Virus record (IMG/VR): IMGVR_UViG_3300021964_000012
Location: 62,001-126,000 of that record
DNA length: 64,000 nt
Strand: one strand, 5' to 3'
Shown here: positions 1-64,000 of the stretch, piece by piece
How the letters are laid out: every line of letters begins with the position of its first letter
Position numbering within the stretch: the first letter of the stretch is position 1
Translations under genes and position numbers: made by a program
The notes under the pieces: generated by a model
Databases searched by the model: none
What the model was told of the DNA's origin: nothing
The model's input: the letters and a program-made list of their open reading frames with translations, nothing else

Positions 1-1066
1 AATCGTTATTTGGATAAACTCTTTCTAAGAGTTTTGAATAAGCATTTGCAATAGTTTTTTCATTTATAGCAGGTCCTATTGTTTTATTATCAATTATACA
101 TGTCCATACGTATGCTAGATAATTCAGTACAATTGAAGGATTTTGTCCGTACCCAATATCATATGGTAAAGCATTATGTGTGCCAACAGGATTATAAACA
201 TTTGCCTCACATAAACGATCAACTTCTTTACCACTGAAAGTTGTAATATCATAATCTTTAAGTTGGAAGTTTGCCAGTTCTTCTACAATTGCAATCCAGC
301 GATCAGAACAATCCATGGCCTTTCCTGCTAACATTGCTATACCAGAGCATACCTGCACATGAAAGTGTCCGCGTCCAGGTGCATCTAGTTTATCCATATA
401 AGATAATTCATCTGCAACCATTGCAACTTGATCAAATATATCATGGACTCCTGGTGTCTGAAAGTAACTTTTGCCTCCATAAGGAGCAGAAACATTAAGT
501 GCACCACCTATTTGTCCTTTTTTAACTTTGAAGTTAGTAAAACGATTTAACAGGTTATTGGCACGAAATGCACTTGTGATCTTATCTGCTTTGGTTTCAA
601 CTGCATCCATACTATCAATAATACCATATAATTTACATGCTTCGTATGCATCATCTACTTCGTATACTCTAACTGATACTTGTTCTGGTATAGGAAGTGT
701 TTTGACATTGTTATTAACCACTTGATTTTCAATGTAGTGTTTCTTCCATGCATATTGTCTAGTATTACCGTCTAGTACATATGTTGTATCTTTTCTAAAA
801 AATGCTGGCTTACTTGTGGTTTCACCGGTATAATGAAGTAGGTCAACTTCAGCATGTTTATACATTGGAGTTACAAAACGTGTGGCGGCCCTTTTGGCAC
901 GACGTTCAACGTCTCGGTTAGCTGGAAATGTTGGAATTTTTAAAAAATCATCAAGTTTCATAATACTAGCAAGGTCTTTAGACATTGGAAACTTTTTTAT
1001 TTCATAAGTTTTTTCTTCGTTAACGTCAAATAGGTCGTTAGTGACCAGCTCTAGATTTTTGTTCAT
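1..1066 (-). CDS. ParB/Srx-like (DGNTR-motif) domain protein, 3' end runs off the window
   Basis: Not in the ORF track. Translated by hand from ATG at 1066 (preceded by AAGGA): MNKNLELVTNDLF...PANRDVERRAK...YVLDGNTRQYAW..., open to position 1. LDGNTR resembles the ParB/DGQHR motif. Confidence 0.65.
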   Translation of the reverse strand, partial: MNKNLELVTNDLFDVNEEKTYEIKKFPMSKDLASIMKLDDFLKIPTFPANRDVERRAKRAATRFVTPMYKHAEVDLLHYTGETTSKPAFFRKDTTYVLDGNTRQYAWKKHYIENQVVNNNVKTLPIPEQVSVRVYEVDDAYEACKLYGIIDSMDAVETKADKITSAFRANNLLNRFTNFKVKKGQIGGALNVSAPYGGKSYFQTPGVHDIFDQVAMVADELSYMDKLDAPGRGHFHVQVCSGIAMLAGKAMDCSDRWIAIVEELANFQLKDYDITTFSGKEVDRLCEANVYNPVGTHNALPYDIGYGQNPSIVLNYLAYVWTCIIDNKTIGPAINEKTIANAYSKLLERVYPNND

Positions 1067-1102
1067 AGTTTTTTCCTTGTTCTCAAACAATGTTAATGTA
1101 TC

Positions 1103-1180
1103 GTTAACCGCAGTTAACTTACACTTTAGTTATTCAACCAAGATTGTCTTGGTTAAAATTCTATACACAACGTATAGAAT
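1103..1180 (-). promoter_or_regulatory. Three tandem hairpins between tRNA-Trp and the ParB-like gene (terminator, processing or operator)
   Basis: ATTCTATAC/GTATAGAAT (1158-1180), AACCAAGA/TCTTGGTT (1136-1154), GTTAAC-CGCA-GTTAAC (1103-1118). Confidence 0.45.
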
Positions 1181-1183
1181 ACT

Positions 1184-1257
1184 TGGCAGAGGACCAAGGA
1201 GTCGAACCCTGGCTTAGTGGGTTGGAGCCACTCGTGCTACCGTAACACTTGTCCTCT
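1184..1257 (-). tRNA. tRNA-Trp (CCA)
   Basis: Reverse complement AGAGGAC...GTCCTCT-G-CCA acceptor; anticodon loop CT-CCA-AC; T-loop GGTTCGACTCC; encoded CCA. Confidence 0.95.
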
Positions 1258-1263
1258 ATAATT

Positions 1264-1340
<77 letters not shown>

Positions 1341-1348
1341 GTAATTCT

Positions 1349-1432
1349 TTATACGTTTATCGCAACGTACACTAATAATGCAAAAATTCCAATGTTAATT
1401 AACATATTCACATAATGTGGATTTGGTGCCAT
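1349..1432 (-). CDS. 27-aa membrane peptide
   Basis: MAPNPHYVNMLINIGIFALLVYVAINV with a strong AGGAG RBS, directly downstream of a sigma70-type promoter. Confidence 0.55.
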   Translation of the reverse strand: MAPNPHYVNMLINIGIFALLVYVAINV

Positions 1433-1454
1433 TGTATTCTCCTAATAAAAATAC

Positions 1455-1482
1455 ATTATAGCATCTTTAGAATAAAAGTCAA
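1455..1482 (-). promoter_or_regulatory. sigma70-type early promoter (drives peptide and tRNAs)
   Basis: TTGACT-16 nt-TATAAT with extended TG. Confidence 0.7.
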
Positions 1483-1567
1483 CCAAAATATATATTATAA
1501 AGTATGCCTATTGTGACTGCACATATCACACAGTTCAACAGATGAAGTGCAATGTAATCTTGTGGCT

Positions 1568-1756
1568 TCATAAACGTTCTCCAAGATTAGGAGTATCTTC
1601 AATACAAACATAGCCAACACCAGGCTTGGCTTTTATCTCTGCTTGAAGTGCATCCGCATAACACTCCTCCAAAGTGATATAATAATTAAGTGTTTTTCCT
1701 TCAACATTTCCTTGCAAAGAAATATACACCATTGTCAAAATGTATCCTAGTATCAT
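1568..1756 (-). CDS. small secreted/membrane hypothetical protein
   Basis: Hydrophobic N-terminus and a T-x-E-E-C...C pattern; similar to 13840..14073 and 52465..52704. Confidence 0.6.
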   Translation of the reverse strand: MILGYILTMVYISLQGNVEGKTLNYYITLEECYADALQAEIKAKPGVGYVCIEDTPNLGERL

Positions 1757-1890
1757 TTTCTATATGTCCCATCTCTGTTGAAAAATAATGCATTGAATGC
1801 ACAATAGTATATGCTGGCAAAACGTCCATACACAGGTGCTTGTTGTTTGTACCACCAAATAAAATCTTCACAAAATGTTTTATAATGCAT
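1753..1890 (-). CDS. 45-aa hypothetical protein
   Basis: MHYKTFCEDFIWWYKQQAP...; start and stop overlap both neighbours (TAATG, ATGA). Confidence 0.5.
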   Translation of the reverse strand: MHYKTFCEDFIWWYKQQAPVYGRFASIYYCAFNALFFNRDGTYRK

Positions 1891-2900
1891 TAGCCAAGTA
1901 TTGTTTTTTGTTCTTTAAGATTTTTTTGCAACTTTTCTTTAAAAAGTTGATTTCTAAAATTTGGTGTGATTGTAAGCAGAGCTTGTTTTAAATTAGGTTC
2001 ACTGGTATGAATAATATTAAAACATTTTTTGAGAAAAATGTTTTCTAACAGTAGATCAACATTGTGTTGTAATCTTATTCTATTATCTTCCAGTATTGTT
2101 TTAAGCACTGCAACATCTTCAAACAGATGAAGGTTAAGTTCTAAAGACTGCACACATCGTTCTCTCGGATCTTCTAAAGATTCATAGCTGTGATCTACTA
2201 TATCATCAAATACATCAAATCCTAAGTTACGCATCGCGGTTGCATTTTTCCAACCGCCAAACCAAATTGGCAAAGTTCCACCCATTATAGACATAAAAGT
2301 TTTTTCAGTAAGTAAAGATTCCTTTTCATAATAGCATGGTTCGGTAATTATACTGATGCAACTTGGTTCAAATACTGTTTCTTTTAATAACTTGTTGTAT
2401 GTTTCTGCGTTCTTAAAGTTGCCATTTTTGATACTCTGTCCTAGTTGCACCTCAGGGCCAAATCTAAAATCAGTAACTGGTATGTCGTTCACGTCGTTAT
2501 ATTGCCAGGCTAAACTATGGGTATAGTTTTTAAAATTTAGACGTTTGATTTCTTCAAGTAATAATTTTCTATGAATTCTTGATTTGTTTATTGCAAAATT
2601 AAAAATTGCGGTCTTGTCTTTCCAATTAGTTTCTATATTCTGCTCTATAAACTCTTGGCATTCACTTGCTAAGAATATAGGAAAATAAACTAAATTGTAT
2701 TCTGACAATACATCATCATGAAGAACATGATCAAATATCAAAGTGTGTGATTTAGGATCACAGGCGCTGCTGTCTAAAAGTTTTTTTACATGAAAACATT
2801 GATCTTCTTCGTCGAAACAATGATCATTAATCCATATAAATTCAGGGTTAGTAAGTATTTCGCCCTTGTACTTGTAGGTTGGTCCAAGCAGTTCAATCAT
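1890..2900 (-). CDS. exostosin/GT10-like putative glycosyltransferase (TEKT family)
   Basis: NK-x-R-x-HR, IITEP, LTEKT, LGFDVFDDIVDHSYE motifs; paralog of 3641..4600 and 48868..49938. Start refined to MIELLGP. Confidence 0.55.
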   Translation of the reverse strand: MIELLGPTYKYKGEILTNPEFIWINDHCFDEEDQCFHVKKLLDSSACDPKSHTLIFDHVLHDDVLSEYNLVYFPIFLASECQEFIEQNIETNWKDKTAIFNFAINKSRIHRKLLLEEIKRLNFKNYTHSLAWQYNDVNDIPVTDFRFGPEVQLGQSIKNGNFKNAETYNKLLKETVFEPSCISIITEPCYYEKESLLTEKTFMSIMGGTLPIWFGGWKNATAMRNLGFDVFDDIVDHSYESLEDPRERCVQSLELNLHLFEDVAVLKTILEDNRIRLQHNVDLLLENIFLKKCFNIIHTSEPNLKQALLTITPNFRNQLFKEKLQKNLKEQKTILG

Positions 2901-3648
2901 TAAACCGTACTCCAGTCTTATCAATTTTTCTCTTTACAAATCGTGCATATTCTTGATGGGCTTCTCGAAAATAATGTCCACGAGGTTCTCTAGGAAATTC
3001 TTTTGTATCACAAAAATTACAAAATTCTAAACGGTGCCCGGGCAATGGACGGTAGATATCTTCTGGCCATGGAAATTGATGATGTATTCCTTGAAAACTA
3101 TCAAGGTTAATAACTTTAATACTTTTGCTTCGGGCTATTGCATTTAGTGCTAGTATATTTTTTAGCTTATTATTGTAGGCCCTTTGTTCATTGCCTTCAT
3201 AGGTAAGCCATTGTTTTCCATAGTTTTCGTAAAGCTCGTGGTCTTTGACTTTGGTTAGAACATTCCTACCTTGTAACAGTATATCATTTGGTGTTTTGGT
3301 AAATGAATCACTGTTTCCAACATTGATTGGAATCCAATAGTTGTGTTCTGTGTGAAACAGTTCACCACGATCTTTGCCTGTCCAGCAGGCTATTACTAGA
3401 TCAAAGTTATCTGCTTGTTCTAAAAATATTCTAAACATAGCATCATTTGATCCACCGCTTATTGCATGATTGTGTGGTGTGTATCCCAATAATTCAGCTA
3501 ACTTTACAGGGTAACTGTTTTTTGCACCGTACTCTGCCTCAATTTGATAATGGTCCTTTCCAGGTTCTCCTGCTAATACCAAACCTGGTTCTTCATGCAT
3601 TAGTGCACCAGCCGCATGTGAACATCCTAGTATAAGTGCGTTAGGCAT
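2893..3648 (-). CDS. SGNH/GDSL-like hydrolase or acyltransferase
   Basis: LGCSH, NHAISGGSN, WT..DR.E and C-terminal GHY motifs. Confidence 0.65.
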   Translation of the reverse strand: MPNALILGCSHAAGALMHEEPGLVLAGEPGKDHYQIEAEYGAKNSYPVKLAELLGYTPHNHAISGGSNDAMFRIFLEQADNFDLVIACWTGKDRGELFHTEHNYWIPINVGNSDSFTKTPNDILLQGRNVLTKVKDHELYENYGKQWLTYEGNEQRAYNNKLKNILALNAIARSKSIKVINLDSFQGIHHQFPWPEDIYRPLPGHRLEFCNFCDTKEFPREPRGHYFREAHQEYARFVKRKIDKTGVRFND

Positions 3649-4600
3649 CGGCTATTGCTTTTTTAACTTCTTGTAACTTTTGAGGCCAACGTTCAGTGTA
3701 ACCGTCAAGTAACTGTTTGTTTGTTGCAGCCGCAACTTCAAATCTTTCATAGTCTCTACGTGTGTATACTTTTTCTATAAACGTTTCTAATTGGTCTAAT
3801 AACATACGCATTCTATCTATTTTTCGAAATTCGTCATCGTATGAGTGATCTACATAATCATCTAGTACATCAAAACCATGTGTCCTAAGCAGAGATACAC
3901 TTTTAGGACTACAAAACAACAACCATGGACGTGGTAATTGTAATGCTCTAAACAGTTTTTCACTGAAGGTTATATGATCTTCATTCATAAAAGTTTCTAA
4001 AATAAAACTTACATTGGTTTTCATAATGACTTGTTCAAGGGATCCAAGGCGATCAACCTTGTTGTATGGTACAAGATCTTGTGCAATTAAGTGTTCATGG
4101 TTGTAACGAGACATTTGACCTGACTGATACTGGTTGTTTAGTTCTTCTTGTGTTATGTTATAACTCACTGCACCTTTGTCAAGTAAATTTCTACGTATTA
4201 ATTCGTAAAAAACTTCGTTTCTATCTCCTCGTACTCTGTTCATAAAACAGTTGTATCCCTGCGAGTCACAGTCTTCGTACACAGGATCAAAACGCCACAT
4301 ATGCCAAAGCTCTGGGAGTAAACTTATTACCTTGCCTGCGACCGAACGTAGTGCATGGTTGTCTGTAACTATGGTTGCATTAGGATCAGTCCAAGCATCA
4401 GGTGTAGGTTGAAACACACTATCAACGAATCTACAATGTAATCTCTGGTTGTCTTTTTGATATCCGTATGGATATCCAAAATTGTTACTATCATGTATTG
4501 TGGCCACATAGCCATGATCAAGTATGTACTTGCTTAAATCTTTTATTATTATAGGCTCTCTTTTGTCAGAGATCCAAATTCCATCGTTGCGTAGTGTCAT
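3641..4600 (-). CDS. exostosin/GT10-like putative glycosyltransferase (TEKT family)
   Basis: FMNRVRGDR, ILET, FSEKL, GFDVLDDYVDHSYD motifs. Confidence 0.55.
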   Translation of the reverse strand: MTLRNDGIWISDKREPIIIKDLSKYILDHGYVATIHDSNNFGYPYGYQKDNQRLHCRFVDSVFQPTPDAWTDPNATIVTDNHALRSVAGKVISLLPELWHMWRFDPVYEDCDSQGYNCFMNRVRGDRNEVFYELIRRNLLDKGAVSYNITQEELNNQYQSGQMSRYNHEHLIAQDLVPYNKVDRLGSLEQVIMKTNVSFILETFMNEDHITFSEKLFRALQLPRPWLLFCSPKSVSLLRTHGFDVLDDYVDHSYDDEFRKIDRMRMLLDQLETFIEKVYTRRDYERFEVAAATNKQLLDGYTERWPQKLQEVKKAIADA

Positions 4601-4607
4601 GACTAAT

Positions 4608-4614
4608 TACTTAT
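4608..4614 (-). promoter_or_regulatory. putative phage late promoter ATAAGTA
   Basis: T4-late-like box 7 nt upstream of the ATG at 4600; the same motif recurs before other genes. Confidence 0.45.
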
Positions 4615-5325
4615 ATGGCATACTGGGACAACCCTATAAAAACATATACCAACACAGTTCTTTCATACGAACGCGACTGTGATCCTATAGTACACAGTTC
4701 GCACGGAGGAGAACATTGTATATTTTTCCAACCCATGCTTCCAAAAGGTATTTTACAGTACCAACAGAAGTTAACAGATCTCTGTGATTGGGCAAACAAT
4801 CGCACTAATACTTTTACTGATCAGCCTGAAAATTTTTATGATATTGCAAATCTTGTTAAACTTAATCTATGGGTCACAGACATAAGAACACAAGGCATTG
4901 TTAAACCTTTGTTACTTGCATATGTAGAAGAAGATAAACCTTACCTAATCAACAATGGTGAAAGTAGACTGAGATGCTTGGAAATAATTCCTGAAGTTAA
5001 AACAGTGGATTGTTTTATAACCACTCATAGACGTCATGCTGATCGATTTCGAGCATTGCCACAAATTGAAAATTTTTCACAGTACGCAGAAATCTGTAGA
5101 GCTGAGATTGGACAACAGTTTCAATTTAGATTTACTGATCGTAATGCACCCTACGGTATAGATTGGTATGAAACCAACAGTCAAAAGACTGGTCAATTAA
5201 TGCTTTCACAAGAAGAATGTAGATTACTAATTAAAAATTATCTTAGAGAACACCCATTGGTAGTGTTTTCTCCAGACTGGTTTTCAACAGCAGTTGACTG
5301 GGATCTTTATAGAAAGAATCTGTAA
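4615..5325 (+). CDS. ParB/Srx-like domain protein
   Basis: GIVKPLLL...INNGESRLR resembles the ParB core; one of only two plausible plus-strand genes. Confidence 0.5.
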   Translation: MAYWDNPIKTYTNTVLSYERDCDPIVHSSHGGEHCIFFQPMLPKGILQYQQKLTDLCDWANNRTNTFTDQPENFYDIANLVKLNLWVTDIRTQGIVKPLLLAYVEEDKPYLINNGESRLRCLEIIPEVKTVDCFITTHRRHADRFRALPQIENFSQYAEICRAEIGQQFQFRFTDRNAPYGIDWYETNSQKTGQLMLSQEECRLLIKNYLREHPLVVFSPDWFSTAVDWDLYRKNL

Positions 5326-6757
5326 CTGCATCACGCCATTGCGTATTTCTATTTGTATCGCTAACTTTTACATTTAAATAAGGCAAACTATCGTTGCAAT
5401 GTCCACTAAAACCTTTTTTGGGCCATATATGTGATTCTTTCCAATGTTCTAAAAACAAATCTCTAATCAATGGCTTTGGGAATGTGCCTACTTTATATTC
5501 GAAAGGTAAATTAAGTGCAAATTGCATAATTGGTCTTGCAAGAAACGGGTTACGTGCTTCTATGCCAAATGCGCCTGCAATAGTATCCACACCTCTTATA
5601 TCGCATCCTGAAATTTGATGCCAATAGTCAGCAAGTAATGTGGCTTGTCCTGGATGCTGATTGTAACTATCTAAACACCATTTCCATAATGGAGAACCGT
5701 TACTGTATGGACTGTTGTTATTGTATTTTAATGTTTGATATATATTATAGCCACCAAACAATTCGTCGGCACCAGCACCAGTGAATAACACACGTTGTTT
5801 ACAATTTTTTGCTATTGCCCATTGACCAACAAAACTCCAACTTTGTACAGGCATTTTAGTTCGTGCAATTACATCAATAAAATCTCGTGCCCAATCTTCG
5901 TTGTTAATATGCAATTGATTAAGACGAGACATTTGACTGCCAGTCAAAAAGTCTTCGATATGATCTACAATTGGGTCTTTGCCAATCATGTTTGTTGTGT
6001 ATAATTCTGCACTATCCAGTTCAGCGAGAATAATACTACTATCCATTCCGCAACTATATGTCAGTGCATGATTGCATTGGGGTGTCATTTGACTAATAGT
6101 TTGCTTCCACAAAGCACCAAACTCTTCTCTTGCTTCTTGATAGGTGCAAGACTGAGGACGAATCCAATTCCATAGCATGTCTATTGGATTAGTAATTGTA
6201 CCGTCACGATATTCCCATCCTGGTATTACTCTTGTTATACCCTGATAAGGAGTTTGCTCTAGCATGGTCCAATGTCTAGTATTATAGGTTTGTTTTACTT
6301 TAGTGCAGTCAATGTATTCAAGTATAGGGGCAACTTCACTACACACTATTAGTATATCTTTATCTTTATACTGGTATAATGTTTTTTCGCCTTGAGGGTC
6401 AGCAGCATATCTCACAGTTTTTTTATCAGTCCAGGCCCATGCCCATGGACCCCAACCTTGAGCCAATAGTTTTGAATTTATGTTTACACATTCATCTACA
6501 AACTCTATATCATTAGAATAACTACCAATGTCTTTATAGTTGTATATTTCGCCATTGTATGCTAGAAAGTTTTCGTGAGAATGTTTGTAGTATTCATCTG
6601 AACCGGTTATGTGCAGTATAGCCTGTGCAATAAAAATATTATCGCTATGTTGATACCTTACACTGTCTGGCCCTCGGCTTTTCAATATATCAAGGGCTCG
6701 ATGATGTTGTTCTATAGGTAGTTTTTCTTTGCTTTTGACTAATAAGATGCCACACAT
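5243..6757 (-). CDS. asnB: asparagine synthetase B-like glutamine amidotransferase
   Basis: N-terminal MCGI (Ntn Cys), RGPD, NGEIYN, S-x-G-x-DSS, GAGADELFGGY, EARNPFL. Confidence 0.85.
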   Translation of the reverse strand: MCGILLVKSKEKLPIEQHHRALDILKSRGPDSVRYQHSDNIFIAQAILHITGSDEYYKHSHENFLAYNGEIYNYKDIGSYSNDIEFVDECVNINSKLLAQGWGPWAWAWTDKKTVRYAADPQGEKTLYQYKDKDILIVCSEVAPILEYIDCTKVKQTYNTRHWTMLEQTPYQGITRVIPGWEYRDGTITNPIDMLWNWIRPQSCTYQEAREEFGALWKQTISQMTPQCNHALTYSCGMDSSIILAELDSAELYTTNMIGKDPIVDHIEDFLTGSQMSRLNQLHINNEDWARDFIDVIARTKMPVQSWSFVGQWAIAKNCKQRVLFTGAGADELFGGYNIYQTLKYNNNSPYSNGSPLWKWCLDSYNQHPGQATLLADYWHQISGCDIRGVDTIAGAFGIEARNPFLARPIMQFALNLPFEYKVGTFPKPLIRDLFLEHWKESHIWPKKGFSGHCNDSLPYLNVKVSDTNRNTQWRDAVTDSFYKDPSQLLLKTSLEKTLPMGVL

Positions 6758-7897
6758 TTACTTTAGCAATTCGCAAATTTTATGTGCAATGGACTTAAAA
6801 TCTTTTTCTACTAAACCTCGTGTGGTTTCAGCGGCAGTTCCTATTCTTATTCCTGATGTTTCAACAAAGTTACGTGGATCGTTTGGCACACCGTTCTTGT
6901 TAACAGTAATACCATGCTCTTCTAGTATGTCTGCAGCCTGTCTACCACTGTGTTTACTTTTGCTTAGATCCATCAGTATGATATGACTGTCTGTACCACC
7001 AGTCTGCACTGGAAATCCTTTAGATTCAAATACTGTACACATTGCTTGAGCATTTTTTACAACCTGATCAGCATACTGTTCAAAACTAGGAAGTAATGCT
7101 TCACTATAACACTGTGCTTTCGCTGCAATAATATTCATGAGGGGACCGCCCTGTGTTCCTGGAAAGATTGCACTGTTTATACGACGAGTGTAATCAGGAT
7201 TGTTCCACAGTATCATTCCGCCTCTTGGTCCACGTAGTGTTTTATGTGTGGTGCTGGTAACAACATCTGCAAAAGGCAATGGTGATCCATATACACCACC
7301 TGCAACCAGTCCACTGTAGTGTGCCATGTCAACTACAAGAATAGCACCAACACTTTCAGCAATGTCTTTAAAAGCACTCCAGTCTATCTGCCTTGGATAT
7401 GCACTTGCACCTGCTACAATTACTCGTGGCATATTTAAACGTGCTATGCCTTCGATCTTATCGTAGTCGAGGAAACCATGATCGTCTACTCCATAGGTCA
7501 CACTATTGTAAACTTTACCACTAAGTGTAGGCGAAGCACCATGTGATAGGTGTCCGCCACTTGCTAGATCCATGCCCATTAGAACATCACCGGGTTTCAT
7601 AAATGCTTGATAAACGGCAGTATTTGCATTAACACCTGAGTGTGGTTGAACATTTGCAAATTCACAATCGTATAATTCGCAAACCTGTGCTATTGCTAAA
7701 CTCTCAATGACATCCATATTTTCGCAACCGTTGTAGTAACGTTTGCCTGGATAACCTTCAGCATATTTGTTGGTGAATACACTGCCACATAGTTCCATTA
7801 CGGCTTCACTTGCAAAGTTTTCACTGGCTATTAGTTCAAGAGTATCTTTTTGTCTGCCAAATTCTTTTGTAAGAATGTATCTAATATCTGGATTCAT
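6758..7897 (-). CDS. glyA: serine hydroxymethyltransferase
   Basis: LIASENF, NKYAEGYPGKRYY, GGHLSHG, TTHKTLRGPRGG (PLP Lys), SGIRIGT. Confidence 0.97.
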   Translation of the reverse strand: MNPDIRYILTKEFGRQKDTLELIASENFASEAVMELCGSVFTNKYAEGYPGKRYYNGCENMDVIESLAIAQVCELYDCEFANVQPHSGVNANTAVYQAFMKPGDVLMGMDLASGGHLSHGASPTLSGKVYNSVTYGVDDHGFLDYDKIEGIARLNMPRVIVAGASAYPRQIDWSAFKDIAESVGAILVVDMAHYSGLVAGGVYGSPLPFADVVTSTTHKTLRGPRGGMILWNNPDYTRRINSAIFPGTQGGPLMNIIAAKAQCYSEALLPSFEQYADQVVKNAQAMCTVFESKGFPVQTGGTDSHIILMDLSKSKHSGRQAADILEEHGITVNKNGVPNDPRNFVETSGIRIGTAAETTRGLVEKDFKSIAHKICELLK

Positions 7898-7898
7898 A

Positions 7899-8102
7899 CT
7901 ACTTGCTATGACTTGGCATTTTGGTTTCTATAAACCAAACATGCTTTTGTAATTTAGGATGATATTTTTTTACACGTATCTTTTTACCTTCACGTATCAT
8001 ACTCACAGTTTTGTGTGCTAGGTAATGATAGGTTGCGTTCTCACGTTTTTCGCCTTCAGGTATCATCCATGCTTTGGAGTCTTTATTTTTTTTAGCTGCC
8101 AT
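7899..8102 (-). CDS. rpmG: 50S ribosomal protein L33 (Zn-free type)
   Basis: Basic 67 aa with Y-x-Y-x-x-x-K...K-x-x-x-KKYHPKLQKHVWFIETK, the bL33 C-terminal signature; no Cys. Confidence 0.8.
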   Translation of the reverse strand: MAAKKNKDSKAWMIPEGEKRENATYHYLAHKTVSMIREGKKIRVKKYHPKLQKHVWFIETKMPSHSK

Positions 8103-8628
8103 CTACTGTTCCTGTTATTGTCATTGTACGTCTTATCTCTACACCTGCATTCACACCACTGTGTAGTATTTTCTGCCAAGGTGTAATGTCAAACACATCG
8201 CCTGCACTGTAGTTAGTTACAACTTGATCATCACCCATAAAAAGTGCATGTCCCATTTTATAGTCACCACAGGGTATCCAAAGCCTTTTTATGTCTCTGT
8301 TTACCCATCTATACTTTTTCCGTGACTGTGTATATGCATCAACATGAGGTTCAGTAAAACTTGCAGGTGGCAGTTCAATTATCCTGATAAGTGTTTTTCC
8401 AGTGTATCCTTCTGATGCTAAAAATCCGTCTGGTAACCATGTATGGAACGTATCGCTGGTATAACAATGATGGGCACAGTTATCAGTGTTGTAATATTTT
8501 TCACCATTGGCTATCATCTGTCTAAGAGTAATGTGTGGAGCCGGCTTACGGACACAACCATCTTCACGGTTTAGTCTATCATTAAACCAAACCCAATCAA
8601 TATCCAGTTTATTATGCGGCTTCAGCAA
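8092..8628 (-). CDS. cupin-fold Fe(II)/2OG-type oxygenase (Asp/Asn beta-hydroxylase-like), copy 3
   Basis: PHVD...RLWIPC...HSGVN...RR motifs. Confidence 0.7.
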   Translation of the reverse strand: MLKPHNKLDIDWVWFNDRLNREDGCVRKPAPHITLRQMIANGEKYYNTDNCAHHCYTSDTFHTWLPDGFLASEGYTGKTLIRIIELPPASFTEPHVDAYTQSRKKYRWVNRDIKRLWIPCGDYKMGHALFMGDDQVVTNYSAGDVFDITPWQKILHSGVNAGVEIRRTMTITGTVDGS

Positions 8629-9169
8629 CTTCTTCTCCGGTAACAGTCATAACTCTGCGTGTCTTTGTTCCAATATTAAATGCACTATGCATTATGTTCT
8701 GCGGAAATTCAAAAACATCGCCTGCTTTATAGTCAATCACAACTTGTTTCTCAACACAAAGCACATGTCCAAATTCATAGTCCATACAAGGAATCCAAAG
8801 GCGTTTTACTCTAGCATCCTTAGCCAATCCAAACTTGCGTTTGGCACTATTATATGTGTCCATGTGAGGCCATGTGTTTGTTCCTGGCGGATGTTCAAGT
8901 ATTTTTATAAGCACATTAGTTTCGCTTATTCCATTACGTTTCAAGAAGCCTTCAGGAAGTAGTGGTACAAATGTGTGTGACTCATACATAATTTTTTGTG
9001 CATTTAGTTGGTTAAGAATTGATTGTAGCTCATTGGGTATCTGTTCATAGCCTTCTTTATCGTACACATTTTCTAACAAAGCACCTCTGCTGACTTCAAC
9101 ATCCACTCTGTTGTCTAGTTGTTCGTTAAATGCTTCCCAATCAATATCTAATCGATCTTGTTTTAGCAA
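8612..9169 (-). CDS. cupin-fold Fe(II)/2OG-type oxygenase, copy 2
   Basis: PHMD...RLWIPC...HSAFN...RR motifs. Confidence 0.7.
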   Translation of the reverse strand: MLKQDRLDIDWEAFNEQLDNRVDVEVSRGALLENVYDKEGYEQIPNELQSILNQLNAQKIMYESHTFVPLLPEGFLKRNGISETNVLIKILEHPPGTNTWPHMDTYNSAKRKFGLAKDARVKRLWIPCMDYEFGHVLCVEKQVVIDYKAGDVFEFPQNIMHSAFNIGTKTRRVMTVTGEEVAEAA

Positions 9170-9738
9170 ACTTCAACTCCTCTAAAGCCTTTGCGGTCTA
9201 TTGCTTCGCCAGTTACTGTAATTATTCTACGTGTTTCAACTCCAAGGTTACCAGCACTATGCAGTATGTCACCGGGTATCTCATACACATCACCTGCTTT
9301 ATAATCGGTCATAATAAAATCATCACCAACACAAAGTATATGTCCAAACTTATAGTCGGTGCATGGTATCCATAATCTTTTTACTGGGCCGTCCTCAGCT
9401 AGATCAAATTTTTCTTTTGTGATATGATACCCATCTAAGTGGGGTTGTGTTACAACTCCTGGTTCATGCTCAAGAACTTTTATTATAACACGACCATCCA
9501 TACCTACTGTGGGCCAGAAATCTTTTGGAAACATATCAATAAAGTCATCGCTTACGTATTCTGTATAAATGCAAGTTGCTTTATCATAATGATGTTCATT
9601 TACTTTGTAGTTGTTGTCATATGTTTCTTGTTTTAGTGGCCAGTTATATTCTGTTGGCTTTTTAACTACACCATCAATATTGTCAATTCTGGCATTGAAT
9701 GCTTGCCAATCAATATGCAAGTGCCCTATTTTTTCCAT
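9163..9738 (-). CDS. cupin-fold Fe(II)/2OG-type oxygenase, copy 1
   Basis: PHLD...RLWIPC...HSAGN...RR motifs. Confidence 0.7.
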   Translation of the reverse strand: MEKIGHLHIDWQAFNARIDNIDGVVKKPTEYNWPLKQETYDNNYKVNEHHYDKATCIYTEYVSDDFIDMFPKDFWPTVGMDGRVIIKVLEHEPGVVTQPHLDGYHITKEKFDLAEDGPVKRLWIPCTDYKFGHILCVGDDFIMTDYKAGDVYEIPGDILHSAGNLGVETRRIITVTGEAIDRKGFRGVEVC

Positions 9739-9747
9739 GTTTAGCTC

Positions 9748-11091
9748 CTATGTTTTATATAATTTAATAAGTTCGTTTGCAAGTTTTTTATCACTTAATT
9801 TGCTTATCTCTCTTATGTGCCTATCACCAACACGATTGATCTTTTGTTTGAAACCCTTGTATTCTACTTCAGAATAGTCTACACCTTGATGTTTAACAAT
9901 ACTTGTATCTTCAAACCCATTTGGTATAAGTTCCTGTTGGCTATATATTTCTAATTTATCTATATCAATAAACCAAGCAAACTTGCCTTGGCTTGTCAAT
10001 GGTACAAAGCCTGTGCGACATTCAGGAAATATTTCAAAAAACCTTTCCATACAACGTGCATATTTACTTACTATATCCCATCTATCTGCGACTATAAAGT
10101 TTCCTTTTTCCATTGGGTACTTTGCGTTTTTTCCTAATTTTTTATCTGCATTAAATATTTCAGGCCGAGAAATTACATAATTTAAGTGATCTTGATCGTA
10201 AAATTTAAAAAAGGATAAGGTATTTGTTAAATCAAACTTTTTGTTGGCTAGTATATACTCTCGAAATAGTCTACTTTCTTTAATTAATGTTTTAACATTT
10301 CCTGGATGAGCCCAAAAGTAAATTGTATTCAACAAACCACCTCTATCATTCATTGCACTGTCAAGAAACGTAACGTACCAGCTATTTTTATAATAGACCA
10401 ATTGAGGTTTGTCTTTGCCAATGATAAAGCAACCCAGTGGGTCCATATCTAATTTTTGATCTAAATTTGTAGGCACACCATAATCATAAGGTGTTGCTCC
10501 ATTGTAAAAATTTTCAATTTGTAACGAGCTCATCGGCTCAATTATTGTACCACATTGTGGGCGTTTGAAAATTGCATATTCGTCTGAGAAATGTTCGAGT
10601 AATTCGTCCTCATGTTGATACAAAAAAGTTTGCTTATCTATTTTATCACGATATTTGTAAAGGCTAGGAAACGCATTTTCTCTGTACTCTTCATTCATGT
10701 TGTCATCAGTTTCAGTGAAAAAATGCATAACAGTCTCATCTACGCGAATATTGTTTTCAACAAAATCTAACAAAATTCTTTGACTGTCATAGCCGCCACT
10801 GTATAGTAAAGCAACATGTTTATATTCTTTTTTAAGTCTTTTTATAAAATCCAAACTATAGTTGTAATCCATGTCAAGAGTTTTGTCTGCAAGTGCATTT
10901 CTAAACTCATCCATTAGTGCTGGTGCACATACAAACGGCAACCAACAATCAAACACTTTTTCATACCATTTTACTAGGAACACGTTACCTAATCGTTTGC
11001 CGTCAGGAGTTTCCCAGTAGAAAGAGTAATTCATCTTTCGTGCTTGGCGGTTACCTAGTTCTACAAGTTCTAATAATTTTTCTTTAGACAT
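9748..11091 (-). CDS. PP-loop (adenine nucleotide alpha-hydrolase-like) protein
   Basis: VALLYSGGYDS PP-loop and IIGKDKP. Confidence 0.6.
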   Translation of the reverse strand: MSKEKLLELVELGNRQARKMNYSFYWETPDGKRLGNVFLVKWYEKVFDCWLPFVCAPALMDEFRNALADKTLDMDYNYSLDFIKRLKKEYKHVALLYSGGYDSQRILLDFVENNIRVDETVMHFFTETDDNMNEEYRENAFPSLYKYRDKIDKQTFLYQHEDELLEHFSDEYAIFKRPQCGTIIEPMSSLQIENFYNGATPYDYGVPTNLDQKLDMDPLGCFIIGKDKPQLVYYKNSWYVTFLDSAMNDRGGLLNTIYFWAHPGNVKTLIKESRLFREYILANKKFDLTNTLSFFKFYDQDHLNYVISRPEIFNADKKLGKNAKYPMEKGNFIVADRWDIVSKYARCMERFFEIFPECRTGFVPLTSQGKFAWFIDIDKLEIYSQQELIPNGFEDTSIVKHQGVDYSEVEYKGFKQKINRVGDRHIREISKLSDKKLANELIKLYKT

Positions 11092-11115
11092 CTTAAGTTC
11101 TTTGTAAATGCAGAA

Positions 11116-11146
11116 ATAGTATGACGAGCAGCACTCGTCATACTAT
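11116..11146 (-). terminator. perfect 13-bp hairpin after the TctC-like gene
   Basis: ATAGTATGACGAG-CAGCA-CTCGTCATACTAT; weak U-tail, so possibly a stabiliser or partial terminator. Confidence 0.65.
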
Positions 11147-11170
11147 AAAGTTTCGATTGATCAATAAGAT

Positions 11171-12133
11171 CTATTGTAGTTTACCAGCTTTCCAGTTGTT
11201 CACTGTATCAGCTTTAACACCACCTGGCATCCAATCAGCAGCATCTTTCCACCAATCTTCTAAACCAAGACCTCTTTTTTCCAATTCAGCTGAAGTTGGA
11301 ATAAAAGCAGTACCATAGTACTTCTTAAGGTCTGCATCGTTAGACATCATGTCACCAATAACAGCTTTAGCATCTGCTTTTTGAGCTTCATTTAGTTTAA
11401 TACCAAATACAACTGGAAATTCAACCAATGAACTTAATCCCCAATTTGGGAAAATATCAGCAAATTTAGCAGTACCGTTTACGCCACCTGTTGTAGCAAA
11501 ACAGTTTAGATCTGGTGTATTGATTTCTCTTGCAGTATAACCCAAGTACATTAGGTCAGTATCACCTGCTAAGAAACCTTTAAGTGTATTTGAAGAACCG
11601 TTGTATGCAACCTTCTTCCACTTGTTTCCAAACTGTTTTCCTAAGTCGGAGAAGTCATCTGGTAAGTTGTTAAAAGTACCAATTGTAACACGATCTTTTG
11701 CTTTGATCCATGCCATAATGTCTTTCAAGTCTGAACCGATATTGTCTGACTTACGAACACACATTGCATTTGATCTGTAAAAGAAAGGAGTTACATAACT
11801 AACGTCTTTGGTAACTTCTGGTGCAATAAAGCACTTCTTTCTAACTACATCACTAATCCATGATGATCCAGACTTAAAGTAAAATCCTGGACGGTCTGTA
11901 CCAGCAATGTATTTTTTGTTTTTAAAACAGTTAGCAGTATGTACTAACTTACTGTCATAACCTCTTTCTGTAAGAGCTTTCTGTAACATAACACCCTGTT
12001 TCCAGTTGTTACCTGTGTTAGAAGAAGCAACGATAACATCGAGGATCTTCTTTTCTGCCATTGCAGGACCAGAAACTCCTGCAAAAATTGTAAGTGCTAC
12101 TAGTACAGCACTTAGTCTTGATAGTAAGGTCAT
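11171..12133 (-). CDS. periplasmic solute-binding protein, divergent TctC/Bug-like
   Basis: Signal peptide (AMA cleavage); VAYNGSSNTLKGFLAGDTD matches the Bug PYxG...G-x-D motif; adjacent to TctA. Confidence 0.65.
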   Translation of the reverse strand: MTLLSRLSAVLVALTIFAGVSGPAMAEKKILDVIVASSNTGNNWKQGVMLQKALTERGYDSKLVHTANCFKNKKYIAGTDRPGFYFKSGSSWISDVVRKKCFIAPEVTKDVSYVTPFFYRSNAMCVRKSDNIGSDLKDIMAWIKAKDRVTIGTFNNLPDDFSDLGKQFGNKWKKVAYNGSSNTLKGFLAGDTDLMYLGYTAREINTPDLNCFATTGGVNGTAKFADIFPNWGLSSLVEFPVVFGIKLNEAQKADAKAVIGDMMSNDADLKKYYGTAFIPTSAELEKRGLGLEDWWKDAADWMPGGVKADTVNNWKAGKLQ

Positions 12134-12169
12134 ATATTTTTCTCCATAATTATGTTTAACCTATGTTGC

Positions 12170-12197
12170 ATTGTACAACACTTTAAGATGTTGTCAA
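12170..12197 (-). promoter_or_regulatory. sigma70-type promoter
   Basis: TTGACA-16 nt-TACAAT upstream of the TctC-like gene. Confidence 0.6.
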
Positions 12198-12216
12198 CCT
12201 TTGTTTTGGTTTTTTT

Positions 12217-13626
12217 CTAACCAAAATGTAAATTATATAATACGTTCGAACTCATCAATAGTTTATCTTGCAATATAAATGCAATTAAAAGTATTAGTGT
12301 TTCAGTTCTACGTAAAATATAGCCTAGTGGCAATAACAATACCATTACGGTAAAGTGATACCACATGTCGTATTGTTGGAAACCTGTGTACAACACAAGC
12401 CCAACCAGTATGGCACCAGTAGCATATATCATGTGTACCATGTTAAGTTTTTTAAGAACATTAACATATTTCACTGCTGGCCAACACAATATGACTGCTA
12501 CCATATTAATAAAGACAAACCAATAGGTAAGTCTTTCAAAAAAGTTTTGTTCAATACTAATTCTCCAATTGATTACATAGCTGTTCATTTCAATTAGACT
12601 TATTAGTATGGTTTCACTAGGACTCATTGGAATACCAATCAGCATCAACGGCAACAACAATACTAATGTACAACTGTTGTTGGCAGTTTCAGCACTTATG
12701 AGTGATTTCATGTGTCCGTCTTCTCGATAGCTACCTTCCTTTATAGCACGTTTCTTTTCCACTGCATAACTGAAGTTACTTGCAATACCTGTACCAATGT
12801 GCGGTACCAATCCAACAATTGCTCCAAATATACTACCACGTATGCTGGCCCATTTGTTTTGCCACCAATGTTTAAAATGTACCATTGGCGAGCTATCGTC
12901 AAAGTAGTCTTTGTCGTTTTCATATTTGAAGTCTTTGAACTGTTCCACAGTGTTAAGCAATGTAGGAAACACATAAAGTGCTACCACCACTGGAAACAAT
13001 GGCAAGCCTTCGTATAAACTTGGGAAAGTGTCGTATGGAATAAAGCCTTCGCCGAAGATAAAAAATGGAACGTTGTGTTGTCCTATGAGTCCTAGTGCGG
13101 CTCCGAGTATAAAGACAACTCCATTTTCTCGCCAACTGCGTCCTAATAAGAATACCACACTACAAGTTGCAATCCACAGTATGCCAAACTGTATTTCTGC
13201 ACTATAAAAGTTCATTAGGCCGTGGATAACAAATGGAAGCACTGCAAAGATCACACAAACGGAGATGAACGATCCAAACACACTTCCAATTGCAGCTCCA
13301 CTTATTGCAAAGTTTCCTTGCCCACGTTCGAACAATCGTTTACCTTCTCGTACGGCTGGTAAACTACTGGATTCGCCTGGTATTCCAAACACTGTTGCAA
13401 TAACACTGCCACTGAACTGCGAAACACTTGCCAAGCCAAGATAAAATACCAACATTTGAAAGAGAGTTGACTCCATAAGAAATGGGTAAAGCATGAACAA
13501 CATTATAGTATTGCCAATACCAGGGATTAAGCCAGCTAAAAAGCCTGCAAGGATACCACCCATCACATGGATAAAATCTATCCATTCAAAAGAGCCTACA
13601 ATGTGTACAACACCATCGTCGATCAT
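12217..13626 (-). CDS. tctA: tripartite tricarboxylate transporter permease TctA family
   Basis: GLIPGIG, FGIPGESSS, GLVPHIG, SAETANN, GIP motifs; multi-TM. Start refined to MIDDGV with AAGGA RBS. Confidence 0.88.
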   Translation of the reverse strand: MIDDGVVHIVGSFEWIDFIHVMGGILAGFLAGLIPGIGNTIMLFMLYPFLMESTLFQMLVFYLGLASVSQFSGSVIATVFGIPGESSSLPAVREGKRLFERGQGNFAISGAAIGSVFGSFISVCVIFAVLPFVIHGLMNFYSAEIQFGILWIATCSVVFLLGRSWRENGVVFILGAALGLIGQHNVPFFIFGEGFIPYDTFPSLYEGLPLFPVVVALYVFPTLLNTVEQFKDFKYENDKDYFDDSSPMVHFKHWWQNKWASIRGSIFGAIVGLVPHIGTGIASNFSYAVEKKRAIKEGSYREDGHMKSLISAETANNSCTLVLLLPLMLIGIPMSPSETILISLIEMNSYVINWRISIEQNFFERLTYWFVFINMVAVILCWPAVKYVNVLKKLNMVHMIYATGAILVGLVLYTGFQQYDMWYHFTVMVLLLPLGYILRRTETLILLIAFILQDKLLMSSNVLYNLHFG

Positions 13627-13654
13627 AATCAATCCTTTACTAATAAAAATACTC

Positions 13655-13803
13655 TTAACAGTAACACAGATAGGTCTGTGGTTCAACTGTTAACTTTACC
13701 TTTATTGTGAATTCGACTAGTGAAATAGAGCTGGGCGTTCTTGTTAAGTAAAGGCGTTAGCCAGGCGTCCGTTGTTGCTCGCGTCTTAGATGGCGCTGTC
13801 GAT
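13655..13803 (-). ncRNA. candidate structured leader/small RNA upstream of tctA
   Basis: GC-richer intergenic segment just downstream of a TAAATA box (13809-13814). Closing stem TCGAC/GTCGA, five RCGCS repeats, then a long hairpin 13655-13693 followed by a U-rich tract. Confidence 0.4.
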
Positions 13804-13839
13804 GTGAATATTTAGTGGGTGTGTCTATTAGGGTGTAAT

Positions 13840-14073
13840 TTATATGGCTTGTCTTTTGGTTCGATAATACATTACCTGGTTGGTATCTAAGCACTGAAAC
13901 CTCATGCCATTGTTTGTTGGTGCTATACTTTGAATGTCGTTGATAACACTTGGATTTTCTGTGAGATATTGTATGCATGCAGGTCTAGTTTTAAAACTAT
14001 CCTGCATGAGTTGCACTTCAATTCTATCAGTGTTAGGAAATGAAATAAATGCTACAATAAACCATTCTAGCAA
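13840..14073 (-). CDS. small secreted hypothetical protein
   Basis: W-x-hydrophobic N-terminus and F-x-T-x-x-x-C...C pattern, same family as 52465..52704. Confidence 0.6.
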   Translation of the reverse strand: MLEWFIVAFISFPNTDRIEVQLMQDSFKTRPACIQYLTENPSVINDIQSIAPTNNGMRFQCLDTNQVMYYRTKRQAI

Positions 14074-14074
14074 T

Positions 14075-14284
14075 TTATTTTGCTTCTTCTTTGGTAAGAG
14101 CTAGTTTGTAACAAACTTTTTTTCCTTGAACACTATCTATTGTAATAGCTGGCACGTCTGCCTTTACTATTCTGCATTTTTCAAGTTCGTGCCATTTATA
14201 GCCTGCCTGTTTTTGTGCTTCTACTGTTCGATTGAAATCTGCATTGTCAACAGAAAACAATAATGCTAGTATTAATAATGCCAT
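14075..14284 (-). CDS. small secreted hypothetical protein
   Basis: Signal-like N-terminus, two Cys, AAGGA RBS. Confidence 0.6.
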   Translation of the reverse strand: MALLILALLFSVDNADFNRTVEAQKQAGYKWHELEKCRIVKADVPAITIDSVQGKKVCYKLALTKEEAK

Positions 14285-14315
14285 TTTAGGTTCCTTTTAA
14301 ATTATAGTATTATTT

Positions 14316-14344
14316 ATAGTAACATTGAGACGACAGAATGTCAA
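14316..14344 (-). promoter_or_regulatory. sigma70-type promoter overlapping an ATAAATA late box
   Basis: TTGACA-17 nt-TACTAT with TG; ATAAATA at 14311-14317. Confidence 0.6.
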
Positions 14345-14359
14345 CCTCATGCTTAAAAA

Positions 14360-15043
14360 TTACCAGTGTTCAGGCCAGGCATAGTGTCTGTTTAGTGTGT
14401 TGTATATCTGTTGTACCTTATACTTGATCTCACTGCCACTGTTAATCTGCTGTAGTCTTTTTAACCAGTCAACCAATTGAACAATTTCAGTTTTTGTTCC
14501 GCTATGACTGGTCCTACCTATAGTCAACGGCCTGCCTCTTTTGCTTGCAAAGCCATAATTCCACAGTGTTTCTATTTGTGTATGTCTATTTTTGATTCTT
14601 TCAAACTTGTCGTCCTTAAACTGAAAAAATCCTTGTTCGCTTGGCAACACACTATAGTTTTCATAGTTTAAATTAAGCTCTAAACATTCGACACCTTGAT
14701 CACTTACTTCGCTTCTCCAAGTGCTTCGACTCCAATGATTTTCACTGGTATCAAATGCTTTTAATTGTTCGTCTGTCATTATTTCGTTTGCTATTACGGC
14801 GTCGTTACCAAGAAATTGTATTACTTTTGGTGTAATCAATACTGTGGGTATGAACAGTTCTTCTGCACGTGATAGTATTTCTTTTTGGTTTTGAACACTA
14901 TGTTCCTTAGCACTTTTTTGTGCAGTAAACTGTTGCAGTTGTAAACCTGCACGTTCCTCATTGAAGTTTCTATAGTACCTACCGTTTTTAAGTCTATTAG
15001 TGACTTTAGTATATAGACTAATATCTTTGGTTTCTAAGTGCAT
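14360..15043 (-). CDS. hypothetical protein
   Basis: 227-aa ORF with GGAG RBS and its own promoter. Confidence 0.7.
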   Translation of the reverse strand: MHLETKDISLYTKVTNRLKNGRYYRNFNEERAGLQLQQFTAQKSAKEHSVQNQKEILSRAEELFIPTVLITPKVIQFLGNDAVIANEIMTDEQLKAFDTSENHWSRSTWRSEVSDQGVECLELNLNYENYSVLPSEQGFFQFKDDKFERIKNRHTQIETLWNYGFASKRGRPLTIGRTSHSGTKTEIVQLVDWLKRLQQINSGSEIKYKVQQIYNTLNRHYAWPEHW

Positions 15044-15076
15044 TAATTAATCTCCAGTCTAATTCGATATAATTAC

Positions 15077-15104
15077 ATTATAACAAATAATCAGCAAAAG
15101 TCAA
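15077..15104 (-). promoter_or_regulatory. sigma70-type promoter
   Basis: TTGACT-16 nt-TATAAT with TG. Confidence 0.65.
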
Positions 15105-15619
15105 TGGATAAAATGTTACTCACAATTGGTGATAGTTTTACATACGGAACAGAACTTCTTGACATCAGTCTGTCCTGGCCTTATCAACTAGGTGCAAGAC
15201 TTGGTATGCCAGTGGTAAATCTTGCACAACCTGGAGCAAGTAATGATTATATTGTACGAACCACTGTGAATGCTATCAATGAGTACAATCCTGATCTTGT
15301 GATTGTAGGGTTTACAACGCCTAATAGATTTGAACTTAATTGGGAACACTATACACCAACTAAAACACCAAATTACTTTGACAATTGGAATGAAGAATGG
15401 GCAGAGAACAAGTTTCATACTCAGGTTTGTGTACTAGAGAGCTATATCAAATGCAAAAACTATTTCTTAGGTCCATGGGATTGTGATATAAGCTATTGTA
15501 GTAATTACATTGGTACTTTAGTTGAAATGTGTGAAGGTTTTGATAAAGGTTCTGGAGGACATCCACTGGTACAAGGCCACACCGTAATAGCAAAAAAAAT
15601 ATCAGAAATTATTGGCTAG
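15104..15619 (+). CDS. SGNH/GDSL-like hydrolase or acyltransferase
   Basis: IGDSFTYG, NLAQPGASN, T..NRFE, GHP motifs. Confidence 0.75.
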   Translation: MDKMLLTIGDSFTYGTELLDISLSWPYQLGARLGMPVVNLAQPGASNDYIVRTTVNAINEYNPDLVIVGFTTPNRFELNWEHYTPTKTPNYFDNWNEEWAENKFHTQVCVLESYIKCKNYFLGPWDCDISYCSNYIGTLVEMCEGFDKGSGGHPLVQGHTVIAKKISEIIG

Positions 15620-15952
15620 CCATGATTCTAGATCACCGGTAAGATTTGCCATCATTGCTTCTTGTGAACCAAAGAAACTCAAACGTTTTTGTCCGTAGTA
15701 ATAAGGAAATTGCAGTTTTCGATCAAGACCAAGTATAACTCGTTTGTTCTTACGGGCATAGTTGTCAGGTAGCACATAATCCCAATATTCAAATTTAAGT
15801 TTTTTTAGTACTGTAAAACCTGTAGTGGTTAGACGCATTCCCCCATTTTCACGTGTGTTATACCACCATGAATGTAACGCAGTTTTGTACTCAGTACGAT
15901 TTTCTTCTAATAGATTAAGAATACTAAGTGTAAGTTTTTTCTTATCCCGCAT
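15602..15952 (-). CDS. phage hypothetical protein
   Basis: WWYN.R..GGMRLT..GF...LDRKL..PYY; part of the 4-gene run after rnh. Confidence 0.7.
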   Translation of the reverse strand: MRDKKKLTLSILNLLEENRTEYKTALHSWWYNTRENGGMRLTTTGFTVLKKLKFEYWDYVLPDNYARKNKRVILGLDRKLQFPYYYGQKRLSFFGSQEAMMANLTGDLESWLANNF

Positions 15953-16238
15953 CTTTATAAACAACTTGACCTTTACTAAGTAATACCACAGTAAACTTGT
16001 CGGTCTTGAATTGTGTATTAAGTTTTTTTGCTAGGCTAATTGCATGCCCTGGGTTTGAGAAACTTACTTTTTTATACTTAGGCCCAGGATATTGTACCAG
16101 CATGTTTGATGTTTTTAGATTTATAGGTTTTTCATCAAAATATACTGCCCATATACCTTCACTGGCTAATACTTGTTCAGTTTTGTAAGTTACTTTGTCA
16201 GTGACTTCAACTAGTATCTTCGGTTTTGGTCTTGCCAT
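15942..16238 (-). CDS. phage hypothetical protein
   Basis: MARPKPKIL...GIWAV...GPKYKKVSFSNPGHA; GGAG RBS and ATAAATA at 16257-16263. Confidence 0.75.
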   Translation of the reverse strand: MARPKPKILVEVTDKVTYKTEQVLASEGIWAVYFDEKPINLKTSNMLVQYPGPKYKKVSFSNPGHAISLAKKLNTQFKTDKFTVVLLSKGQVVYKDAG

Positions 16239-16302
16239 ATTCGTTATCTCCATAGTTATTTATGATAAACTACGTAGATAACTTGGTTAACTGCTCAGTT
16301 AA

Positions 16303-16506
16303 TTACCATGTTCCACCATCTACTTCTATAGTATCTGGTTTTTGGAAATTTTCTTGTTTTTGAAGTAGATCTATGTCAAGTAATAGTTTGGTTATGTCTC
16401 CGTGTAGGTTTTTTGCATCCTGCATTGTCCAGACAAAATCTCTAGCATTTGTTGCATCACATTGTGCAACCCTGTCGATAAATTTTCTAATGTAAAGTCC
16501 ACTCAC
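16303..16506 (-). CDS. hypothetical protein
   Basis: 67-aa ORF coupled to the upstream gene; ends in DGGTW. Confidence 0.65.
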   Translation of the reverse strand: MSGLYIRKFIDRVAQCDATNARDFVWTMQDAKNLHGDITKLLLDIDLLQKQENFQKPDTIEVDGGTW

Positions 16507-16949
16507 TTGTAGTAGAATCCATCTGGTTCTCTAACTGGACCAACATAACCGTAACGATCTAGTATAATAAGTTTAGGACAAAACATTACCTTGGTTTTGT
16601 GATTGATTGTAACCATGTAATATCCTGCAGCATACCAGCTTTTAGATTTCTTTTCTTTGGTATATATTGGCAAACGTTGATTTATATCCCATACACCATT
16701 GTATGGTTTGCAATCTGTTGGAAATCGGTTTACTTGATTCTCTGGATGCTGGACACGTTCAAGTATGCTATCAAATTTTATTTTAGTAATGTCACGTAGA
16801 CTATTAATAGTTTTAAAACGACTTGCCTCTTTATTTGTTTTTAGAAAATAGCCAGTTGGAGTTTTTTCAACTGAACCAATCTTTTGGTTGTTTTGTTGTA
16901 AAACCCAAAACTTTCCATTAACTATAGGCTTTGCTATCGTGTCTGTCAT
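16503..16949 (-). CDS. hypothetical protein
   Basis: Start refined to MTDTIAKP (ATGA overlap with rnh stop). Confidence 0.7.
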   Translation of the reverse strand: MTDTIAKPIVNGKFWVLQQNNQKIGSVEKTPTGYFLKTNKEASRFKTINSLRDITKIKFDSILERVQHPENQVNRFPTDCKPYNGVWDINQRLPIYTKEKKSKSWYAAGYYMVTINHKTKVMFCPKLIILDRYGYVGPVREPDGFYYK

Positions 16950-17947
16950 ATTTTTAAAACTCCTTGGTATGTTTGATTCAACCAACGACCATACTGTTCA
17001 GCATTTTCGCTTAGTCGATTCAAATCGTATTTACCACAAAATTTAAGGAACTTAGAACCAACCTGTCCTACATCCTTGTTTGTGATTTGTTCTCTAATAA
17101 AATTGTCAAGTCTTTGTTTTATTTCTTCAGGTTGTGCAGTTAGATCGATCAGTTGTCGGTTTCGATTGTAGTCATCTAACACTCTGTGTTCTTTGCCTTC
17201 ATGATCTGTCCAACGTTGTAACATCATGTTGTTCCAAGCATAACCTTTGCTGGATCTATCTTCAAATGCTTCTTGTAAGCCAACCTTGTTTTTAGTGCCT
17301 TTCTTACGTACACCAGGAAATGCACTAAACACATTGTCACTGCTGTCGCCTCTCATACACTTTTCAAACAACAACCATTTAGGATTTGGAACTTCTTTAG
17401 GCAGTTTTGTTTTCTTGTCTATCACTGGCTTGCCTTTTGCATCAAATATGCCTTCGATGGTAATCAGTGTGTCATTGATGCCATTAAACTGTTTAACATT
17501 TTCTGCCAGCAGTTGATAAAAGTCACTGTCTGAACTGATAATAACATGTTCATCTGCAGGATGTAGATGTATCCAACGTGCTATAAGATCGTCAGCTTCT
17601 GCATCACCATCACGTAGTACACTACAATTAGTTTTTTCACGTAGGTATTGATTGAAGTCATCAAACGTATCCCAAAACAATTTTTCTTCTTCTTGCTCAC
17701 GTTCTGTTAGTGCGGCTCTTGCTTCTGAGCGATTGGCTTTGTATGGCTTGTAGTAATCTTTGCGCCAACTACGACCTTCTAAACAAAACACAACATGATC
17801 AGCATCAAACTTTTTTGCTACTTTGTTGATAGCGGCCATGCTGATGTGCAGTGCATATCCAACTTTCTCCCATGGATCACTTGCACGGAATGCAACGTGT
17901 CTTGCACGGAAAAACATATTAGCAGTGTCAATCAATAGATACTTCAT
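16946..17947 (-). CDS. rnh: T4 RNase H-like 5'-3' exonuclease (flap endonuclease)
   Basis: LLIDTAN, SWRK..Y..YKANR, EADD, SSDSDF, GDSSDN, NRQLIDL motifs. Confidence 0.9.
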   Translation of the reverse strand: MKYLLIDTANMFFRARHVAFRASDPWEKVGYALHISMAAINKVAKKFDADHVVFCLEGRSWRKDYYKPYKANRSEARAALTEREQEEEKLFWDTFDDFNQYLREKTNCSVLRDGDAEADDLIARWIHLHPADEHVIISSDSDFYQLLAENVKQFNGINDTLITIEGIFDAKGKPVIDKKTKLPKEVPNPKWLLFEKCMRGDSSDNVFSAFPGVRKKGTKNKVGLQEAFEDRSSKGYAWNNMMLQRWTDHEGKEHRVLDDYNRNRQLIDLTAQPEEIKQRLDNFIREQITNKDVGQVGSKFLKFCGKYDLNRLSENAEQYGRWLNQTYQGVLKI

Positions 17948-17974
17948 AGTACACCTTTTGTTAGTAATATGTTT

Positions 17975-18003
17975 ATTATAACACTAGATAAGTTTATTGT
18001 CAA
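17975..18003 (-). promoter_or_regulatory. consensus sigma70 promoter
   Basis: TTGACA-17 nt-TATAAT with TG, overlapping the 3' end of the upstream gene. Confidence 0.8.
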
Positions 18004-18685
18004 CTATATACTTTGTGAGATATTGTGCCCATGCTCTGTGTCCATTTGTTCCATAATGGTAGCTTGCTGGGCTTACAGTTTCGCATTTTTGTGATACAAC
18101 TGCATCGAATGTGTTTGCTGGATTATAGGGACCAATAAAACTTGAGCCCCAATCTTTTTGTATTTCTATTTTACTAAAGTCATTGTTGCCGTTAAAGAAA
18201 ATATGTTTTGCTCCAAGAGACTCAAGTTCTAGATGAAATTGCCAAATTTTATCGTGTGCTTCACTGGTTTTCTTTTTCCAATCAACGTTTGCTACATATT
18301 CTTTGTATTTTTGTTGATGGCTGTCAGGCACATCATCTATGCCACTAGCATTTATCTGATAGTATGCACCATCTATCAGCCATTCTTCTCTTTCCCAAGT
18401 GCTCCACTGAATAACATAAAGTGTTCTGTAGATGTCTTTTGCTTGTTGTTCTAGCCATCGACGTGTAGTTCTCATAATACGATCGTTAGAACTCGCACTT
18501 TCAGCCTCACACTTGAAACCACAATTCAACCTGTTGCTCAGTAGTTTACCCCAAGAATGTGCAATGTTATCGGGATGTGGAACTCTACCCATCATCCAGT
18601 ACTGTGGATCATCTTCAGCAAAAGCATGATTATTCACACATTCAGCGGCCGCAGTATGCGAATCTCCGTTAACATATAGTATCAT
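17984..18685 (-). CDS. SGNH/GDSL-like hydrolase or acyltransferase
   Basis: MILYVNGDSH, AESASSN, QWSTWEREEW, HYG..GH. Confidence 0.7.
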   Translation of the reverse strand: MILYVNGDSHTAAAECVNNHAFAEDDPQYWMMGRVPHPDNIAHSWGKLLSNRLNCGFKCEAESASSNDRIMRTTRRWLEQQAKDIYRTLYVIQWSTWEREEWLIDGAYYQINASGIDDVPDSHQQKYKEYVANVDWKKKTSEAHDKIWQFHLELESLGAKHIFFNGNNDFSKIEIQKDWGSSFIGPYNPANTFDAVVSQKCETVSPASYHYGTNGHRAWAQYLTKYIVDNKLI

Positions 18686-19308
18686 ATAAGTTTGTTTTCT
18701 CTAATGTAATCGATTAAAAATTCAGCCCACACTTTGTGGCCATCAGCTTCATAGTGATACCATTTGTCTGGACGTAAACCTTTGTTTTTGAGATACCAGT
18801 AATAACTTTGATTGTTATCATATGGACCTACGAATTTGTTGTTCCAGTCATACTTTTTGTTTTTATTAACCTGAAAATGCAAAAACAAATCATACATGCA
18901 ATTGAAGAACAAATGCGTAATGTTTTTATGTTCTAGTTCAAGATGAAAACTATAGATGCGTTTGTGCCATTCTCTAGCCTTTTCCATCCATAAATCAGGC
19001 GTTTGTTCAGTTACCCACTGTTTGTACTTGCTTTGAAGTTCCTTAGGTATACTGTCTGTTCCGCTTGCGGTTACTGTGTAGTATCTGTCATTGTGTAACC
19101 ATTCTTCACGTTCCCAGGTGCTCCATCCAATTACAATAAAGTCTGGTGTTGAGTGCTCTAAATATTCCTGTGTGCGTCTAATGATGCTTGAATTGCTACT
19201 ACCACCTTGTGCTTGGTTTATTAAATTGAATCCAAATTCTTTTGCAACAATACCTGCATAACTAAAATCTGGAGCAGTATGTGAATCGCCGTTGGCATAT
19301 AAAATCAT
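18682..19308 (-). CDS. SGNH/GDSL-like hydrolase or acyltransferase (tandem paralog)
   Basis: MILYANGDSH, AQGGSSN, GWSTWEREEW, HYEADGH; ends NKLI like its neighbour. Confidence 0.7.
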   Translation of the reverse strand: MILYANGDSHTAPDFSYAGIVAKEFGFNLINQAQGGSSNSSIIRRTQEYLEHSTPDFIVIGWSTWEREEWLHNDRYYTVTASGTDSIPKELQSKYKQWVTEQTPDLWMEKAREWHKRIYSFHLELEHKNITHLFFNCMYDLFLHFQVNKNKKYDWNNKFVGPYDNNQSYYWYLKNKGLRPDKWYHYEADGHKVWAEFLIDYIRENKLI

Positions 19309-19694
19309 TACTTTACTTCGGTATATCCGTTGCCAAGATCACGACTCTGTGTATACCGTATTTCAGGATCTGCCTGCTCTTGTTCGTATGTTTCAAGAGC
19401 AACATTTCTACAAACATTCTGAAACCAACGATCAACTATTACATGCTCTTCTTCGTTTGGCTTTTGTTGATAGCCAGCACGAACAAGATTTGCAATAAAT
19501 TTTTCGTTCCAGTCTAGTTCAAATGCACCATTGTTTATATCTTCTGGATCAACATCCATGCTTAGTATAGACACATATGGTTCACCGTTAGCAGTTGCAA
19601 TTTCTTTTGCTGTTTTTTTCGTACGAGAAACTTTATTGCCTTCATGGACTCCTTTTTTAGTTGCTTTCTTTTTACCAAACAATCTTTCAAACAT
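19308..19694 (-). CDS. phage hypothetical protein
   Basis: KEIATANGEPYV...GAFELDWN...IVDRWF; coupled ORF. Confidence 0.7.
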   Translation of the reverse strand: MFERLFGKKKATKKGVHEGNKVSRTKKTAKEIATANGEPYVSILSMDVDPEDINNGAFELDWNEKFIANLVRAGYQQKPNEEEHVIVDRWFQNVCRNVALETYEQEQADPEIRYTQSRDLGNGYTEVK

Positions 19695-20299
19695 TACACT
19701 CTCCCTTGTTGTTTAAGTATATCAGTTACCTTTGACAAAACTTCATTGTAATTTTCTGGCTTTGCTGTAGGTTTAAAATCGCTTTCGTTCAATAAATTTA
19801 AGATATCTTCGTAATATAATTGTACACTATACGAGCTTTCTTTTATACCATCTAAATAATCTAAATTTAAAAGTTGTTTGTGTACGCAATACTTAATAAA
19901 GTCGTCATCAATATCTACAGTAGGTATTTGTATTACTTTGGTATTGTTCCATACATCTGTTTTCATACTAATAATCCAACTGGTAATTTGTTTTGCTATA
20001 TCCTTTCGTAGCAGTTTTATAACATAACTGCTACTCCAAGTTTGAAAGCACTCTTCTCTTTCACTATCAACCAGTGGGATATGATCAGGAAACAACTTCC
20101 ATACATAATTTTTATTGTCTTTTTTGTACTTAAAAAAATCGGCCCACTTTGCTCGTACATCGTCGTTCCAGTGATATGGTTCTTCGAAGTATTTAGAGTT
20201 TAGTTTCTTTGCTAGAAAACTTCCAAGTGCAGTTGATCCACTACGATAACTGCCTAAAATCATAACAGGAACATTGTCAGGTATTGTAAATTTTTTCAT
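19694..20299 (-). CDS. Stf0-like sulfotransferase-family protein
   Basis: GSYRSGST (5'-PSB loop), FEEP, LLRKD...QITS, YYED. Confidence 0.65.
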   Translation of the reverse strand: MKKFTIPDNVPVMILGSYRSGSTALGSFLAKKLNSKYFEEPYHWNDDVRAKWADFFKYKKDNKNYVWKLFPDHIPLVDSEREECFQTWSSSYVIKLLRKDIAKQITSWIISMKTDVWNNTKVIQIPTVDIDDDFIKYCVHKQLLNLDYLDGIKESSYSVQLYYEDILNLLNESDFKPTAKPENYNEVLSKVTDILKQQGRV

Positions 20300-20340
20300 T
20301 ACAATTTTCCATCTTCCCTTTTGATTTTATCAAACATATT

Positions 20341-21093
20341 CTACCTCTTGTTTTTAAAAACCGGTATAGGTTGCATTTTATGCAAGTTTTTAGCTCTAAG
20401 TTCGCGATATTTTTCCAATGATTCTACTTCAGGGCCAACTGCAAGTGCATTTAGGTCATCAAGTTGCATTGCTCTTTCCATCTGTTGGTAAGATAGTCCT
20501 CCTAATTGATCTTGGTCAGTTCTGCCATCCTCCCATAACCCATCAGTTGGTTGAGCATCAATGATACGTTGGTCGATTCCTAGGTCTCTGCCAAGTTGCC
20601 ATACTTCAGTTTTGTATAAATCTGCAATAGGTGAAATGTCAACACCACCGTCACCATATTTTGTATAAAAGCCAACACCAAAGTCTTCAACTTTGTTTCC
20701 TGTACCTACAACTATGCCACCAAATGTTTGTGCCTTTTGATACAATGTCATCATTCTCAACCTAGCACGTGAGTTTGCCAGTGCTAGTTCATTTTTTGGA
20801 AACTGAAATAGGTCTTCAAATTTTTCAAATACTGGTGTAAGATCAATCATTTCAAAACTAGAATTCATGTAGTGTTCGCCTAACCATAAACAGTGATCTA
20901 CACCTAAGTCAGTTTGCTCTTGTTTCTGCCTTATTGGCATTACTAATGCAAGTGTTGGAATACCAGTCATTGAACACAATGTACTAACCACAGCACTATC
21001 TATGCCACCGCTTACACCAACTACTAACTGCTGAATGTTATGCTCTTTACAGTAGGTTTTAATCCAATCTTTAATCTCAGTTTTTAAATCCAT
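20341..21093 (-). CDS. nadE: NH3-dependent NAD+ synthetase
   Basis: GVSGGIDSA, NSRARLRM, GTGNKVE, GFYTKYGDG, PIADLYKTEV, PTDGLW. Confidence 0.95.
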   Translation of the reverse strand: MDLKTEIKDWIKTYCKEHNIQQLVVGVSGGIDSAVVSTLCSMTGIPTLALVMPIRQKQEQTDLGVDHCLWLGEHYMNSSFEMIDLTPVFEKFEDLFQFPKNELALANSRARLRMMTLYQKAQTFGGIVVGTGNKVEDFGVGFYTKYGDGGVDISPIADLYKTEVWQLGRDLGIDQRIIDAQPTDGLWEDGRTDQDQLGGLSYQQMERAMQLDDLNALAVGPEVESLEKYRELRAKNLHKMQPIPVFKNKR

Positions 21094-21094
21094 A

Positions 21095-21706
21095 TTAAAA
21101 GAAATACTCCTTATGTTTATCAGTATCTAACAGTACTTGCAAGATAGTATTATATAGTATATTTTCACTTTTGTCAACACTGAAATCAGGGTAGATTCCA
21201 AACGTTTTAAAATTATTTTGTTCCGAAAAACATTTCATTTGAAGATAATTAAAGTATTTGAAACTGCTATAATCAGGATGCTTGTTATTGTCTTTGACGT
21301 TATGTTTCATGTAACTACTTAACATCCAACCAATTTTAGTTTCGGCATGTATACTATCTCTTAATGTGTGAACAAGCAAAAAAGGCAGTTGACAACTTAA
21401 CCAATTACTTCTGGTCCAGTCTTTAATAAGTGTCCATGTTTGAAGAGTATCTGTTTTCAAACTAAAGTTTTGTTCTGCAAGACTACTAGAATTCTGACTA
21501 AAAAATATAAAATCTATTGGATGGTCAAACCTACAATGACGTTGTACAAATAATATATCAATATCTTTCCAGTCTACTGTAATATTATTACATTTTGGAT
21601 GCTGACTGCTCCCAATATTGGTAACTGAATATCCATTTTCAAGTAGTGTATCAACAACAATTGCACCTTTGCCTTGTCCGCCACCTACTACAATTGCATT
21701 TTTCAT
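21095..21706 (-). CDS. short-chain dehydrogenase/reductase-like protein
   Basis: VVGGGQGKG Rossmann motif and YSSFK (YxxxK). Confidence 0.6.
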   Translation of the reverse strand: MKNAIVVGGGQGKGAIVVDTLLENGYSVTNIGSSQHPKCNNITVDWKDIDILFVQRHCRFDHPIDFIFFSQNSSSLAEQNFSLKTDTLQTWTLIKDWTRSNWLSCQLPFLLVHTLRDSIHAETKIGWMLSSYMKHNVKDNNKHPDYSSFKYFNYLQMKCFSEQNNFKTFGIYPDFSVDKSENILYNTILQVLLDTDKHKEYFF

Positions 21707-22848
21707 ACCAACTCCGGATAAAGATTTTTCCAATTACTACCCTGCAATTTATCAATTTTATCAAAATATTGTCTATAATCATTGACTGCATCATATTCAA
21801 GTTCACGTAAGCAATTCTTAATATTGCCACTGATATTCAAATTGTCACAGTACTTTACTAGATAATCTTCTAGTTTAGTTTTCACCTGTTCTTTTATTTT
21901 TGTAGGTAGATTCCTACAACGTAGGCGTTCTTGTCCCATGGTTACTTGATTTATCGTATGATCAATGGCACCCACTTCTTGCATAAAGTAATCAATGATG
22001 TCTGGAAGTTCTTGTGCAGTTAGTACAAAAAATACAGTATTGGCTCTCAAGTCAACATTAGTTTGTGCTTGGAGAAACTTTATATTATTGAGCGTGGTAT
22101 TCCAGTTGCCACCTCTTCTAATATAATTAAATTTTTCCCCAAATCCGTCGATGCTACAAGTAAACATCACATTAGGAAATTTAAGTATTTCTTGCACAAT
22201 GGCATTGTCTTGTTTCCACTGCATATTTGTGTTTACTCTTACAAGCAAATCAGGACGTTTTTCAATCTGCCTCAGTAATTTAAGATTATACTTGATAAGT
22301 GTGGGTTCACCACCGCTCATATAAATTTCATTGAGTCTGGCTTGATGGGTGACTACATAATCTATTATTTTATTAGCAACTGCAGGAGGAGTATGTTGTA
22401 CTGGCATATTTTGCTCTACTGCAATGCTACTACTTTGTTTGTGCCAACAAGTAACACATTTAAGATCGCATAAACTACTCCAATGTAAATCTAATGCTTT
22501 AAGTTGGAACTGTGATACATCTGTATAATCTATAGTGCTATCAATGCTTAACTCATTATAAAGATTGCGTAGGCTTAAAAAGTCACCGGCACCTGTTGAA
22601 TTTTCTAAACTTAGACAACTTTTGCAATTGTCTGTAATATTGTCATTGAGAATTTTTTTTCTAAGAGTTTTATATTTGTCATTGAACAATGTTTCTTCAA
22701 GCGTCGTATTGGTTAGATCATAGCTTACGAGACTACGAGTACAAGCCCTTGTGAATCCATTTGTATCCACATACAGCACGGTCCATGGAGCACTACAAAA
22801 ATGTTTGTGTTGCTTAAAAAGTTTAAATTTTGTTTTAGGATCAAACAC
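21703..22848 (-). CDS. radical SAM protein with N-terminal Twitch/SPASM-like domain
   Basis: FCSAPW...C...CKSC, then CDLKCVTC, GGEP, NTN, SIDG, YIR. Confidence 0.85.
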   Translation of the reverse strand: MFDPKTKFKLFKQHKHFCSAPWTVLYVDTNGFTRACTRSLVSYDLTNTTLEETLFNDKYKTLRKKILNDNITDNCKSCLSLENSTGAGDFLSLRNLYNELSIDSTIDYTDVSQFQLKALDLHWSSLCDLKCVTCWHKQSSSIAVEQNMPVQHTPPAVANKIIDYVVTHQARLNEIYMSGGEPTLIKYNLKLLRQIEKRPDLLVRVNTNMQWKQDNAIVQEILKFPNVMFTCSIDGFGEKFNYIRRGGNWNTTLNNIKFLQAQTNVDLRANTVFFVLTAQELPDIIDYFMQEVGAIDHTINQVTMGQERLRCRNLPTKIKEQVKTKLEDYLVKYCDNLNISGNIKNCLRELEYDAVNDYRQYFDKIDKLQGSNWKNLYPELV

Positions 22849-23287
22849 TATTTAATAACCATGTATAGAAAGGCGTTGTATAGAATAAAGTCCAATAACC
22901 ATTCCATCCCCAAACAAGAGATCCAGTTTGATATTCAGGTAAAGTAATACCTTGATCCTTTTGTTCTGTATACCAAGGTTCGGGGTACTTTGGAAAATAC
23001 TTTGAATGATCTAAGATCTTTGCTAGATCTATTCCATCAACAGACATTGAAGTAAGTTCTAACTGTTGAGAATTAATTTCATCATGATTTTCTCTTAATA
23101 TTTTTAAACAATAGTCACTGTTACTATTAAGATTAAGTTCAAAATTAGCAGTATAATTGTTGTTAACTATTGTAGATGGATATACAATTTCATTGTTATT
23201 AAGAATAACAAAACTAGGGGGCAGTAGTTCGTATGTTGCTTTAAAATTAACAGTGAAATTAATTTGTTCAGAATTACTAAAATTCAT
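22841..23287 (-). CDS. hypothetical beta-rich protein
   Basis: YPEPW...WGWNGYW...PFYTWL; resembles the N-terminal part of 35668..36717. Confidence 0.6.
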   Translation of the reverse strand: MNFSNSEQINFTVNFKATYELLPPSFVILNNNEIVYPSTIVNNNYTANFELNLNSNSDYCLKILRENHDEINSQQLELTSMSVDGIDLAKILDHSKYFPKYPEPWYTEQKDQGITLPEYQTGSLVWGWNGYWTLFYTTPFYTWLLNSV

Positions 23288-23354
23288 CTATAAGCCCTTG
23301 CTTCTTAACTTGCTCAAGTCTATTGGTGCTTTCATTGCTCGTTCAAGCGGTGTA

Positions 23355-24290
23355 CTAGGTGCCCCATGCGTTTCCGAAGAGGCTAATGTGTAGTCTGGGT
23401 GTAAACCTCCATCCTCTCTCCATGCAGAGTCTTGCAACTTCTTGGACGTTGAGAACATATTCTTCACTCCTGCCACCCAACGGCATAAGATATACAGGAC
23501 ATTCAATCCCTGCTTGCCTATACTCGTCAACAGCTCGACCAGCTTCATTGATATCAGTTTCATCAGCAACCACAAACTTGAGATACATGTCACTACCGAC
23601 CACAGACTGATAATCACGAGCCACTGCAGGCTTAATAGCAGTCTCCCAAGGTTCTCCTGAAACTGTGAGCTTTGGGGAACAACTCCAAGTAACCTTAAAC
23701 CTCTCTTGAGTGGAGAGATAATCGCCAAAATCTTCATGTAGCATTTGTGTTGTATTAGTTTCAAATGTAACATTTTTCAAGTCCTTCATTTTTGGATGTT
23801 CAAACAATTCAACATACAATCTTTGCCAAGCAAGTAAAGGCTCACCACCTGTCATTATCAAGTGTACGTCTTGCCCATTATCCATTGTCCATTTGCCTTC
23901 TGGCAGTAAACTGATTAAATGTTCAACTACTTCATCAACTGTACGTAGCATGTTGAAGTGTTTAAACTCAGGATAGATACTAGCATATGTATCGCAACCT
24001 GTGTGTATTATTGGCAAGTCGTTGAACTCTTTTGTATTTTTATGTATGCCTGTATCAAGCAAACCTTGTACTTCTTGATTGTGTATTATACCTTGTTTTT
24101 GTTTTTCATCTCGCATGGGTTCTGATCTATCCAAACCAAAGTTCATGCATCTAAAGTTACAACCAAATGTACGTAAGAACACACTAGGTACTCCTACAAA
24201 TTTACCTTCGCCTTGCACACTGTAAAAGGCTTCACTGTATCGTAATTTTGCTTGTTTGTTGGTGGCAACTGTTTGTTCTTCTACTACCAT
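23355..24290 (-). CDS. queE: 7-carboxy-7-deazaguanine synthase (radical SAM)
   Basis: EAFYSVQGEG, FLRTFGCNFRC-(long insert)-CDT, TGGEP, ETN, SPK, RLH. Confidence 0.9.
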   Translation of the reverse strand: MVVEEQTVATNKQAKLRYSEAFYSVQGEGKFVGVPSVFLRTFGCNFRCMNFGLDRSEPMRDEKQKQGIIHNQEVQGLLDTGIHKNTKEFNDLPIIHTGCDTYASIYPEFKHFNMLRTVDEVVEHLISLLPEGKWTMDNGQDVHLIMTGGEPLLAWQRLYVELFEHPKMKDLKNVTFETNTTQMLHEDFGDYLSTQERFKVTWSCSPKLTVSGEPWETAIKPAVARDYQSVVGSDMYLKFVVADETDINEAGRAVDEYRQAGIECPVYLMPLGGRSEEYVLNVQEVARLCMERGWRFTPRLHISLFGNAWGT

Positions 24291-24493
24291 ATTCCTAATG
24301 TCCTTCCGTTACCCATTATTATAGCACAACATGTAACAATATGCAAGACTATCCAAAAGGTTCGCATAGCAAGAGCAAGTCTGACATTTTGTTGTGTAAT
24401 AGGCAAAAACTCAGGCTTGTCATCATCAGTGATGCCAATTGGCATTCCAACTGTTCTTGCCCAGGTCCTAAGCCAACGTCGTTGTCCACTCAT
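24284..24493 (-). CDS. small membrane protein
   Basis: WLRTWARTVG...single C-terminal TM; coupled ORF. Confidence 0.6.
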   Translation of the reverse strand: MSGQRRWLRTWARTVGMPIGITDDDKPEFLPITQQNVRLALAMRTFWIVLHIVTCCAIIMGNGRTLGIW

Positions 24494-24714
24494 TTAGATT
24501 CAGTTACTTTCTGTAGTTGAAGTTCTTTGCCAACTATTTCACGCAGTTTTAATCCGTTACCCATTGGGTCCATGTTTTCATAACGTGTTAAACAATCACG
24601 TGCATTAATATCTTTCCAGATTTCCTTACGTCCATCTGGCCAAGATATTTCGTACCTACGTAAACTTTTGTCCCAGCTCTTAGGCGAGCCGTCTTTCATA
24701 TAGGTAACAGTCAT
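24490..24714 (-). CDS. hypothetical protein
   Basis: 74-aa ORF coupled on both sides. Confidence 0.6.
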   Translation of the reverse strand: MTVTYMKDGSPKSWDKSLRRYEISWPDGRKEIWKDINARDCLTRYENMDPMGNGLKLREIVGKELQLQKVTESK

Positions 24715-25304
24715 TACCGCATAACCTCTTCATTTGGATTCCAACGACTCCACCATTCTTCCCATGGAAAAACAATCCAACTTGGATCATCTACTTTGTT
24801 GATTTCTTCTGCGGCATAGCTAACTTTCAGAACTGCGTCGCTTGCACTGTTATCATATAATACTGCAAAACGTGTTGATTCATTCCATATAGTATTCCAA
24901 ACATAGAGTAAATTATCATCGATCTTTTTATTGATTGTGTTTTCCCAATCTTGTTTGATCCAATTAATAGTTGCACCTGAATCATTTATATCATCTACAA
25001 TTAGGACTTTCTTACGTTGCCCAACGTCCCATCTTGCACCACTGTGTCGACCGTCATTCATGCCAAATGCTATTTCTGCTAATTTCTCATTGCTTTCACA
25101 TGGTACATGTTTGCCATCACGTAATCTTACATCAAGTGTATACATAGTAACATCTAAATATTGACTTAACAAGTTGCTTAGTGTTAGTCCGCCTCTTGTG
25201 ATACCCACGATAAAGTCAGGCTTCCATGAATCTTTCTGCATTTGACGCAATATTTCTTGAGTTTGTCTTTGTACATCATGCCAGGTTACATAGACTTTTT
25301 TCAT
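24714..25304 (-). CDS. type I purine phosphoribosyltransferase (Gpt/Hpt-like)
   Basis: IVGITRGG, VLIVDDINDSGAT (PRPP-binding), WIVFPWE. Confidence 0.88.
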   Translation of the reverse strand: MKKVYVTWHDVQRQTQEILRQMQKDSWKPDFIVGITRGGLTLSNLLSQYLDVTMYTLDVRLRDGKHVPCESNEKLAEIAFGMNDGRHSGARWDVGQRKKVLIVDDINDSGATINWIKQDWENTINKKIDDNLLYVWNTIWNESTRFAVLYDNSASDAVLKVSYAAEEINKVDDPSWIVFPWEEWWSRWNPNEEVMR

Positions 25305-25317
25305 AGTATTAATCCTT

Positions 25318-26151
25318 TCAAGTGCTGACTTTATAGGTGGTTAGGAATCCTTTGGTATCTTGTTCTAATAACTTGTCATTATAATTTGCTTTGCCTTCTT
25401 GTACACTATCAAAGAATCCATTGTCTTGTCCAAGTCTTTTTCTAAGCCAATTCATTTTTAAAGTCCATTGCCATCTAAGATTGACTGTGTCTTTGTGTAG
25501 GAAATCACCTGGTTTGTCTGGATTTCCTTCGTGAGTTAGATCTCTTTCTTTATAGGTATCATCATTGTTATTGCCTGTAAGATCATGTCTATCGTGTAAG
25601 CATCGGCTTTTTAATTGTATTACTGCATCATTAGGGTAAGCCACTTGACTTATCCATGCATCAATATAAGGAAAAGGACTGCAGGTACCAAAGAATACAA
25701 CCCAGTCACGTGGTATGATTGGAAATATTGCATAAGGATGTCCATGATTATCTTGCATTCTTAGTACTGCAAATTGCCCATTATAACTGAGCACTTCTGT
25801 ATCCCATCCTTTACTTTCCATTCTGGCATCATCATTCCATGTAAGTAACCATCGACCTCGAGACTCAGTTGCCAATTGATTATCATATTCATTGAGCCTA
25901 GCATAACCTAATCTAGGCTGAACAAAACACTGAAAATCAACGTCTGCCTCTTCAAAATAAGGAACCATTGTGTTGTTTACATAATCAATCGTTTCTTTAT
26001 CGTCGTCGTCAACTGCTACTAAAAATTCTATACCACTAGGATCATCAGCAGTTTCTATACAACTTTTCATGCTTTCTAAAGCCAGTTCTGGACGGCCACG
26101 AGTTGCCATTTTCACACTGATATTTGTTGAAGGTTCTATATTAAATGGCAT
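25318..26151 (-). CDS. GT-A (GT2-like) glycosyltransferase
   Basis: ATRGRP, VDDDD, WNDD, HDRHDLTGNNND; paralog of 51602..52312. Confidence 0.7.
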   Translation of the reverse strand: MPFNIEPSTNISVKMATRGRPELALESMKSCIETADDPSGIEFLVAVDDDDKETIDYVNNTMVPYFEEADVDFQCFVQPRLGYARLNEYDNQLATESRGRWLLTWNDDARMESKGWDTEVLSYNGQFAVLRMQDNHGHPYAIFPIIPRDWVVFFGTCSPFPYIDAWISQVAYPNDAVIQLKSRCLHDRHDLTGNNNDDTYKERDLTHEGNPDKPGDFLHKDTVNLRWQWTLKMNWLRKRLGQDNGFFDSVQEGKANYNDKLLEQDTKGFLTTYKVST

Positions 26152-26738
26152 TATCTTTTCTCTACTATTTTATCAACCAATCCATAATCTAAGGCTTGTT
26201 CTGCACTCATAAATTTGTCACGATCCATGTCTCGATCAAAATCTTCGTAGGTTTTGCCTTTGGTGTTATGTTTTACATAAAGTTTTGTGAGTGTTTCTTT
26301 GATGTTTTGTATTTCTTTATAACGTATTTCAATGTCACTGGCTTGTCCGCTGGCGCCACCACTTGGTTGATGTATCATGTGTCTTGCATTAGGCAACATC
26401 AAACGTTTTCCTGGTGCACCTGCATTGGCTAAAAAACTACCCATTGAACAGGCCTGTCCCATCACAACAGTGGTTACATCTGGTTTGATGAATTGCATGG
26501 TATCGTATATGCTCATGCCAGCAGTGACTACGCCACCTGGTGAATTAATATAGAACAATATATCTTTGTCAGGATCTTCTGATTCTAAGAATAACATTTG
26601 TGCTACAATTAAATTTGCACTGTAGTCTTCAACCGTTCCATTAAGCATTACAATTCGATCTTTTAACAACCTACTGTAGATATCATATGCACGTTCACCT
26701 TTAGAGGTGGTTTCTACCACCATTGGTACCAAAGCCAT
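26151..26738 (-). CDS. clpP: ATP-dependent Clp protease proteolytic subunit
   Basis: [33 protein letters not shown] triad motifs. Start refined to MALVPMV. Confidence 0.96.
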
Positions 26739-27193
26739 TATGTTGTGATCCTTTTGTATATTGCACTGTTTGCACCATGTTCCATACACTCAACTGAATG
26801 TACCCAACATCTGCCATCTGTTTGTTCTTTAATTAGTTTATCTGCAAAATCATATGCATGTTTGGCAAACATCTCTGCACCAACACCATCAAGTATTGTT
26901 AGTTGTGCTAGTCCTGCATCTTCTAATGTGTGAAAGTAGTGAAGTTTGTCATCATTCTCATCAAGCACAACCTTGTGATCAAATGTATCTTCTAACCACT
27001 GTTTCAATGGCTTCAATCCACCAAAGTCCACTGCCCAGTTTTTATTGTCAAGTTTGCTACAAGCAAATACAAACTTGAATCCTAAACTGTAGCCATGTAA
27101 GAATCTACAATGAGAATGATCTGCATGCGGTTGTCTAAACACTGCACTAAGTCCAATGTTGTGTCCATAAGTTTTTGTACTATAGTATGCCAT
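26738..27193 (-). CDS. queD: 6-carboxytetrahydropterin synthase
   Basis: C-x-x-LHGYS, [21 protein letters not shown]. Confidence 0.9.
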
Positions 27194-27201
27194 ACGTTCT
27201 C

Positions 27202-27504
27202 CTATTCAGCATCTTCATCTAACCATGGTTGGTACCATGCTTCCCAATCCATGTTAAAACTTTCGTCTTGTTCAGCATAGTGTTTTGCTTCTTCTAACAG
27301 TCCTGGGTATTGTTCTAGCATTTCACGGAAGTAGCCTGCTTGTTCTTCACTTGCTTCTTCTTTTACTTCTTCTGCACGATCCCAATCATCTTCATTGTCG
27401 CTTTCCATTAATCTATCTGATTCTTCCCAGGTATCCCATGCTTGATGATGTGCTTCTTCATTTAGATCATGAATTATATCATGTACTTCTTCTTTGGTTC
27501 TCAT
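27202..27504 (-). CDS. small, very acidic helical protein
   Basis: Start refined to MRTKEEV; Asp/Glu-dominated with several Trp. Confidence 0.65.
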   Translation of the reverse strand: MRTKEEVHDIIHDLNEEAHHQAWDTWEESDRLMESDNEDDWDRAEEVKEEASEEQAGYFREMLEQYPGLLEEAKHYAEQDESFNMDWEAWYQPWLDEDAE

Positions 27505-27505
27505 A

Positions 27506-28273
27506 TTAGTAGTCCCATACTCGTGCATAATAGCCTTTGCCTGTGGTGTCACCACCTACGTTATCAACTGGTTCACCTTTGTATTCAACTTCTGTTATTA
27601 TGGTATCACCATTTGGTTGTGCTTCCACATAAATTTTCAACTTTGTTGGGTCAAATTTTGAACCATCATCAACATGCACAACACCGTCAAAGAACGATCC
27701 TTTTTCTGCACTCATACCATAAAACACATATGGACCAGGAACGGTACCGTCATCTAGTGGCAATGGTTCACCTTCATTGTCGCCTTCTTCTACAAATCCA
27801 TTTGGGTATAGTGCTTTGTCAAGATCAAATTCACCATCTTCTTTTTCTATATTGTTGTCAGTAATATACTTTGGAGTGTCTTCATTGTCAACTATATCGG
27901 CAATATGTTTTGAGCTATAGTCTTCTCCGTCTCGTTCTTCAATGTTTATCCAACTGTTGTCTATATCAACTCCATAGTTGTGTTCTAATTCACCAGGTGC
28001 TTCATACCATTCACTGTAGAAATCTTCTCCAGCATTGTATAGAAAGTTTGCTTCAGTCGGTAAGTCTGGATTAGTATCTGTAACATAGTCTTCTGGTGAA
28101 CCCATGTAGCTTTCTAATTCACTGTCACCCTGTTCATTCCAATATTCGAATGCTTCTTGACTGATACGTGCATAGACTGTTTCACCACCATAGCCACCAA
28201 TGCTTATGTGATAGTATCTGTCTGGACGTTTAATTGCTTCAATTAGTTCTTCATCAGTTGCCATAGTTGCCAC
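27506..28273 (-). CDS. acidic hypothetical protein
   Basis: IGGYGGE...SAEKGSFF...FDPTKL...GDTTGKG; highly acidic. Confidence 0.7.
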   Translation of the reverse strand: MATMATDEELIEAIKRPDRYYHISIGGYGGETVYARISQEAFEYWNEQGDSELESYMGSPEDYVTDTNPDLPTEANFLYNAGEDFYSEWYEAPGELEHNYGVDIDNSWINIEERDGEDYSSKHIADIVDNEDTPKYITDNNIEKEDGEFDLDKALYPNGFVEEGDNEGEPLPLDDGTVPGPYVFYGMSAEKGSFFDGVVHVDDGSKFDPTKLKIYVEAQPNGDTIITEVEYKGEPVDNVGGDTTGKGYYARVWDY

Positions 28274-28637
28274 TCCCTGGTATTACGTTGCGAACTCCGC
28301 CTGTGGGGTCTTTTGTATCGCCATCACGTCTAAAAATTAAATGCACATGAGGATACATCACAGTTTGACCTGCACTGGTACCTACGTTGATACCAACGTT
28401 AAAGCCTGTAATTTCGTTGTCTTTGCCTTCAACGTTTGCATTACCCATTTGCATTGCATAATTGAAACAACGAAGCAAGTTCTGCATGTTCGACTCACGA
28501 GGCACAACCAGTGTGTGCCCTGGCGTAACCGGAAAGCCATCATTGTAGACAACAAATTCTTTTGTTTCTAGTTGCACATCGGTCCAAGGGGCTCTACCCT
28601 CTTGCTTTGCCACTTCTAACGTATCTAAACTATGCAT
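28254..28637 (-). CDS. HIT-family nucleotide hydrolase
   Basis: DGFPVTPGHTLVVP, N-x-G-x-x-AGQTV-x-YPHVH, RRDGD. Confidence 0.9.
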   Translation of the reverse strand: MHSLDTLEVAKQEGRAPWTDVQLETKEFVVYNDGFPVTPGHTLVVPRESNMQNLLRCFNYAMQMGNANVEGKDNEITGFNVGINVGTSAGQTVMYPHVHLIFRRDGDTKDPTGGVRNVIPGSGNYGN

Positions 28638-28662
28638 CGCTTGCCTCGTTGTTAATACTGTT

Positions 28663-28690
28663 ATTATAGCAGTTTATGAGCAAATGTCAA
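28663..28690 (-). promoter_or_regulatory. sigma70-type promoter
   Basis: TTGACA-16 nt-TATAAT with TG. Confidence 0.7.
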
Positions 28691-29547
28691 CCATAACTTT
28701 GACTTAATCGCCACATTAGATATTCTTTTGATTCAATTGGGTCGTAATGGTTTGGTTCTTTTAGTAGATTTTCAACTATTGTGCCTGGTTCAGGATCCAC
28801 AAAGTGTGGCATACTGTATCTTGGTAAATGACAGTAACTGTTTTCTACTCTATGACGTGTGCTTTTGAAGTAGTCGTTTGTCCAACGTTGTAGTAGGTCG
28901 CCAATGTTAACAACAACTCCATTCCAAACATATGGCACGGCATGCCATTTGCCATCTAAATCTTCAACTTCTAGTCCTGGCACACTGTCAAGTTGCCATA
29001 AGAGTGTAATAGTGCCATAGTCTGAATGTTCGCCAATACGTAGCATTCTATCTTCAGTTGGTTTCATTGCTGGATAATGTATAACTCTAGTTGTGTTATA
29101 AGGACGTCTATGTGCATCTACCAGTGTAGTGCCCGAATCTAGTATTAGATCAAATTTATGCAGTATGTCCAATGTAAGTCTATCTGCAATGTCAATTGAT
29201 TGCAGTGCAAGTTCTTTAAAATTTTCTATATCAGTAGGCCAAAGTTCATCTGGCATACGAGTGTTGTTGTAGTTGAAACTTTCTTTCATATCTTTAGGAG
29301 CAGTAGGGTCTACATTTTCTGCGCCTACTATGCTATAGCCTAAATTGTTTTCTGCTTGATATTTGTATTTGTTTTTTGTGTCTTGATCTTGATCAAAAAA
29401 ATCTTGCATTAGTTCCCACCAAGATTTCATATCACTTTGATCTTTGTTGTTAAGTGCATGTTGAAAGACTGCAAAGCCTACTGTGGTGTAGGCTTCGCGA
29501 ATCTCTTCCAGTATGTTTTTACTATTGTAATCAATAACTGGAATCAT
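28687..29547 (-). CDS. isopenicillin-N-synthase-like 2OG-Fe(II) dioxygenase
   Basis: IPVID, GF, HYP, GEHSDYGTITLL, NIGDLLQRWTND...STRHRV, RYS. Confidence 0.9.
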   Translation of the reverse strand: MIPVIDYNSKNILEEIREAYTTVGFAVFQHALNNKDQSDMKSWWELMQDFFDQDQDTKNKYKYQAENNLGYSIVGAENVDPTAPKDMKESFNYNNTRMPDELWPTDIENFKELALQSIDIADRLTLDILHKFDLILDSGTTLVDAHRRPYNTTRVIHYPAMKPTEDRMLRIGEHSDYGTITLLWQLDSVPGLEVEDLDGKWHAVPYVWNGVVVNIGDLLQRWTNDYFKSTRHRVENSYCHLPRYSMPHFVDPEPGTIVENLLKEPNHYDPIESKEYLMWRLSQSYG

Positions 29548-29549
29548 TT

Positions 29550-30617
29550 TTAGTTCCCTGGCACTTTAGCATCAATACCTTCAACATAGTACATCATGCT
29601 GTTGAGGTGAGCATCATCAGCAATTTCTCCAGCTTTTAACTGAATCTTTCCTGTGTTGTCTTTGATAGGACCTGTAAATGCAAAGTATTTGCCGGTCTTG
29701 ATACTATCTTTGATCTTTTGTGCAAATGCTTTTACGTCTGCTGGCATGTTTGTGAATGGAGCCATTTGTACTACGTCATCATTCATATGTCCAAAGTAGT
29801 CACCTGATTTCCAGTTACCATCAATTACTGCTTGTACTTTACTAATGTAGTAAGGTGACCAGTTATCGATTGTTGCAGTTAACTGAGCCTTTGGTGCAAA
29901 TTTGTATTGATCACTTGCTTGGCCAAAACCAAGTACACCTGCTTTTTCAGCAGTTTGTAGTGGTGCTGGTGAATCAGTGTGTTGTGCAACCATATCACAA
30001 CCTTCAGCAATCATAACGTCTGCAGCCTGTGCTTCTTTACCTGGATCATACCATGTGTTTACCCATACAATATCAATGTCAATATCTGGATTAACAGTCT
30101 TAGCACCTAGGTAGTAAGTGTTAATTTCACGAATAACTTCAGGTATCGGAAATGCGCCAACATAACAAATTTTATTTGTCTTAGTCATTAATCCAGCAAT
30201 AACACCTTGTACATGTCTTGCTTGATATAATCTTAAACCATAAGTTGCCATGTTTTTACTACGTTTGTAACCAGTAGCATGTTCAAATTTTACATTTGGA
30301 AAATCTTTAGCAACCTTTAGCATAGGCTCCATGTAACCAAAACTTGTTGCAAATATAATATCTGCACCTGATTTTGCCATGGCTCTAATAGCTCTTTCAC
30401 TATCAGGGCCATACTTTACATTTTCCAAATATACTGTTTCCACTTTGTCTCCAAAGTGCTTTTCAACATCTAATCTTCCGATGTCATGTCTGTAGGTCCA
30501 TCCATGGTCACCAATTGGTCCAACATAGATAAAACCTACTTTGATTTTGTCTCCAGCATGTGCAACACTGAAAAACATAACTGACAGTAATACTGCCAAT
30601 AATTTTAGAACGTTCAT
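29550..30617 (-). CDS. BMP-family (purine nucleoside-type) ABC substrate-binding protein
   Basis: Signal peptide; GFIYVGPIGDHGW, TSFGY, EHATGY, TWYDP, QHTDS motifs. Confidence 0.92.
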   Translation of the reverse strand: MNVLKLLAVLLSVMFFSVAHAGDKIKVGFIYVGPIGDHGWTYRHDIGRLDVEKHFGDKVETVYLENVKYGPDSERAIRAMAKSGADIIFATSFGYMEPMLKVAKDFPNVKFEHATGYKRSKNMATYGLRLYQARHVQGVIAGLMTKTNKICYVGAFPIPEVIREINTYYLGAKTVNPDIDIDIVWVNTWYDPGKEAQAADVMIAEGCDMVAQHTDSPAPLQTAEKAGVLGFGQASDQYKFAPKAQLTATIDNWSPYYISKVQAVIDGNWKSGDYFGHMNDDVVQMAPFTNMPADVKAFAQKIKDSIKTGKYFAFTGPIKDNTGKIQLKAGEIADDAHLNSMMYYVEGIDAKVPGN

Positions 30618-30669
30618 TTTGTTTCCTTCTCGAGGGTGTTAAGGCAGGATCGACTCTGCCATGGTTGAT

Positions 30670-31356
30670 TTATCGTGGACTATATTCTTGTTGCAACTTG
30701 ATATTGTCCATGAACTCCTTTTTTGTGCCAGAGTCAGTTTTGAATGCACCTTTAAGTACAGTGGTCTGTGTAAGACTACTGTGTGCCATTATGCCTCTGT
30801 TTTCACAACAACCATGTGTTGCTTGTATGTAAACACCAACATCTTCACTGTCAGTTGCTCTCATTATTTCTCTGGCTATGTCCATTGCAAGTTCTTCCTG
30901 CAATGTACCTCTTCTTGCACACCATTGTGCAATTCTTGTGTATTTGCTTAATCCTATTAGATGATCTGCGGCTAGTATACCAATATAAGCAGTTCCAGTA
31001 ACTGGTTGATGATGATGCGAACACATGCTCTTCAATTCGCTACGAACCACCAACATACCATCATATCTATCTTCAAGATGATTGGGAAAACTGGTTGCGT
31101 TTGGCATAGGACTGTATCTGCCTGCCATCAATTCATTGATATACATCTTAGCTAAACGTTTACCTGTGCCATGTGAGTTTGGATCATTTTCTCTGTCAAT
31201 GATCAAACTGTCAAGCACACCATTGAACTTTTCAGTAAGTTCTTCTATCAATGCTTCTTTGTCGCCGTCATGCAGATAACCACTGATGTTGTCACCAGCC
31301 CAATATCTTTTTTTGGCTTTTTTAATTCTTTGTGTAATTATATTGGAAATTGTCAT
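30670..31356 (-). CDS. folE: GTP cyclohydrolase I
   Basis: SMCSHHHQP, GLSK..R, R..LQE, HGCCENRG. Confidence 0.95.
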   Translation of the reverse strand: MTISNIITQRIKKAKKRYWAGDNISGYLHDGDKEALIEELTEKFNGVLDSLIIDRENDPNSHGTGKRLAKMYINELMAGRYSPMPNATSFPNHLEDRYDGMLVVRSELKSMCSHHHQPVTGTAYIGILAADHLIGLSKYTRIAQWCARRGTLQEELAMDIAREIMRATDSEDVGVYIQATHGCCENRGIMAHSSLTQTTVLKGAFKTDSGTKKEFMDNIKLQQEYSPR

Positions 31357-31403
31357 TTAGGATTCTCCGAGTTTGGGTCGAGGATGACCACAATAGTTTA
31401 CTT

Positions 31404-31432
31404 ATTGTACGATTATTTATACAACTGGTCAA
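31404..31432 (-). promoter_or_regulatory. sigma70-type promoter with internal ATAAATA box, for folE
   Basis: TTGACC-17 nt-TACAAT; ATAAATA at 31414-31420. Confidence 0.6.
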
Positions 31433-31433
31433 G

Positions 31434-32024
31434 TCAATCGATTATTTTTATCTTGGTCAAGTCAGGATAGTTAACCAGTTGAGATTGTTTGGTTTTCAGT
31501 TGATTATTTGCGAGCATGTACATTCCTTTCTCGCAATCTTCAATGCTGGGTTTATAATGATATCCAACACGAAAAGTTTTTTGATCTTGCCAGGGAGCTA
31601 TTGCTAGATCTCGACCATCATAGGCCATTTTTCTCAGTGTCTTCGCATCTCGTTCATTGTTAGTTAGAATAGCGCCACCATGTCCAATTTCAAGTCGTTT
31701 ACTGTGACCAAAACTTAAACATTGAAACTGACCTGCTCTATACATGTCACTGTCTAACCCTCTAGCACTATCCCATACATTTGTTAGTCCGATTCTATAT
31801 TCGTGTGTCCATTCAACTTTGTCATAGCGATAATCTATGTTGAGTTTGTGCATGGTCATTGGAATGCTTATGTAACTTCTGTATGGAAGATTTACTATGC
31901 TGACCTTTTGCATTCGCAAACAAAGTTCCACTGCATGAGTGCAACAGTCAGTAAGTACCACATGTGGTGCACCAGTATAATCACCGAGTGCCTTTTCAAA
32001 TTGTGCGAACTTTTCAAACCCCAC
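31434..32024 (-). CDS. short DegT/DnrJ/EryC1-family PLP aminotransferase
   Basis: FEKAL..Y.G, DCCTHA, WDSA, LSFGHSK (PLP Lys), GHGGAI, GR, GYHY; lacks the usual C-terminal domain. GTG start inferred. Confidence 0.75.
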   Translation of the reverse strand: MGFEKFAQFEKALGDYTGAPHVVLTDCCTHAVELCLRMQKVSIVNLPYRSYISIPMTMHKLNIDYRYDKVEWTHEYRIGLTNVWDSARGLDSDMYRAGQFQCLSFGHSKRLEIGHGGAILTNNERDAKTLRKMAYDGRDLAIAPWQDQKTFRVGYHYKPSIEDCEKGMYMLANNQLKTKQSQLVNYPDLTKIKIID

Positions 32025-32967
32025 AGTTATACCAATTCCATGCATGTTCTACAATGTCATCAACATGATATTCGTTTTGCCACTGGCATGTTTCATAGAA
32101 CTTTTTGTTACTTGCTACTAACGTATCTGGGTCACCTGGTCTGCCTGGACCTTCTACAACCGTACTAGGTTTACTTCCACTTACAGTGCAACACTTACGC
32201 AGTATCTCTAGATTACTTGCACCCATTCCTGTGCTTAAATTGTAAAATCCAGTACTTACTCTTGGTTCTGTGCAATAGAAGTGTGCTTTTGCAATATCAG
32301 ATACATGTACGTAGTCTCTTACACAGGTTCCATCTTCGGTTGCTAGGCCTGTGCCATTGAGTGTGAACTGTTTTTGTTCTTTAATTGCTTCCATTACTCT
32401 TGCGATAATGTGTGTGGCAGATTTTTCTTGTCCGTGTCTTCCTTTAGGATCTGCACCAGCAGCATTGAAATAACGCAATCCTACATAGTCTAGGTTATAT
32501 GCAACACCATATGCTTCAAGCATCTGTTCAACCATCAGTTTGCTTAGTCCATATGGTGATATTGGATTTTTTGGATCTTCTTCTGCTATTGGTGTCATCA
32601 TCGGATTACCATACACTGCGGCACTACTTGAAAAAACTATACGAGGATGCAGTTTCATACCAACAACATAATCTAGCATGCGTTTTGTAGCAACAAAGTT
32701 GTTTTCAAAATATCTGCTAGGATCTTTTATGCTTGGACCAACTAAACTACTACCAGCACAGTGTACTATAACATCTGTGTAGTGTAGTTGTCCGAGAGTT
32801 TGTTTGCTTTCAAAGTCGTCGTGTATGACATAATCCACAAAAGGTCCAAGTCTATCTGGAACAGGATTGCGATCAATAACAGTAACCTCCCATCCTTGTT
32901 CTTTAAAATATATAGCAGTTTGGCCACCAATGTAGCCTCCGCCACCAGTAATTGCTACTTGTTTCAT
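32014..32967 (-). CDS. galE: UDP-glucose 4-epimerase
   Basis: TGGGGYIG, FSSSAAVYG, PYGLSK, LRYFNAAGA, DGTCVRDYVHV, RPGDP. Confidence 0.92.
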   Translation of the reverse strand: MKQVAITGGGGYIGGQTAIYFKEQGWEVTVIDRNPVPDRLGPFVDYVIHDDFESKQTLGQLHYTDVIVHCAGSSLVGPSIKDPSRYFENNFVATKRMLDYVVGMKLHPRIVFSSSAAVYGNPMMTPIAEEDPKNPISPYGLSKLMVEQMLEAYGVAYNLDYVGLRYFNAAGADPKGRHGQEKSATHIIARVMEAIKEQKQFTLNGTGLATEDGTCVRDYVHVSDIAKAHFYCTEPRVSTGFYNLSTGMGASNLEILRKCCTVSGSKPSTVVEGPGRPGDPDTLVASNKKFYETCQWQNEYHVDDIVEHAWNWYNCGV

Positions 32968-33515
32968 GATAGGTTTGCTTTCCATAGTTTGTGTAAATAT
33001 TTTGCTTTGTCTTTGTTGATAGCAGATGTTAAGAAAAAATCAAGCCTATCTAGTACTTCATCTATGTCATCACTGAATAATTCATACACACTGATATTCA
33101 TAATATCTTCCATGTTGCTTCCAAAATAATTGTGCATCATATGCGGTTCATATAAAAATATTTGTTCATGATCAAAATAACCATCTAACTTTAGTTCTCC
33201 ATTACGTTTGTAAAGAATTGATCTGCATTCATATGTATCTGGTGATATGAGTATCCACTTTTTATTGTCTGTTTGGCGTATATCTTCTCTAATACTCATT
33301 ATTTCGCCAAAGTGGCCGTGTACTATATTGTTTTTATGATACTTTTCCTTTGTTAAGTTTGGTTCACCCTCAACTTCATGAACACCAATTTGCTTATTTT
33401 TTTTGTTTCTAGTATAAATTTGTTTATAGTAGTCAAAGTTATCTTCATTGAGATGAAGTATGTTCTTAAGATGGTTACCGCCGCCAAAAGGAACAAAGCA
33501 AATTATTATTTTCAT
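32964..33515 (-). CDS. hypothetical protein, sulfotransferase-like N-terminal loop
   Basis: FVPFGGGNHL resembles 34787..35392 (YIPGSAGNLL); both end with H-x-x-W / W-x-x-W. Confidence 0.45.
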   Translation of the reverse strand: MKIIICFVPFGGGNHLKNILHLNEDNFDYYKQIYTRNKKNKQIGVHEVEGEPNLTKEKYHKNNIVHGHFGEIMSIREDIRQTDNKKWILISPDTYECRSILYKRNGELKLDGYFDHEQIFLYEPHMMHNYFGSNMEDIMNISVYELFSDDIDEVLDRLDFFLTSAINKDKAKYLHKLWKANLS

Positions 33516-33544
33516 GAAAACAGTTCCTATTGTCAAGTGTCTTC

Positions 33545-34732
33545 TTAAATTTTTACAACTTGATACTTTGCACCAGCAACATGATCTCTATACCTGTTAC
33601 CTGTACGTAACCATTGTTCACCTTTGCCCTGCATGATGTCAACCACCCTATCAACAGTACCATCAGTATGATCGCTTATCAAGCCCATGTTGTGATGTGC
33701 TTCTTTTAGTAGGTTTCCTAGTTTAACTTCGACATCATCAATGCTCCAAGGCACATACAATCTGTTTGGATCGTTTGCAAATGTTTCTGGAAAACTTCTG
33801 TATGCTGGATACAGTACATTACAACCTAGTGCATCTGCTTCACTGACAGTGTTGCTTACCCAATCTTGTAAAGCACAGTTAAACAATACTCTACTATCAT
33901 TTAGTATTTTGTAGTATTCATGCTTTTGCAAGTTTTCGTGTATTTCTAGTATGCCACGTGCTTCAAGTTCTCTTGCACGAGTTATATATTTTTCATTGTT
34001 ACTACGCAATGGTCCACCTTGTAGTATTGCAAACGTTTGAGAACCTGGATGTTGTTCGCTATAACGTTCTACTAGATCCATAAAGAAGTCTGGTTGCTTC
34101 TCTTGATCAAATCTTGCACTAAAGCAAATCCTATTAGCACGTTCATGAAAAGGCTTTATCCGTTCGCCCAACCTTTCCTGAACTTCTGCTTTGCCAAATG
34201 CCAAGCCTGAGATATTGTATATAGGTGACTCCCAGCCAGCAATCTTCATGTGTGCTACCATTTCTTCATTGGTAGCCAAGACTGTGGCAAACTCACATAC
34301 CATCTTCTCATATAGGCCCATCCACTTGGACATTCCCCACACATGTACGAAATCATCTGGATCAATTGCTTGGGCAAGACAGCGTACATATACTCGGGGT
34401 CTTTGGGTACTTGGAATCTGATCCATAATATATGGCAGACTCTCTATACCCGGCTGAAACATATCTTCAAAGTAAATAACATCTTCTCCACCGCATTCAC
34501 CATTACGCATCATTTGCACTAGATTCATAATCTGGCTCATACCAAAATAACTGCGTCCATGTGCATCTAATACTTGTCCAACTGATATACTTTTTGAGTC
34601 ATCAATTGTTGTACCTGGAACATACACAACATCAAGTCCTCTACGATCAAACACACGTCGATTCCATTCAGTTAATTGTAATGTATATCGAGCTTCATAA
34701 GATTCAAGACCCATGTAGAATAGTTTACGCAT
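33545..34732 (-). CDS. GT-B (GT4-like) glycosyltransferase
   Basis: RFDQEKQP, LQDWVSNTVSEA..GC..LYP.YRSFPE (E-x7-E-like). Start refined to MRKLFYM with GGAG RBS. Confidence 0.75.
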   Translation of the reverse strand: MRKLFYMGLESYEARYTLQLTEWNRRVFDRRGLDVVYVPGTTIDDSKSISVGQVLDAHGRSYFGMSQIMNLVQMMRNGECGGEDVIYFEDMFQPGIESLPYIMDQIPSTQRPRVYVRCLAQAIDPDDFVHVWGMSKWMGLYEKMVCEFATVLATNEEMVAHMKIAGWESPIYNISGLAFGKAEVQERLGERIKPFHERANRICFSARFDQEKQPDFFMDLVERYSEQHPGSQTFAILQGGPLRSNNEKYITRARELEARGILEIHENLQKHEYYKILNDSRVLFNCALQDWVSNTVSEADALGCNVLYPAYRSFPETFANDPNRLYVPWSIDDVEVKLGNLLKEAHHNMGLISDHTDGTVDRVVDIMQGKGEQWLRTGNRYRDHVAGAKYQVVKI

Positions 34733-34757
34733 TTTTACTCCTTTGAAATATGTACTA

Positions 34758-34786
34758 ATAATAACAACCAATTAAATGGTTGTCAA
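34758..34786 (-). promoter_or_regulatory. sigma70-type promoter
   Basis: TTGACA-17 nt-TATTAT with TG. Confidence 0.65.
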
Positions 34787-35392
34787 CTATTTAGGTAACC
34801 GAACTAGGTGTGTTGTTTCTTTGTGCCATTTGTACCATATCTCTTTTACATAATCTCTATAGTATACAACGTCTATGATGTTACAAATTTTTTCTACTTC
34901 TGCACTAAATGTAGCATAAGCAATTAGAGCAGTAAAATTTATTGTATATGTTGATTCTTGTACTAAACTATGATACATTTTTATTTGTGAGTTTAAGAAA
35001 TCATTATGATCCAAGTCGGGCCGTTTTGTTTCGGCAAGTTTTTTAATTGTTTCCATGTCATCCGGAGCAATAAAAATTAGGTTTTGCCACTGATAATCAC
35101 CAGTCCAAAGATTGAGTTTACCATCTATAAATTGATCAGGATGAAGTCTATGTATCAATTTTAGAGAATTGGTTTCATGCACAAAAAAGTCGCCTTTGCC
35201 TTTTTGATATCCAACTTCTAATTCAGTTTCAGTTTTAAGCCAGTTTTTACTATTCCAATTATTGTATTCTTGAAATTTGCTGTTTAAAGTAGTAGCCTTA
35301 CCAAAAGGCACTGTAGATAGATCCAATGATAAACATCTTGTTAGCAAGTTTCCGGCACTTCCTGGAATATATACTATACATGCAGTAAGCAT
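34787..35392 (-). CDS. hypothetical protein, sulfotransferase-like N-terminal loop
   Basis: YIPGSAGNLL...HRLHP. Confidence 0.45.
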   Translation of the reverse strand: MLTACIVYIPGSAGNLLTRCLSLDLSTVPFGKATTLNSKFQEYNNWNSKNWLKTETELEVGYQKGKGDFFVHETNSLKLIHRLHPDQFIDGKLNLWTGDYQWQNLIFIAPDDMETIKKLAETKRPDLDHNDFLNSQIKMYHSLVQESTYTINFTALIAYATFSAEVEKICNIIDVVYYRDYVKEIWYKWHKETTHLVRLPK

Positions 35393-35667
35393 TAGAAGTC
35401 AACATCTCTTCCGTTTATATTGTAAGTACCGTGTGTGAAACCTCTATCCATCTTTTCGATTTCGGTCATGTCGTCACTATCAATCCTGCGATTAGGATCT
35501 CGTTTCATTTGTGCTAGACGGTCTTTTGCATTGTCTTTGCCACACACAGAGCATACGCCTGATGCACCACCGCAACTGCCGCTTACACGACGGCCTCTTA
35601 GGAGGCCTATACTCATTGCCAATACTGTAATTAATAAGATGACCAAGCATATTAAAAATGTCTCCAT
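35392..35667 (-). CDS. NqrM-like (Na+-NQR maturation, DUF539) membrane protein
   Basis: TM helix ending LAMSIG, then R-x-x-GSCGG...CSVC. Confidence 0.65.
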   Translation of the reverse strand: METFLICLVILLITVLAMSIGLLRGRRVSGSCGGASGVCSVCGKDNAKDRLAQMKRDPNRRIDSDDMTEIEKMDRGFTHGTYNINGRDVDF

Positions 35668-36717
35668 TTAGTATTCGTAATGTATATTTCTATCGCCTTG
35701 TAATATTAACATAGGACGGTCGTAATTGCTATTGTTAATTGAACAATGTGAAAAATATTGTTGATTGAAAAATGCTCCATCATTGATTGGCACTAAGCCT
35801 GCTGGCCCTAGTTTATACTTGTTTTTGTCTGCTTCTTTTTCTTGCAGATTAAGTAAAAATATTACTGGACCTTTAGTATAATACATTGCTTCTTTTATGC
35901 CATATGGATCTTGAATATATGCATCATCAATATGTGGTTTAAAACTTGCGCCTGCTGGTAATGTTTGTAAATTTATATCTAACATACGAGTAAAACCAAT
36001 CTGTTCACATAATTTTCGTAGTTCTTTGTTTTGAATTTGATCAAGTTCTGTAAACGGTAAGTGTGCATGCTCAGACATTACCTTACGATGCAATATGCGT
36101 GTCTTTCCATCTTGTTTTCCAAACTGTGAAATATCTTTATCAATTACCAATTTACAGTCTAATTCTATATCATGTATAATTTTTTGTCTGTCAATGTTTG
36201 AAATCTTCTCTGGTGGAACTATATCATAAGGTTCAGCCAATGATCCTTTTCTCCACCACCCAGGACCATGCCCTGCTCTATAATAACTTCTGATGCGTTC
36301 TGGCCAGATTGGATCGATATCAATAGGCTTGTCAACTGTATGCAAATAAAGAGGAAATTTGTCTAACCCATAATCTCCGTTTCTAATATTCTGTTGCATA
36401 AATATTTCTAGATATCCAAATTCTGTATGTAACCATATACTATAATAACCTTCTGTCCATACTGCATTTGCAGGTTGAAACCTTTTTCCTGTGCTAGACT
36501 CTGTAAAAAACCCTGTATAAAAATAATGTCGAAGTGTTTCACCATTTATTTTCATGTCACTAAGCTCTATTTTTTCTCCGGTGTATTCTAGTATAAAATT
36601 ATACCAACCAGGAGGTATATCAAATGATTCGTGATTTGTAAACTGTATTACTTCGTCTTTTAGGTTTTTTAGATAATATTTTCCTAAAGGTTTATCAGCA
36701 AAAATTTCAATCTTCAT
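35668..36717 (-). CDS. two-domain protein with C-terminal cupin 2OG-Fe(II)-type oxygenase
   Basis: PHIDD...HCSIN...R in the C-terminal half. Confidence 0.6.
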   Translation of the reverse strand: MKIEIFADKPLGKYYLKNLKDEVIQFTNHESFDIPPGWYNFILEYTGEKIELSDMKINGETLRHYFYTGFFTESSTGKRFQPANAVWTEGYYSIWLHTEFGYLEIFMQQNIRNGDYGLDKFPLYLHTVDKPIDIDPIWPERIRSYYRAGHGPGWWRKGSLAEPYDIVPPEKISNIDRQKIIHDIELDCKLVIDKDISQFGKQDGKTRILHRKVMSEHAHLPFTELDQIQNKELRKLCEQIGFTRMLDINLQTLPAGASFKPHIDDAYIQDPYGIKEAMYYTKGPVIFLLNLQEKEADKNKYKLGPAGLVPINDGAFFNQQYFSHCSINNSNYDRPMLILQGDRNIHYEY

Positions 36718-36718
36718 A

Positions 36719-37162
36719 TTAGTAACTTACGCAACAACCATTTTCTCCATCTTCACTGACTTCAATGGTTACGGCCCTTCCTGGGTATTTATTAGCTATT
36801 TGCAAATACAAATCATCCGCTATCATCTCACAGGACTTGTAGTCCAGCTCAAGCACTCCAGTGTCACCGTGTCCTTCACTTCCGTCCGGTACCATATCAT
36901 ACAATCGTTGTAGCCAACGTTTGAATTGTATAAATTCAATTTCTCTGTCGTCATGGAATACTTCGATTTGCACCCTGAAATGGAAAATATGACGATGAGG
37001 ATAACCAAGAAACGATACATCATCCCAACCTCCTGTTGCTAGTTTTGGATCATCCAATGCCGCTGGATACTTGTGAATACCTTCACGTTTAAAGGTTACC
37101 CAAATCTGCCTGGAGGCTTTGTCTTTTGCATTTTCAACGGCTTCACGTTCTGCTTGTATCAT
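36719..37162 (-). CDS. QueD-like T-fold protein, probable CDG decarboxylase (DpdL-like)
   Basis: EGIHKYP, LGYPHRHIFHF, DREIEF, SCEMIA, VSEDGENG. A second QueD-fold protein lacking the QueD C-x-x-x-HGH/Y motif. Confidence 0.7.
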   Translation of the reverse strand: MIQAEREAVENAKDKASRQIWVTFKREGIHKYPAALDDPKLATGGWDDVSFLGYPHRHIFHFRVQIEVFHDDREIEFIQFKRWLQRLYDMVPDGSEGHGDTGVLELDYKSCEMIADDLYLQIANKYPGRAVTIEVSEDGENGCCVSY

Positions 37163-37947
37163 ATTAACTCCTTGTAAAGTAAAGGATACCTTTTTTCTAT
37201 GGTATCTAATACGTTATCGCATATCATTTTGTGTCCTTCAGGACTAGGATGCCCAGGATGTAATCCTTTGTCATCATCAATATGATTGTACACTAAATCA
37301 CTCCATGGGTCAAGTACCAATTGCCACTCGTCAAATTTTGTTTTAAAAAAATTAAAAGCCGCAACGTATTCATGTGTTGAATAGTCATCAATATCCGCAC
37401 CTGTACTTCTTACCCAAGCATTTGGATCCTTGTCTATGTCTTGATATGCAGTTGCAAGATCATACTTAGCATTAGGTGAAGACCAACTGTTAAAAAATAT
37501 TACAGGACAGTTGAAATAGTTAGTAGCAAGTTCGTATATCTGCCATATTTGATTGAACATTTGGTATATGTATTCAACTTCGTCGTATACATCGTCTACA
37601 AAAAAAGCAAGCAATTTATTTTCATTAGTGAAATCACGATGAAATTTTACATCATTTTTCTTAGCAAATCTATCATTGATTATACCATGTCCTATATTCC
37701 AACTAGAGCCCATCTTACTTGGTAAATGCCAACGTGAATGTACAGTCAATCCTATTAAGATAAGTTTTGGTTTAGAATTTGTATGATATAATTTATAAAG
37801 GTTACTTAGAATTCTACTATTACTTCCACAACCAGCAGCCTGATTTATAACCTTACATTTAACACGTGATTGCAATACACAAGGCCAACTGTAATCAGGA
37901 TCTATATTACTACGTTGTGACCAAGAATCACCATTGACATAAATCAT
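37159..37947 (-). CDS. SGNH/GDSL-like hydrolase or acyltransferase
   Basis: MIYVNGDSW, NQAAGCGSN, T..SR, GHPSPEGH. Confidence 0.7.
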   Translation of the reverse strand: MIYVNGDSWSQRSNIDPDYSWPCVLQSRVKCKVINQAAGCGSNSRILSNLYKLYHTNSKPKLILIGLTVHSRWHLPSKMGSSWNIGHGIINDRFAKKNDVKFHRDFTNENKLLAFFVDDVYDEVEYIYQMFNQIWQIYELATNYFNCPVIFFNSWSSPNAKYDLATAYQDIDKDPNAWVRSTGADIDDYSTHEYVAAFNFFKTKFDEWQLVLDPWSDLVYNHIDDDKGLHPGHPSPEGHKMICDNVLDTIEKRYPLLYKELI

Positions 37948-38450
37948 TTTATAATCTCATCTTTAGAATAATCTGTCCAAGGAGTAAACTTTCGTCTATC
38001 CATAAGTTTGTGTAAGCTGTGTGTCCATACACCAGGATTTGTTGCATCAAAGTCGATGTCATCAATCTTTAACATTGTATTGTAGTTCCAGTGTTTGATA
38101 AAAGGGATGCCAACTCTCAACTGTGGAATAAAAGTATTGTATTCGCAGTAACCTTCTTCATGGAATGCTTCAAACTGCGATACAGGTATATCCAGTGTAC
38201 ACCATACATTGTCTCTAAGAAAAGGCATGATCATAAACGACCATTCATAATGTTCATCATCATCTTTGGGATCATATGTATGATTGGCACCAAAGAATAT
38301 GTGCTTACACCCATGCTTTTCATATGCTTCTTTGACTGCAACTACATCTTGTATACCAACAACAAACAGTGTCTTCATACCAAACGCAGGAGTGTGTTCA
38401 ACTTCAGTGCCTATAAACCATTGTACGTTTTCGTGATCAGGACGTTCCAT
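37944..38450 (-). CDS. unknown protein immediately after dpdA
   Basis: FIGTEVEHTPA.G.KTLFVVG, HIFFGANH, TLD, KIDD.DF.ATNPGVW. Start refined to MERPDH. Confidence 0.75.
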   Translation of the reverse strand: MERPDHENVQWFIGTEVEHTPAFGMKTLFVVGIQDVVAVKEAYEKHGCKHIFFGANHTYDPKDDDEHYEWSFMIMPFLRDNVWCTLDIPVSQFEAFHEEGYCEYNTFIPQLRVGIPFIKHWNYNTMLKIDDIDFDATNPGVWTHSLHKLMDRRKFTPWTDYSKDEIIK

Positions 38451-38469
38451 TGTTTGCCTTTTTCTGTTT

Positions 38470-38498
38470 ATTATACAACAACTTGTACTGTATGTCAA
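38470..38498 (-). promoter_or_regulatory. consensus sigma70 promoter
   Basis: TTGACA-17 nt-TATAAT. Confidence 0.75.
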
Positions 38499-39958
38499 TC
38501 AAATAGTGCATTAAACTGACTTGCACTGTTTACTATCTTCTTGCCAGTAAAACCTCTTGTACCTTTAATACTATCCCAAAACTTACTGTTGTCTTCGATA
38601 ATTTGCATGCTTTTGTTATAATCTCGTGCTTCAAATACTCTTTCAACAACATCACGGAACAACACACGTTCAAATGTTTCGTGTACTAGCATTCCAGGAA
38701 GGATACCTTCATCATATCTGACATTAGCATCTTGTACTGCTCTTATGTGTTGCCATACATTGTGTCCCATTAGCAGTGCATAACTGAAACTATCCCAACT
38801 TGTCTTACCTTCTTTACCAATCTTATTTAGGTCGCCGGGTGCATAGTAACAAATATCTCCAATAGTTAGTCTTGAGCTTATCGGTGAATCTTCAAATTTT
38901 TCATGTATACCATCACGTAGCACTACGTCACGAAAACTGTCTGTGCCATGTGCATATTTCTTATCATCAGCAGTGGCTTCCATCATGTAACTCCACTTGC
39001 CTCTATCTTCAGTACGCAGGTTGGTATACACTTGTCCGTTAGCAGTTGCAAGGAATGGCGACGCACAATCAAAACTAATAGTAAAGTTTGCATTCGCATG
39101 ACGACGTACACTACGTTGTATATCAGTTAACAAACATGCCCACTCTAGTTTGCTAGTGCCTAAAAAGTGCATCCAATCATGGTGTCCTTTTTCTAGCAGT
39201 CCTTCATGTATAAGTGTAACCAAACGTTTCAATACCAAGTGTACATCACACATGTTCTGTCCACCCATACCCCAACCATCAAATGGCCTGTCATACTTGT
39301 CTGAACAAAACTTTTTCATAGTATCGTACCATTGATCCGCTTCAGTGTGATTTGAACCTTGTAGCACGTTTAGTATCTTCAGCTCGCCACTTCTACTCTT
39401 CATCCAAAATTCATTGTTAAACAAGGTAGCATCAACTGCATCTTGATAACTTTTTATTCCACATGCTTCACTTGCTTCTTTATCCAAGTAAGTCCATGTA
39501 GGAATATCCATGGTCATACCATGTGTTGCTATGCCCATTTGCCATGCAATAACCTGTTCACGTTTCTTCTCACAGGCTTTATCTTTAGGATCAGCCCATG
39601 CTCCTGGCCACACACCTTTGGCAATTTGGAATCCACCTGAGTCAGCAAGCATGATAGTATCTGCTTCTCTATTACGCACCATATCTTCTTTTGGCACTGT
39701 GATACTTAGATCCATATTGGCATGTCCAGCTGAATACAAACTATACTTGTAAGGAAACAAACTTTCTTTGCTGTTCAGCCAATTCATAGCCTCCATATTA
39801 GGAATGCCCTTGGGCAACCTATTACCAATAATCTTGTTTTTATCACCTGCAGGAAAACGTTCCTTACCAATGTAACCAGCATAAAAACTGCTGATTGCAG
39901 GCAAGAATACTGCATAGTCTTTTTGTTTTAGTGTTAGATTATCTTGTTTAGTTTCCAT
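38495..39958 (-). CDS. TGT-fold guanine transglycosylase (DpdA-like)
   Basis: LADSGGFQ, MDIP, VLQG, GWGMGG, HFLG, ISFDCAS: ordered TGT catalytic motifs; no C-x-C-x-x-C zinc site. Confidence 0.8.
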   Translation of the reverse strand: METKQDNLTLKQKDYAVFLPAISSFYAGYIGKERFPAGDKNKIIGNRLPKGIPNMEAMNWLNSKESLFPYKYSLYSAGHANMDLSITVPKEDMVRNREADTIMLADSGGFQIAKGVWPGAWADPKDKACEKKREQVIAWQMGIATHGMTMDIPTWTYLDKEASEACGIKSYQDAVDATLFNNEFWMKSRSGELKILNVLQGSNHTEADQWYDTMKKFCSDKYDRPFDGWGMGGQNMCDVHLVLKRLVTLIHEGLLEKGHHDWMHFLGTSKLEWACLLTDIQRSVRRHANANFTISFDCASPFLATANGQVYTNLRTEDRGKWSYMMEATADDKKYAHGTDSFRDVVLRDGIHEKFEDSPISSRLTIGDICYYAPGDLNKIGKEGKTSWDSFSYALLMGHNVWQHIRAVQDANVRYDEGILPGMLVHETFERVLFRDVVERVFEARDYNKSMQIIEDNSKFWDSIKGTRGFTGKKIVNSASQFNALFD

Positions 39959-40607
39959 AAAATTCCACACGTTCTATTAGATCAAAATCTTCCTGATAAA
40001 AATATTTAATTTTACTCATTAAAAAACTATCTTGACTAACAAGATCTCTATAATATTTTATCAATTCTAACTTTTTGGTATCTTCAGTGACGTTTTCCTT
40101 TTTTTCATATTTGTTAGGTATAGTAAGTTTTTTGTTAGATGCCCACGAGAAAAAATTTTCTGTAAACTGTTCGTCTAAATAAAACCAAGTTGTAGAAGAT
40201 TCCTCTAATTTTCTTATAAATTTGGATACAAATCTATTTTGTGGTTTGGTATGAATATCCAATCCGTCTGCACCATTTGATCCTATTTTTGCAGGTAAAC
40301 CATTCGAGAGTACTGTTTCCTTAGCATTTATAAAAAATTCTAATACTTGCCTTTCGTTCCGTTCACGGCCTGGAAAAGACGCTAGATATTGTGCAACACC
40401 AGATGCCCAACGTTCTATAGGATCTCGAAGAACACAAACCTTATTAGTATGCGATGATTCTGTGCGTTTTAGTTCTCTTCCTAGGTTTCTCTCTAACCAA
40501 CTGCTGGCATTTTTTGGAATACAAATCACCATGTGTGAATTTTTGACATCAGACATTTCATCATCATAATATTCGTTTATAAAAATATACTCTGGATCAG
40601 CCCTCAT
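39948..40607 (-). CDS. sulfotransferase family 2-like protein
   Basis: IPKNASS, LRDPIERWAS, HTKPQ, NVT, YQEDF. Confidence 0.7.
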   Translation of the reverse strand: MRADPEYIFINEYYDDEMSDVKNSHMVICIPKNASSWLERNLGRELKRTESSHTNKVCVLRDPIERWASGVAQYLASFPGRERNERQVLEFFINAKETVLSNGLPAKIGSNGADGLDIHTKPQNRFVSKFIRKLEESSTTWFYLDEQFTENFFSWASNKKLTIPNKYEKKENVTEDTKKLELIKYYRDLVSQDSFLMSKIKYFYQEDFDLIERVEFYGN

Positions 40608-41339
40608 CTATTTACTTTGTGCAGGAAGTATGTAATCATAAACTGCAATACCTGAATCAACTGTGATCTTTGTTGCTCCACTGTCGCTTATTCTCACAGT
40701 TTTGTCACCGGTTAAGTTCATGATTGCTATAAACTGTTGTACTGGCCAACTCCAACTTTTAGTTAATTTTCCGCCAACGTCATGTTGGAACACAAAGTCA
40801 CCTGCGTGTGTGCTATGATCACCAAACAAGAACTTTAAATGTCCATCTTCAGTTTTGGTTTGAAATGTTGTCTCTTCAGCATTTGCTTGGGCTTGCATTT
40901 TCAATCTCATGATACTTGCAGTTGTTGGCTCAAACTCAATATCCCATGGCACATCTTTCATCTTAACGCCTTTGAGCTTTTCATTTACAATTTCACTGAC
41001 CATAAATCTATAGTCATTCTTGAAGTCACCAGCGGCATTCTTAAAGTGCAATCCAACTGGAGCTTGTTCGCCATTGCGTTCTTGTCTCTTCACAGTTATT
41101 TCTGCATTTTCTCTATACTCGCCGATGTTAAGCAGTATCTTTAGTTTTGCTAGATTAGGCATGCCAAATGTACCAATATAGTCTGCAACTGGTGCGGCAA
41201 ACTTTGCTTGTAATACAACACTCTTATCCTCTGCAAGTCCGTCAACTGCGGTTGCAGTATCTGTTCCTGTTATCTTAATCAAATCAATACAACCTAAGTC
41301 ATAGCTATGTTCAACTAAGTCTAGTAGATAATCTCTCAT
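40608..41339 (-). CDS. DNA polymerase sliding clamp (gp45-like)
   Basis: About 243 aa, FGMPNL.KL, ends YDYILPA; lies two genes from the polymerase. Confidence 0.65.
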   Translation of the reverse strand: MRDYLLDLVEHSYDLGCIDLIKITGTDTATAVDGLAEDKSVVLQAKFAAPVADYIGTFGMPNLAKLKILLNIGEYRENAEITVKRQERNGEQAPVGLHFKNAAGDFKNDYRFMVSEIVNEKLKGVKMKDVPWDIEFEPTTASIMRLKMQAQANAEETTFQTKTEDGHLKFLFGDHSTHAGDFVFQHDVGGKLTKSWSWPVQQFIAIMNLTGDKTVRISDSGATKITVDSGIAVYDYILPAQSK

Positions 41340-42361
41340 TCGTTTTCTCCATTCCATAATCGATTAATTGCACCGAGGTTTTGTCCACCTCTAAGGCTTG
41401 TAAGTTTTCCAGGTTTACGTATTTCAAGCCAGCTTACACACCAATTTGTAAATTGGTTTTCGCCATCATAACTAGACACAATCTCATACCCAGTTGTTTT
41501 GCAGAACTCTTTAAGTGTGTAACCATTTGTGTAAGTGTAGTGCATTTCATCAACTTTGTCAATCGCTTTTGGAAAACTACAATTATTATAGGTAAAAACT
41601 ATTGCTCCACCTGGCTTTAAAAGGTCAAATGCACTCCTAATATACTTTTCTATTACATCTTGTGTCTTAAAATTAAACCAATTGAATGATACAATTAAAC
41701 CAAGTTGACTTTTTGGCAACATGTGCATGGGATTATCAGTAGTGTCGTCAAATTCATAATATCTTAGTCTCTTTTGATACAATTTACTCCATAGTTTTTT
41801 AGTTTCAATGAACCTGCCTTCAACATTATCTGCAAGGTACAAAGGATCAAGAGCAACAAGTTGTTTGGTATAATATCCTTTCAATGGTCCAATTTCTAAA
41901 CCAGGCCATTTGAAATCTACATATTTTTTTATAGTTCCAACAAATTGTTTTTCTATTTCTGATGGTTCTTCTCCTGAGATAGGTGGTGTAAAAAATAATT
42001 CGTGGTAATCAGCTTGAAAATTCTTGTGTTCTGGTGGTTGAACAAGATCCGCTTTCTGTATCTCAATGCTTTTTTCGTGATAGGTTTTTTCTAAATTTAA
42101 AATCATTTGGTCCAGTTCTAATATGAATCTATTTAGATAGGTGTATAGATCAGTGATATTTTTTAGAATTTCTCTTTGAGTATTGTGCATACTTTCTTTG
42201 AGATTATCAATTTCGATATTTTCTAAATTTACTGATGCATTGAAATTTTCTAATTCTTGAAAAATTGGTCTTTCAATTTTTTGATAATCAAGACTGTCTC
42301 TATTAGTAGATATAATACGATATAACGTATTGCGATAGTTTATTAGGTCTTTAAATTGCAT
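41336..42361 (-). CDS. class I SAM-dependent methyltransferase with N-terminal coiled coil
   Basis: GLEIGP motif I, LLKPGG, FTYN. Confidence 0.65.
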   Translation of the reverse strand: MQFKDLINYRNTLYRIISTNRDSLDYQKIERPIFQELENFNASVNLENIEIDNLKESMHNTQREILKNITDLYTYLNRFILELDQMILNLEKTYHEKSIEIQKADLVQPPEHKNFQADYHELFFTPPISGEEPSEIEKQFVGTIKKYVDFKWPGLEIGPLKGYYTKQLVALDPLYLADNVEGRFIETKKLWSKLYQKRLRYYEFDDTTDNPMHMLPKSQLGLIVSFNWFNFKTQDVIEKYIRSAFDLLKPGGAIVFTYNNCSFPKAIDKVDEMHYTYTNGYTLKEFCKTTGYEIVSSYDGENQFTNWCVSWLEIRKPGKLTSLRGGQNLGAINRLWNGENE

Positions 42362-45021
42362 TATTCAAACTCAAATAGTGTGTTAAATGTGTTGGTGGTA
42401 TCTGTTTCGCTTGCTAGATCCCAGTCAAGAACACCAAGCAAATTGCTTATTTTTTGATCCACAACTGTTGCTTCCATCAGGGCATTATCAAAAGGTAGTT
42501 CTTTGAACCATTGTGGCAAGTGCATCTCATCTGTTGGATAACCAATTGATGTCCAGTTAAGTGGATTGGATTTTAGTTTGCAAACAATAGTTTTCATTCC
42601 GTCTACAATACTTTGACTGTAGTTGTCTGAATTCATCTTCTTCATGTTATTCCAGTTAAGTGCAGCTCTAACATGTCCAGGCATGTTTGCACGACCTTCT
42701 TGTTCTTCACGTTTGCCATACATTGTGAGATTATTAACACGTTTAGGAGATCCTTTTTCCCAAGCAGGGCGTTCTTTGAAGTCAATCTTAAATGCTTTGA
42801 TCATGTCGATTATTTCCTGACGTTCAGCACCAGCAAGAACTCTTGTTAATAGTGTCATCAAGAAGTCCTGTATCACCTTAGGAGTATCACTGCGTTTCAA
42901 GTCCAAACCCATTGCTTTAATCTTACCTTGTTTTCCTGCAACATCAAGACGTTTACCTTCGTTGTCAAAGATATTAATTGCATAACGTTTCTTTGTGATG
43001 AACAAGCCTCTATCAGCAATACTTTCTCTACCACCTTTGATAATAAGTCCGTTTTCTCTTGGCACATGAAATGCCTGTTCCATAAATGCAGGCCAACTGT
43101 CGTTCAGTTGATCACTTATAGCATCATAAAGTTGTATACAAATTTCTTTGTTCCATTCCATGTTGCCTGCATCAATGTCTTTCTTAAGTATTGGATATGC
43201 ACTGAAATATACACTATCTGTATCACCATATATTACTGCATCACCAACATGATCATACTTTCCAGTGATTGCTTCATTAACAAATGCATCCATATGATAT
43301 GCAATACTTCTGCCAGTGAGTGTGGTTGATTGTCCTATGCGTTTGTCAAAGAATCTACAACCTGGATTGAGAATAGCACCATATAAACTGTTCAAGTTAA
43401 TCTTCTTAACCAACTGTCTCTTGTCCAAAAATTCTATTTCTGCTGGGTCAGTTGCTTGTCTAAGATTTGCTTGTATCTCTTGTCTCTCTCTATACCAACG
43501 TGCAAGTAAGCCAGGAACAATACCTTCTTTTTCATATGTAAAAATAGTACCATTTGCACTCAGCATCCAAGGTTGGTTGCTATCAAAGATCAGTTTCCAA
43601 ATCTCTGCGGCACTGTGTACACTTTCTTCGCCGTTTTCCCAGTCAATGGTAATCTCTGTGCCACGTTCTTGTTTCATAACCGCAGTGTATTCTAGTGTGC
43701 CAAACAATCCTTCCCACGCCATAGCAAATGAACTTTTGTTGTTCATCTTGTTCTTGATATAGTTGTCGGTCATTATAGGTCGCAGTTGTCCTACAATGGT
43801 TTCGCCGGCCATGTTCAGAGCTCTAATAGCACTTGGATACAAACTGTTGATGTCTATAGCACCTATCCATTCATGTATACCTTTTTTAGGATATGCAACA
43901 TATGCACCTGCCGCCGCAGTATCTTCATCAGTGAGCCTTTGACGTCTGTTTGGAACAACTAAGCCTTGTTCGTGTGCTTCGTTAATGATTGCTTGTTCTG
44001 TAACTGCTACTGCACCCATTGTTGTTTGTAGTAGCACAGTATTTGCATGTGCTAGTTCATTTGCAAGTGCTAGGAAACGCAGTTTCTTATCCAGTTTATC
44101 TAGCAGTGCAGTATCTTGTCTAGAATACTCTATAAACGTTTCAAAGTTCTGATTGTACAGTTGATCTAATGTGCCTTCATAAGCAGTTTTCTTCTCATCA
44201 AGTTCATGTTCGCCAATGGCATCCAAACTATAACTGTGACGCTCTTCGTATGTGTATTTTCTGTACAGTTGCATATAGTCCATATGTACTCTGCCAATGG
44301 TATCAAATGTGATATTCTCTGATCCAAAACGTTCAAATGTACGTTTCTTTGGCAGTTGACTCCATAGACAAAAACGTCTAGTGTCATCTTTGCTCAGTAT
44401 CCTTGCAGTTCTATTAACAAGATAAGGTATATCATAACCTTCACTGTTCCAACCACTGATTACATCAGCATCTTCAATTAGGTCTAAAAATGTTGTGAGC
44501 AAGTCTTCTTCACGTTCAAGCAATATTGTGTTCGGAAACTTACTGCATATCTCTTGAGCTGTCTCCCAGCTCAGTGTCTTGGGAGGAAGTACTAGTGTTA
44601 TTAATTGTTCCATCCATTGTAAGTATACACTTATAGCAGTGACTGGATTAAATGGATCGGCAACACTACTGTATCCTCGCACAGGATCAAAATCAGTTTC
44701 AATATCAAAAAAAGCAGTTTGCAATGTTGGTGCGTTTTGATCTTTGTAGTTCTCTTCAAAACATCTAAACACAGGATTGATATCAGATTCAAATATATCT
44801 TTACCTGATTGCATTCTAAGTTCCTTACGAAACTCTTTGTTGTTACGTGTTGAAAATCTACTTACAGGTTTACCATAGATACTTTTGTATTTGCCTCTAG
44901 GATCTGCATAATAGAAACAATACGATGCAGGATACTCACGGTACTCTCTTTTGCCATCTACACGTTCTACAACGTGTATGCGATCTTTTTCTCTGTCAAA
45001 TAGTGCATCAACATAGCTCAT
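42361..45021 (-). CDS. family B DNA polymerase
   Basis: FFDIET, GWNSEGYD, DINSLYPS, KINLNSLYG, YGDTDS, KKRY. Start refined to MSYVDA. Confidence 0.97.
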   Translation of the reverse strand: MSYVDALFDREKDRIHVVERVDGKREYREYPASYCFYYADPRGKYKSIYGKPVSRFSTRNNKEFRKELRMQSGKDIFESDINPVFRCFEENYKDQNAPTLQTAFFDIETDFDPVRGYSSVADPFNPVTAISVYLQWMEQLITLVLPPKTLSWETAQEICSKFPNTILLEREEDLLTTFLDLIEDADVISGWNSEGYDIPYLVNRTARILSKDDTRRFCLWSQLPKKRTFERFGSENITFDTIGRVHMDYMQLYRKYTYEERHSYSLDAIGEHELDEKKTAYEGTLDQLYNQNFETFIEYSRQDTALLDKLDKKLRFLALANELAHANTVLLQTTMGAVAVTEQAIINEAHEQGLVVPNRRQRLTDEDTAAAGAYVAYPKKGIHEWIGAIDINSLYPSAIRALNMAGETIVGQLRPIMTDNYIKNKMNNKSSFAMAWEGLFGTLEYTAVMKQERGTEITIDWENGEESVHSAAEIWKLIFDSNQPWMLSANGTIFTYEKEGIVPGLLARWYRERQEIQANLRQATDPAEIEFLDKRQLVKKINLNSLYGAILNPGCRFFDKRIGQSTTLTGRSIAYHMDAFVNEAITGKYDHVGDAVIYGDTDSVYFSAYPILKKDIDAGNMEWNKEICIQLYDAISDQLNDSWPAFMEQAFHVPRENGLIIKGGRESIADRGLFITKKRYAINIFDNEGKRLDVAGKQGKIKAMGLDLKRSDTPKVIQDFLMTLLTRVLAGAERQEIIDMIKAFKIDFKERPAWEKGSPKRVNNLTMYGKREEQEGRANMPGHVRAALNWNNMKKMNSDNYSQSIVDGMKTIVCKLKSNPLNWTSIGYPTDEMHLPQWFKELPFDNALMEATVVDQKISNLLGVLDWDLASETDTTNTFNTLFEFE

Positions 45022-45815
45022 TATTTGTTTAGTCCATTCGTACAGTAAGGTATTAGTATTTCTTGTGTCCAAGCAAGATCTCCATCAGGTGAAGGATGGA
45101 AGTCGTCATCAGATATAAGCATTCTTTTTACACAAAAACTATATATGTCTTGCATTGGGTCCATAATAGCAGTATAAGTCTCTTTGATTGAATCTGGTAA
45201 AAATTTTACAATATTAAAATTTTCACTGCGATTAGGAACAGATGGATCTAAAAAATCAACAAATATTGACCGATAACCACTAGCATCAAGATATTTTTTC
45301 AATTGTATTTTCCAAATTGCATTTTCAACCGCTCTTGATTCAAAACTCTTGTATTTGTGTATGTCTCGATAACCCCACCAATTTAATGTTATATCGCCTT
45401 CACGACTTGCACCTCCAGTTGATCCATGACACACATTATCTGTATAATTATAAACAAAATTTGCATTTTTGTCAACTGCGTCGGCTGAAAAAATTGCATC
45501 TTCACGATCATGTCCAGACCACATAACTACTACCATAGTCTGATCTGGTGATAATTTAGAGTTTTCTAATCCCCATACTATACTTTTTGAAATGAAATTA
45601 TTGCCAGCACCAGGCATAGCACAAGAATAGACTTCATTGAATCCTGCAAGATCTCTAAAGTAGTATGGCCAACTAACAGGAACTTGGGTAGGATTAGTGT
45701 AGGTAAAACTACATCCACCTACCACAAGATTTTCAAAACCAAGATCTATAACTTGATCAAATTGTTTTGATACTTTCTGTGTTTGCATAGACTGTATATG
45801 GATAACACGATCCAT
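45021..45815 (-). CDS. SGNH/GDSL-like hydrolase or acyltransferase
   Basis: GGCSFT, AMPGAGN, MWSGHDRED, DDFHPS. Confidence 0.7.
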   Translation of the reverse strand: MDRVIHIQSMQTQKVSKQFDQVIDLGFENLVVGGCSFTYTNPTQVPVSWPYYFRDLAGFNEVYSCAMPGAGNNFISKSIVWGLENSKLSPDQTMVVVMWSGHDREDAIFSADAVDKNANFVYNYTDNVCHGSTGGASREGDITLNWWGYRDIHKYKSFESRAVENAIWKIQLKKYLDASGYRSIFVDFLDPSVPNRSENFNIVKFLPDSIKETYTAIMDPMQDIYSFCVKRMLISDDDFHPSPDGDLAWTQEILIPYCTNGLNK

Positions 45816-45818
45816 ATA

Positions 45819-46076
45819 CTATAAAGTCCTGCCTGCAGTTGTAAGTAGCTCATCTAGTACTTCTTGGTCTTCTTTTTCAGCAGTGTAACTAGCCTTGTGG
45901 GCAATACGTATTGCTTTTTTAAGCACACTAGGCTTAATCTGTAGTTCTTCAGCAATGCTTTTTACTGTATCATTTAGTCCTTCGTTCAGTGCGTCTACTT
46001 CGCTCATTACACCCATACCTTCGTTGATAATCTGTGTAATTTTTGCTTTCTGTTCTGAGTCAAATTGGGTTGTCAT
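45819..46076 (-). CDS. T4 DsbA/GapR-like dsDNA-binding protein
   Basis: 85-aa helical protein, VKSIAEEL.IKPSVLKKAIRIAHK; upstream of the polymerase. Confidence 0.6.
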   Translation of the reverse strand: MTTQFDSEQKAKITQIINEGMGVMSEVDALNEGLNDTVKSIAEELQIKPSVLKKAIRIAHKASYTAEKEDQEVLDELLTTAGRTL

Positions 46077-46100
46077 GTAAATACTCCTTATAATCTACAC

Positions 46101-46129
46101 ATTGTATACTAAACGTTGACGGATGTCAA
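46101..46129 (-). promoter_or_regulatory. sigma70-type promoter for the replication operon
   Basis: TTGACA-17 nt-TACAAT. Confidence 0.7.
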
Positions 46130-46131
46130 GT

Positions 46132-47259
46132 TTATTTTTCTAAATTTAGTATCTGAAATATAGTTTCTAAACTTTGTTCGTCCTTTAACAGTATGTTCTC
46201 ATCAGCAAATAGAATTTGCTGTCCGCTTTTGATGCTTTGTTCAAACAACTGTTTTGTTTTTTCTAGTGTACCTGAAAATGCATGTATGCTAGGCACTACT
46301 AGTCCGCTTATGTTTTTTCTTTCTACAAAATCTTGTAGTTTAGGCATCCAAGTACAACCCCAATATTCGTTACTCCATTCAACTACATCAAGTTTGAGAG
46401 AACGTGCTTTGCCTAATAAAAATTCACGTATGATAAAGTGTGGAGTCTCGCCTATGTATGTACTGTTTTGATCTACAAATACTACCCAAGGACCACTTGC
46501 AAGATCAGCAGGATCTAGTTTGCTATAATGTCCTTGCATTCTGTAAAAACTACCTGCACGTCTTGGCCCAAGATCATGTCCTATCAGGGCATAACGTGCA
46601 TCAAAACTTACTCTAGTGATATCGGTTTCGTTGTTTATGTTTCCATGCACATGGCCTTGATTAAACAACCATGCTTGTCCTACATCAATTTCAACAGGAA
46701 AACATTTTTCAATGCTAAGTCTTTGTATTTCATTCAATGGCAATTGTTCGTTGTGTATGCGATTCATTATTTCTATACTATCATTCCAACTTACAACTTG
46801 CATGGTGTTTGTACCCCATGTTTTGGTAAGTGGTATCCATACTGTGCCCATGTGATTATTGTAGCCTGTCCAATAGCCTGTATGAAATGCAAGTAATCTT
46901 CCAAGTGCATCCTGATTAGGAACAACAAAACGTATGCCACTGGTTGATTGTATTAGGTAATCTTTACCATCTACAAGATCACTTACATAGTCTGCAAAGA
47001 AACTGTCAAGTCTTGTGCTAAATTCTTTACTGTTTGTAAAAAGTTCAAGGTGTTTTCTTAAATCAATAAACTCTGTGGTTTTAAAATACTTGTGAATTTG
47101 TGTAAGGTCAGGTAGCTCTGGCTTTAGTTCACGCACTGCATTAAAAAAATATTCTGTCCAATTGTGTTTATCTTTGTCGTAATCAAGTATCTTGTTATCC
47201 CAACGTTCATCAATTTCCCAATTGTAACTTTCTAATACATTTTCAATTCTTGCTGGCAT
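46132..47259 (-). CDS. StrG-like 2OG-Fe(II) oxygenase fused to a LIC12192-like (sporadic carbohydrate cluster) domain
   Basis: FHTG, WIPLT, HGNINN.T..TRVSFD.R; C-terminal EY..C...GLVV.SI...LFADE. Confidence 0.55.
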   Translation of the reverse strand: MPARIENVLESYNWEIDERWDNKILDYDKDKHNWTEYFFNAVRELKPELPDLTQIHKYFKTTEFIDLRKHLELFTNSKEFSTRLDSFFADYVSDLVDGKDYLIQSTSGIRFVVPNQDALGRLLAFHTGYWTGYNNHMGTVWIPLTKTWGTNTMQVVSWNDSIEIMNRIHNEQLPLNEIQRLSIEKCFPVEIDVGQAWLFNQGHVHGNINNETDITRVSFDARYALIGHDLGPRRAGSFYRMQGHYSKLDPADLASGPWVVFVDQNSTYIGETPHFIIREFLLGKARSLKLDVVEWSNEYWGCTWMPKLQDFVERKNISGLVVPSIHAFSGTLEKTKQLFEQSIKSGQQILFADENILLKDEQSLETIFQILNLEK

Positions 47260-47261
47260 GT

Positions 47262-48329
47262 TTACTCCTTATACTCTACTTCTAAATTTTGTTCACCAAT
47301 CAAATTAAACTTATCGCCACACATCACACCACAACGTTCTAGTTTGCTTCCGTTTGTCCAACTACGTTTTATGTTATCAAACCAAGGTCCTTCTACTATT
47401 TCTTGTAGTTTTCCATGAAACACATTTGTGCGTGGTAAACCTCCACTCTGTTGCATTAGTTTTTTTATTAAAATTTGATCAGCGGTACCGTCAACTTCTG
47501 GACCATATAGTCTGTCATGTAGCCAACCACACGGAAATACAAAGCCGTCAGCACCAATGTAAATCTCTTTGATATTTAACGCATTACAACTTATACACGC
47601 AGTTTTTACGTATTCACCGATGCTACCAGTTGGAAGTTTGTCATAGTTACTGTTGCGGTACTTTGGATCGCTTGGTGGATATATAATATAGTCTACTAAA
47701 TTTTTTTTATTGTAAACTGTTACTTTACTTTCGTACTCGTGTTTGCGATTCAAGAACCTACCAGTACGTTTTGCACTGAACTTTTTAAAACCCATTTTCT
47801 TACTTAATCGTTCTGCAGCATCTACTTGATCTTGATTGTGATCAAAAACAATGTAATCCCAATATGCAACACCACCGCCTGCAATAAAAGTACTAGCATT
47901 ATCCATTACTTTATCCCATAGTACATTTCTACGATATATGTGATTTGTATCTTCTAGTCCGTCAATACCAAATGCAATAAAATCTACATAAGGTGCTACT
48001 TCTACGTATGTTTTATTCTTGCCTATCCCGCCATTGGTATGGATACCAATTTTAACCTCTGGCAAGATAGATTTTATATGTTGCACTATCTGCGTGATAT
48101 AATAGTTGCTAAACGGATCACCGTATGTACCGCAAAAATACACTTGCTCTAAACTTGTAAATTGTTCTAAAGGAATACTTTCCTTGAACTCTGTAAGTGT
48201 CCAGTTCTTCAATGGAAGTGTTGTTAGTGTTTTGCCGCCAAAAAAATTACGTGGACATTGTGGACATGCCGCATTACATAAGTTTGTAATTTCAAGTTGT
48301 AAACTCTTTACATCAGAAAGTTTTATCAT
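47262..48329 (-). CDS. radical SAM protein with C-terminal SPASM/Twitch-like domain
   Basis: CNAACPQC, GTYGDP, HTNG, IDG, YR, C...VFPCGW...CGVMCG. Confidence 0.85.
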   Translation of the reverse strand: MIKLSDVKSLQLEITNLCNAACPQCPRNFFGGKTLTTLPLKNWTLTEFKESIPLEQFTSLEQVYFCGTYGDPFSNYYITQIVQHIKSILPEVKIGIHTNGGIGKNKTYVEVAPYVDFIAFGIDGLEDTNHIYRRNVLWDKVMDNASTFIAGGGVAYWDYIVFDHNQDQVDAAERLSKKMGFKKFSAKRTGRFLNRKHEYESKVTVYNKKNLVDYIIYPPSDPKYRNSNYDKLPTGSIGEYVKTACISCNALNIKEIYIGADGFVFPCGWLHDRLYGPEVDGTADQILIKKLMQQSGGLPRTNVFHGKLQEIVEGPWFDNIKRSWTNGSKLERCGVMCGDKFNLIGEQNLEVEYKE

Positions 48330-48871
48330 CTTATTACAGCAATTTGTGTATAACGTTTATCGATACAGTCTTTTACGACATCTACAACTCTTTCAATGGG
48401 CATTCCGCCTGACCAATTGTTCATTTTACTGTTAAACTTACCTACCTCAAACGTTGAAACAACGTTACGTGCTTCGTGTACTATTTTTCTGTTATATAAT
48501 TTACCAAACTTACTTAGACAGTTTTTGCTTAGGTTGTAGAAGAATTTATTATCTTTGATGCCTGGATAACTGCTCCAGTAAGAGCCTGTACTTGAAAAGT
48601 TAATAATGTGTGCACCTTGTAATTTTTTATAAAATAAATCAGTGATATAAACCATACTTGTAAAGTTTACGGTCAATTGATCCCAAGCATCATCAACCTG
48701 TGGCCCAAGTGCAAAAGTGTTTATAACAACATCTGGCGTAAAATCCTTTACAATCCGTTTACATTCATAACGGCTACTGAAATCATACTCAGGCTTTCCA
48801 ACTACAACGGTATCTGGTAAGGCACTTTCTAATTTCTTTGCTATTGTGCTTTTTCCTAGTATTAGTATCAT
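48326..48871 (-). CDS. short SDR-like oxidoreductase
   Basis: LILG..TIA, VVIN, INFSS, YNLSK. Confidence 0.65.
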   Translation of the reverse strand: MILILGKSTIAKKLESALPDTVVVGKPEYDFSSRYECKRIVKDFTPDVVINTFALGPQVDDAWDQLTVNFTSMVYITDLFYKKLQGAHIINFSSTGSYWSSYPGIKDNKFFYNLSKNCLSKFGKLYNRKIVHEARNVVSTFEVGKFNSKMNNWSGGMPIERVVDVVKDCIDKRYTQIAVIR

Positions 48872-49938
48872 GATAGCTCTGCAATAACTTTATTTGCACT
48901 TTGTTCGTTTGCTTTTTTACAAAGGTTGCCAAAGTCTTCGCTGATGATATATTCACGATTATGTTCGCTCGATTCCTTTGTATAATGCAATAATTCATCA
49001 ATGGTATAAATGTTTATAGTTTTACAAAGCTCAACAATTTTTTCAAGTCGACTTAGGTTACCAGGATCACGATCAAAGGACAAGTCTAAAGGACCGTAAT
49101 CAAACATAAAGCCAAGTTGTTGCAATTGATTGTACACATCAAATTGACTAACAGGAATAAAAGCAGTTTCTCCTAATAAACATTTTAGTGTCTTTTCACT
49201 AAGGTGTGGCCCTGCCCTAGTGTATTTTCCATAATCATCTATCATGTAACTGTAGTGATAGCTCTCTAAACAGAAATGCAGTGCCGCATCTGTTAATGCT
49301 ATGCTAAATGGATTACTGTTATATCTTTGTTTGTTGATAGAAAAATTATCAAGTAAAATTGTATTACCTTCGTACTTTTGTCTAAAAATTTCAGTCAGTT
49401 CATCTAGTATAGGATAACCAGTTTCCTGATACCAGTTTACATTCTTTGGTTCAATCCAATTGTTTAGTTTTACAAGACTGTTATCTTCAATTAATTCCAT
49501 AATAGCAGTAAAAATAATTAATTTGCTTTGGGTGACTCTATTATTAATAGCACTCACTTTATACTTTTGTTGCTTCTCTGGCATCGTAGGAAAAAGTTCA
49601 TTTATTTGTTGTAATTGATAGTGCCAACTATGAAAGGTATAAAAGTCTACATTTGGTAGTTGATCAAAATTATCGTAAGGCAGACCATCATTGATTATAA
49701 TTATACGACCGTCGATGTTTTTTGCTTGCTCTCTAATCCATTCCCAATGGAATCGTTCCATATGATAAGACAGTATGTAATTATCATAACCTTTAGGCAA
49801 ATCAGGATCAAATCCTCGCAACCATAAGCCAAAGAAGTTATTGCCCGGAAGATCATGCAACCAATCTAGTTCATTCCATGCTAACCTATCAGGAAGAGTG
49901 CCAAAAATTCGAGGTGGTGCAAGATCGTCGTTAATCAT
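48868..49938 (-). CDS. exostosin/GT10-like putative glycosyltransferase (TEKT family)
   Basis: NNR, LES, LSEKTLK, LGF.F....SFD. Confidence 0.5.
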   Translation of the reverse strand: MINDDLAPPRIFGTLPDRLAWNELDWLHDLPGNNFFGLWLRGFDPDLPKGYDNYILSYHMERFHWEWIREQAKNIDGRIIIINDGLPYDNFDQLPNVDFYTFHSWHYQLQQINELFPTMPEKQQKYKVSAINNRVTQSKLIIFTAIMELIEDNSLVKLNNWIEPKNVNWYQETGYPILDELTEIFRQKYEGNTILLDNFSINKQRYNSNPFSIALTDAALHFCLESYHYSYMIDDYGKYTRAGPHLSEKTLKCLLGETAFIPVSQFDVYNQLQQLGFMFDYGPLDLSFDRDPGNLSRLEKIVELCKTINIYTIDELLHYTKESSEHNREYIISEDFGNLCKKANEQSANKVIAELS

Positions 49939-49943
49939 ATTGA

Positions 49944-49950
49944 TACTTAT
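49944..49950 (-). promoter_or_regulatory. putative late promoter ATAAGTA
   Basis: 5 nt upstream of the ATG at 49938; no SD. Confidence 0.45.
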
Positions 49951-49962
49951 GGAACGTTATTA

Positions 49963-50057
49963 TGGCACTTTAAAAACCGGGGTAGCGATATCTCGGTTCT
50001 AGGGCAGGTCCCTCCCTAGCCTTTTGGATCGGTCCTAAGGCTATCCTATGCAAGTGC
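49963..50057 (-). ncRNA. candidate multi-hairpin structured RNA
   Basis: Three adjacent stems (49975-49998, 49999-50019, 50017-50043) closable by GCACTT/AAGTGC. Confidence 0.45.
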
Positions 50058-50148
50058 TTAAAAACTGTAGCATTTGACTGTTACGTGCCACATAAGGCAA
50101 CGACAGTACAGTAAGTATGCCCAACACATACCACATTGCATAAATCAT
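50041..50148 (-). CDS. 35-aa membrane peptide
   Basis: MIYAMWYVLGILTVLSLPYVARNSQMLQFLSTCIG; ATGA overlap with the upstream stop. Confidence 0.5.
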   Translation of the reverse strand: MIYAMWYVLGILTVLSLPYVARNSQMLQFLSTCIG

Positions 50149-50906
50149 TGTTGATACTCCATTGTAACATGCCATGCTGTTCCATCACGAAATTCATCTC
50201 TAGAAAACTGACTGTGAGCAATATGTTCTAGCATTTCTTGCCTATCAAAGTTGGTTTTATTTTGCCACAGTTGCACTGCACTTTCTCCTAGTATTTCTAC
50301 AGGCTTGCCCAAGCAAAGAGCTTCCACTGCCGCCATACTATGATGCGTAATAACTTTTTTAGATTTTCGTATCAACGGCAAAATATCTTTGTACCTTTGT
50401 TGTCTACTTGCTCTTCCGACTGGTTTGTCTCTAACCAAACAGTATATATCCAAATTATGATAGTGTTCTAAAGTTTCTTGTCTCCAGGTTTCATAATCTT
50501 TGCCAAACCAGGAGAACAACTTGTTTGGTAAAGGCATTACCAATAGATTATAATCACCATCTGTATTCCAATCTTCGTATCTATCATCTAGTTCAAGTGT
50601 GTGTATTCTACTTTTACCAAACTGACCTAGCCTTGTGTTCTGCAGACTGTTACGACTAATACGATAGTACCATGGTTTTTTATAGTTGTGATTGCCAATA
50701 TAGCCATTGTCGATATAAAAAAAGTCTAAATTGTATTTGCGTATTGATTCTTGCAGGTATATTTCAAATGGGGCACTAGTAATTAGAACACGATCAGGAT
50801 CAATGTCATCAGCACTGCTGACGATTTTACAATCATAATTTTTGATTAGATACGGAAAAAGTTGCTCACGTATGCGTAAAGATTCACTTGGTATCTGTAT
50901 TTTCAT
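50145..50906 (-). CDS. capsular-polysaccharide-type (KpsS/KpsC-like) GT-B protein
   Basis: YIDNGY, VRDKP, ITHHSMAAVEALCLGKPV. Confidence 0.55.
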   Translation of the reverse strand: MKIQIPSESLRIREQLFPYLIKNYDCKIVSSADDIDPDRVLITSAPFEIYLQESIRKYNLDFFYIDNGYIGNHNYKKPWYYRISRNSLQNTRLGQFGKSRIHTLELDDRYEDWNTDGDYNLLVMPLPNKLFSWFGKDYETWRQETLEHYHNLDIYCLVRDKPVGRASRQQRYKDILPLIRKSKKVITHHSMAAVEALCLGKPVEILGESAVQLWQNKTNFDRQEMLEHIAHSQFSRDEFRDGTAWHVTMEYQQ

Positions 50907-51612
50907 TATCTATGTGTTGTATGTGTTGTTCAAGGTTTCGTGTTAACGATAGAGTCTTCATAGCATTTTGTTCAATATACTCTGGATGTATTCGAACAAT
51001 ACTGGGTTTGATGTGTTGTATGTCTGTGAATTCAGTTGTATGTAGCATGTGATCAGCTGGTCTATAACCATGCATTCTTGTTTGTCCAACTAGATGAAGA
51101 GCTGCGTGCGGTTTAACAATATACCCATAGCCGCCCATTGAATAGAGTCCTTGACTATGAACAAACTTTCCATGATCTTCTCTGTCATGTAGACTCCATA
51201 TTTCCTCTTCTACATATTCTTGTTCTTTAATATGCATATTATACATTTTACTGTATGGATTAAGATAGTCTAATTTTAGAATATCTGTGAATCTATCCAT
51301 AATATCTTCAGGGAGTGGTCGTAGCATATAAGCATCATGTTCTAAAATCATAAAAGGTTCATCTGCCTCTACACATTCACACCAAAGAAAATAATGACTC
51401 AAAAAACATCCAAGTACACCAAGTCTTCCACCTTTCATTTTAAACTTGTACTGTCTTAGTCCAAGCTCTTCAAGGATTGCCGGAGCATCAGCACCATGTA
51501 CTGCTGAAAAAATTTCTGGACTGATGCCAACCTCTTTAGCTCTTTTAATACATTTTTGTCCCATAGTGGCACTATGTTTATTTGATTCTAAAACAATAAT
51601 CTTAGTTTTCAT
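50884..51612 (-). CDS. GT25-family glycosyltransferase
   Basis: FSAVHG, GCFLSHY.LW, ILEHDA, GYIVKP.AA, PAD. Confidence 0.8.
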   Translation of the reverse strand: MKTKIIVLESNKHSATMGQKCIKRAKEVGISPEIFSAVHGADAPAILEELGLRQYKFKMKGGRLGVLGCFLSHYFLWCECVEADEPFMILEHDAYMLRPLPEDIMDRFTDILKLDYLNPYSKMYNMHIKEQEYVEEEIWSLHDREDHGKFVHSQGLYSMGGYGYIVKPHAALHLVGQTRMHGYRPADHMLHTTEFTDIQHIKPSIVRIHPEYIEQNAMKTLSLTRNLEQHIQHIDNENTDTK

Positions 51613-52312
51613 TGATTGTACTTCTCCAGCGTTCTATCCACTGTTGCTTTAGTTCATTTACTTCAGCGGTTTTGTAGGCACGTTTGGTTGACTTCTTAGT
51701 ACGTGATGTTTCTTGATATATTTCATCGTTGTTGTTGCCAGTAAATTGGAAATGATCATGAAACAGTTTACTTGAGATGCGTTTGTACGCACCAAGGTCA
51801 TAGGTAATATCTTGCACCCATTGATCAACAGGATTAATACCTATCATGTCAAAAGTATCAATCCATAATCGAGGTAAGCAAGGAAACAGTGTACTATCAG
51901 GACGCTTGCCGTTGGACTCCATGCTTATCAGCGAGTTGTAGTCACGATGCTTGTAGATTTCATCATCCCATCCTTGGTCACGCATGTACACATCATCATT
52001 CCATACAAGATACCATTCACTGTCTATGGATCTTGCCATATGATTGTAGTATTCGTGTAAGCCACTCCATCCTGTGCGTTCCATTTTGTGTACTGATTGC
52101 GTTGCACCAGTTTGTTCAACCAGCATTTTCCAGCGATTGCTATTAAAGTAATCGTCGCTTTCAGTATCATCATCGTCATAGGCTACTGCAATATGCAGTC
52201 TCTGGGGATTGTTTGCAAATTCCAACAGGCCTTTCACACTCTTTTCTGCAAGCATGGTACGCATGCGAGTAGGTAACAGAACTGTTAAAAAAGGTTTACT
52301 TAGGTCGTTCAC
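51602..52312 (-). CDS. GT-A (GT2-like) glycosyltransferase
   Basis: LPTRMR, YDDDD, WNDD, HDHFQFTGNNND. GTG start inferred because an upstream small ORF occupies 52296..52460. Confidence 0.7.
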   Translation of the reverse strand: MNDLSKPFLTVLLPTRMRTMLAEKSVKGLLEFANNPQRLHIAVAYDDDDTESDDYFNSNRWKMLVEQTGATQSVHKMERTGWSGLHEYYNHMARSIDSEWYLVWNDDVYMRDQGWDDEIYKHRDYNSLISMESNGKRPDSTLFPCLPRLWIDTFDMIGINPVDQWVQDITYDLGAYKRISSKLFHDHFQFTGNNNDEIYQETSRTKKSTKRAYKTAEVNELKQQWIERWRSTINEN

Positions 52313-52460
52313 ACTTTTCACATCTGCAATGATCACACGCCTTGTAAATATTGTTACCATCTTGTGGATAGCCTTTGTTCTCTTTCCACAATGGTTCACC
52401 ACAATGACTGTAGTGTCCGCAATTTTTACAATTTGTTGGTTGATAGTCTAGTATGCTCAT
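52296..52460 (-). CDS. 54-aa Cys/His-rich metal-binding protein
   Basis: MSILDYQPTNCKNCGHYSHCG...KACDHCRCEKCERPK (hand translation). Confidence 0.65.
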   Translation of the reverse strand: MSILDYQPTNCKNCGHYSHCGEPLWKENKGYPQDGNNIYKACDHCRCEKCERPK

Positions 52461-52464
52461 ACAT

Positions 52465-52704
52465 TTAATTATCTTGGTACATACGACGACGCATTTCTTT
52501 TATACTTTCTGTATGAAAGCATCTAATTAAAGTTTTTTCTATGTTTGGATAGCGTTCAAGCAATTGTTTATTAAGTAACTCGTCATTTGCTTTGCGATAG
52601 GTTTTACATTCATCAAAAGTCGCAAAACGCAGACCAGCATGTATTTTTAAATCAGGGGATGCTGAATTGCTATAGGTCACTAATGCAACTAATAACCAAT
52701 TCAT
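52465..52704 (-). CDS. small secreted hypothetical protein
   Basis: MNWLLVALV...F.TFDEC...C. Confidence 0.6.
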   Translation of the reverse strand: MNWLLVALVTYSNSASPDLKIHAGLRFATFDECKTYRKANDELLNKQLLERYPNIEKTLIRCFHTESIKEMRRRMYQDN

Positions 52705-53087
52705 TTTGTTTTGACGTTTTTAGCCTTACCACGTCTATTTTTGTCTGGGTCTTGTTTACGTTTACGGTTGGCAGCAGTCTTACGACCTTTTTTGCCTAGT
52801 GCGTGTGCTTTCTTTTGTGGTAGACATTTTGGCTTGCCTTCTGACTTACTGCCCCTAGCACAGTCGCCACGTATTTTTCCATCTGGACCAAAACGCACCC
52901 ATTTTTCTTTAAACCATTTTTTTAGATCTTCATCGAGGTTTTCAGCAAATATTAGTTGTCCATCTGCTCCAAGTTGCACATCTTCTTTCTTGACACAGTT
53001 GGGTACACGTTTGCCGAACATGGTCTTCATGCCCTTCTTTTCGTAACCGTCCCAACATTTTTCGCCGAGTATTTCTTCTATAAGCAT
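52701..53087 (-). CDS. probable capsid-internal modular basic protein
   Basis: Start MLIEEILGE; modules KCWDGY...VPNCVK and DLKKWFKEKWV...KPKCLP. Confidence 0.65.
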   Translation of the reverse strand: MLIEEILGEKCWDGYEKKGMKTMFGKRVPNCVKKEDVQLGADGQLIFAENLDEDLKKWFKEKWVRFGPDGKIRGDCARGSKSEGKPKCLPQKKAHALGKKGRKTAANRKRKQDPDKNRRGKAKNVKTK

Positions 53088-53088
53088 A

Positions 53089-53787
53089 TTACTTCTTCTT
53101 TGAATTGCCCCAGTTTGCGGCACCTTTTTTACGGCATTGTACAAGAGCTCCACTTGCGTATGCACTTGGCCATACTTTGTAACGTGACTTTACTTTATGA
53201 TAGCATGCATCTTTTTCGCCAGCAGCTTCATCAAATTGTTCTTCAGTTATTAATGAAGCACTTTCGTTAAGTCCGTCAACTTTGGCTTTCATTTGATTTA
53301 GAAGTAGTTTTAAGCTATCAACTTCTTGTTGCAGTTTAGCAATATCTCTCTGATCTTCGTCGTTGCTTAGGTTTTTCTTTGCTTTGTCCAAAGATAGTAA
53401 TACTGCTTCGAAGTCATTCTTTGCAGTTGGATTGTTTGCTCTAATTAGATTTAGTATGCGTTGTGATCTTTTGTTAGTTGTAGGAAGATCTGAATCAACG
53501 TCTTCGTTTTTCTTGGCTGTTTTTGCCGCATACTTGCGTTTTTCATATTCACTTGGAACATCACTTATGCGTAGATTTTTTAATTTAGGATCAGGCTTGT
53601 ATGTTGCTTTTTCTTCTACATAGTCTTCGTTCTTGGCTTGCTTGGTTGCTACCGCATGCATTACTGATTCAGCATCTTTGCCATAGCGATCAACAAAGTC
53701 ACCTTTTACTTTTTTAAGTTTCTTGAATTTGGCTTCTTTGCTACGCTTTTCGCCACCAGTAAGTTTTCTTTCTTCAATATCAGACAT
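53089..53787 (-). CDS. probable capsid-internal modular protein
   Basis: Basic modules separated by xxE sites; C-terminal KDACYHKVKSRYKVWPSAYASGALVQCRK. Confidence 0.65.
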   Translation of the reverse strand: MSDIEERKLTGGEKRSKEAKFKKLKKVKGDFVDRYGKDAESVMHAVATKQAKNEDYVEEKATYKPDPKLKNLRISDVPSEYEKRKYAAKTAKKNEDVDSDLPTTNKRSQRILNLIRANNPTAKNDFEAVLLSLDKAKKNLSNDEDQRDIAKLQQEVDSLKLLLNQMKAKVDGLNESASLITEEQFDEAAGEKDACYHKVKSRYKVWPSAYASGALVQCRKKGAANWGNSKKK

Positions 53788-53790
53788 TGT

Positions 53791-55347
53791 TTACTTCTTC
53801 ATGCGTGATTTAAATTTGTAATCTTTTACTATCTTACGTATATCGTCTGTGTTTGTTGTACCTTTATTTGCAAACATACCAACAATAGCATCCATGCTTT
53901 TACCATCATCTACTGCTTTATGTATCTTGTTCATTGATAACTTGCCTTCGCCTAAAGGTTTACCAAAAACTTTTCTATATGCGTACTTGCGTGCATCTTC
54001 TGGTGAAAGGCCTTGCTTTTCAAACTTTTTTGTATGCTTGTCTACCATGTGTTGATCATATGCATCGCCAGTTCTTTGCTTGAGCCTTTTTTCGTCTTTG
54101 CTTGGTGTAAACAAGTCAGATATTACACCTTCATTTCTCATAGTGTATGCTGGTGAAGTTTTCTTTAAGGTCTCAACTTCTTGTTGTAGTTTTTTGTAGT
54201 ACTTTGTAGAAATCATATCACGTAGTTTTTGTTGTTCTGGCATAATACTGCCTTGAGCACTGTGCATTCCGTTAATACCACGTATTACCATCGATTCTGG
54301 ACCAGTTCCGTAAAGATTAACAAGCATCTCTGCTACTTCACCGTGTTGGTTTTGATCTTCAAGTTCCATTACTTTGTCATAAAACTTTTTAAGGTCATAA
54401 TCAAATTCACTTGTTGGAATCGCAGCTTCAACCATTTTGAATGTAGCACTGCTAGTGGCCATTTTTATAAAATCTTTAATTTTACCTGCAGGGCCAGACA
54501 CTTTTATACTGTTACTGCCTGCTGGTTTTGCATTAAACTTTATGCCTTTGAAACTTGGACTTCTATGTGCGTTGTTCATTGTTGCTGCAACAGATTGAGG
54601 GTCATCTATGTTTCCAACTATCATGGTTACATTTTTAGAATCAGTCTTCATTTGTCTTGCAGCCAGTGAGCGGTCGCCGAAACTGGATTCCCCAACACCT
54701 TCACGTTGATCATTCATATGATCTCTTGGATCTTCTGGTATTATGCTATAAGCTCTACGTATTGCACCAGACATTTTTGTGTTAGCATTGAACATTGTAG
54801 TTATTTGATCTGTTAAATCACCGTTGTCGAGGTCGGCTAATTTGATAATCTCGTTTTCGAGCATACGTCTTGATTCACTTAATTCTCTTAACTGTGCTTT
54901 AGCTTTGTAAGCACTATAAGGTTTACCCTTCACAGTTGTTTCTGCTTCTTTGACATCAACTTTCACTGTGCCTTCTTTGTCGACCATCTTCTGTCCAAAA
55001 GCCATCATTTTCATAAGGCTGTCTTTTGTTATCTTGATAGGATTTTTATTGTCCTGTGGCATGTCTGGATCAGGAGCATATCTACCTTCACCGTTTACAA
55101 TGTCCAAAAGTTCCTGCATGTTCTTTGCACCAAAAGCAGTACCATATTCTGGTAAGTGTGTTGCTACTCTTGACAGTGCAATTTGTAGATTCTCATCTGA
55201 GGTGGTCTCTGCTTTATCCATTAGTTTAACTGCAATGGCAGCCAGTCTTGCCTGTGCTGGATTGGTTTCATAGTTAGGTTCTGCTTCCTGCACATGCACT
55301 TCGCTAATTTTCATTTTTTCTTCCTCAAATAGATGTAGTAGTCTCAT
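53791..55347 (-). CDS. probable capsid-internal modular protein
   Basis: MRLLHLFE / MKISEVHVQE leaders; repeated VKE, LSE, VGE, MVE, RNE, LGE junctions. Confidence 0.6.
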   Translation of the reverse strand: MRLLHLFEEEKMKISEVHVQEAEPNYETNPAQARLAAIAVKLMDKAETTSDENLQIALSRVATHLPEYGTAFGAKNMQELLDIVNGEGRYAPDPDMPQDNKNPIKITKDSLMKMMAFGQKMVDKEGTVKVDVKEAETTVKGKPYSAYKAKAQLRELSESRRMLENEIIKLADLDNGDLTDQITTMFNANTKMSGAIRRAYSIIPEDPRDHMNDQREGVGESSFGDRSLAARQMKTDSKNVTMIVGNIDDPQSVAATMNNAHRSPSFKGIKFNAKPAGSNSIKVSGPAGKIKDFIKMATSSATFKMVEAAIPTSEFDYDLKKFYDKVMELEDQNQHGEVAEMLVNLYGTGPESMVIRGINGMHSAQGSIMPEQQKLRDMISTKYYKKLQQEVETLKKTSPAYTMRNEGVISDLFTPSKDEKRLKQRTGDAYDQHMVDKHTKKFEKQGLSPEDARKYAYRKVFGKPLGEGKLSMNKIHKAVDDGKSMDAIVGMFANKGTTNTDDIRKIVKDYKFKSRMKK

Positions 55348-56282
55348 TTTTCGCTCGCATAGTCTCTTGATCTTTGTACAAAGGTTTCACATGCCATTAC
55401 TGCATCTTGAAGTTTGCCAAAGGATTTTTTGGATTCTTTTCCGTTTACTTTTACTCTGTAGCCGTCATCTTCTGAACCATATACTTTAAGTTCTTTGCCA
55501 TCGTCTGTGGTAAAAGTCTTAACAGGTTCTGCTAACATTTCTTCGTTTTTCTTTTTTTCAATGTCGCCAAGATAGTCCATGATTGATTTTTTATCGCCGA
55601 TACTATCCTCAGGTAACTCTGCTTTTTTACTAGCAGGGTTAATTGGTCCGCTTAGTGTTTGATCTGTGTCTGGCGAAACGCCGTCCCATGATTCTTCATC
55701 TCCTGGATTTGGTCCTTCGCCTAGTTCCTGCTTCATGTAGTCTCTGGATATATCAAGATAGTCAAGTGCTTTGATAATTTTACCTTGCACCCATTCTGGC
55801 AAGTTTTCATCATCGTCTAAGATGCCTTGTAGTTCTAGTGCTGCATCTGCTGCTCGTGCAAGTTGATCTTTGGCCATTGCACCTTCTTCGTCATACTCAC
55901 CTTTGTCCTTGATATCTACTTCTTCTGCATCGTTTGCATAGGCAGAAATATCAATTGTTTCTGCGTCTTCACCAACAAGATATCCTTTAGTCGGGTTTTT
56001 CTCTTTGTTGCTTCCTACAACTGGACTTACTTCTGGCATCTTGTAATCAGCCGGAAGTTGCTTTGGCTTATAGCCTTTTTCAAATTCTTTAGTGCTGACA
56101 GTCTTAGCACTTTCAAATGGAATGTCACGGTATAGGTTTTCTAGAATGCTGGTCATATCATTGGCCTTCATACCTTCTTTGATATGATTGACCTTTGATT
56201 TAAATTGACGCTCATGAGGCTTTCTGGCTTCATCAATTTGATTAAGTTTACTTACTAGGTTTGCAAAACTGTTATCGTCCAT
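55344..56282 (-). CDS. probable head/scaffold-associated protein
   Basis: EYDEEGAMAKDQL...DDENLPEWVQGKI...DYL module; Glu-site junctions. Confidence 0.6.
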   Translation of the reverse strand: MDDNSFANLVSKLNQIDEARKPHERQFKSKVNHIKEGMKANDMTSILENLYRDIPFESAKTVSTKEFEKGYKPKQLPADYKMPEVSPVVGSNKEKNPTKGYLVGEDAETIDISAYANDAEEVDIKDKGEYDEEGAMAKDQLARAADAALELQGILDDDENLPEWVQGKIIKALDYLDISRDYMKQELGEGPNPGDEESWDGVSPDTDQTLSGPINPASKKAELPEDSIGDKKSIMDYLGDIEKKKNEEMLAEPVKTFTTDDGKELKVYGSEDDGYRVKVNGKESKKSFGKLQDAVMACETFVQRSRDYASEK

Positions 56283-56725
56283 TACTCTCTACTCTCTTTT
56301 AAAAAACTTTTTAACATCCATCCATGTTTAGCATGAGCGTCTAATCGCTCAGCAATAAAATTTTCTATTCCTCTATTCTTTTCTGCACCTGCAGATTGAA
56401 ACGATTGTTCTAGTATGCTTTCTAACGCACGATTATCATCAAGTAGTTCTTGCATCATGATTGATGCTCTTGGCACTTTTGTCTGTCCTTGTATTACACT
56501 TAGTTCAGAGAATCTTTCAAACGATCCTGGAGTGTAAGTATCTAATGTTCTGATATATTCTGCGATCTGATCAATGGCATTTTCATTTAATTCTTCATAT
56601 AGATTAGCAAAAAATTCGTGATACTGTGCAAAGTTTGATCCTTCAACATTCCAATGAAAGTATTGAGCTTTTATTGCGAAAGCATAGGTGCTTGCCAACA
56701 GTGTCTTTAAATCGTCAGATAACAT
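56282..56725 (-). CDS. dps: Dps-family DNA-protecting ferritin
   Basis: HWNVEG.NF...HEFF..LYEE...D.IAE.IR...H.K..WML; ATAAATA at 56747-56753. Confidence 0.92.
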   Translation of the reverse strand: MLSDDLKTLLASTYAFAIKAQYFHWNVEGSNFAQYHEFFANLYEELNENAIDQIAEYIRTLDTYTPGSFERFSELSVIQGQTKVPRASIMMQELLDDNRALESILEQSFQSAGAEKNRGIENFIAERLDAHAKHGWMLKSFLKESRE

Positions 56726-56776
56726 TTTTAATTCCTTTATTAAGAGTATTTATCTGAAAGAAACAATAAGGGGTTG

Positions 56777-57295
56777 TTAAATGAGATTGAAATATCGATA
56801 GTTAGGGCTTAGTCTCTGACTGTTAACAACTTTTGCCCAACCTTCTACAGGATATGCACATGTCAAGTCTTTGCAAATATAACATTCAATACCGAGACTG
56901 CTCATGTTTTTATATCCTGTGCGGCGATTGATTATGCACTCTTGTTCATGAAAACCACAGTAGATAATATTTGTAAGGTTGTAATGTTTAAGGTACTTTT
57001 CAACTACAAAAGGTCCAGCTTTGTTTGGATAATGCTGAACGTAGGGTAGATTTTGTAATACGTCTGGTGATTTGTCAATCTCGGTTGTAACCACCAGAGG
57101 ATATTTCATGTTTGGGAGATACTCGATTATCTTTCTCATGTAGACACTGTTCCAAGAATTTAGTTCTCCAGGTCCAAGGTTTTCTGGCACCCAAAATGGA
57201 AATAATTCTTCTTGGTTTTCCCAAGGATCCATGATTATCCAAATAGAATTTTCGTTCAGTTCTGCAATTTGTACTTTGGAAAGTTTAACAAACAT
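56777..57295 (-). CDS. isochorismatase/cysteine-hydrolase-like protein
   Basis: IIMDPW (catalytic Asp) and IIYCGFHEQECII (catalytic Cys), DLT. Confidence 0.55.
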   Translation of the reverse strand: MFVKLSKVQIAELNENSIWIIMDPWENQEELFPFWVPENLGPGELNSWNSVYMRKIIEYLPNMKYPLVVTTEIDKSPDVLQNLPYVQHYPNKAGPFVVEKYLKHYNLTNIIYCGFHEQECIINRRTGYKNMSSLGIECYICKDLTCAYPVEGWAKVVNSQRLSPNYRYFNLI

Positions 57296-57297
57296 TG

Positions 57298-57465
57298 CTA
57301 AGATTTTTTTGGTTTGTACTTTGTTGGATTAGGTGTGTTACCATAAGCACGTGGTCCTACACGTTTTATGGGTTGAGCAAATAGATTGGATTGCACAACT
57401 GCAACGTTACTTGCACTGGTTGTTGATGCGTCAGCATTTTCTTGTATGATGTCTTTGATTTTCAT
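57298..57465 (-). CDS. 55-aa probable capsid-internal protein
   Basis: MKIKDIIQE-NADASTTSASNVAVV...KYKPKKS (hand translation). Confidence 0.6.
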   Translation of the reverse strand: MKIKDIIQENADASTTSASNVAVVQSNLFAQPIKRVGPRAYGNTPNPTKYKPKKS

Positions 57466-57654
57466 TTACTTGCCCTCTGTAAAACTAAGCATGCCTTCAT
57501 AGAAACTGTTGTTAGTGTCTGTAGGAAGATCTTGTGGATTAACAATATTACGAGCCTTGGCCCAAGCATAGCCAGCCATATGTCCTGAGCAGTCTTTGGT
57601 ACAAGGATAGCCTTTGTACATTAATCCTTCTTTTAAGATTTCTTCTGCTTTCAT
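57466..57654 (-). CDS. small probable capsid-internal protein
   Basis: MKAEEILKE-GLMYKGYPCTKDCSGHMAGYAWA. Confidence 0.65.
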   Translation of the reverse strand: MKAEEILKEGLMYKGYPCTKDCSGHMAGYAWAKARNIVNPQDLPTDTNNSFYEGMLSFTEGK

Positions 57655-57851
57655 TTTTTCTTCTTACCCGACTTCATGTTTGCACACCAGTGATACATCT
57701 TTGCACGTTCACCAGATGCTTTCTTTGCTTTTGCACGCAAGTCAGTTACACTTCCTTTGCAACTAGCACCTGCACGTTTTACTCTACCTGGTCGGCTTTT
57801 CCCCTTTACTTTGCCATCTGCAAAGTTTTCTACTATTTCAAAGGCTCGCAT
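57651..57851 (-). CDS. small basic probable capsid-internal protein
   Basis: MRAFEIVE-NFADGK...CKGSV...HWCANMKSGKKKK. Confidence 0.65.
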   Translation of the reverse strand: MRAFEIVENFADGKVKGKSRPGRVKRAGASCKGSVTDLRAKAKKASGERAKMYHWCANMKSGKKKK

Positions 57852-58134
57852 TTTCTTTTACTATACGAAAGGTTGAATTATCAACGATCTCAGCTGATCC
57901 GTAACTACATCTTAGTTTTCTTGTTTTAAATTCACCACCATGATTTTCAATGCGTACAGTGTATTCACCTGGTTCTGCTGAAATTTGCAGTATTTCTGTC
58001 ACGTATTCGATCGGATACCAAGTGTAGTTGCGTTCATTGAACAGTTCATCGTTGACGTAGATTCTATACATCGGTGGTTTGTTTTGCCATTTAGCAAAAA
58101 CATCTAGTTCCATTTTAACAAATTGTTTTTCCAT
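57838..58134 (-). CDS. hypothetical beta-sandwich protein
   Basis: PMYRIYVNDELFNER.Y.W...PGEY.VRIE. Confidence 0.65.
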   Translation of the reverse strand: MEKQFVKMELDVFAKWQNKPPMYRIYVNDELFNERNYTWYPIEYVTEILQISAEPGEYTVRIENHGGEFKTRKLRCSYGSAEIVDNSTFRIVKENASL

Positions 58135-60728
58135 TATAGAACCGCTATCTCTGTTGCAGTGTAATCAGGTGTAAATTGACTGTTAATCTGGAAAAAATAC
58201 TGTGCCTGTTTCATTATCTCATCTCTTGCTTCATCTCTATTGGCGGCTTTTATTGTTCCATCATAGGTTTGATATCTACTATCCCCGGTGTAAGGTATTC
58301 TATATGAAAACTTTTTTAAGTCTGCCTTGTCTGGTTCAGGAAGATCAATCTCTACTTTTAGTGTGTTGAAATCTGGTGTATCAGTTTTCTTCTGTGGATG
58401 CTCAAACACGTTTAAGGCATCTTGTATTGCTGCCTGCGTGGCAGTTTGAGCACTGGATGCGTTTACCTTACGTTCCATTGTTTTTTCTGTACCATCTGCT
58501 GTAGTGTACTGCATAGTATACTTCCACGGCTTTACTGGGCCACCAAGATCCTTTTGCAACTGCTTTGCTTTTGCCAAACGTTTATCATCCGGCCGGCCAT
58601 CAAGTTTGTTTAGTATTGCTTGATTCTGTTTTTGTTGTACAACAAGATTGGCCCAACGCTTTTTAAATACTTCTTTGTTGATATCACCTGATTGAAAGTC
58701 AGCAAACAGACTGTCAATTGTGCGAGCACTGCTTTCGCTTTTGCTCAGTGTTTTGTACAGTTTCTTTTGATACTCTTGTCTGTATGCTTGTGGATCAGCG
58801 GCTATGGTCATTGCTCTTGCAAATCTCAACATAGTATCCATTACTTCATCTACTTCTTGAGCAGTGTACTGTCCGCCTGGTCCTCTAAACTCAATGTAAC
58901 CGTCCTTGATATGTATACTGGTGTATTTTGCTTGTCCAGTACCAGCACGCACATATTCTTCAGCTGCATCTTCCAAGTTGTCTTTCATTTTCTGCATTGC
59001 TTGTGCGGCTTTTTCAGGTGGTAACTGAGCTGCACGAGCTTCCAACTGTCCTAATGCACTGGCTGCATAGTTGTTACTGAGACGCCCGTACTTGCCAAGA
59101 ATGTACTTGTCACCTGAGAATAGCACAAGTTTTGTATAGTCAATGTCGTTGCCCTGTGGTACACTTATATTCATGTGTAGGCCAGTGCTTTGATTTGTAT
59201 AGATGTCTCCATCTTTATCTTCAATATAAGCAAATAGTTTTTCCAGTTGATCAAGTGCTTCATCAAGAGGCATTACCGGTGATACCAGTTCCCAACCAGC
59301 ATCAGGCCCTTCGTCAGCAGTCAAACTGCTGTCTGGTTCAAGAGTATACTTGCCTTCTTCTTTATCACTGCCATGGTACTGATCACTAACGTTTGTGCCT
59401 TTGCCGGTTATCTCACTTATGTCCTGAGCCCAGGAGTCTATTGATATTCCACCACCGCCTTCGGTAAAGTATGGCCACACTAGGTCGTACTTGTTGAGCA
59501 GATCACTCATGGCTTCAATGCCTTCGTGTTCCCAAAACTGATTCCATGTTACACTACCATGTATTTCTTCTTGTACTTCTTCTTGGACTTCTGTCCAGAT
59601 GTTGCCTTGCTCTTCAACTTCCTGGTTCAAGAAGTCTTCTTGTTCATCTTCGTCCATTGATTCAAAGTTTTCATCGCCTTTTAACTTATCTCGTACCAAG
59701 GTGTATTCTTCGTCCATCATTTTTTCTGCTACGAGCATTGATTCGTATTCCATAAGGTCGTCGATGACTACCTCACGAAATCGTTCAGCTTCAATTGGTT
59801 GTAGATTAAGCCATGCATCTTCGTAGCCATAAAACGTACTAATATCATCCAACGTGCCAATTGGCTCATCATAGTCCATGTCTGCTTCATCACCATATTC
59901 ATCTGTTTCACGTTGTGTGTCTACAAATATAAGTTCTAATTCAAATCCTGCACGCACACCTTGAGCTAGTTCACTTTTTGCCCAACTGCGTAATGCACTG
60001 CTTGACATATCTACTTCAAGTAAGTCTTCTTCTTTGATTGCTTGATAACGTTCCATTAGGCTTTCGGCTAATGTTTTTTTCTTACGTTTTTTACCTGGCT
60101 TGGTTTTGTTCACCAGATCCATATTGAGATTCAAGCCAAGTTTTTCTATGTTGCGTTGGTCCTCACCTGGACGTACATCCACAGTGAGTGCAGTTTTGAA
60201 TCTTGGATCGTTTGCTTGTGCGGCAGTTGGAATGTAACCAGATGCTTCGTTTACTTTTTTCTTCTTGCCTGCACAGTGAGCTTTTTGTGAAAAGCCTTTT
60301 GGATTTGAACAGTCAATACTGTCCTTGTATTTTTGACTCCAACCTTCTTCAACTTGCTCTTTTACTTCGTCTGAATATTCAATATCTTCTGCTCCAACTA
60401 TAACTGCTGGTAAGGTTTCTAAGCCTGCTTTACGAGCCGCATGCATTCTATGATGTCCGTCTAAGACTTGATAGCCTTTTGGATCTTTGCGTACCACAAT
60501 TGGCTTTCCTCCCCAAGTGCCAGTTTTCATCTTGAGTGCCATTTTTAGCACAGAATTTTTGTGATGTATGTCATCCATCTTACTAGACGGTTCATAGCCA
60601 AACAGACTCTTCACTGGCACAGGTTTGCTAGGACGTTGCTGATAACTGTCAGGTACATCTGCACCAAAGTACGCAGGATCTGTGTACAGTGTGATTAATT
60701 CTCGATTTTCAAACCAGGTTGCTTTCAT
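58134..60728 (-). CDS. multidomain protein: ParB-like domain, small basic modules and putative amidoligase (COOH-NH2 ligase type 2)
   Basis: VLDGHHR; GWSQKYKDSIDCSNPKGFSQKAHC; GFELE, EPDSSL, ELVSP, TGLHMNIS, KYTSI, IEFRGPGG. Confidence 0.75.
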   Translation of the reverse strand: MKATWFENRELITLYTDPAYFGADVPDSYQQRPSKPVPVKSLFGYEPSSKMDDIHHKNSVLKMALKMKTGTWGGKPIVVRKDPKGYQVLDGHHRMHAARKAGLETLPAVIVGAEDIEYSDEVKEQVEEGWSQKYKDSIDCSNPKGFSQKAHCAGKKKKVNEASGYIPTAAQANDPRFKTALTVDVRPGEDQRNIEKLGLNLNMDLVNKTKPGKKRKKKTLAESLMERYQAIKEEDLLEVDMSSSALRSWAKSELAQGVRAGFELELIFVDTQRETDEYGDEADMDYDEPIGTLDDISTFYGYEDAWLNLQPIEAERFREVVIDDLMEYESMLVAEKMMDEEYTLVRDKLKGDENFESMDEDEQEDFLNQEVEEQGNIWTEVQEEVQEEIHGSVTWNQFWEHEGIEAMSDLLNKYDLVWPYFTEGGGGISIDSWAQDISEITGKGTNVSDQYHGSDKEEGKYTLEPDSSLTADEGPDAGWELVSPVMPLDEALDQLEKLFAYIEDKDGDIYTNQSTGLHMNISVPQGNDIDYTKLVLFSGDKYILGKYGRLSNNYAASALGQLEARAAQLPPEKAAQAMQKMKDNLEDAAEEYVRAGTGQAKYTSIHIKDGYIEFRGPGGQYTAQEVDEVMDTMLRFARAMTIAADPQAYRQEYQKKLYKTLSKSESSARTIDSLFADFQSGDINKEVFKKRWANLVVQQKQNQAILNKLDGRPDDKRLAKAKQLQKDLGGPVKPWKYTMQYTTADGTEKTMERKVNASSAQTATQAAIQDALNVFEHPQKKTDTPDFNTLKVEIDLPEPDKADLKKFSYRIPYTGDSRYQTYDGTIKAANRDEARDEIMKQAQYFFQINSQFTPDYTATEIAVL

Positions 60729-60748
60729 AACAACGTATTTATCGCAAG

Positions 60749-61687
60749 TTAACTTGCTTTCTTTTTCTTGCGTTTGCTAGTGGTTTTGGCAAGCACTTTT
60801 GCACTGCGTCTTTCTGGAGGAAGTTCTGCTTGTTGTTTTGGAATTCCTGCTTCAATTTTTCCTTGATCAGGATCTATAACCAATGGTGCACGATCTTTGA
60901 GTTCGGCATGCAAGGCTTTGTAAGTAGCATCTTGACCAACATGATCGTATGTGTAGGTACCAGTATGTTTCAGTAACACACGTTTGTCAATCCAAACTTG
61001 TCCACCTAGATCTCTCCAGTTTTCACAAAAGGTCCAATCTTCTGAATAGTAACGACCTTCTCTAACATCTGTGTCAAAGAATGTACGCATGTCTTTGTTA
61101 AGTGCAGGGTCTAATCCTATGTCATTGGTAAAAGGAATAGTTGCAGGATGATCAACTAATTTTGCAAACACATGTCTTTTGATCAACATAAAACCTGTAC
61201 CAGTTTTGCTAACTTCTTGTAGCCTACCTAAATCTTCAGTAGCACCACCTTCAATGCCGTTCACGCACCATTTAACTGGCAAACCTTTTAGAGGATACAT
61301 ACCACCAATCACATCTTTGTCATGATGTAATAGCAGTAACAGATGCCACGGTTCCCAACCGATATCGCTATCAATAAACATTAGGTGTGTGCTTTCTGGA
61401 TTGCTTAAAAACTTTGCAACCATGGTATTTCTTGCACGTGATATTAAACTTTCGTTTGTGAGTGTTTCTACAGTATAGTCAATGCCTAACTGTCTAGCAG
61501 TATTTGACCAACGTATAAAACTCATAAAAGTTGATTCTGTTAACATACCTCCATAACAAGGCATACATATATGTACTTTTGTTTTTTTAAGTTTTTCAAT
61601 ATCAACCTGTACTTTGTTTGGATCAGCAACATCCACTTGTGTGTTTTCTGTAACAATTTCGTCAGTGGTTTTCATTTCCTCAGCCAT
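60749..61687 (-). CDS. GT-A fold glycosyltransferase
   Basis: PCYGG, ESLISRARN, FIDSDI (DxD), GTGFMLIKR, SEDWTFC, HTG. Confidence 0.75.
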   Translation of the reverse strand: MAEEMKTTDEIVTENTQVDVADPNKVQVDIEKLKKTKVHICMPCYGGMLTESTFMSFIRWSNTARQLGIDYTVETLTNESLISRARNTMVAKFLSNPESTHLMFIDSDIGWEPWHLLLLLHHDKDVIGGMYPLKGLPVKWCVNGIEGGATEDLGRLQEVSKTGTGFMLIKRHVFAKLVDHPATIPFTNDIGLDPALNKDMRTFFDTDVREGRYYSEDWTFCENWRDLGGQVWIDKRVLLKHTGTYTYDHVGQDATYKALHAELKDRAPLVIDPDQGKIEAGIPKQQAELPPERRSAKVLAKTTSKRKKKKAS

Positions 61688-61747
61688 TGGTCCCTCATAG
61701 GTAATAGTTATATAGGTATTTAATGATTTAGTGCTAGTGGTGGTAAT

Positions 61748-62812
61748 TTATTTGATATCGTTGCTGAGTTCATCTTCTGGCAAGTAATCTTCATTGCTTA
61801 TGTCAATTTCAACTTCTTTTTTAATTGGACGGTTACCACGTTTGTTTTTAAAACTTTGATATTGTCTAAGTGCTGATACCAGTGATTCCATAGCACCTGA
61901 TTTGTAAATTACATATTCAAGGTTATCATAGTTCTCATCTTCCAGCATGTCTGAAAGTGTACGCAATTTGTCCGCCAGGTTGCTTTTAATTGATTGTTCA
62001 CTGTGTGATCCCATACCACCTGCTGGTAGTATGCTTACTTCATTGTCTTTTTGTATTATACGTGTTTCTTTTACTTTATGCTCTGAATCTTTCATTAGTT
62101 CACCGTCAGGCATTACATGATAGCCTTTTGGAATTGGCTTACACTTTTGACTCTGTCTACAGTAGTATTCTCCCAGACCGCACTTTTTATCTTCTTCAAT
62201 TGATCCCATTGGTATTGAAACTGGTTGTTTGTTGCCTAGCACAGTGTTGAATATTTCAATAGCCTTGTTGATCATTGGCTTTGAATTCATTGGGTATAGA
62301 TTAACAATGAGATCTTCTTTTTCATCGTCGCTCATGGTTGGCCATTTGCCACGTATTTCAGTAGCACTGGTCATGCCTGGTCCAAACTGCACTGTAGGTA
62401 AGTAGGTCATGAACCCATGTTGTTTCATGTTTTCTGGCTTGTTTCGTTTTAATGGTTGTAAGTAACTTGCACTACCGTCTTTTTTAAAGCCACCTGGTAA
62501 GGGTGCCACACCACTGTCCTTGTCACTACGTATGAATATTAATTGCGTTGTTTCTGGATCATACAAATCTGTGATCTCTCGTGGCTGGAAAGGTGATTTA
62601 ACTTGCACAAATCTATGTGCAGGAATACCTGCTATCCCAGCAAGTGTTTTCTTTAGTTTGAACGGAAATGGTCTTGAGCTTTTGTCATCTGTGGCGGCAA
62701 TAAACACATCAGCCTTAGGAAACTGTGCAACAGCCGCATCATACAATGCCTTATGTCCTGCATGGAACGGATGAAATCCTCCTGGTATAATAACTAATTT
62801 TTTTAATGCCAT
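61748..62812 (-). CDS. HxGH nucleotidyltransferase (cytidylyltransferase-like) with C-terminal modules
   Basis: PGGFHPFHAGH, SATEIR; then Cys module KKCGLGEYYCRQSQKCKP after an IEE site. Confidence 0.75.
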   Translation of the reverse strand: MALKKLVIIPGGFHPFHAGHKALYDAAVAQFPKADVFIAATDDKSSRPFPFKLKKTLAGIAGIPAHRFVQVKSPFQPREITDLYDPETTQLIFIRSDKDSGVAPLPGGFKKDGSASYLQPLKRNKPENMKQHGFMTYLPTVQFGPGMTSATEIRGKWPTMSDDEKEDLIVNLYPMNSKPMINKAIEIFNTVLGNKQPVSIPMGSIEEDKKCGLGEYYCRQSQKCKPIPKGYHVMPDGELMKDSEHKVKETRIIQKDNEVSILPAGGMGSHSEQSIKSNLADKLRTLSDMLEDENYDNLEYVIYKSGAMESLVSALRQYQSFKNKRGNRPIKKEVEIDISNEDYLPEDELSNDIK

Positions 62813-62820
62813 CTTTTTTC

Positions 62821-63216
62821 CTAGTAGCTCATTGTTATTGGGCCAATTTCGCCATCAGTAAAATCAGTTACAACTGCTCTAACCCATGTAAATTTTCCAT
62901 ATAGAGTAATGCTTTGGTCAGTTGTAATTAAACTAGAACCATCTGCACTATCATTTGGAAAAGTATATGCATCAAACCAATCTGTGGCTTGTGCGTATGG
63001 AATCTCGCCTGTTGGATCAGATGTCTTTGGATCAGTATCAAGGCTGGCTTGAACTATAACTGTTCCAGGAAAGTCATTGCATTGAAATCTAATCTGTTGA
63101 CTGTTGCCTTGTCCGCCATAGTAGCCTACACCTTTTTGTCTAGTTCCTAAAATGGTTGCAGGTGTGCCTAGCTCATGTGTGGTTTGTGCTATAAGTTCAA
63201 GGCTGCTAGATTTCAT
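62821..63216 (-). CDS. hypothetical (probable virion) protein
   Basis: GYYG...QASL...DWF...GKFTWVRA. Confidence 0.6.
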   Translation of the reverse strand: MKSSSLELIAQTTHELGTPATILGTRQKGVGYYGGQGNSQQIRFQCNDFPGTVIVQASLDTDPKTSDPTGEIPYAQATDWFDAYTFPNDSADGSSLITTDQSITLYGKFTWVRAVVTDFTDGEIGPITMSY

Positions 63217-63218
63217 TT

Positions 63219-63398
63219 TTACTCTGCTTTTAATACTTCTACTAGAACAGGCCCAGGAGCACCTTCACTGGCAAGTTGTGTAATTACTTGCTCTAGTTGT
63301 GAAATTACATCTTGACTTAGTAATTCTCTACTAGGAGAATCGTCTTTAACCAGTTCGCTTACTGTGATTGCTATTGATGTTGAATTTATCTTTGCCAT
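63219..63398 (-). CDS. 59-aa hypothetical protein
   Basis: MAKINSTSIAITVSELVKDD...VLVEVLKAE; ATAAATA 5 nt upstream. Confidence 0.6.
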   Translation of the reverse strand: MAKINSTSIAITVSELVKDDSPSRELLSQDVISQLEQVITQLASEGAPGPVLVEVLKAE

Positions 63399-63416
63399 GC
63401 TGTTATTTATCCATTC

Positions 63417-64000
63417 CTATTCTTGTGTTTCATTGACAGTTACAATACCATTTGTGTCTATGTAAGCATCACTGGGTGAGCCTTTAGGTTTAACATCAAG
63501 TGTTATTCTTGGACGTTTGCCTTTGAACCATACATCAGCAGTTACATGAACATTTTCCAGTTTTTCAAAAAGTATCTTTTTACTTAACGGCACTTTGATA
63601 ATTTCGTCAATCTTTCTGCCCAATGGTCTTGCACCCATTTTAGGATCATATCCAACGTCAACAAGATATTCTACCATTGCTTCTGTTACAATAATATTAA
63701 TATTTTTTTGTTTTAGGTTTGCTCTGAGTTCGTTGATAAACTTTGCAACAATTTTTTTGATTGCAAATGGTTCTAGTGTTTTGAACTTGACTATCAGATC
63801 TAATCTGTTGCGTAGTTCTGGCTTGAAAAAATCTTTTACTGCTTTGTCTTCACTGCCAGTACGTACAAGTTCTTGACCAAATCCAATATTGTTGTTTTCG
63901 TTGTCTCTAGCACCAAGATTTGATGTTAGTATAATAATACAGTTTTTTACATCAACAGTTTTGCCATTTGATCCTGTGATCTTACCTTCGTCCATCATTT
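63417..64000 (-). CDS. ClpA/ClpB-family AAA+ ATPase, C-terminal part
   Basis: DEGKIT, IILTSNLGA, FKPELRNRLD, GYDPKMGARPL; 5' part lies outside the window. Confidence 0.9.
   Translation of the reverse strand, partial: MMDEGKITGSNGKTVDVKNCIIILTSNLGARDNENNNIGFGQELVRTGSEDKAVKDFFKPELRNRLDLIVKFKTLEPFAIKKIVAKFINELRANLKQKNINIIVTEAMVEYLVDVGYDPKMGARPLGRKIDEIIKVPLSKKILFEKLENVHVTADVWFKGKRPRITLDVKPKGSPSDAYIDTNGIVTVNETQE

What the first reader, a model, noticed from the sequence alone, without database searches (positions are those of the whole stretch)
37944..38450. Unknown gene next to dpdA with its own consensus promoter: candidate new Dpd component
Seen: a 168-aa protein with enzyme-like motifs (EVEHTP, HIFFGANH, KIDD.DF...NPGVW) directly after the transglycosylase and before dpdL, driven by a perfect TTGACA-17-TATAAT promoter. 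Inference: a DpdA partner or a missing tailoring step of the modification.
Basis: inference. Interest (0 to 1): 0.65.

Follow-up and report, generated by a model that had tools for sequence, protein, structure and literature searches.

The report
Unknown enzyme-like gene in deazaguanine module
A 168-residue protein with no recognisable family or fold is almost always encoded between the DNA base-swapping enzyme DpdA and the predicted decarboxylase DpdL in a very large group of aquatic giant phages, which makes it a strong, untested candidate for a missing part of the pathway that replaces guanine in phage DNA with 7-deazaguanine.

Summary
The ORF (37944-38450, minus strand, 168 aa), its motifs and the perfect TTGACA-17-TATAAT promoter are real.

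**Neighbours.** The upstream 491-aa gene folds as a tRNA-guanine transglycosylase, so it is DpdA-like. dpdL lies downstream, but in this genome a 262-aa SGNH-like ORF sits between the two. The promoter heads an operon of overlapping genes, not X alone.

**The protein ("X").**
- It has no Pfam, PHROG, NCBIfam or PDB sequence match.
- The family is large: 5088 word-search hits and 588 clusters at 50% identity. It is essentially phage-only.

**Linkage.** In 132 metagenomic loci with enough flank:
- dpdL lies downstream in 103/103.
- dpdA lies upstream in 104/109.
- A glycosyltransferase follows in 83/84.

X also lies inside the deazaguanine cluster of Acidovorax phage ACP17, which has a different DpdA subfamily. 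It co-occurs with dpdA and dpdL in PA5oct-like phages. Ten other DpdL lineages lack it, including phiST, whose DNA is known to carry dDG. A long-DpdA phage that uses QueC/QueF also lacks it.

**Verdict.** X is a new accessory component of the QueC-less, DpdL-type pathway. Its reaction is unknown. The DpdA co-fold gave no verdict.

The parts
37944..38450 (-). Gene X: 168-aa protein of an uncharacterised, phage-restricted family (P0001)
38470..38498 (-). Perfect sigma-70 consensus promoter (TTGACA, 17 nt, TATAAT). Its -35 hexamer overlaps the dpdA stop codon.
   Evidence: A promoter of at least 10/12 lies within 150 nt upstream of X in 42/124 related loci (15 perfect), against 0/117 coding control windows. 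The transcription start was not measured.
38495..39970 (-). Long DpdA-like DNA transglycosylase (491 aa), directly upstream of X
   Evidence: DSGGFQ and FDCASP motifs. hhalign against ACP17 ASD50403: probability 79.6%, E 1.5e-5. The AF2 model matches TGT structures. No Pfam TGT hit by HMMER.
37159..37947 (-). 262-aa SGNH-like ORF inserted between X and dpdL. It overlaps both by 4 nt.
   Evidence: N-terminal GDSWS and C-terminal LHPGHPSPEGH read from the sequence. No Pfam hit. Absent from the 80 closest related loci.
36719..37162 (-). dpdL (147 aa): QueD paralogue, predicted 7-carboxy-7-deazaguanine decarboxylase
   Evidence: LxxxHRHxF motif as LGYPHRHIF (motif defined in PMC10516641). 52-53% identical to ACP17 DpdL and 33% to phiST DpdL. 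phrog_17812.
33545..34771 (-). GT1-family glycosyltransferase conserved in the module
   Evidence: Pfam Glycos_transf_1, E 1.7e-5. Homologue of ACP17 ASD50404. Present in 83/84 related loci with enough flank.
40608..41357 (-). 249-aa protein (phrog_12062) conserved between PolB and dpdA
   Evidence: Its Phosso homologue is annotated as a sliding clamp; I did not verify this.
42361..45072 (-). Family B DNA polymerase heading the module
   Evidence: Pfam DNA_pol_B and exo domain.
30670..31356 (-). FolE (GTP cyclohydrolase I), first step of 7-deazaguanine synthesis
   Evidence: Pfam PF01227, E 5.5e-39.
26738..27193 (-). QueD (CPH4 synthase)
   Evidence: Pfam PTPS, E 9.6e-14. 39% identical to ACP17 QueD.
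23355..24290 (-). QueE (7-carboxy-7-deazaguanine synthase) with an insertion
   Evidence: NCBIfam QueE models match at E 2.6e-11 to 8e-8, all below their curated cut-offs. The sequence has the QGEG...GCNFRC motif.
24714..25304 (-). Phosphoribosyltransferase, a possible guanine salvage enzyme, recurrent in the module
   Evidence: Pfam Pribosyltran. Found in 29 of the first 80 loci. Also in Paride and BUCT-ZZ01.

Best explanation
Gene X encodes a small alpha/beta protein that belongs functionally to the QueC-less, DpdL-type 7-deazaguanine DNA-modification module of this phage.

**The pathway around it.**
- FolE, QueD and QueE make 7-carboxy-7-deazaguanine (CDG).
- DpdL is predicted to convert CDG to 7-deazaguanine.
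- The long DpdA swaps the base into DNA.

**Expression.** X is transcribed from a host-type sigma-70 promoter at the head of an operon that also holds dpdL. In about half of its relatives it is translationally coupled to dpdL.

**Most likely role (inferred, not shown).** X acts on the free 7-deazapurine base together with DpdL, between the QueE product and the DpdA substrate. It could help or carry out the decarboxylation, or hand the base over. The conserved residues would form the binding or catalytic site: E16, E18, D87, D130 and D131, plus H50, K128, N138 and W142. By the model's secondary structure, most of these lie at or just after the C-terminal ends of strands.

**Shown:** the gene, its conservation, its linkage, and the identity of its neighbours.
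**Inferred:** that it is an enzyme, and which step it serves.
For: **Linkage across the family**
- In 132 metagenomic loci from several X subclades (35-94% identity): dpdL downstream in 103/103, dpdA upstream in 104/109, GT in 83/84, FolE in 62/71 loci with enough flank.
- The X stop and the dpdL start are within 60 nt in 62/126 loci and overlap in 46.

**Independent genome backgrounds**
- ACP17 has FolE-X-DpdA3-GT-DpdL-QueE.
- PA5oct-like phages keep X although it lies about 27 kb from dpdA/dpdL.
- PA5oct DNA resists enzymes with G in their sites (PMC12191111).

**Phage restriction and natural comparison**
- All 13 isolate records with X also have dpdL.
- Only 9 hits in 185,579 prokaryotic species genomes, all MAG contigs; the seven with enough flank carry the same module.
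- Vibrio phage 2.275.O shares PolB-p249-long DpdA but uses QueC/QueF. It lacks both dpdL and X.

**Pathway and protein**
- The genome has no QueC, so its pathway stops at CDG.
- Polar residues are nearly invariant and the model is confident.
- Cui et al. could not obtain dDG from ACP17 dpdL plus dpdA in E. coli and suggested that other enzymes are needed (PMC10516641). The X gene between FolE and dpdA was not part of that test. Its annotated start in ACP17 cuts off the conserved N-terminus.
Against: - No activity, ligand or partner has been shown.
- There is no recognisable fold or family, so 'enzyme' rests on conservation alone.
- Most of the 132 loci share one ancestral syntenic module, so they are not independent. 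Truly independent contexts number about three.
- X is dispensable for dDG as such. phiST, whose DNA contains dDG, lacks X. So do Phosso, RHph_I1_18, BUDD, BCSR5, Ahp1, D479, Bakedbeans, BUCT-ZZ01 and MA9V-3 by profile search, with the positive control working.
- Among isolates X is found only in lineages that also carry the GT, so a link to the GT step fits equally well.
- Two short contigs of an ACP17-near subclade show unrecognised neighbours.
Confidence: 0.45

Rival explanations
1. X is a tailoring enzyme that acts after the base is in DNA, together with the conserved GT1 glycosyltransferase. The two would build a larger, still unidentified 7-deazaguanine hypermodification.
For: - The GT is in 83/84 loci. 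It is present in every isolate lineage with X, and in none of the six DpdL lineages without a nearby GT.
- In this window and in 28 of the 80 closest loci, sugar-nucleotide genes (epimerase/dehydratase, DegT fragment) follow the GT.
- In one X subclade the gene order is GT-X-dpdL, and X carries a Lys-rich tail ending in KKPKAKK-like runs that could bind DNA.
Against: - Phosso, BUDD, BCSR5 and BUCT-ZZ01 have GT plus dpdL without X.
- No DNA-binding or sugar-handling fold was recognised.
- No glycosylated deazaguanine is known in DNA.
- X is coupled to dpdL far more often than to the GT.
Confidence: 0.2
2. X is a non-catalytic or regulatory subunit of DpdA: a DNA-handling or processivity partner, as DpdB is for bacterial DpdA.
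For: - X is directly downstream of dpdA here (44-nt gap) and within 60 nt of it in 31/117 loci.
- DpdA3 and DpdA4 enzymes could not be made to work alone in E. coli (PMC10516641).
Against: - X accompanies two very different DpdA subfamilies, the long form and ACP17's DpdA3, which match only at hhalign probability 79.6%.
- X is absent from long-DpdA phages Vibrio 2.275.O and Phosso.
- It lies 27 kb from dpdA in PA5oct-like phages.
- Nearly invariant acidic and basic residues look more like a small-molecule site.
Confidence: 0.1
3. X has nothing to do with deazaguanine. It would be a replication-module or nucleotide-metabolism gene (or an anti-defence gene) that travels with PolB and is linked to dpdA/dpdL only by inherited synteny.
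For: - The whole block PolB-p249-dpdA-X-dpdL is one conserved module in one large phage group, so most loci are not independent.
- In PA5oct-like phages X sits among unrelated unknown genes.
Against: - In ACP17 X lies inside the cluster, between FolE and DpdA3, in a different genome type.
- Vibrio 2.275.O shares PolB-p249-long DpdA and lacks X together with dpdL.
- No X was found in any phage record without dpdL among 50,697 records.
Confidence: 0.15

Closest known systems
Phage 7-deazaguanine DNA-modification systems with DpdA3 and DpdL (Cellulophaga phage phiST type; Cui et al. 2023, PMC10516641)
   Same: FolE, QueD and QueE without QueC. A DpdL with the LxxxHRHxF motif. A TGT-fold DNA transglycosylase. 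The cluster lies next to the DNA polymerase gene.
   Different: - The transglycosylase here is a long (480-570 aa) form that Pfam TGT does not detect.
- The module adds X and a GT1 glycosyltransferase.
- phiST has neither. A non-homologous P-loop protein sits between its dpdL and dpdA3.
QueE, 7-carboxy-7-deazaguanine synthase (radical SAM partial barrel)
   Same: It is the only pathway-related fold that recurs among the weak structural matches.
- ESM Atlas QueE clusters: TM 0.59-0.60 over 133-134 residues.
   Different: - X has no CxxxCxxC or Cx14CxxC cluster motif; its cysteines (C48, C84, C102) are not among the conserved columns.
- Profile-profile comparison with 41 phage QueE sequences gives probability about 1%.
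STAS domain (RsbS, SpoIIAA, SLC26 C-terminal domain)
   Different: - It covers only the N-terminal two thirds.
- 4-11% identity, and no Pfam STAS hit in any of 100 members.
- X's conserved C-terminal KIDD...NPGVW part has no counterpart.
DpdB/DpdC of the bacterial Dpd system
   Same: They are accessory proteins encoded beside DpdA and needed for insertion (DpdB) or conversion of the inserted base (DpdC). This is from established knowledge and was not tested here.
   Different: X matches no Pfam, NCBIfam or PADLOC-independent profile. It is far smaller than DpdB or DpdC and is confined to phages.

Membership tests
DpdA / tRNA-guanine transglycosylase superfamily (the 491-aa neighbour, not X) | TGT (beta/alpha)8 fold | tested here: met
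   AF2 model pLDDT 86.7. Foldseek against PDB gives 177 matches at E<=1e-3, best 5.2e-7 with probability 1.00; all 50 rows listed are tRNA-guanine or archaeosine transglycosylases.
DpdA / tRNA-guanine transglycosylase superfamily (the 491-aa neighbour, not X) | Conserved Asp-bearing motifs (DSGGFQ; FDC..P) and a match to the Pfam TGT model | tested here: inconclusive
   Both motifs are present and invariant in 19 homologues. PF01702 finds nothing in the genome. hhalign against ACP17 DpdA3 gives probability 79.6%. DNA transglycosylase activity cannot be tested here.
DpdL (predicted CDG decarboxylase; the 147-aa gene downstream) | QueD-like protein with LxxxHRHxF in place of CxxxHGH, in a phage with FolE/QueD/QueE but no QueC | tested here: met
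   LGYPHRHIF motif. Homology to ACP17 and phiST DpdL. FolE, QueD and QueE are present. QueC is absent; the one weak PP-loop hit is NadE.
QueE / radical SAM (considered for X) | Three-cysteine [4Fe-4S] motif and sequence-profile similarity to QueE | tested here: not met
   No cysteine motif in X. hhalign of X against single QueE and against a QueE profile gives probability 0.4-1.2%. Only weak fold resemblance remains.
STAS domain (considered for X) | Significant structural or profile match over the domain | tested here: inconclusive
Any described protein family (X) | A hit above threshold in Pfam, PHROGs, NCBIfam, PDB sequences, or solved or predicted folds | tested here: not met
   Searches gave none. 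The only clear fold match is its own ACP17 homologue in BFVD (E 1.6e-7).
Phage Dpd module component (X) | Consistent co-occurrence and neighbourhood with dpdA, dpdL and CDG-synthesis genes in independent lineages | tested here: met
   About three independent contexts: the aquatic jumbo-phage group, the PA5oct group and ACP17.
Phage Dpd module component (X) | Loss or omission changes the DNA modification | not testable with these tools
   This needs genetics or reconstitution with LC-MS/MS.

The most novel reading that the evidence does not exclude
X is a new-fold enzyme that is the missing activity of the QueC-less pathway in these phages. It would be either the true (or obligatory co-) decarboxylase of 7-carboxy-7-deazaguanine, or the enzyme that prepares the base for the conserved glycosyltransferase. 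In the second case a globally abundant group of aquatic jumbo phages, together with PA5oct-like and ACP17-like phages, would carry a guanine hypermodification that has not yet been described.
Probability: 0.2. Interest if true: 0.8.

Novelty: new variant of a known kind. Interest (0 to 1): 0.62.

Why it matters
- **An open biochemical question.** How 2'-deoxy-7-deazaguanine is made and inserted is unresolved. The only published attempt to rebuild the DpdL/DpdA3 step failed, and its authors suspected missing enzymes. It included ACP17, which carries this gene unused between FolE and dpdA.
- **A concrete candidate.** X is conserved, has culturable hosts (Pseudomonas aeruginosa, Acidovorax citrulli) and can be added to the reconstitution or deleted from the phage.
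- **Scale.** The family has thousands of members in estuarine, marine and freshwater viromes. Its function bears on how a large part of aquatic jumbo phages escape restriction.
- **Practical use.** It also bears on reading their DNA by sequencing, and possibly on new nucleic-acid enzymology.

Tried and rejected
**Family and fold searches for X: no usable hit**
- Pfam, PHROGs and NCBIfam on X gave nothing. Pfam on all 100 family members at E<=5 gave only scattered single hits.
- A profile of the family against PDB sequences returned only chance hits to picornavirus VP2.
- Foldseek PDB, VIA wide, VIA second look, BFVD and ESM Atlas gave no match above the noise level except X's own ACP17 homologue.
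- The protein-atlas feature search returned only noise such as PagL and porins at 0.88-0.90.

**Homology ideas tested and dropped**
- 'X is a cysteine-less QueE derivative': hhalign probability about 1%.
- X related to the TGT barrel of DpdA: hhalign probability 0.2%.
- phiST gp041 (P-loop) and the Phosso 'glycosylase', which occupy the same slot, are not homologous to X.

**Co-fold of DpdA with X**
- The tool returned no answer (score 0.00 against a mark of 0.32; controls were not run). It is not evidence either way.

**Searches that fell short**
- C-terminal extensions of fused family members are low-complexity Lys-rich tails. They match nothing in this genome, and Pfam gives only one short partial hit, to the T4 portal family, in one member.
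- Contexts for distant X clades via the look-up of encoding contigs came back as contigs of about 1 kb, which are uninformative.
- The search for related loci failed with the full alignment and with P0134, P0208 and the Vibrio 2.275.O DpdA.
- The PA5oct omics paper holds no gene-level data for the homologue EST35_0364 in the text available.
- RNA-library contigs overlap X and the dpdA-X junction at 90-95% identity. They cannot show transcription, strand or start.

- No other genetic code was needed.
- Read laying was given 4001 letters.

Full report
**Where the window lies.** The window is bases 62001-126000 of a 328,292-bp virus record with direct terminal repeats, rated complete. Near-identical DNA is held by at least 11 estuary and marine metagenome runs. 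Nearly all long ORFs are on the minus strand.

**The observation.**
- The ATG start is right. M1 and R3 are invariant in homologues. The longer TTG-started frame would run over the promoter.
- A perfect TTGACA-17-TATAAT lies at 38498..38470. The window has five perfect copies, all on the coding strand, against 0.16 expected by chance. These are a real promoter class read by the host polymerase. The related phage PA5oct depends on host RNA polymerase (PMC7318152).
- X's stop overlaps the start of the next ORF by 4 nt, and that ORF's stop overlaps the dpdL start by 4 nt. The promoter therefore heads an operon.
- A promoter matching at least 10 of 12 positions lies within 150 nt upstream of X in 42 of 124 related loci, 15 of them perfect. 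None of 117 coding control windows has one.

**The neighbours.**
- The 491-aa protein upstream has no Pfam TGT hit. It does carry DSGGFQ and FDCASP.
- It aligns with ACP17's putative DpdA3 at hhalign probability 79.6%.
- It folds with pLDDT 86.7 into a structure whose best PDB matches are tRNA-guanine transglycosylases: 177 matches at E<=1e-3, and every listed row is one. It is a long DpdA-like enzyme.
- dpdL is the 147-aa gene at 36719-37162. It has the LxxxHRHxF signature of Cui et al. (PMC10516641), is 52-53% identical to ACP17 DpdL and 33% to phiST DpdL.
- Between X and dpdL this genome alone has a 262-aa ORF with SGNH-like end motifs.
- FolE, QueD and a QueE with an insertion are in the window. 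QueC is absent; the only weak PP-loop hit is NadE. The pathway therefore ends at 7-carboxy-7-deazaguanine (CDG) and is of the DpdL type.

**What X is.**
- X matches no model in Pfam, PHROGs or NCBIfam, alone or across 100 family members. It matches nothing in PDB sequences.
- The family is very large: 5088 proteins in the word search, all unnamed, and 588 clusters at 50% identity.
- G14, E16, E18, T27, H50, G54, K128, D131, N138, G140, W142, T156, W158 and Y161 are invariant or nearly so across 100 members.
- The AlphaFold model is very confident (pLDDT 95.3). Its order is beta-beta-alpha-beta-alpha-beta-alpha-beta-beta-beta plus short helices. By the secondary-structure ranges, most conserved polar residues lie at or just after the C-terminal ends of strands. 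That is where alpha/beta enzymes usually place their active sites. This last point is inference.

**Where X occurs.** I sampled 121 IMG/VR loci from three X subclades, two loci from public assemblies and nine MAG contigs. I searched their six-frame ORFs with iterated profiles seeded by the window's proteins.
- Every subclade shows the same module: PolB, p249, long DpdA, X, DpdL, GT, FolE, QueE, sometimes QueD.
- Counting only loci with enough flank: dpdL downstream in 103/103, dpdA upstream in 104/109, GT in 83/84, FolE in 62/71.
- X and dpdL are within 60 nt in 62/126 loci and overlap in 46. dpdA and X are within 60 nt in 31/117.
- Among 185,579 prokaryotic species genomes only nine contigs carry X. 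All are MAG contigs; the seven with enough flank show this same module, and two are too short to tell. X is therefore a phage gene.

**Isolate phages.** Among 50,697 phage records, X is found in 13: 11 PA5oct-like Pseudomonas jumbo phages and Acidovorax phage ACP17, which is filed twice. All 13 also carry dpdL.
- *ACP17.* Its genome type and DpdA subfamily are different. The order is FolE, X, DpdA3, GT, DpdL, QueE. Its annotated X start (ASD50402, 132 aa) cuts off the conserved FFIGDEVEHT motif. The open frame gives 161 aa.
- *PA5oct-like phages.* DpdA, GT, DpdL and QueE lie next to PolB and p249, as in the window. X lies about 27 kb away among unknown genes. PA5oct DNA resists several enzymes whose sites contain G, and deazaguanine genes have been noted in it (PMC12191111).

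**Limits of the association.**
- A profile of the family finds X in ACP17 and Paride, which serves as the positive control.
- It does not find X in phiST, Phosso, RHph_I1_18, BUDD, BCSR5, Ahp1, D479, Bakedbeans, BUCT-ZZ01 or MA9V-3, all of which have dpdL.
- phiST DNA is known to contain dDG in place of all G (PMC10516641). X is therefore not needed for dDG in general.
- Among isolates X occurs only where the GT also accompanies dpdL. However, four GT-plus-dpdL lineages lack it.
- Vibrio phage 2.275.O shares PolB, p249 and the long DpdA but uses QueC, QueF and a Gat domain. It has neither dpdL nor X. This one natural comparison ties X to the dpdL branch rather than to the long DpdA or the replication genes.
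- Different, non-homologous small genes occupy the slot beside dpdL in other phages: a P-loop protein in phiST and an HhH 'glycosylase' in Phosso.

**Interpretation.**
- The best-supported reading is that X is an accessory, probably enzymatic, component of the DpdL-type deazaguanine module. I think it most likely works with DpdL on the free base. The grounds are the tight coupling to dpdL, the absence of both genes from the QueC/QueF relative, and the failed dpdL+dpdA reconstitution for ACP17, where X was left out.
- A post-insertion role with the GT is the main rival.
- A DpdA subunit role is less likely, because X goes with two very different DpdA subfamilies and is missing from two long-DpdA phages.
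- The co-fold of DpdA with X returned no verdict and counts neither way.
- Pure hitch-hiking cannot be excluded, because most loci descend from one syntenic module. ACP17 and the Vibrio comparison argue against it.

**Expression.** Contigs from three metatranscriptomic libraries overlap parts of X and the dpdA-X junction at 90-95% identity. These are relatives of this phage, and such contigs do not prove transcription.

**Novelty.** The held literature describes DpdL and DpdA3 in one paper only and nothing on this family. X is a new component, and the DpdA-X-DpdL-GT block is a new variant of the known phage deazaguanine systems.

Noticed in passing
window 33545-34771 (GT), 32014-32985 (epimerase/dehydratase), 31434-32045 (DegT fragment): A GT1-family glycosyltransferase is a conserved part of the deazaguanine module: 83/84 related loci, plus ACP17, PA5oct group, Phosso, BUDD, BCSR5 and BUCT-ZZ01. 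Here and in 28 of the 80 closest loci it is followed by sugar-nucleotide genes. This hints at a sugar-bearing guanine modification that has not been described.
   Followed up: partly
window 37159-37947, 35668-36717, 35392-35667, 34787-35392: Four ORFs are absent from the 80 closest related loci and look like insertions into the module: an SGNH-like one of 262 aa between X and dpdL, and ones of 349, 91 and 201 aa between dpdL and the GT. None has a family hit.
   Followed up: partly
L002 (Acidovorax phage ACP17, KY979132.2) 7956-8438: The X homologue ASD50402 is annotated from an internal Met (132 aa). The open frame starts 87 nt earlier (161 aa) and only then includes the conserved FFIGDEVEHT motif.
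   Followed up: yes
window 17975-18003, 21149-21177, 28663-28690, 38470-38498, 45447-45475 (all minus strand): There are five perfect TTGACA-N16-17-TATAAT promoters, all on the coding strand (0.16 expected). This giant phage probably uses the host sigma-70 polymerase for these transcription units.
   Followed up: partly
window 40608-41357: A 249-aa protein (phrog_12062) always lies between PolB and dpdA in this phage group. Its Phosso homologue is annotated as a sliding clamp. No PDB sequence match was found, so its identity is unverified.
   Followed up: partly
L135 (Sinorhizobium phage Phosso) 9379-9912; L087 (phiST) 8290-8787: The slot beside dpdL holds non-homologous small genes in other phages: an HhH-type 'glycosylase' in Phosso and a P-loop protein in phiST. 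These may be alternative accessory functions.
   Followed up: partly
P0141, P0150, P0151, P0161, P0198, P0206, P0212, P0225, P0227, P0241 (loci L093-L097): One X subclade has low-complexity tails of roughly 100-170 residues. They carry repeated LGLD...LKP and AAEAYAEGA..DPLG motifs and a Lys-rich end. There the gene order is GT-X-dpdL.
   Followed up: partly
L152 (Vibrio phage 2.275.O) 8923-15949: A long DpdA of the same subfamily sits with QueF, a YhhQ-type transporter, QueC, a Gat domain and FolE, without dpdL or X. The long DpdA subfamily therefore serves at least two different deazaguanine pathways.
   Followed up: partly
L154 (Vibrio phage Bakedbeans) 6212-7363; L156 (Chryseobacterium phage MA9V-3) 6494-7375: In these phages the DpdL domain is the C-terminal part of a longer annotated protein (383 and 293 aa), which suggests fusions with an unknown N-terminal domain.
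   Followed up: no
window 20341-21093, 21703-22848, 24714-25304, 26151-26789, 28254-30617, 47262-48329: The same region carries other metabolic genes: NadE, a radical SAM/SPASM protein, a phosphoribosyltransferase (possible guanine salvage), ClpP, HIT, a 2OG-Fe(II) oxygenase, a Bmp/PnrA-like nucleoside-binding protein and a second radical SAM protein.
   Followed up: no
L108, L111, L103: Three related loci have PolB, p249 and X (and dpdL in two of them), but no recognisable dpdA in the roughly 900-1300 nt between p249 and X. dpdA may lie elsewhere in those genomes.
   Followed up: no

What the first reader, a model, noticed from the sequence alone, without database searches (positions are those of the whole stretch)
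49963..50090. Compact multi-stem RNA starting at a stop codon inside the glycan cluster
Seen: a GC-richer island with three back-to-back stems: TAGCCTT/AAGGCTA with inner GGA/TCC (50017-50043), CTAGGG/CCCTAG (49999-50019) and AACCG/CGGTT (49975-49998). The 3' segment can pair either with 50052-50057 (four-way junction) or with 50085-50090 (alternative), and the last stem is followed by a U run. This is more structure than a terminator needs. Inference: an ncRNA, ribozyme-like element or switch.
Basis: seen in the sequence. Interest (0 to 1): 0.6.

Follow-up and report, generated by a model that had tools for sequence, protein, structure and literature searches.

The report
Conserved pseudoknot RNA of jumbo phages
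The three stems are real and belong to one copy of an uncatalogued, strongly conserved, roughly 85-base pseudoknotted RNA that hundreds of giant bacteriophages carry at the end of a transcription unit; what it does is still unknown.

Summary
The stems exist at the stated coordinates. The RNA reads on the minus strand, the same sense as every gene nearby, and spans 50044-49963. Folding energy of this one sequence is no better than shuffles. The evidence is comparative. At least 206 distinct homologues in IMG/VR phage contigs keep three hairpins and a pseudoknot between the H2 loop and the 3' tail. In 103 of them 96.5% of cells pair, 10 of 12 pairs show compensatory changes, and 0 of 500 shuffles match. 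Two loop motifs, CCUUAGGACCG and AUUCGCUAC, are nearly invariant.

Its TAG stop is the start of the RNA.

There is one copy in this 328-kb genome. Rfam 15 has no match, and none of the 119 prokaryote pattern matches examined carried the other motifs. One cultured phage carries it: Pseudomonas phage PA5oct, where a classic terminator follows it.

The element always ends a gene. Its neighbours are a new promoter, a U-tract or a terminator.

My best reading is a folded 3'-terminal RNA domain recognised through its invariant loops, which sets or protects the transcript's 3' end. That function is inferred. A ribozyme, a trans-acting RNA and other roles remain open.

The parts
49963..50044 (-). Whole RNA element: three hairpins plus a 3' tail. 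It is the only copy in the 328-kb genome.
   Evidence: Covariance model R1 scores 104.4 bits (E 1e-24) at G000:111963-112044(-), which is window 49963-50044. The next hit scores 14 bits. The core is about 90% identical in loci whose flanking protein is only 76-87% identical.
50041..50148 (-). Unannotated 35-codon ORF (MIYAMWYVLGIL...STCIG; hydrophobic N-terminus). Its ATG overlaps the TGA of the 253-aa gene (ATGA). Its TAG stop (50043-50041) forms the first bases of the RNA.
Evidence: Open frame. It is conserved in L012, L023 and L024, with many differences that I read as synonymous third-position changes.
50018..50042 (-). Hairpin H1. It presents the near-invariant motif CCUUAGGACCG (50040-50030).
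   Evidence: Pairs 3-35, 4-34, 5-31, 6-30, 7-29, 8-28, 10-25, 11-24 and 12-23 of alignment A1 are 93% paired, and 3 pairs show compensatory changes. The motif is exact in 61 of 63 family members found without anchoring on it. Its GAC part is mostly unpaired in predicted folds.
50001..50017 (-). Hairpin H2: stem AGGG/CCCU and loop 50013-50005. Loop bases 50011-50006 form the 5' strand of the pseudoknot.
   Evidence: In the window's clade the stem is 96.8% paired, with 2 compensatory pairs. In the main family all four stem pairs covary, e.g. pair 56-67 is GC 60 / CG 42.
49973..50000 (-). Hairpin H3: stem 50000-49994 with 49979-49973, which uses four bases of the U run. The 14-nt loop 49993-49980 carries the conserved AUAUCGCUAC.
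   Evidence: 98.8% paired in A1. ACCA/UGGU, ACCG/CGGU and AUCA/UGGU variants occur. More distant relatives have wholly different stems around the same loop: AACAUUAA/UUAGUGUU and UACUUUA/UAAAGUA. The loop-closing pairs covary in 103 sequences.
49963..49971 (-). 3' tail AAAGUGCCA. Bases 49969-49964 form the 3' strand of the pseudoknot with the H2 loop. In this window that gives 4 Watson-Crick pairs and 2 central mismatches.
   Evidence: The tail is invariant in the clade. Across the family the H2 loop and the tail covary: CCCAC/GUGGG, CCCUC/GAGGG, UCCCCC/GGGGGA, GCUACU/AGUAGU, GCCGAU/AUCGGC, UGGUGA/UCACCA. The helix is 96.3% paired, with 4 compensatory pairs.
49943..49951 (-). CATAAGTAT, a T4-late-promoter-like motif 4 nt before the ATG (49938) of the 356-aa gene, which has no Shine-Dalgarno sequence. 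It marks the start of the next transcription unit.
   Evidence: Most genes in the window have an AGGAG-type ribosome site. Only this gene and the ParB-like gene (start 60728) have the (C/G)ATAA(A/G)TA(C/T) motif within 4-6 nt of the ATG. The same motif follows the element in about 18% of family members.

Best explanation
Shown: window 50044-49963, read on the minus strand, is one member of a large, uncurated family of 80-115-nt structured RNAs of jumbo phages. These phages have a T4-type DNA polymerase and are related to PA5oct, Atu_ph07 and the Rak2/GAP32-like group. The RNA begins at the stop codon of whatever gene lies upstream. It folds into H1, which displays CCUUAGGACCG; H2, whose loop pairs with the 3' tail to make an H-type pseudoknot; and H3, a freely varying stem displaying (A/U)U(A/U)UCGCUAC.

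Inferred: it is the 3'-terminal domain of the upstream transcription unit. I propose it is a compact folded end-piece that a conserved partner, most likely a protein, recognises through the two invariant loops. It would set and/or protect the 3' end of the transcript and may survive as a stable small RNA. It is not a leader for the next gene, because that gene brings its own promoter.
For: Real, RNA-level and sense-strand:
- In 24 clade sequences, 95.8% of cells pair, 6 pairs are compensatory and 0 of 500 shuffles match.
- In 103 main-family sequences, 96.5% pair, 10 of 12 pairs are compensatory (178 cells) and 0 of 500 shuffles match. Slid controls pair at 45% or less.
- G.U cells favour the gene strand.

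Conserved loops were tested by rotating the search anchors.

End-of-unit position:
- An ORF ends at or just before H1 in nearly all loci, yet the upstream genes fall into more than 30 unrelated families.
- Downstream lies a sigma70-like promoter in 27% of 206 distinct members, typically serving a DsbA-like gene followed by DNA polymerase. A late-type ATAAATA motif follows in about 18%.
- A U-tract starts within 3 nt of the pseudoknot's 3' strand in 14% of 169 contexts, against 0.65% at random positions.
- In PA5oct a canonical terminator (8-bp stem plus U5) directly follows the tail.
- Sequence conservation stops exactly at the tail.

One strong copy per genome in 6 of 6 large genomes.

Contigs from two marine metatranscriptome runs span a relative's element. 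They have the highest depth reported on the 5-kb stretch laid.
Against: - No transcript ends, strand or abundance are known. The RNA-library evidence is contigs only, could be DNA carry-over, and shows contigs running through the element on both sides.
- Such sequence-specific loops are more than an exonuclease block needs.
- No partner protein is identified.
- About half of family members show none of the downstream signals I scanned for.
- The window's own pseudoknot is weak, with 4 pairs and 2 mismatches.
- Most cultured relatives lack the RNA, so it is dispensable for this phage group.
Confidence: 0.45

Rival explanations
1. Trans-acting small RNA. It would be a decoy or sponge for a host or phage protein, or a base-pairing RNA that uses the invariant loops as seeds. 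It would be made from the 3' end of the upstream mRNA or from its own promoter.
For: There are about 20 invariant, mostly single-stranded loop nucleotides across hundreds of phages. There is a single copy, independent of the identity of neighbouring genes. In PA5oct it lies far from the dsbA/polymerase locus. The element plus a terminator in PA5oct looks like a 3'-UTR-derived small RNA. H1 carries an A-GGA motif; from my own knowledge this resembles CsrA/Rsm sites.
Against: No conserved promoter lies upstream. The element abuts a stop codon. No target or partner is identified, and there is only one GGA site. This reading overlaps the best explanation, since a stable 3' fragment could act in trans.
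Confidence: 0.2
2. A new self-cleaving ribozyme, or a site for a specific RNase, that cuts polycistronic transcripts between units.
For: The fold is compact and pseudoknotted, with many invariant unpaired nucleotides. It lies between same-strand genes in phage genomes, as many hammerhead, twister, pistol and hatchet copies do (my own knowledge). Its topology, with a hairpin loop paired to a segment 3' of a second hairpin, recalls pistol.
Against: No known ribozyme family matches, even at E up to 10 on the 701-bp stretch around the element; searches at E up to 1 on nine related loci also found none. The P2 helix that encloses the pistol core is absent. No cleavage data exist. RNA-library contigs run through the element uncut, which is weak evidence.
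Confidence: 0.12
3. A DNA-level element: a PeSL-like terminator/promoter cassette that serves as a recombination anchor at the edge of a hypervariable gene island, or an origin-related site next to the replication genes.
For: It sits at the border of a gene-content-variable region, with more than 30 upstream gene families. An early-type promoter often follows it. It is frequently just upstream of dsbA-like plus DNA polymerase. PeSLs are composite terminator/promoter motifs that mediate module swapping in T4-like phages (PMC4122927, PMC2839356).
Against: There are one or two copies per genome, not many. Covariation tolerates G.U on one strand only. The long-range pseudoknot covaries. These are RNA-level constraints. 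Acting as a homology patch would be a by-product of conservation.
Confidence: 0.06
4. An ordinary intrinsic terminator (H3 plus the U run) with incidental upstream hairpins.
For: UUUUU follows the ACCG/CGGU base of H3 in the window. The element ends a transcription unit.
Against: H3 has a 14-nt conserved loop and an A/U- and G.U-rich stem, and the terminator scan does not call it. The U run pairs with upstream AG(A/G)A. The main family has no U run after H3. The tail beyond the U run is invariant and covaries with the H2 loop. PA5oct adds a separate, real terminator after the element.
Confidence: 0.05
5. A riboswitch or other cis-regulatory leader controlling the downstream gene.
For: The architecture is aptamer-like, with a pseudoknot and conserved loops. 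In some members a U-tract follows the 3' strand of the pseudoknot.
Against: Downstream genes are unrelated to one another, and a promoter usually separates them from the element. Here the 356-aa gene has its own late-type motif 4 nt from its ATG. No alternative-pairing expression platform is conserved. No riboswitch family matches.
Confidence: 0.04

Closest known systems
Pistol self-cleaving ribozyme (Rfam RF02679; PMC4604425)
   Same: It is small. A hairpin loop forms a roughly 6-bp pseudoknot with a segment lying 3' of a second hairpin, next to an A-rich linker. It is common in phage-derived sequence.
   Different: Covariance-model searches give no match. The P2 helix that closes the pistol core is absent. 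An extra hairpin H1 carries its own invariant motif. The conserved nucleotides differ. No cleavage is shown.
PeSL (promoter-early stem-loop) cassettes of T4-like phages (PMC2839356, PMC4122927)
   Same: It is a conserved non-coding block at the borders of hyperplastic gene regions. It is terminator-like RNA structure followed by an early sigma70-type promoter, and it is flanked by swapped genes.
   Different: PeSLs are short, simple and multi-copy within a genome. This element has one copy (rarely two) and three hairpins with a covarying pseudoknot and invariant loops. Only 27% of members have a sigma70-like promoter downstream.
H-type pseudoknots at RNA ends, e.g. the TYMV tRNA-like 3' structure and the T4 gene 32 mRNA pseudoknot (my own knowledge)
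   Same: A hairpin loop pairs with a downstream single strand, and an A-rich linker runs beside stem 1. In the window's clade the conserved block ends ...GCCA.
   Different: A whole hairpin (H3) is inserted in loop 3. The main family ends ...GAGCA, not CCA. Neither the tRNA model nor ARAGORN finds anything. Its position is the 3' end of varied genes, not the leader of gene 32.
Candidate structured RNAs mined from IMG/VR (8,495 'DNAVirus_N' csRNAs; PMC10690425)
   Same: Same data source and same kind of object: a covarying intergenic phage RNA, about 65 nt on average, that is often terminator-associated.
   Different: I could not check whether this family is among them, because the supplements are not held. 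The paper's text does not describe a jumbo-phage pseudoknot RNA of this kind.
3'-UTR-derived small RNAs of bacteria, and RNase III-processed 3' hairpins of T7 early mRNAs (my own knowledge)
   Same: Both are structured modules at mRNA 3' ends that stabilise the message and/or persist as small RNAs. The PA5oct copy is followed by a terminator, as type II 3'-UTR small RNAs are.
   Different: No processing or expression data exist. The conserved fold is much more elaborate, and there is a single site per genome.

Membership tests
Any Rfam 15 family (4227 models) | Covariance-model match at or near the gathering score | tested here: not met
   The window search at gathering threshold finds only two tRNAs, at 1187-1340. 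The 49700-50400 search at E up to 10 finds only a spurious TarA hit inside the 356-aa gene. Nine loci of the wider family show no hit on the element.
Rho-independent terminator | GC-rich stem with a short loop, directly followed by a U-tract that is not itself paired | tested here: not met
   The scan calls none on the minus strand. The H3 loop is 14 nt. The U run pairs with AG(A/G)A. Most of the family has no U run after H3.
Rho-independent terminator | Sequence downstream of the U-tract is unconstrained | tested here: not met
   The tail AAGUGCC(A) beyond the U run is invariant in the clade, and its counterpart covaries with the H2 loop across the family.
H-type pseudoknot | A hairpin loop pairs with a downstream strand, supported by compensatory changes | tested here: met
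   Helix 59-64 with 110-116 of A3 is 96.3% paired, and 4 pairs change on both sides. Seven different loop/tail pairings are seen. PA5oct has GCUGU/GCAGC.
PeSL cassette | Many copies per genome within hyperplastic regions | tested here: not met
   There is 1 copy in G000 and 1 strong hit in each of 5 other large genomes; only G003's second hit, at 36.5 bits, looks like a real copy, while G005's is a 13-bit match (E 0.34).
PeSL cassette | Stem-loop immediately followed by an early sigma70-type promoter | tested here: inconclusive
   This holds for 27% of 206 members. It does not hold in this window, where the strong sigma70-like promoter (46129-46101) lies 3.9 kb downstream, in front of the DsbA-like gene.
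Riboswitch / cis-regulatory leader | Lies in the 5' UTR of a consistent set of regulated genes, with an expression platform | tested here: not met
   Downstream genes fall into many unrelated families, and a promoter usually intervenes.
Pistol ribozyme | P1-P2-P3 with the pseudoknot and its conserved nucleotides; self-cleavage at G-U | tested here: not met
   No covariance-model hit, and no helix encloses H3 plus the pseudoknot strand. Cleavage itself cannot be tested with these tools.
tRNA / tRNA-like structure / tmRNA | Cloverleaf or acceptor-T mimic ending in CCA | tested here: not met
   ARAGORN finds none. The tRNA model gives no hit at E up to 10. The ...GCCA end is limited to the window's clade; the main family ends ...GAGCA.
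3'-UTR-derived or free-standing small RNA | A discrete, abundant transcript with defined 5' and 3' ends | not testable with these tools
   Only assembled contigs of RNA libraries were available, and they show presence but not ends or strand.

The most novel reading that the evidence does not exclude
The family is a new functional RNA class. One possibility is a self-cleaving or self-terminating RNA that ends transcription units without a classical hairpin-plus-U terminator, with the pseudoknot acting on RNA polymerase as it forms. Another is a dedicated protein-capturing RNA that jumbo phages use against a host factor. In either case a cultured model, PA5oct on Pseudomonas aeruginosa, is already at hand.
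Probability: 0.2. Interest if true: 0.85.

Novelty: new variant of a known kind. Interest (0 to 1): 0.62.

Why it matters
Jumbo phages are poorly understood, and almost nothing is known about how they punctuate their transcripts. This RNA has at least 206 distinct sequences, multi-helix covariation including a pseudoknot, and about 20 invariant loop bases. It is virus-specific as far as tested.

Conservation of that kind has, in other cases, pointed to ribozymes, riboswitches or dedicated protein-binding RNAs. The family is absent from Rfam 15.

The unannotated copy in PA5oct makes the question directly testable at the bench. The element also marks the border of a gene-swapping island that here holds glycan-modification genes, so it is a useful landmark for annotating these genomes.

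Tried and rejected
- Rfam at gathering and permissive thresholds, on the window and on nine related loci: nothing on the element.
- ARAGORN: nothing.
- blastn of the region, and of two family members, against 50,697 cultured-phage records: no true hit.
- Model R2 on Phosso, SCTP-2, Atu_ph07, Vibrio 2.275.O, GAP32, CBB, Yen9-04, 121Q and BF: only chance-level hits. The Atu_ph07 and SCTP-2 candidates lack the motifs.
- Thermodynamic significance of single sequences: none.
- The four-way-junction idea: rejected, because the partners are coding sequence.
- The plus-strand reading: in the window's own sequence the plus strand folds better (-28.2 against -21.3 kcal/mol) and has a GCGA-looped 10-bp hairpin, but the comparative data favour the minus strand.
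- The four PA5oct ncRNAs reported from RNA-seq lie elsewhere.
- Literature searches by topic and by motif string found no description. The supplements of the IMG/VR csRNA catalogue are not held.
- Resemblances I noticed and do not rely on: H1 to part of the 23S sarcin-ricin loop, the H2 loop as antisense of the 16S 530 loop, and A-GGA as a CsrA site. None was tested.

Full report
CONTEXT. The window is bases 62001-126000 of a 328,292-bp virus record with direct terminal repeats, judged complete. Nearly all long ORFs lie on the minus strand and are tightly packed. The genome has a T4-type DNA polymerase at 42361-45072 (phrog_262). The nearest cultured relatives by polymerase are Sinorhizobium phage Phosso, Agrobacterium phage Atu_ph07, Vibrio phage 2.275.O and the GAP32/CBB/121Q group, at 42-50% identity.

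The finding lies in the 206-nt gap (49939-50144) between a 253-aa gene (50145-50906) and a 356-aa gene (48868-49938). The neighbourhood includes a GT25 glycosyltransferase and a radical-SAM protein.

OBSERVATION. The three stems and the GC-richer island are there. Taken alone they are not remarkable. The 82-nt core folds no better than dinucleotide shuffles, with z -0.36 on the minus strand and -1.12 on the plus strand. The whole spacer gives -1.13 and -1.78. Rfam has nothing and neither does ARAGORN.

HOMOLOGUES AND STRAND. Relatives of the two flanking proteins in IMG/VR showed that only spacer positions 98-187 are conserved; these are window 49958-50047. They are about 90% identical even where the flanking protein is 76-87% identical. 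A 17-base pattern from H3 found 33 further distinct contexts.

An alignment of 24 sequences (A1) gives three hairpins with RNAalifold. Of the cells, 95.8% pair, 6 of 20 pairs change on both sides, and no shuffle of 500 reaches these values. Slid controls pair at 68% or less.

In this clade H3 includes the U run, which pairs with AG(A/G)A through G.U to A-U exchanges. Many G.U cells exist, for example 17 of 24 at pair 54-79, and they would be C.A on the other strand. Pairing is 95.8% on the gene strand against 88.9% on the complement. So the RNA is read on the minus strand, although the window's own plus strand folds more stably.

A MUCH LARGER FAMILY. Model R1 found more distant copies upstream of DsbA-like genes. 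Their H3 stems are completely different (AACAUUAA/UUAGUGUU, UACUUUA/UAAAGUA) around the same loop.

I then searched IMG/VR with pairs of motifs, rotating the anchors so that each motif was tested while unconstrained:
- H1 plus the H3 loop.
- The H2 loop plus the H3 loop.

With H1 and the tail left free, 61 of 63 true members still carry exact UAGGACC and the tail. In all I hold 206 distinct members, 170 of the main family and 36 of the window's clade, from contigs with 40-65% GC and up to 364 kb.

The consensus, 5' to 3', is:
- an A-rich leader, (U)AAGAAC;
- H1, of variable build, carrying CCUUAGGACCG;
- H2, a 4-6-bp stem with a 7-nt loop, usually GGCUGCU;
- H3, a variable stem (sometimes two-part) with a 9-nt loop AUUCGCUAC closed by covarying pairs;
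- AAA;
- the tail GUGAGCA.

THE PSEUDOKNOT. The H2 loop pairs with the tail. Lineages with other loops have matching tails: CCCAC/GUGGG, CCCUC/GAGGG, UCCCCC/GGGGGA, UCCCC/GGGGA, GCUACU/AGUAGU, GCCGAU/AUCGGC and UGGUGA/UCACCA.

I counted the H2 stem, the pseudoknot and the H3 closing pairs on 103 sequences (A3). Of the cells, 96.5% pair, 10 of 12 pairs show compensatory changes (178 cells), and 0 of 500 shuffles match. Slid controls pair at 45% or less.

In the window the pseudoknot pairs 50011-50006 with 49969-49964. That gives four Watson-Crick pairs and two central mismatches. Most clade members have five pairs.

WHAT THE REST OF THE SPACER IS. They belong to a 35-codon ORF (50148-50041) whose ATG overlaps the TGA of the 253-aa gene. 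The ORF is conserved in four lineages, with many differences that I read as synonymous third-position changes. Its TAG stop is the UAG at the foot of H1.

In most relatives the stop codon of a larger upstream gene occupies that same position. "Starting at a stop codon" is therefore right, and it is a family trait.

GENOMIC GRAMMAR.
- Upstream genes belong to more than 30 unrelated families. The commonest downstream gene, in 23 loci, is an 85-aa DsbA-like protein (phrog_12534/phrog_639) with a strong sigma70-like promoter, followed by DNA polymerase.
- Cultured relatives keep the dsbA-polymerase pair.
- In this window four genes, the 356-aa gene through the 375-aa gene, sit between the element and that promoter (46129-46101).
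- The 356-aa gene has CATAAGTAT 4 nt before its ATG and no Shine-Dalgarno sequence. That is a T4-late-promoter-like arrangement seen at only one other gene in the window.
- Across the family, a sigma70-like promoter follows the tail in 27% of members, a late-type ATAAATA motif in about 18% and a canonical terminator in about 2%.
- A U-tract starts within 3 nt of the tail in 14% of contexts, against 0.65% at random positions.
- Conservation stops exactly at the tail.

The element therefore closes a transcription unit rather than leading one.

DISTRIBUTION.
- There is one copy in this genome.
- Each of five other 262-364-kb IMG/VR genomes has one strong hit. One of them also has a second copy without H1, just upstream of dsbA-polymerase.
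- Among ten cultured relatives searched with model R2, only Pseudomonas phage PA5oct has it. The copy is at MK797984.1 115463-115560, scoring 31.8 bits (E 5e-6; E-values from this model are rough).
- The PA5oct copy starts at the stop of EST35_0189. It has CCCUUAGGACCG, GAUUCGCUAC and a GCUGU/GCAGC pseudoknot. An 8-bp hairpin plus U5 terminator follows directly, and then gene 0190.
- It is not one of PA5oct's four reported ncRNAs.

EXPRESSION. Three marine or estuarine metatranscriptome runs hold parts of the stretch. Contigs of two of them cover a relative's element, together with its upstream gene and about 166 nt downstream. Their depths of 8.2 and 5.7 are the highest reported on the 5-kb stretch laid. 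These are contigs: they carry no strand, no ends, and do not exclude DNA carry-over.

INTERPRETATION. Shown: a conserved, sense-strand, pseudoknotted RNA with two invariant displayed loops, positioned at the 3' end of a transcription unit.

Inferred, in my order of preference:
- About 0.45: a 3'-terminal domain that sets or protects the transcript end and is recognised by a partner through its loops.
- About 0.2: a trans-acting RNA.
- About 0.12: a new ribozyme or processing site.
- About 0.06: a DNA-level cassette of the PeSL type (PMC4122927).
- About 0.05: a plain terminator.
- About 0.04: a riboswitch.

The degree of loop conservation keeps the more novel readings alive.

NOVELTY. There is no Rfam 15 match and no paper found by topic or by motif string. 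The family may be one of 8,495 unnamed IMG/VR candidates in PMC10690425, whose supplements I could not read.

I rate it a new RNA family of a known general kind, the structured phage RNA with an H-type pseudoknot. Its function is unknown.

Noticed in passing
window 50041-50148 (-): Unannotated 35-codon ORF with a hydrophobic N-terminus. It is translationally coupled (ATGA) to the 253-aa gene and conserved in four lineages with a codon-like substitution pattern. It is probably a small membrane peptide.
   Followed up: partly
window 49943-49951 (-) and about 60734-60742 (-): (C/G)ATAA(A/G)TA(C/T) lies 4-6 nt before the ATG of two genes that lack a Shine-Dalgarno sequence: the 356-aa gene and the 864-aa ParB-like gene. 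This looks like T4-late-type promoters giving nearly leaderless mRNAs. The same arrangement is frequent downstream of the RNA in other phages.
   Followed up: partly
MK797984.1 (PA5oct) 115463-115560, locus L607:1501-1598: Unannotated copy of the RNA in a cultured, RNA-seq-studied jumbo phage. It lies between EST35_0189 and 0190 and is followed by a canonical terminator.
   Followed up: partly
L615:1501-1580 (G003:76939-77018): A second, divergent copy in one 353-kb phage genome. It keeps H2, H3 and the tail but lacks the H1 motif, and it sits about 540 nt upstream of dsbA-like plus DNA polymerase. The full copy lies 190 kb away.
   Followed up: partly
L203:2864-3435: A phage contig that carries the RNA also encodes a permuted (two-piece) tmRNA (112.6 bits) and a tRNA.
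   Followed up: no
window 1187-1340 (-): Two tRNA genes (65.9 and 50 bits).
   Followed up: no
window 46101-46129 (-) and 45819-46076 (-): Near-consensus sigma70 promoter (TTGACA-17-TACAAT, 11 of 12 matches) in front of an 85-aa DsbA-like gene. This gene-plus-polymerase pair is conserved from PA5oct to Atu_ph07. In many relatives the RNA lies directly upstream of this promoter; here four genes have been inserted between them.
   Followed up: partly
window 47262-48329 (-), 50884-51612 (-), 58134-60728 (-): A radical-SAM protein, a GT25 glycosyltransferase and an 864-aa protein with a ParB-like N-terminal domain. Most other proteins of the cluster have no Pfam or PHROG match.
   Followed up: no

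What the first reader, a model, noticed from the sequence alone, without database searches (positions are those of the whole stretch)
52701..62812. Array of probable capsid-internal polyproteins with Glu-terminated leaders and shuffled basic/Cys mini-modules
Seen: consecutive ORFs start with similar 8-10-aa leaders ending in Glu (MLIEEILGE, MRLLHLFE, MKISEVHVQE, MKIKDIIQE, MKAEEILKE, MRAFEIVE). Larger ORFs are strings of 25-70-aa Lys-rich, often two-Cys modules beginning right after [ILV]-x-E or EE sites (E-KCWDGY..NCVK, E-DLKKWFKEKW, E-AAGEKDACYHK, E-GWSQKYKDSIDC, E-DKKCGLGEYYC, E-NFADGK). Such modules are also grafted onto enzymes (amidoligase, nucleotidyltransferase). Known: T4 internal proteins have a ~10-aa capsid-targeting leader removed by prohead protease gp21 after Glu. 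Inference: a cassette-style cargo system releasing many small peptides inside the head for DNA condensation or injection as anti-defence effectors.
Basis: partly seen in the sequence, partly recalled or inferred. Interest (0 to 1): 0.75.

Follow-up and report, generated by a model that had tools for sequence, protein, structure and literature searches.

The report
Protease-tagged capsid cargo modules, marine phage
A 328-kb marine T4-like phage carries genes for small basic proteins and module strings that start with a T4-style capsid-targeting tag and a protease cut site, and the same kit recurs in thousands of ocean phage proteins, some found by others inside cyanophage particles.

Summary

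**Genome context.** The window lies in a 328,292-bp T4-like phage. The genome encodes a gp23-type capsid protein and a gp21-type (Peptidase_S77) prohead protease.

**Leaders.** Five or six genes at 52.7-61.7 kb start with 8-10-residue leaders ending in [ILV]-x-Glu. These resemble T4 IPII/IPIII (MKTYQEFIAE). In 83 related loci, over 100 unrelated proteins share one 9-residue tag, M-[RK]-[AI]-x-[ED]-[FIL]-[ILV]-x-E.

**Modules.** Each small module (A to D and F) is preceded by [LIVFM]-x-E at a fixed offset in 89/93, 110/115, 66/66, 43/43 and 173/173 (Glu) distinct contexts. Background is 0.025 per position. The modules occur in nearly every order, in proteins of 126-1395 aa.

**Virion evidence.** Homologous polyproteins (T4-GC119, S-SCSM1 gp029) were detected by mass spectrometry in cyanophage virions.

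**Best reading.** This is T4-type internal-head cargo, processed by the prohead protease. Cleavage, packaging and function are inferred, not shown.

**Function.** Module F is 91% conserved where neighbouring genes are 26-55%. That argues for a conserved target such as DNA rather than fast-evolving anti-defence.

**Limits.** Only two window ORFs (o128, o232) are true module strings.

**Verdict.** New variant of a known kind. I found no published description.

The parts
52701..53087 (-). o128: 9-aa leader MLIEEILGE (53061-53087), module A KCWDGY..PNCVKKE (52983-53060), linker with NLDE site, module B DLKKWFKEKW.. to the C-terminus (52704-52928)
   Evidence: Modules A and B are those of the cyanophage T4-GC119 proteins. 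Module B gives a weak DUF5872 match. AlphaFold predicts the leader and the 37-46 linker as disordered and module A as a beta hairpin.
53089..53787 (-). o232: short N-terminal MSDIEE, module J (..RYGKDAESVMHAVATKQAK.., 53626-53700), coiled linker, FDE site, module C AAGEKDACYHKVKSRYKVWPSAYASG.. (53092-53226)
   Evidence: Matches phrog_727, phrog_38880 and phrog_3477. Module C follows [LIVFM]-x-E in 66/66 contexts.
53791..55314 (-). o507: large basic protein with leader MKISEVHVQE (55285-55314). An alternative upstream ATG at 55347 gives MRLLHLFE. No known domain, no shuffled module.
   Evidence: Homologues were found only in the closest relatives.
55344..56282 (-). o312: acidic protein (pI 4.6) without a 9-aa leader, syntenic with the array in 30 related loci. 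Role unknown.
56282..56725 (-). Dps/ferritin-like protein embedded in the array, syntenic with module F in 27 loci
   Evidence: Pfam Ferritin E 3e-19 and phrog_3636. Synteny.
57298..57465 (-). o55: leader MKIKDIIQE plus 46-aa basic peptide. Its start (57352-57438) copies the N-terminus of the mature capsid protein.
   Evidence: Alignment to the phage's own MCP residues 40-75.
57466..57654 (-). o62: leader MKAEEILKE plus module G (GLMYKGYPCTKDCSGH.., 57547-57627)
   Evidence: Homologues with the same leader type in 9 loci.
57651..57851 (-). o66: leader MRAFEIVE (57828-57851) plus module F NFADGK..MYHWCANMKSGKKKK (57654-57827), pI 10.8
   Evidence: 842 clusters at 80-97% identity. At least 572 IMG/VR loci. 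Glu precedes the module in 173/173 contexts. Predicted three-helix core with a disordered leader.
57838..58134 (-). o98: conserved small protein between the amidoligase gene and module F (23 loci). Function unknown.
58134..60728 (-). o864: ParB_N (60381-60506), VEE site plus module D GWSQKYKDSIDCSNPKGFSQKAHC.. (60246-60344), Amidoligase_2 (58830-59450), C-terminal region
   Evidence: Pfam and PHROG hits. Module D follows [LIVFM]-x-E in 43/43 contexts. In relatives the amidoligase lies in 940-2082-aa multidomain proteins.
60749..61687 (-). Glycosyltransferase-like protein (phrog_1574) with a leader-like MKTTDEIVTE at residues 5-14 (61646-61675). Membership in the system is doubtful.
   Evidence: The N-terminal 23 residues are not conserved in more distant homologues.
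61748..62812 (-). o354: cytidylyltransferase-like nucleotidyltransferase (62672-62791), IEE site plus module E DKKCGLGEYYC..KPIPKGY.. (62087-62191), C-terminal tail
   Evidence: Module E recurs on its own in Prochlorococcus phage proteins, Bellamy gp123 and S-SCSM1 gp029.

Best explanation
This region is an internal-head-protein (capsid cargo) locus of a jumbo T4-like phage.

**Proposed mechanism.**
1. The small proteins are made with an 8-10-residue N-terminal tag (M-[KR]-x-x-[ED]-[IF]-[ILV]-x-E) that works like the T4 capsid-targeting sequence. It brings the protein into the scaffolding core of the prohead.
2. The phage's gp21-type serine protease then cuts after the Glu of [LIVFM]-x-E.
3. 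The same three-residue site precedes every small module (A-D, F, G, H, I). This holds whether the module follows a start leader, another module or an enzyme domain. Multi-module proteins are therefore cut into separate 30-75-residue peptides, most of them very basic (about pI 10-11), often with two Cys. These peptides stay with the DNA in the head.
4. Enzymes carrying a module or a leader (ParB-amidoligase, nucleotidyltransferase) are co-packaged cargo, in the manner of injected polyvalent proteins.
5. The conserved basic peptides most likely bind and help condense the 328-kb genome and enter the cell with it. A minority of cargo proteins may act on the host.

**Shown.**
- the sequences;
- the protease and capsid genes;
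- the shared tag;
- the fixed site before each module;
- the shuffling of modules;
- virion detection of homologues in two cyanophages.

**Inferred.** Targeting, cleavage, retention in the head, ejection and DNA binding.
For: **Phage type.**
- gp23-type MCP and Peptidase_S77 are in the same genome.
- S77 is present in 3/3 near-complete and 4/7 partial related genomes carrying module F.
- It is also present beside the module in smaller T4-like contigs.

**Leaders.**
- T4 IPII/IPIII begin MKTYQEFIAE. The published gp21 motif is L/I-X-E, and the first 10 residues suffice for capsid targeting.
- The window leaders share E-[IF]-[ILV]-x-E with that sequence.
- In 83 related loci, 113 distinct proteins share the tag, and 107 tags are exactly 9 residues. 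These include a nucleotidyltransferase, a P-loop/zeta-like protein, a GNAT, a peptidoglycan-binding protein and a triple-HTH protein.
- The tag is found at 127/3417 first Met against 14/5274 internal Met.

**Site before modules.**
- The site is at a fixed offset before A 89/93, B 110/115, C 66/66 and D 43/43.
- For F, P1 is Glu in 173/173 contexts. P3 is hydrophobic in 160/173, while P2 varies.
- Stand-alone (leader) and fused copies of a module have the site at the same offset. Both would therefore yield the same mature peptide.
- Bacterial stand-alone copies of module A lack the site, so it is not needed for the fold.
- The phage's own MCP has L-N-E just before the conserved mature N-terminus.

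**Virions.**
- Homologous polyproteins carrying the same sites were detected in S-SM1 and S-SCSM1 virions.
- Cytidylyltransferase/NMNAT-like proteins are repeatedly found in cyanophage virions.

**Structure and composition.**
- AlphaFold puts the leaders and the A-B linker in disordered segments.
- No conserved DNA flanks the leaders, so the constraint is on the peptide.
Against: - There is no direct evidence of cleavage or packaging for this uncultured phage.
- Published virion data show presence of homologues, not neo-N-termini.
- Syn9 gp114, a homologue, was annotated but not detected in Syn9 virions (Table S8).
- The locus lies among replication and metabolic genes, not in the head-gene cluster. 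No TATAAATA late-promoter motif lies in it. T4 IP genes are likewise scattered.
- The motif [LIVFM]-x-E is short. It could be an integral N-terminal element of the modules.
- o864 and o354 have no N-terminal leader.
- This genome and a 355-kb relative each have only about 5-7 leader-bearing genes.
- The protease-substrate complex prediction gave no answer.
Confidence: 0.65

Rival explanations
1. The proteins are capsid cargo, but only the N-terminal leader is removed. Multi-module proteins stay in one piece. On this view the [LIVFM]-x-E in front of internal modules is a relic of repeated gene fusion between leader-bearing mini-genes, not a site that is used.
For: - Some fusions keep a whole internal leader, Met included. 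An example is ..KTMREEFADFLE before module F in L044 and P0095.
- T4 IPIII contains further L/I-x-E triplets yet is described as losing only its propeptide.
- In the o128 model, the site before module B lies at the start of a predicted helix of modest confidence.
Against: - A relic would decay. Instead the site is kept in 308/317 distinct contexts for modules A-D, while P2 and everything upstream vary freely.
- Most fusion contexts show no trace of the rest of a leader.
- The T4 core proteins gp22 and gp67 are cut at many such sites.
Confidence: 0.15
2. The proteins are not virion cargo. The modules are small nucleic-acid- or metal-binding domains of cytoplasmic phage proteins. The hydrophobic-x-Glu is the first structural element of each module. 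The similar N-termini reflect a common translation-start or helix-capping preference.
For: - Module A exists as a free 34-55-aa protein in Bacteroidota genomes, so it has a function of its own.
- The locus sits among replication and metabolic genes.
- Modules B and H are catalogued only as DUF5872 and DUF6321.
- The extreme conservation of module F fits any conserved binding partner.
Against: - At least eight sequence-unrelated modules would all need the same three-residue start.
- The bacterial copies of module A lack that start.
- The tag has a fixed length of 9 residues and is predicted disordered.
- Homologous polyproteins were found in CsCl-purified virions of two phages.
- The carriers examined are T4-like phages with the matching protease.
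Confidence: 0.12
3. The leader-plus-core peptides are substrates of the co-conserved amidoligase. This could work like a RiPP system or like Pup: peptides ending in Glu, or their Lys-rich cores, would be ligated to other molecules by the glutamine-synthetase-like ligase encoded two genes upstream.
For: - The order Amidoligase_2 gene, o98, module F is conserved. In some relatives the ligase and module F are in one polypeptide.
- The architecture is a short leader followed by a Cys-containing core.
- Glycosyltransferases and radical-SAM genes are nearby.
Against: - The cores are long and 84-100% conserved, not hypervariable.
- The same tag heads enzymes of up to 800 aa.
- The modules occur in cyanophage polyproteins that have no amidoligase nearby.
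- No leader-recognition domain was found.
Confidence: 0.05

Closest known systems
Phage T4 internal proteins IPI, IPII, IPIII with their capsid-targeting sequence, processed by prohead protease gp21
   Same: - Short N-terminal propeptide ending in L/I-x-Glu. T4 has MKTYQEFIAE; here MKAEEILKE, MKIKDIIQE and MRAFEIVE, and MRAxEFIxE in relatives.
- Small, mostly basic mature proteins.
- A gp21-family protease and a gp23-family capsid protein in the same genome.
- Genes scattered outside the head cluster and variable between related phages.
   Different: - The mature parts have no detectable similarity to the T4 IPs (no Pfam or PHROG link).
- Cargo here is built from a shared set of mini-modules that also occur in tandem and on enzymes.
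- One tag serves over 100 different proteins across the clade.
- Processing and packaging are untested.
Cyanophage T4-GC119 'structural protein' (Syn9 gp114, S-P4 AYR01841, Bellamy gp123, S-SCSM1 gp029)
   Same: - True homologues of modules A, B, C and E. Parts match at the nucleotide level, 68-80% over about 240 nt in 170 cyanophage records.
- The same hydrophobic-x-Glu precedes each module.
- Detected in virions of S-SM1 and S-SCSM1.
   Different: - In cyanophages there is one 440-620-aa protein between the terminase genes g16 and g17.
- Here the modules are split over two short genes plus separate leader-bearing mini-genes, in another genome region, in a phage nearly twice as large.
- I found no published description of the cyanophage protein as a protease-cut polyprotein.
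T4 prohead core proteins gp22, gp67 and gp68, which gp21 cuts into several peptides
   Same: One precursor is cut at several L/I-x-E sites into small peptides, some of which stay in the head (and Table 1 of PMC9026906).
   Different: Those are scaffold components, largely acidic, and mostly expelled. The modules here are basic, Cys-containing and independently folded, and they are shuffled between proteins.
Polyvalent proteins of phages and conjugative elements (Iyer et al. 2017, PMC5512222)
   Same: - Multidomain proteins thought to be packaged and injected with the DNA.
- They combine ParB-like, nucleotidyltransferase, GNAT, kinase and peptidoglycan-targeting domains.
- Such domains occur here and in relatives: ParB_N + Amidoligase_2; NTP_transf_2 + Amidoligase_2 + module F; GNAT, SLT, LysM; and an LPD23 domain in one module-bearing protein.
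   Different: Polyvalent proteins are described with MuF or zincin-peptidase anchors and self-processing. Here the delivery logic is a T4-type tag plus prohead-protease sites, and the recurring units are tiny basic modules.
Pfam DUF5872 and DUF6321
   Same: Module B gives a weak DUF5872 match. The family is above threshold in 8 of 68 related proteins. Module H of the cyanophage and metagenome relatives is DUF6321.
   Different: Both are families of unknown function with no statement about processing or location. Modules A, C, D, E, F and G have no Pfam family.

Membership tests
T4-type capsid-targeted internal head proteins | Encoded by a phage with a gp21-family (Peptidase_S77) prohead protease and a gp23-family major capsid protein | tested here: met
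   PF03420 at E 5e-30 (genome 304454-305080) and PF07068 at E 4.5e-100 (genome 302140-303342).
T4-type capsid-targeted internal head proteins | N-terminal propeptide of about 10 residues ending in L/I-x-Glu and resembling MKTYQEFIAE | tested here: met
   The T4 sequences were read from NC_000866. The clade consensus is M-[RK]-[AI]-x-[ED]-[FIL]-[ILV]-x-E. The same pattern finds IPII and IPIII as the only hits in 15 kb of T4.
T4-type capsid-targeted internal head proteins | Propeptide removed by the prohead protease inside the prohead | not testable with these tools
   This needs N-terminal sequencing or mass spectrometry of virion proteins. The complex prediction of protease plus o66 gave no answer.
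T4-type capsid-targeted internal head proteins | Mature protein present in the virion and ejected with the DNA | not testable with these tools
   The phage is uncultured. The only support is indirect: homologous polyproteins in S-SM1 and S-SCSM1 virions.
T4-type capsid-targeted internal head proteins | Mature part homologous to IPI, IPII or IPIII | tested here: not met
   No Pfam or PHROG family shared with the T4 IPs. The region therefore works like the T4 IPs but is not a member of their sequence families.
Cyanophage T4-GC119 virion protein | Contains the modules KCWxGY..NCV, WFxxKW..C..C and DACYxKVK..WPSAYASG | tested here: met
   tblastn to 208 phage records. Translations of Syn9 gp114, S-P4, Bellamy gp123 and S-SCSM1 gp029.
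Cyanophage T4-GC119 virion protein | Single gene in the g16-g17 (terminase) interval | tested here: not met
   Here there are two adjacent genes about 8 kb from the DNA polymerase gene, among metabolic and glycosyltransferase genes.
Polyvalent proteins (Iyer et al. 2017) | Two or more unrelated effector-type domains in one polypeptide of a phage | tested here: met
   o864 is ParB_N + module D + Amidoligase_2. The relative L035:319-6567 is NTP_transf_2 + Amidoligase_2 + module F.
Polyvalent proteins (Iyer et al. 2017) | Linkage to MuF, zincin-like peptidase or LPD domains that mark the class | tested here: not met
   None in the window proteins. One LPD23 domain was found in a metagenomic module-bearing protein.
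RiPP precursor peptides | Conserved leader with a variable core, next to a leader-recognising modifying enzyme | tested here: not met
   The cores are more conserved than any neighbouring gene (module F median 91%). The same leader heads large enzymes. No recognition domain was found.

The most novel reading that the evidence does not exclude
Marine T4-like phages, including abundant cyanophages, may share a common alphabet of protease-released, protamine-like peptides. These would be delivered from polyproteins and mini-genes by one universal 9-residue capsid tag.

In the strongest form of this reading, the co-conserved and possibly co-packaged glutamine-synthetase-like amidoligase joins the Glu C-termini created by the protease to Lys residues of the basic peptides. 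This would resemble Pup ligation and would build a covalently linked protein-DNA core inside the head.

A side branch concerns the o55 family, which copies the N-arm of the mature capsid protein. It may dock cargo onto the inner capsid wall.
Probability: 0.07. Interest if true: 0.9.

Novelty: new variant of a known kind. Interest (0 to 1): 0.72.

Why it matters
The T4 capsid-targeting tag and gp21 processing are textbook facts, but they are known only from coliphages and from a handful of internal proteins. Here the same logic appears in uncultured 330-355-kb marine T4-like phages and in cultured cyanomyoviruses.

- **A testable identity for known proteins.** The cyanophage 'structural proteins' detected in virions and left unexplained since 2010 get a concrete identity: polyproteins cut into basic peptides.
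- **A way to find cargo.** The simple sequence rule (tag, or hydrophobic-x-Glu plus module) flags likely capsid cargo in metagenomes. Candidates include enzymes and a DNA-binding regulator that may be injected.
- **An unstudied conserved peptide.** Module F is 84-100% identical across phages whose other genes have drifted to 26-55%. Hundreds of clusters carry it, and I found nothing published on it.
- **Biological and practical reach.** If confirmed, the finding bears on how very large genomes are condensed in T4-type heads and on what ocean phages deliver into cells at infection. The 9-residue tag could also serve as a tool for loading proteins into marine phage capsids.

Tried and rejected
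- **Loose leader pattern.** M, 3-8 residues, [ILVMF]-x-E is not enriched: 50 seen, 42.6 expected. I dropped it for a tighter pattern with controls.
- **Within-genome duplication of modules.** None found; each module is single-copy.
- **tblastn of o66 and o62 against 50,697 phage records.** No match. The low-complexity filter may mask these Lys-rich queries, so this is not evidence of absence.
- **ESM Atlas look-up of o507.** No usable lead.
- **Foldseek of the module F model against the PDB.** No match better than E 4.
- **PDB sequence searches of o128, o232 and the F profile.** Nothing found.
- **Protease plus o66 complex prediction.** No answer; it counts neither for nor against.
- **T4 late promoter TATAAATA.** Absent from the region, and only 2 in the window. 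Expression timing remains open.
- **DNA-level mobile cassette as the cause of the shared leaders.** Rejected. There is no nucleotide conservation upstream or downstream of the leaders.
- **RiPP reading.** Rejected on core conservation and on the same leaders heading large enzymes.
- **o354 as the orthologue of the virion cytidylyltransferase T4-GC190.** Not supported. Only weak superfamily-level matches were found.
- **Bacterial genomes.** Only 3 loci in 185,579 species genomes. Two lie on contigs of one MAG; the one inspected (L112) carries phage-type leader-bearing polyproteins. The third led to the bacterial stand-alone module A family.

Full report
**Where the window lies.** The window is bases 62001-126000 of a 328,292-bp IMG/VR virus record with direct terminal repeats. 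The genome is about 37% G+C, and most of its genes are on the minus strand. It encodes a gp23-family major capsid protein (PF07068, E 4.5e-100) and, two genes away, a gp21-family prohead protease (Peptidase_S77, E 5e-30). It is therefore a jumbo T4-like phage. Elsewhere the window carries a family-B DNA polymerase, a 5'-3' exonuclease, SHMT, an asparagine-synthase-like gene, a TctA transporter, a Bmp-type binding protein, two radical-SAM genes, glycosyltransferases, two tRNAs and the end of a ClpB-like ATPase.

**The observation.**
- MLIEEILGE starts one base after the stop of the upstream gene. It is the likely true start of the 52701-53087 ORF, rather than the upstream GTG.
- MRLLHLFE and MKISEVHVQE lie in one ORF. 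The second follows a GAGGAAG ribosome-binding site.
- Every module occurs once in the genome.
- Pfam sees ParB_N and Amidoligase_2 on either side of module D. It sees a cytidylyltransferase-like domain before module E and a ferritin/Dps protein in the middle of the block.
- PHROGs places different parts of o128 and o232 in nine and three different families, at different profile positions. This was a first sign of shuffling.

**Comparison with T4.** Read from the T4 record, IPII and IPIII begin MKTYQEFIAE and IPI begins MKTFKEF...ITE. A review of T4 head assembly makes three relevant points:
- the first 10 residues of IPIII suffice for capsid targeting;
- gp21 cuts after Glu in L/I-X-E;
- propeptides range from 7 residues (Alt) to 65 residues (gp23).

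The window leaders MKAEEILKE, MKIKDIIQE, MLIEEILGE and MRAFEIVE share the E/D-[IF]-[ILV]-x-E core.

**Module F leads to the wider system.**
- o66 has 842 relatives at 80-97% identity in metagenome protein clusters. At least 572 IMG/VR loci carry it.
- In 79 of 79 fetched loci the module is directly preceded by Glu.
- About a third are stand-alone genes with a 9-residue leader, typically MRAxEFIxE. The rest are C-terminal fusions to unrelated proteins.
- Over 173 distinct upstream contexts, P1 is Glu in all. P3 is L/I/V/F/M in 80/81 leader contexts and in 80/92 fusion contexts, against a 19% background. P2 varies.

**The leader is a shared tag.**
- A pattern modelled on the leaders finds 113 distinct proteins in 83 loci. 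Of these, 107 have a tag of exactly 9 residues although 8-11 were allowed.
- The consensus is M-[RK]-[AI]-x-[ED]-[FIL]-[ILV]-x-E.
- The mature parts are unrelated to each other. They include modules A, B, C, D, G and H, a nucleotidyltransferase, a zeta-toxin-like P-loop protein, a GNAT, peptidoglycan-binding proteins, a triple helix-turn-helix protein and many unknowns of 50-800 aa.
- Controls: 127/3417 first-Met starts, all on the gene strand, against 14/5274 internal Met. In 15 kb of T4 the pattern returns only IPII and IPIII.
- No nucleotide conservation flanks the leaders, so a DNA cassette does not explain them.
- This genome and a complete 355-kb relative each have only about 5-7 such genes. 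Other relatives pack five or six into 12 kb.

**The modules are shuffled and each carries the site.**
- phmmer of o128 against 1.84 billion representatives gives 2282 clusters at E <= 0.001, 357 of them at E <= 1e-30.
- In the best 150 proteins (126-1395 aa), module B sits at the N-terminus, the middle or the C-terminus.
- Module orders include B, BC, BAC, ACBD, AB, ACB, DACB, BACD, BCA, DAB and BDAC.
- [LIVFM]-x-E lies at a fixed offset before A in 89/93, B in 110/115, C in 66/66 and D in 43/43 distinct contexts, against 0.025 per position background.
- Leader-bearing and fused copies have the same offset. Cutting after Glu would therefore give the same mature peptide from either.
- Stand-alone bacterial copies of module A (34-55 aa; Adhaeribacter, Pedobacter) are preceded by KKD rather than by this site. 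The site is thus not part of the fold.
- Long module-bearing proteins also carry DUF5872, DUF6321, GNAT, SLT, LysM, CTP_transf_like and one LPD23 domain.

**Link to the protease.** Peptidase_S77 is present in all three near-complete related genomes (355, 349 and 332 kb) and in four of seven partial ones. In a smaller T4-like contig, module F lies a few genes from the terminase, the T4-type portal and S77. The phage's own capsid protein has L-N-E immediately before the segment that aligns with the conserved start of mature T4 gp23.

**Evidence from virions.** Modules A, B, C, E and H make up the cyanophage protein family T4-GC119: Syn9 gp114, an S-P4 'structural protein', Bellamy gp123 and S-SCSM1 gp029.
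- Table S8 of Sullivan et al. 2010 lists T4-GC119 as detected in S-SM1 virions with 13 peptides. It was not detected in Syn9.
- S-SCSM1 gp029 is one of 45 proteins found by mass spectrometry in CsCl-purified virions. That paper also notes repeated detection of NMNAT/cytidylyltransferase-like proteins in cyanophage virions.
- Sullivan et al. likewise report a virion cytidylyltransferase, T4-GC190.
- The virion-detected S-SCSM1 gp029 has the same sites before modules A and H (LFNE|DCWDGY, QVSE|GAAW); the Syn9 and Bellamy homologues show them too, e.g. QFQE|KCWQGY.
- Bellamy gp122 is MKSFKQFQE followed by module D.

**Structure and conservation.**
- AlphaFold with a 54-sequence alignment gives module F a three-helix core (pLDDT about 88) and a disordered leader. 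It has no PDB fold match.
- For o128, the leader and the 37-46 linker are disordered. Module A is a beta hairpin and module B is a helix-plus-sheet unit, with mean pLDDT 66.
- Module F is 84-100% identical to the window copy (median 91%) in loci where Dps is 55%, o98 40%, the amidoligase 34% and o312 26%. The loci were chosen by similarity to F, which inflates its figure. The contrast with neighbours in the same loci nevertheless stands.

**Interpretation.** The simplest account is a T4-type capsid-cargo system. A short tag targets proteins to the prohead core. The S77 protease cuts after Glu at the tag and at the same site before each module. The basic peptides remain with the DNA.
- The conservation of F, B and D argues for a conserved partner, most simply DNA.
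The variable leader-bearing enzymes and unknowns could still be host-directed.
- The ParB-amidoligase and nucleotidyltransferase proteins resemble the injected polyvalent proteins of Iyer et al. 2017. In relatives the amidoligase sits in 940-2082-aa proteins, one of which ends in module F.

**What is not shown.** There is no direct evidence of cleavage, packaging, ejection or DNA binding. The locus is not in the head-gene cluster and has no TATAAATA motif. o864 and o354 lack a leader. The complex prediction was uninformative. The three rival readings are leader-only processing, non-virion domain proteins, and ligase substrates. I rate them at 0.15, 0.12 and 0.05.

**Novelty.** Full-text searches turned up no description of a capsid-targeting tag, protease-cut polyproteins or these modules in cyanophages or marine T4-like phages. 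T4-GC119 is mentioned only as a hypothetical or structural protein. The principle is known from T4. The modular polyprotein form, the universal 9-residue tag and the ocean-wide spread are new. I file this as a new variant of a known kind.

Noticed in passing
window 57298-57465 (o55), compared with genome 302140-303342 (L003:1432-2634): After its leader, o55 and its family ([NS]ATAGATSSGNIATV..) align with the phage's own major capsid protein residues 40-75. The alignment starts exactly at the predicted maturation site HLNE|NATAGSTASGNIAT. Pairwise E is 7e-4 for o55 and 2e-5 for the L043 member. This is a small protein that copies the N-arm of the mature capsid protein. It may dock on the inner capsid wall or share protease recognition.
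   Followed up: partly
L114:7965-8081 (Adhaeribacter aerolatus), P0271-P0286: Module A (PCWxGY..KKVPNCV) exists as a free 34-55-aa basic protein on long bacterial contigs of Bacteroidota (Adhaeribacter, Pedobacter). It has neither the leader nor the hydrophobic-x-Glu site there. Its cellular function is unknown.
   Followed up: partly
window 57654-57827 and loci L010-L089: Module F is 84-100% identical (median 91%) across loci whose Dps, o98, amidoligase and o312 genes are only 55, 40, 34 and 26% identical. This is an unusually constrained 58-residue peptide with hundreds of clusters and no annotation.
   Followed up: partly
L035:319-6567 and L035:6564-10693: In a relative, one 2082-aa protein combines NTP_transf_2, Amidoligase_2 and a C-terminal module F. 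Three of the next four genes begin with the 9-residue tag. One of these is a protein with three helix-turn-helix domains, a possible injected regulator. The fourth gene, without a detected tag, carries a GNAT domain.
   Followed up: partly
window 52296-52460: A 54-aa Cys/His-rich ORF (CKNCGHYSHCG...CDHCRCEKC) lies just downstream of the array. It resembles a leader-bearing ORF in L078 (MKPLELLKE + WIVKCLNCGCDSHCG...). Here it has no leader.
   Followed up: no
window 56282-56725: A Dps/ferritin-like gene sits inside the array and is syntenic with module F in 27 related loci. A DNA-binding, iron-storing protein conserved next to putative DNA-condensing cargo may belong to the same function.
   Followed up: no
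genome 305102-306010, 306122-306337, 266324-266695, 269355-270008 (outside the window): Two proteins encoded just beside the prohead protease gene (genome 305102-306010 and 306122-306337) start MNKFEQLIE and MKLFEFYD. Two further genes elsewhere start MRSYEFITE and MKSFAQYLVE. These are more candidates for the same tag in this genome.
   Followed up: no
window 52981-53220: This is the only part of the 7.9-kb query (52701-60600) with nucleotide-level matches to cultured phages. It matches at 68-80% identity over about 240 nt in 170 cyanomyovirus records. It spans the end of module C, the leader and module A, which suggests recent exchange of these modules with cyanophages.
   Followed up: partly
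window 1-50000: Auxiliary metabolic genes unusual for a phage: serine hydroxymethyltransferase (6758-7897), an asparagine-synthase-like gene (5243-6757), a TctA tricarboxylate transporter subunit (12217-13686), a Bmp/PnrA-type substrate-binding protein (29550-30617) and two radical-SAM genes. tRNA-Trp and tRNA-Arg lie at 1184-1340.
   Followed up: no
window 63417-63998: The C-terminal part of a ClpB/ClpA-type AAA+ ATPase (AAA_2 and ClpB_D2-small domains) runs off the window end, directly upstream of the array.
   Followed up: no
whole window: The T4 late-promoter octamer TATAAATA occurs only twice (14311, 31414) where 6.4 are expected. It occurs 13 times in the genome, several of them just upstream of genes, including a 1103-aa gene (genome 273458-276769).
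   Followed up: partly
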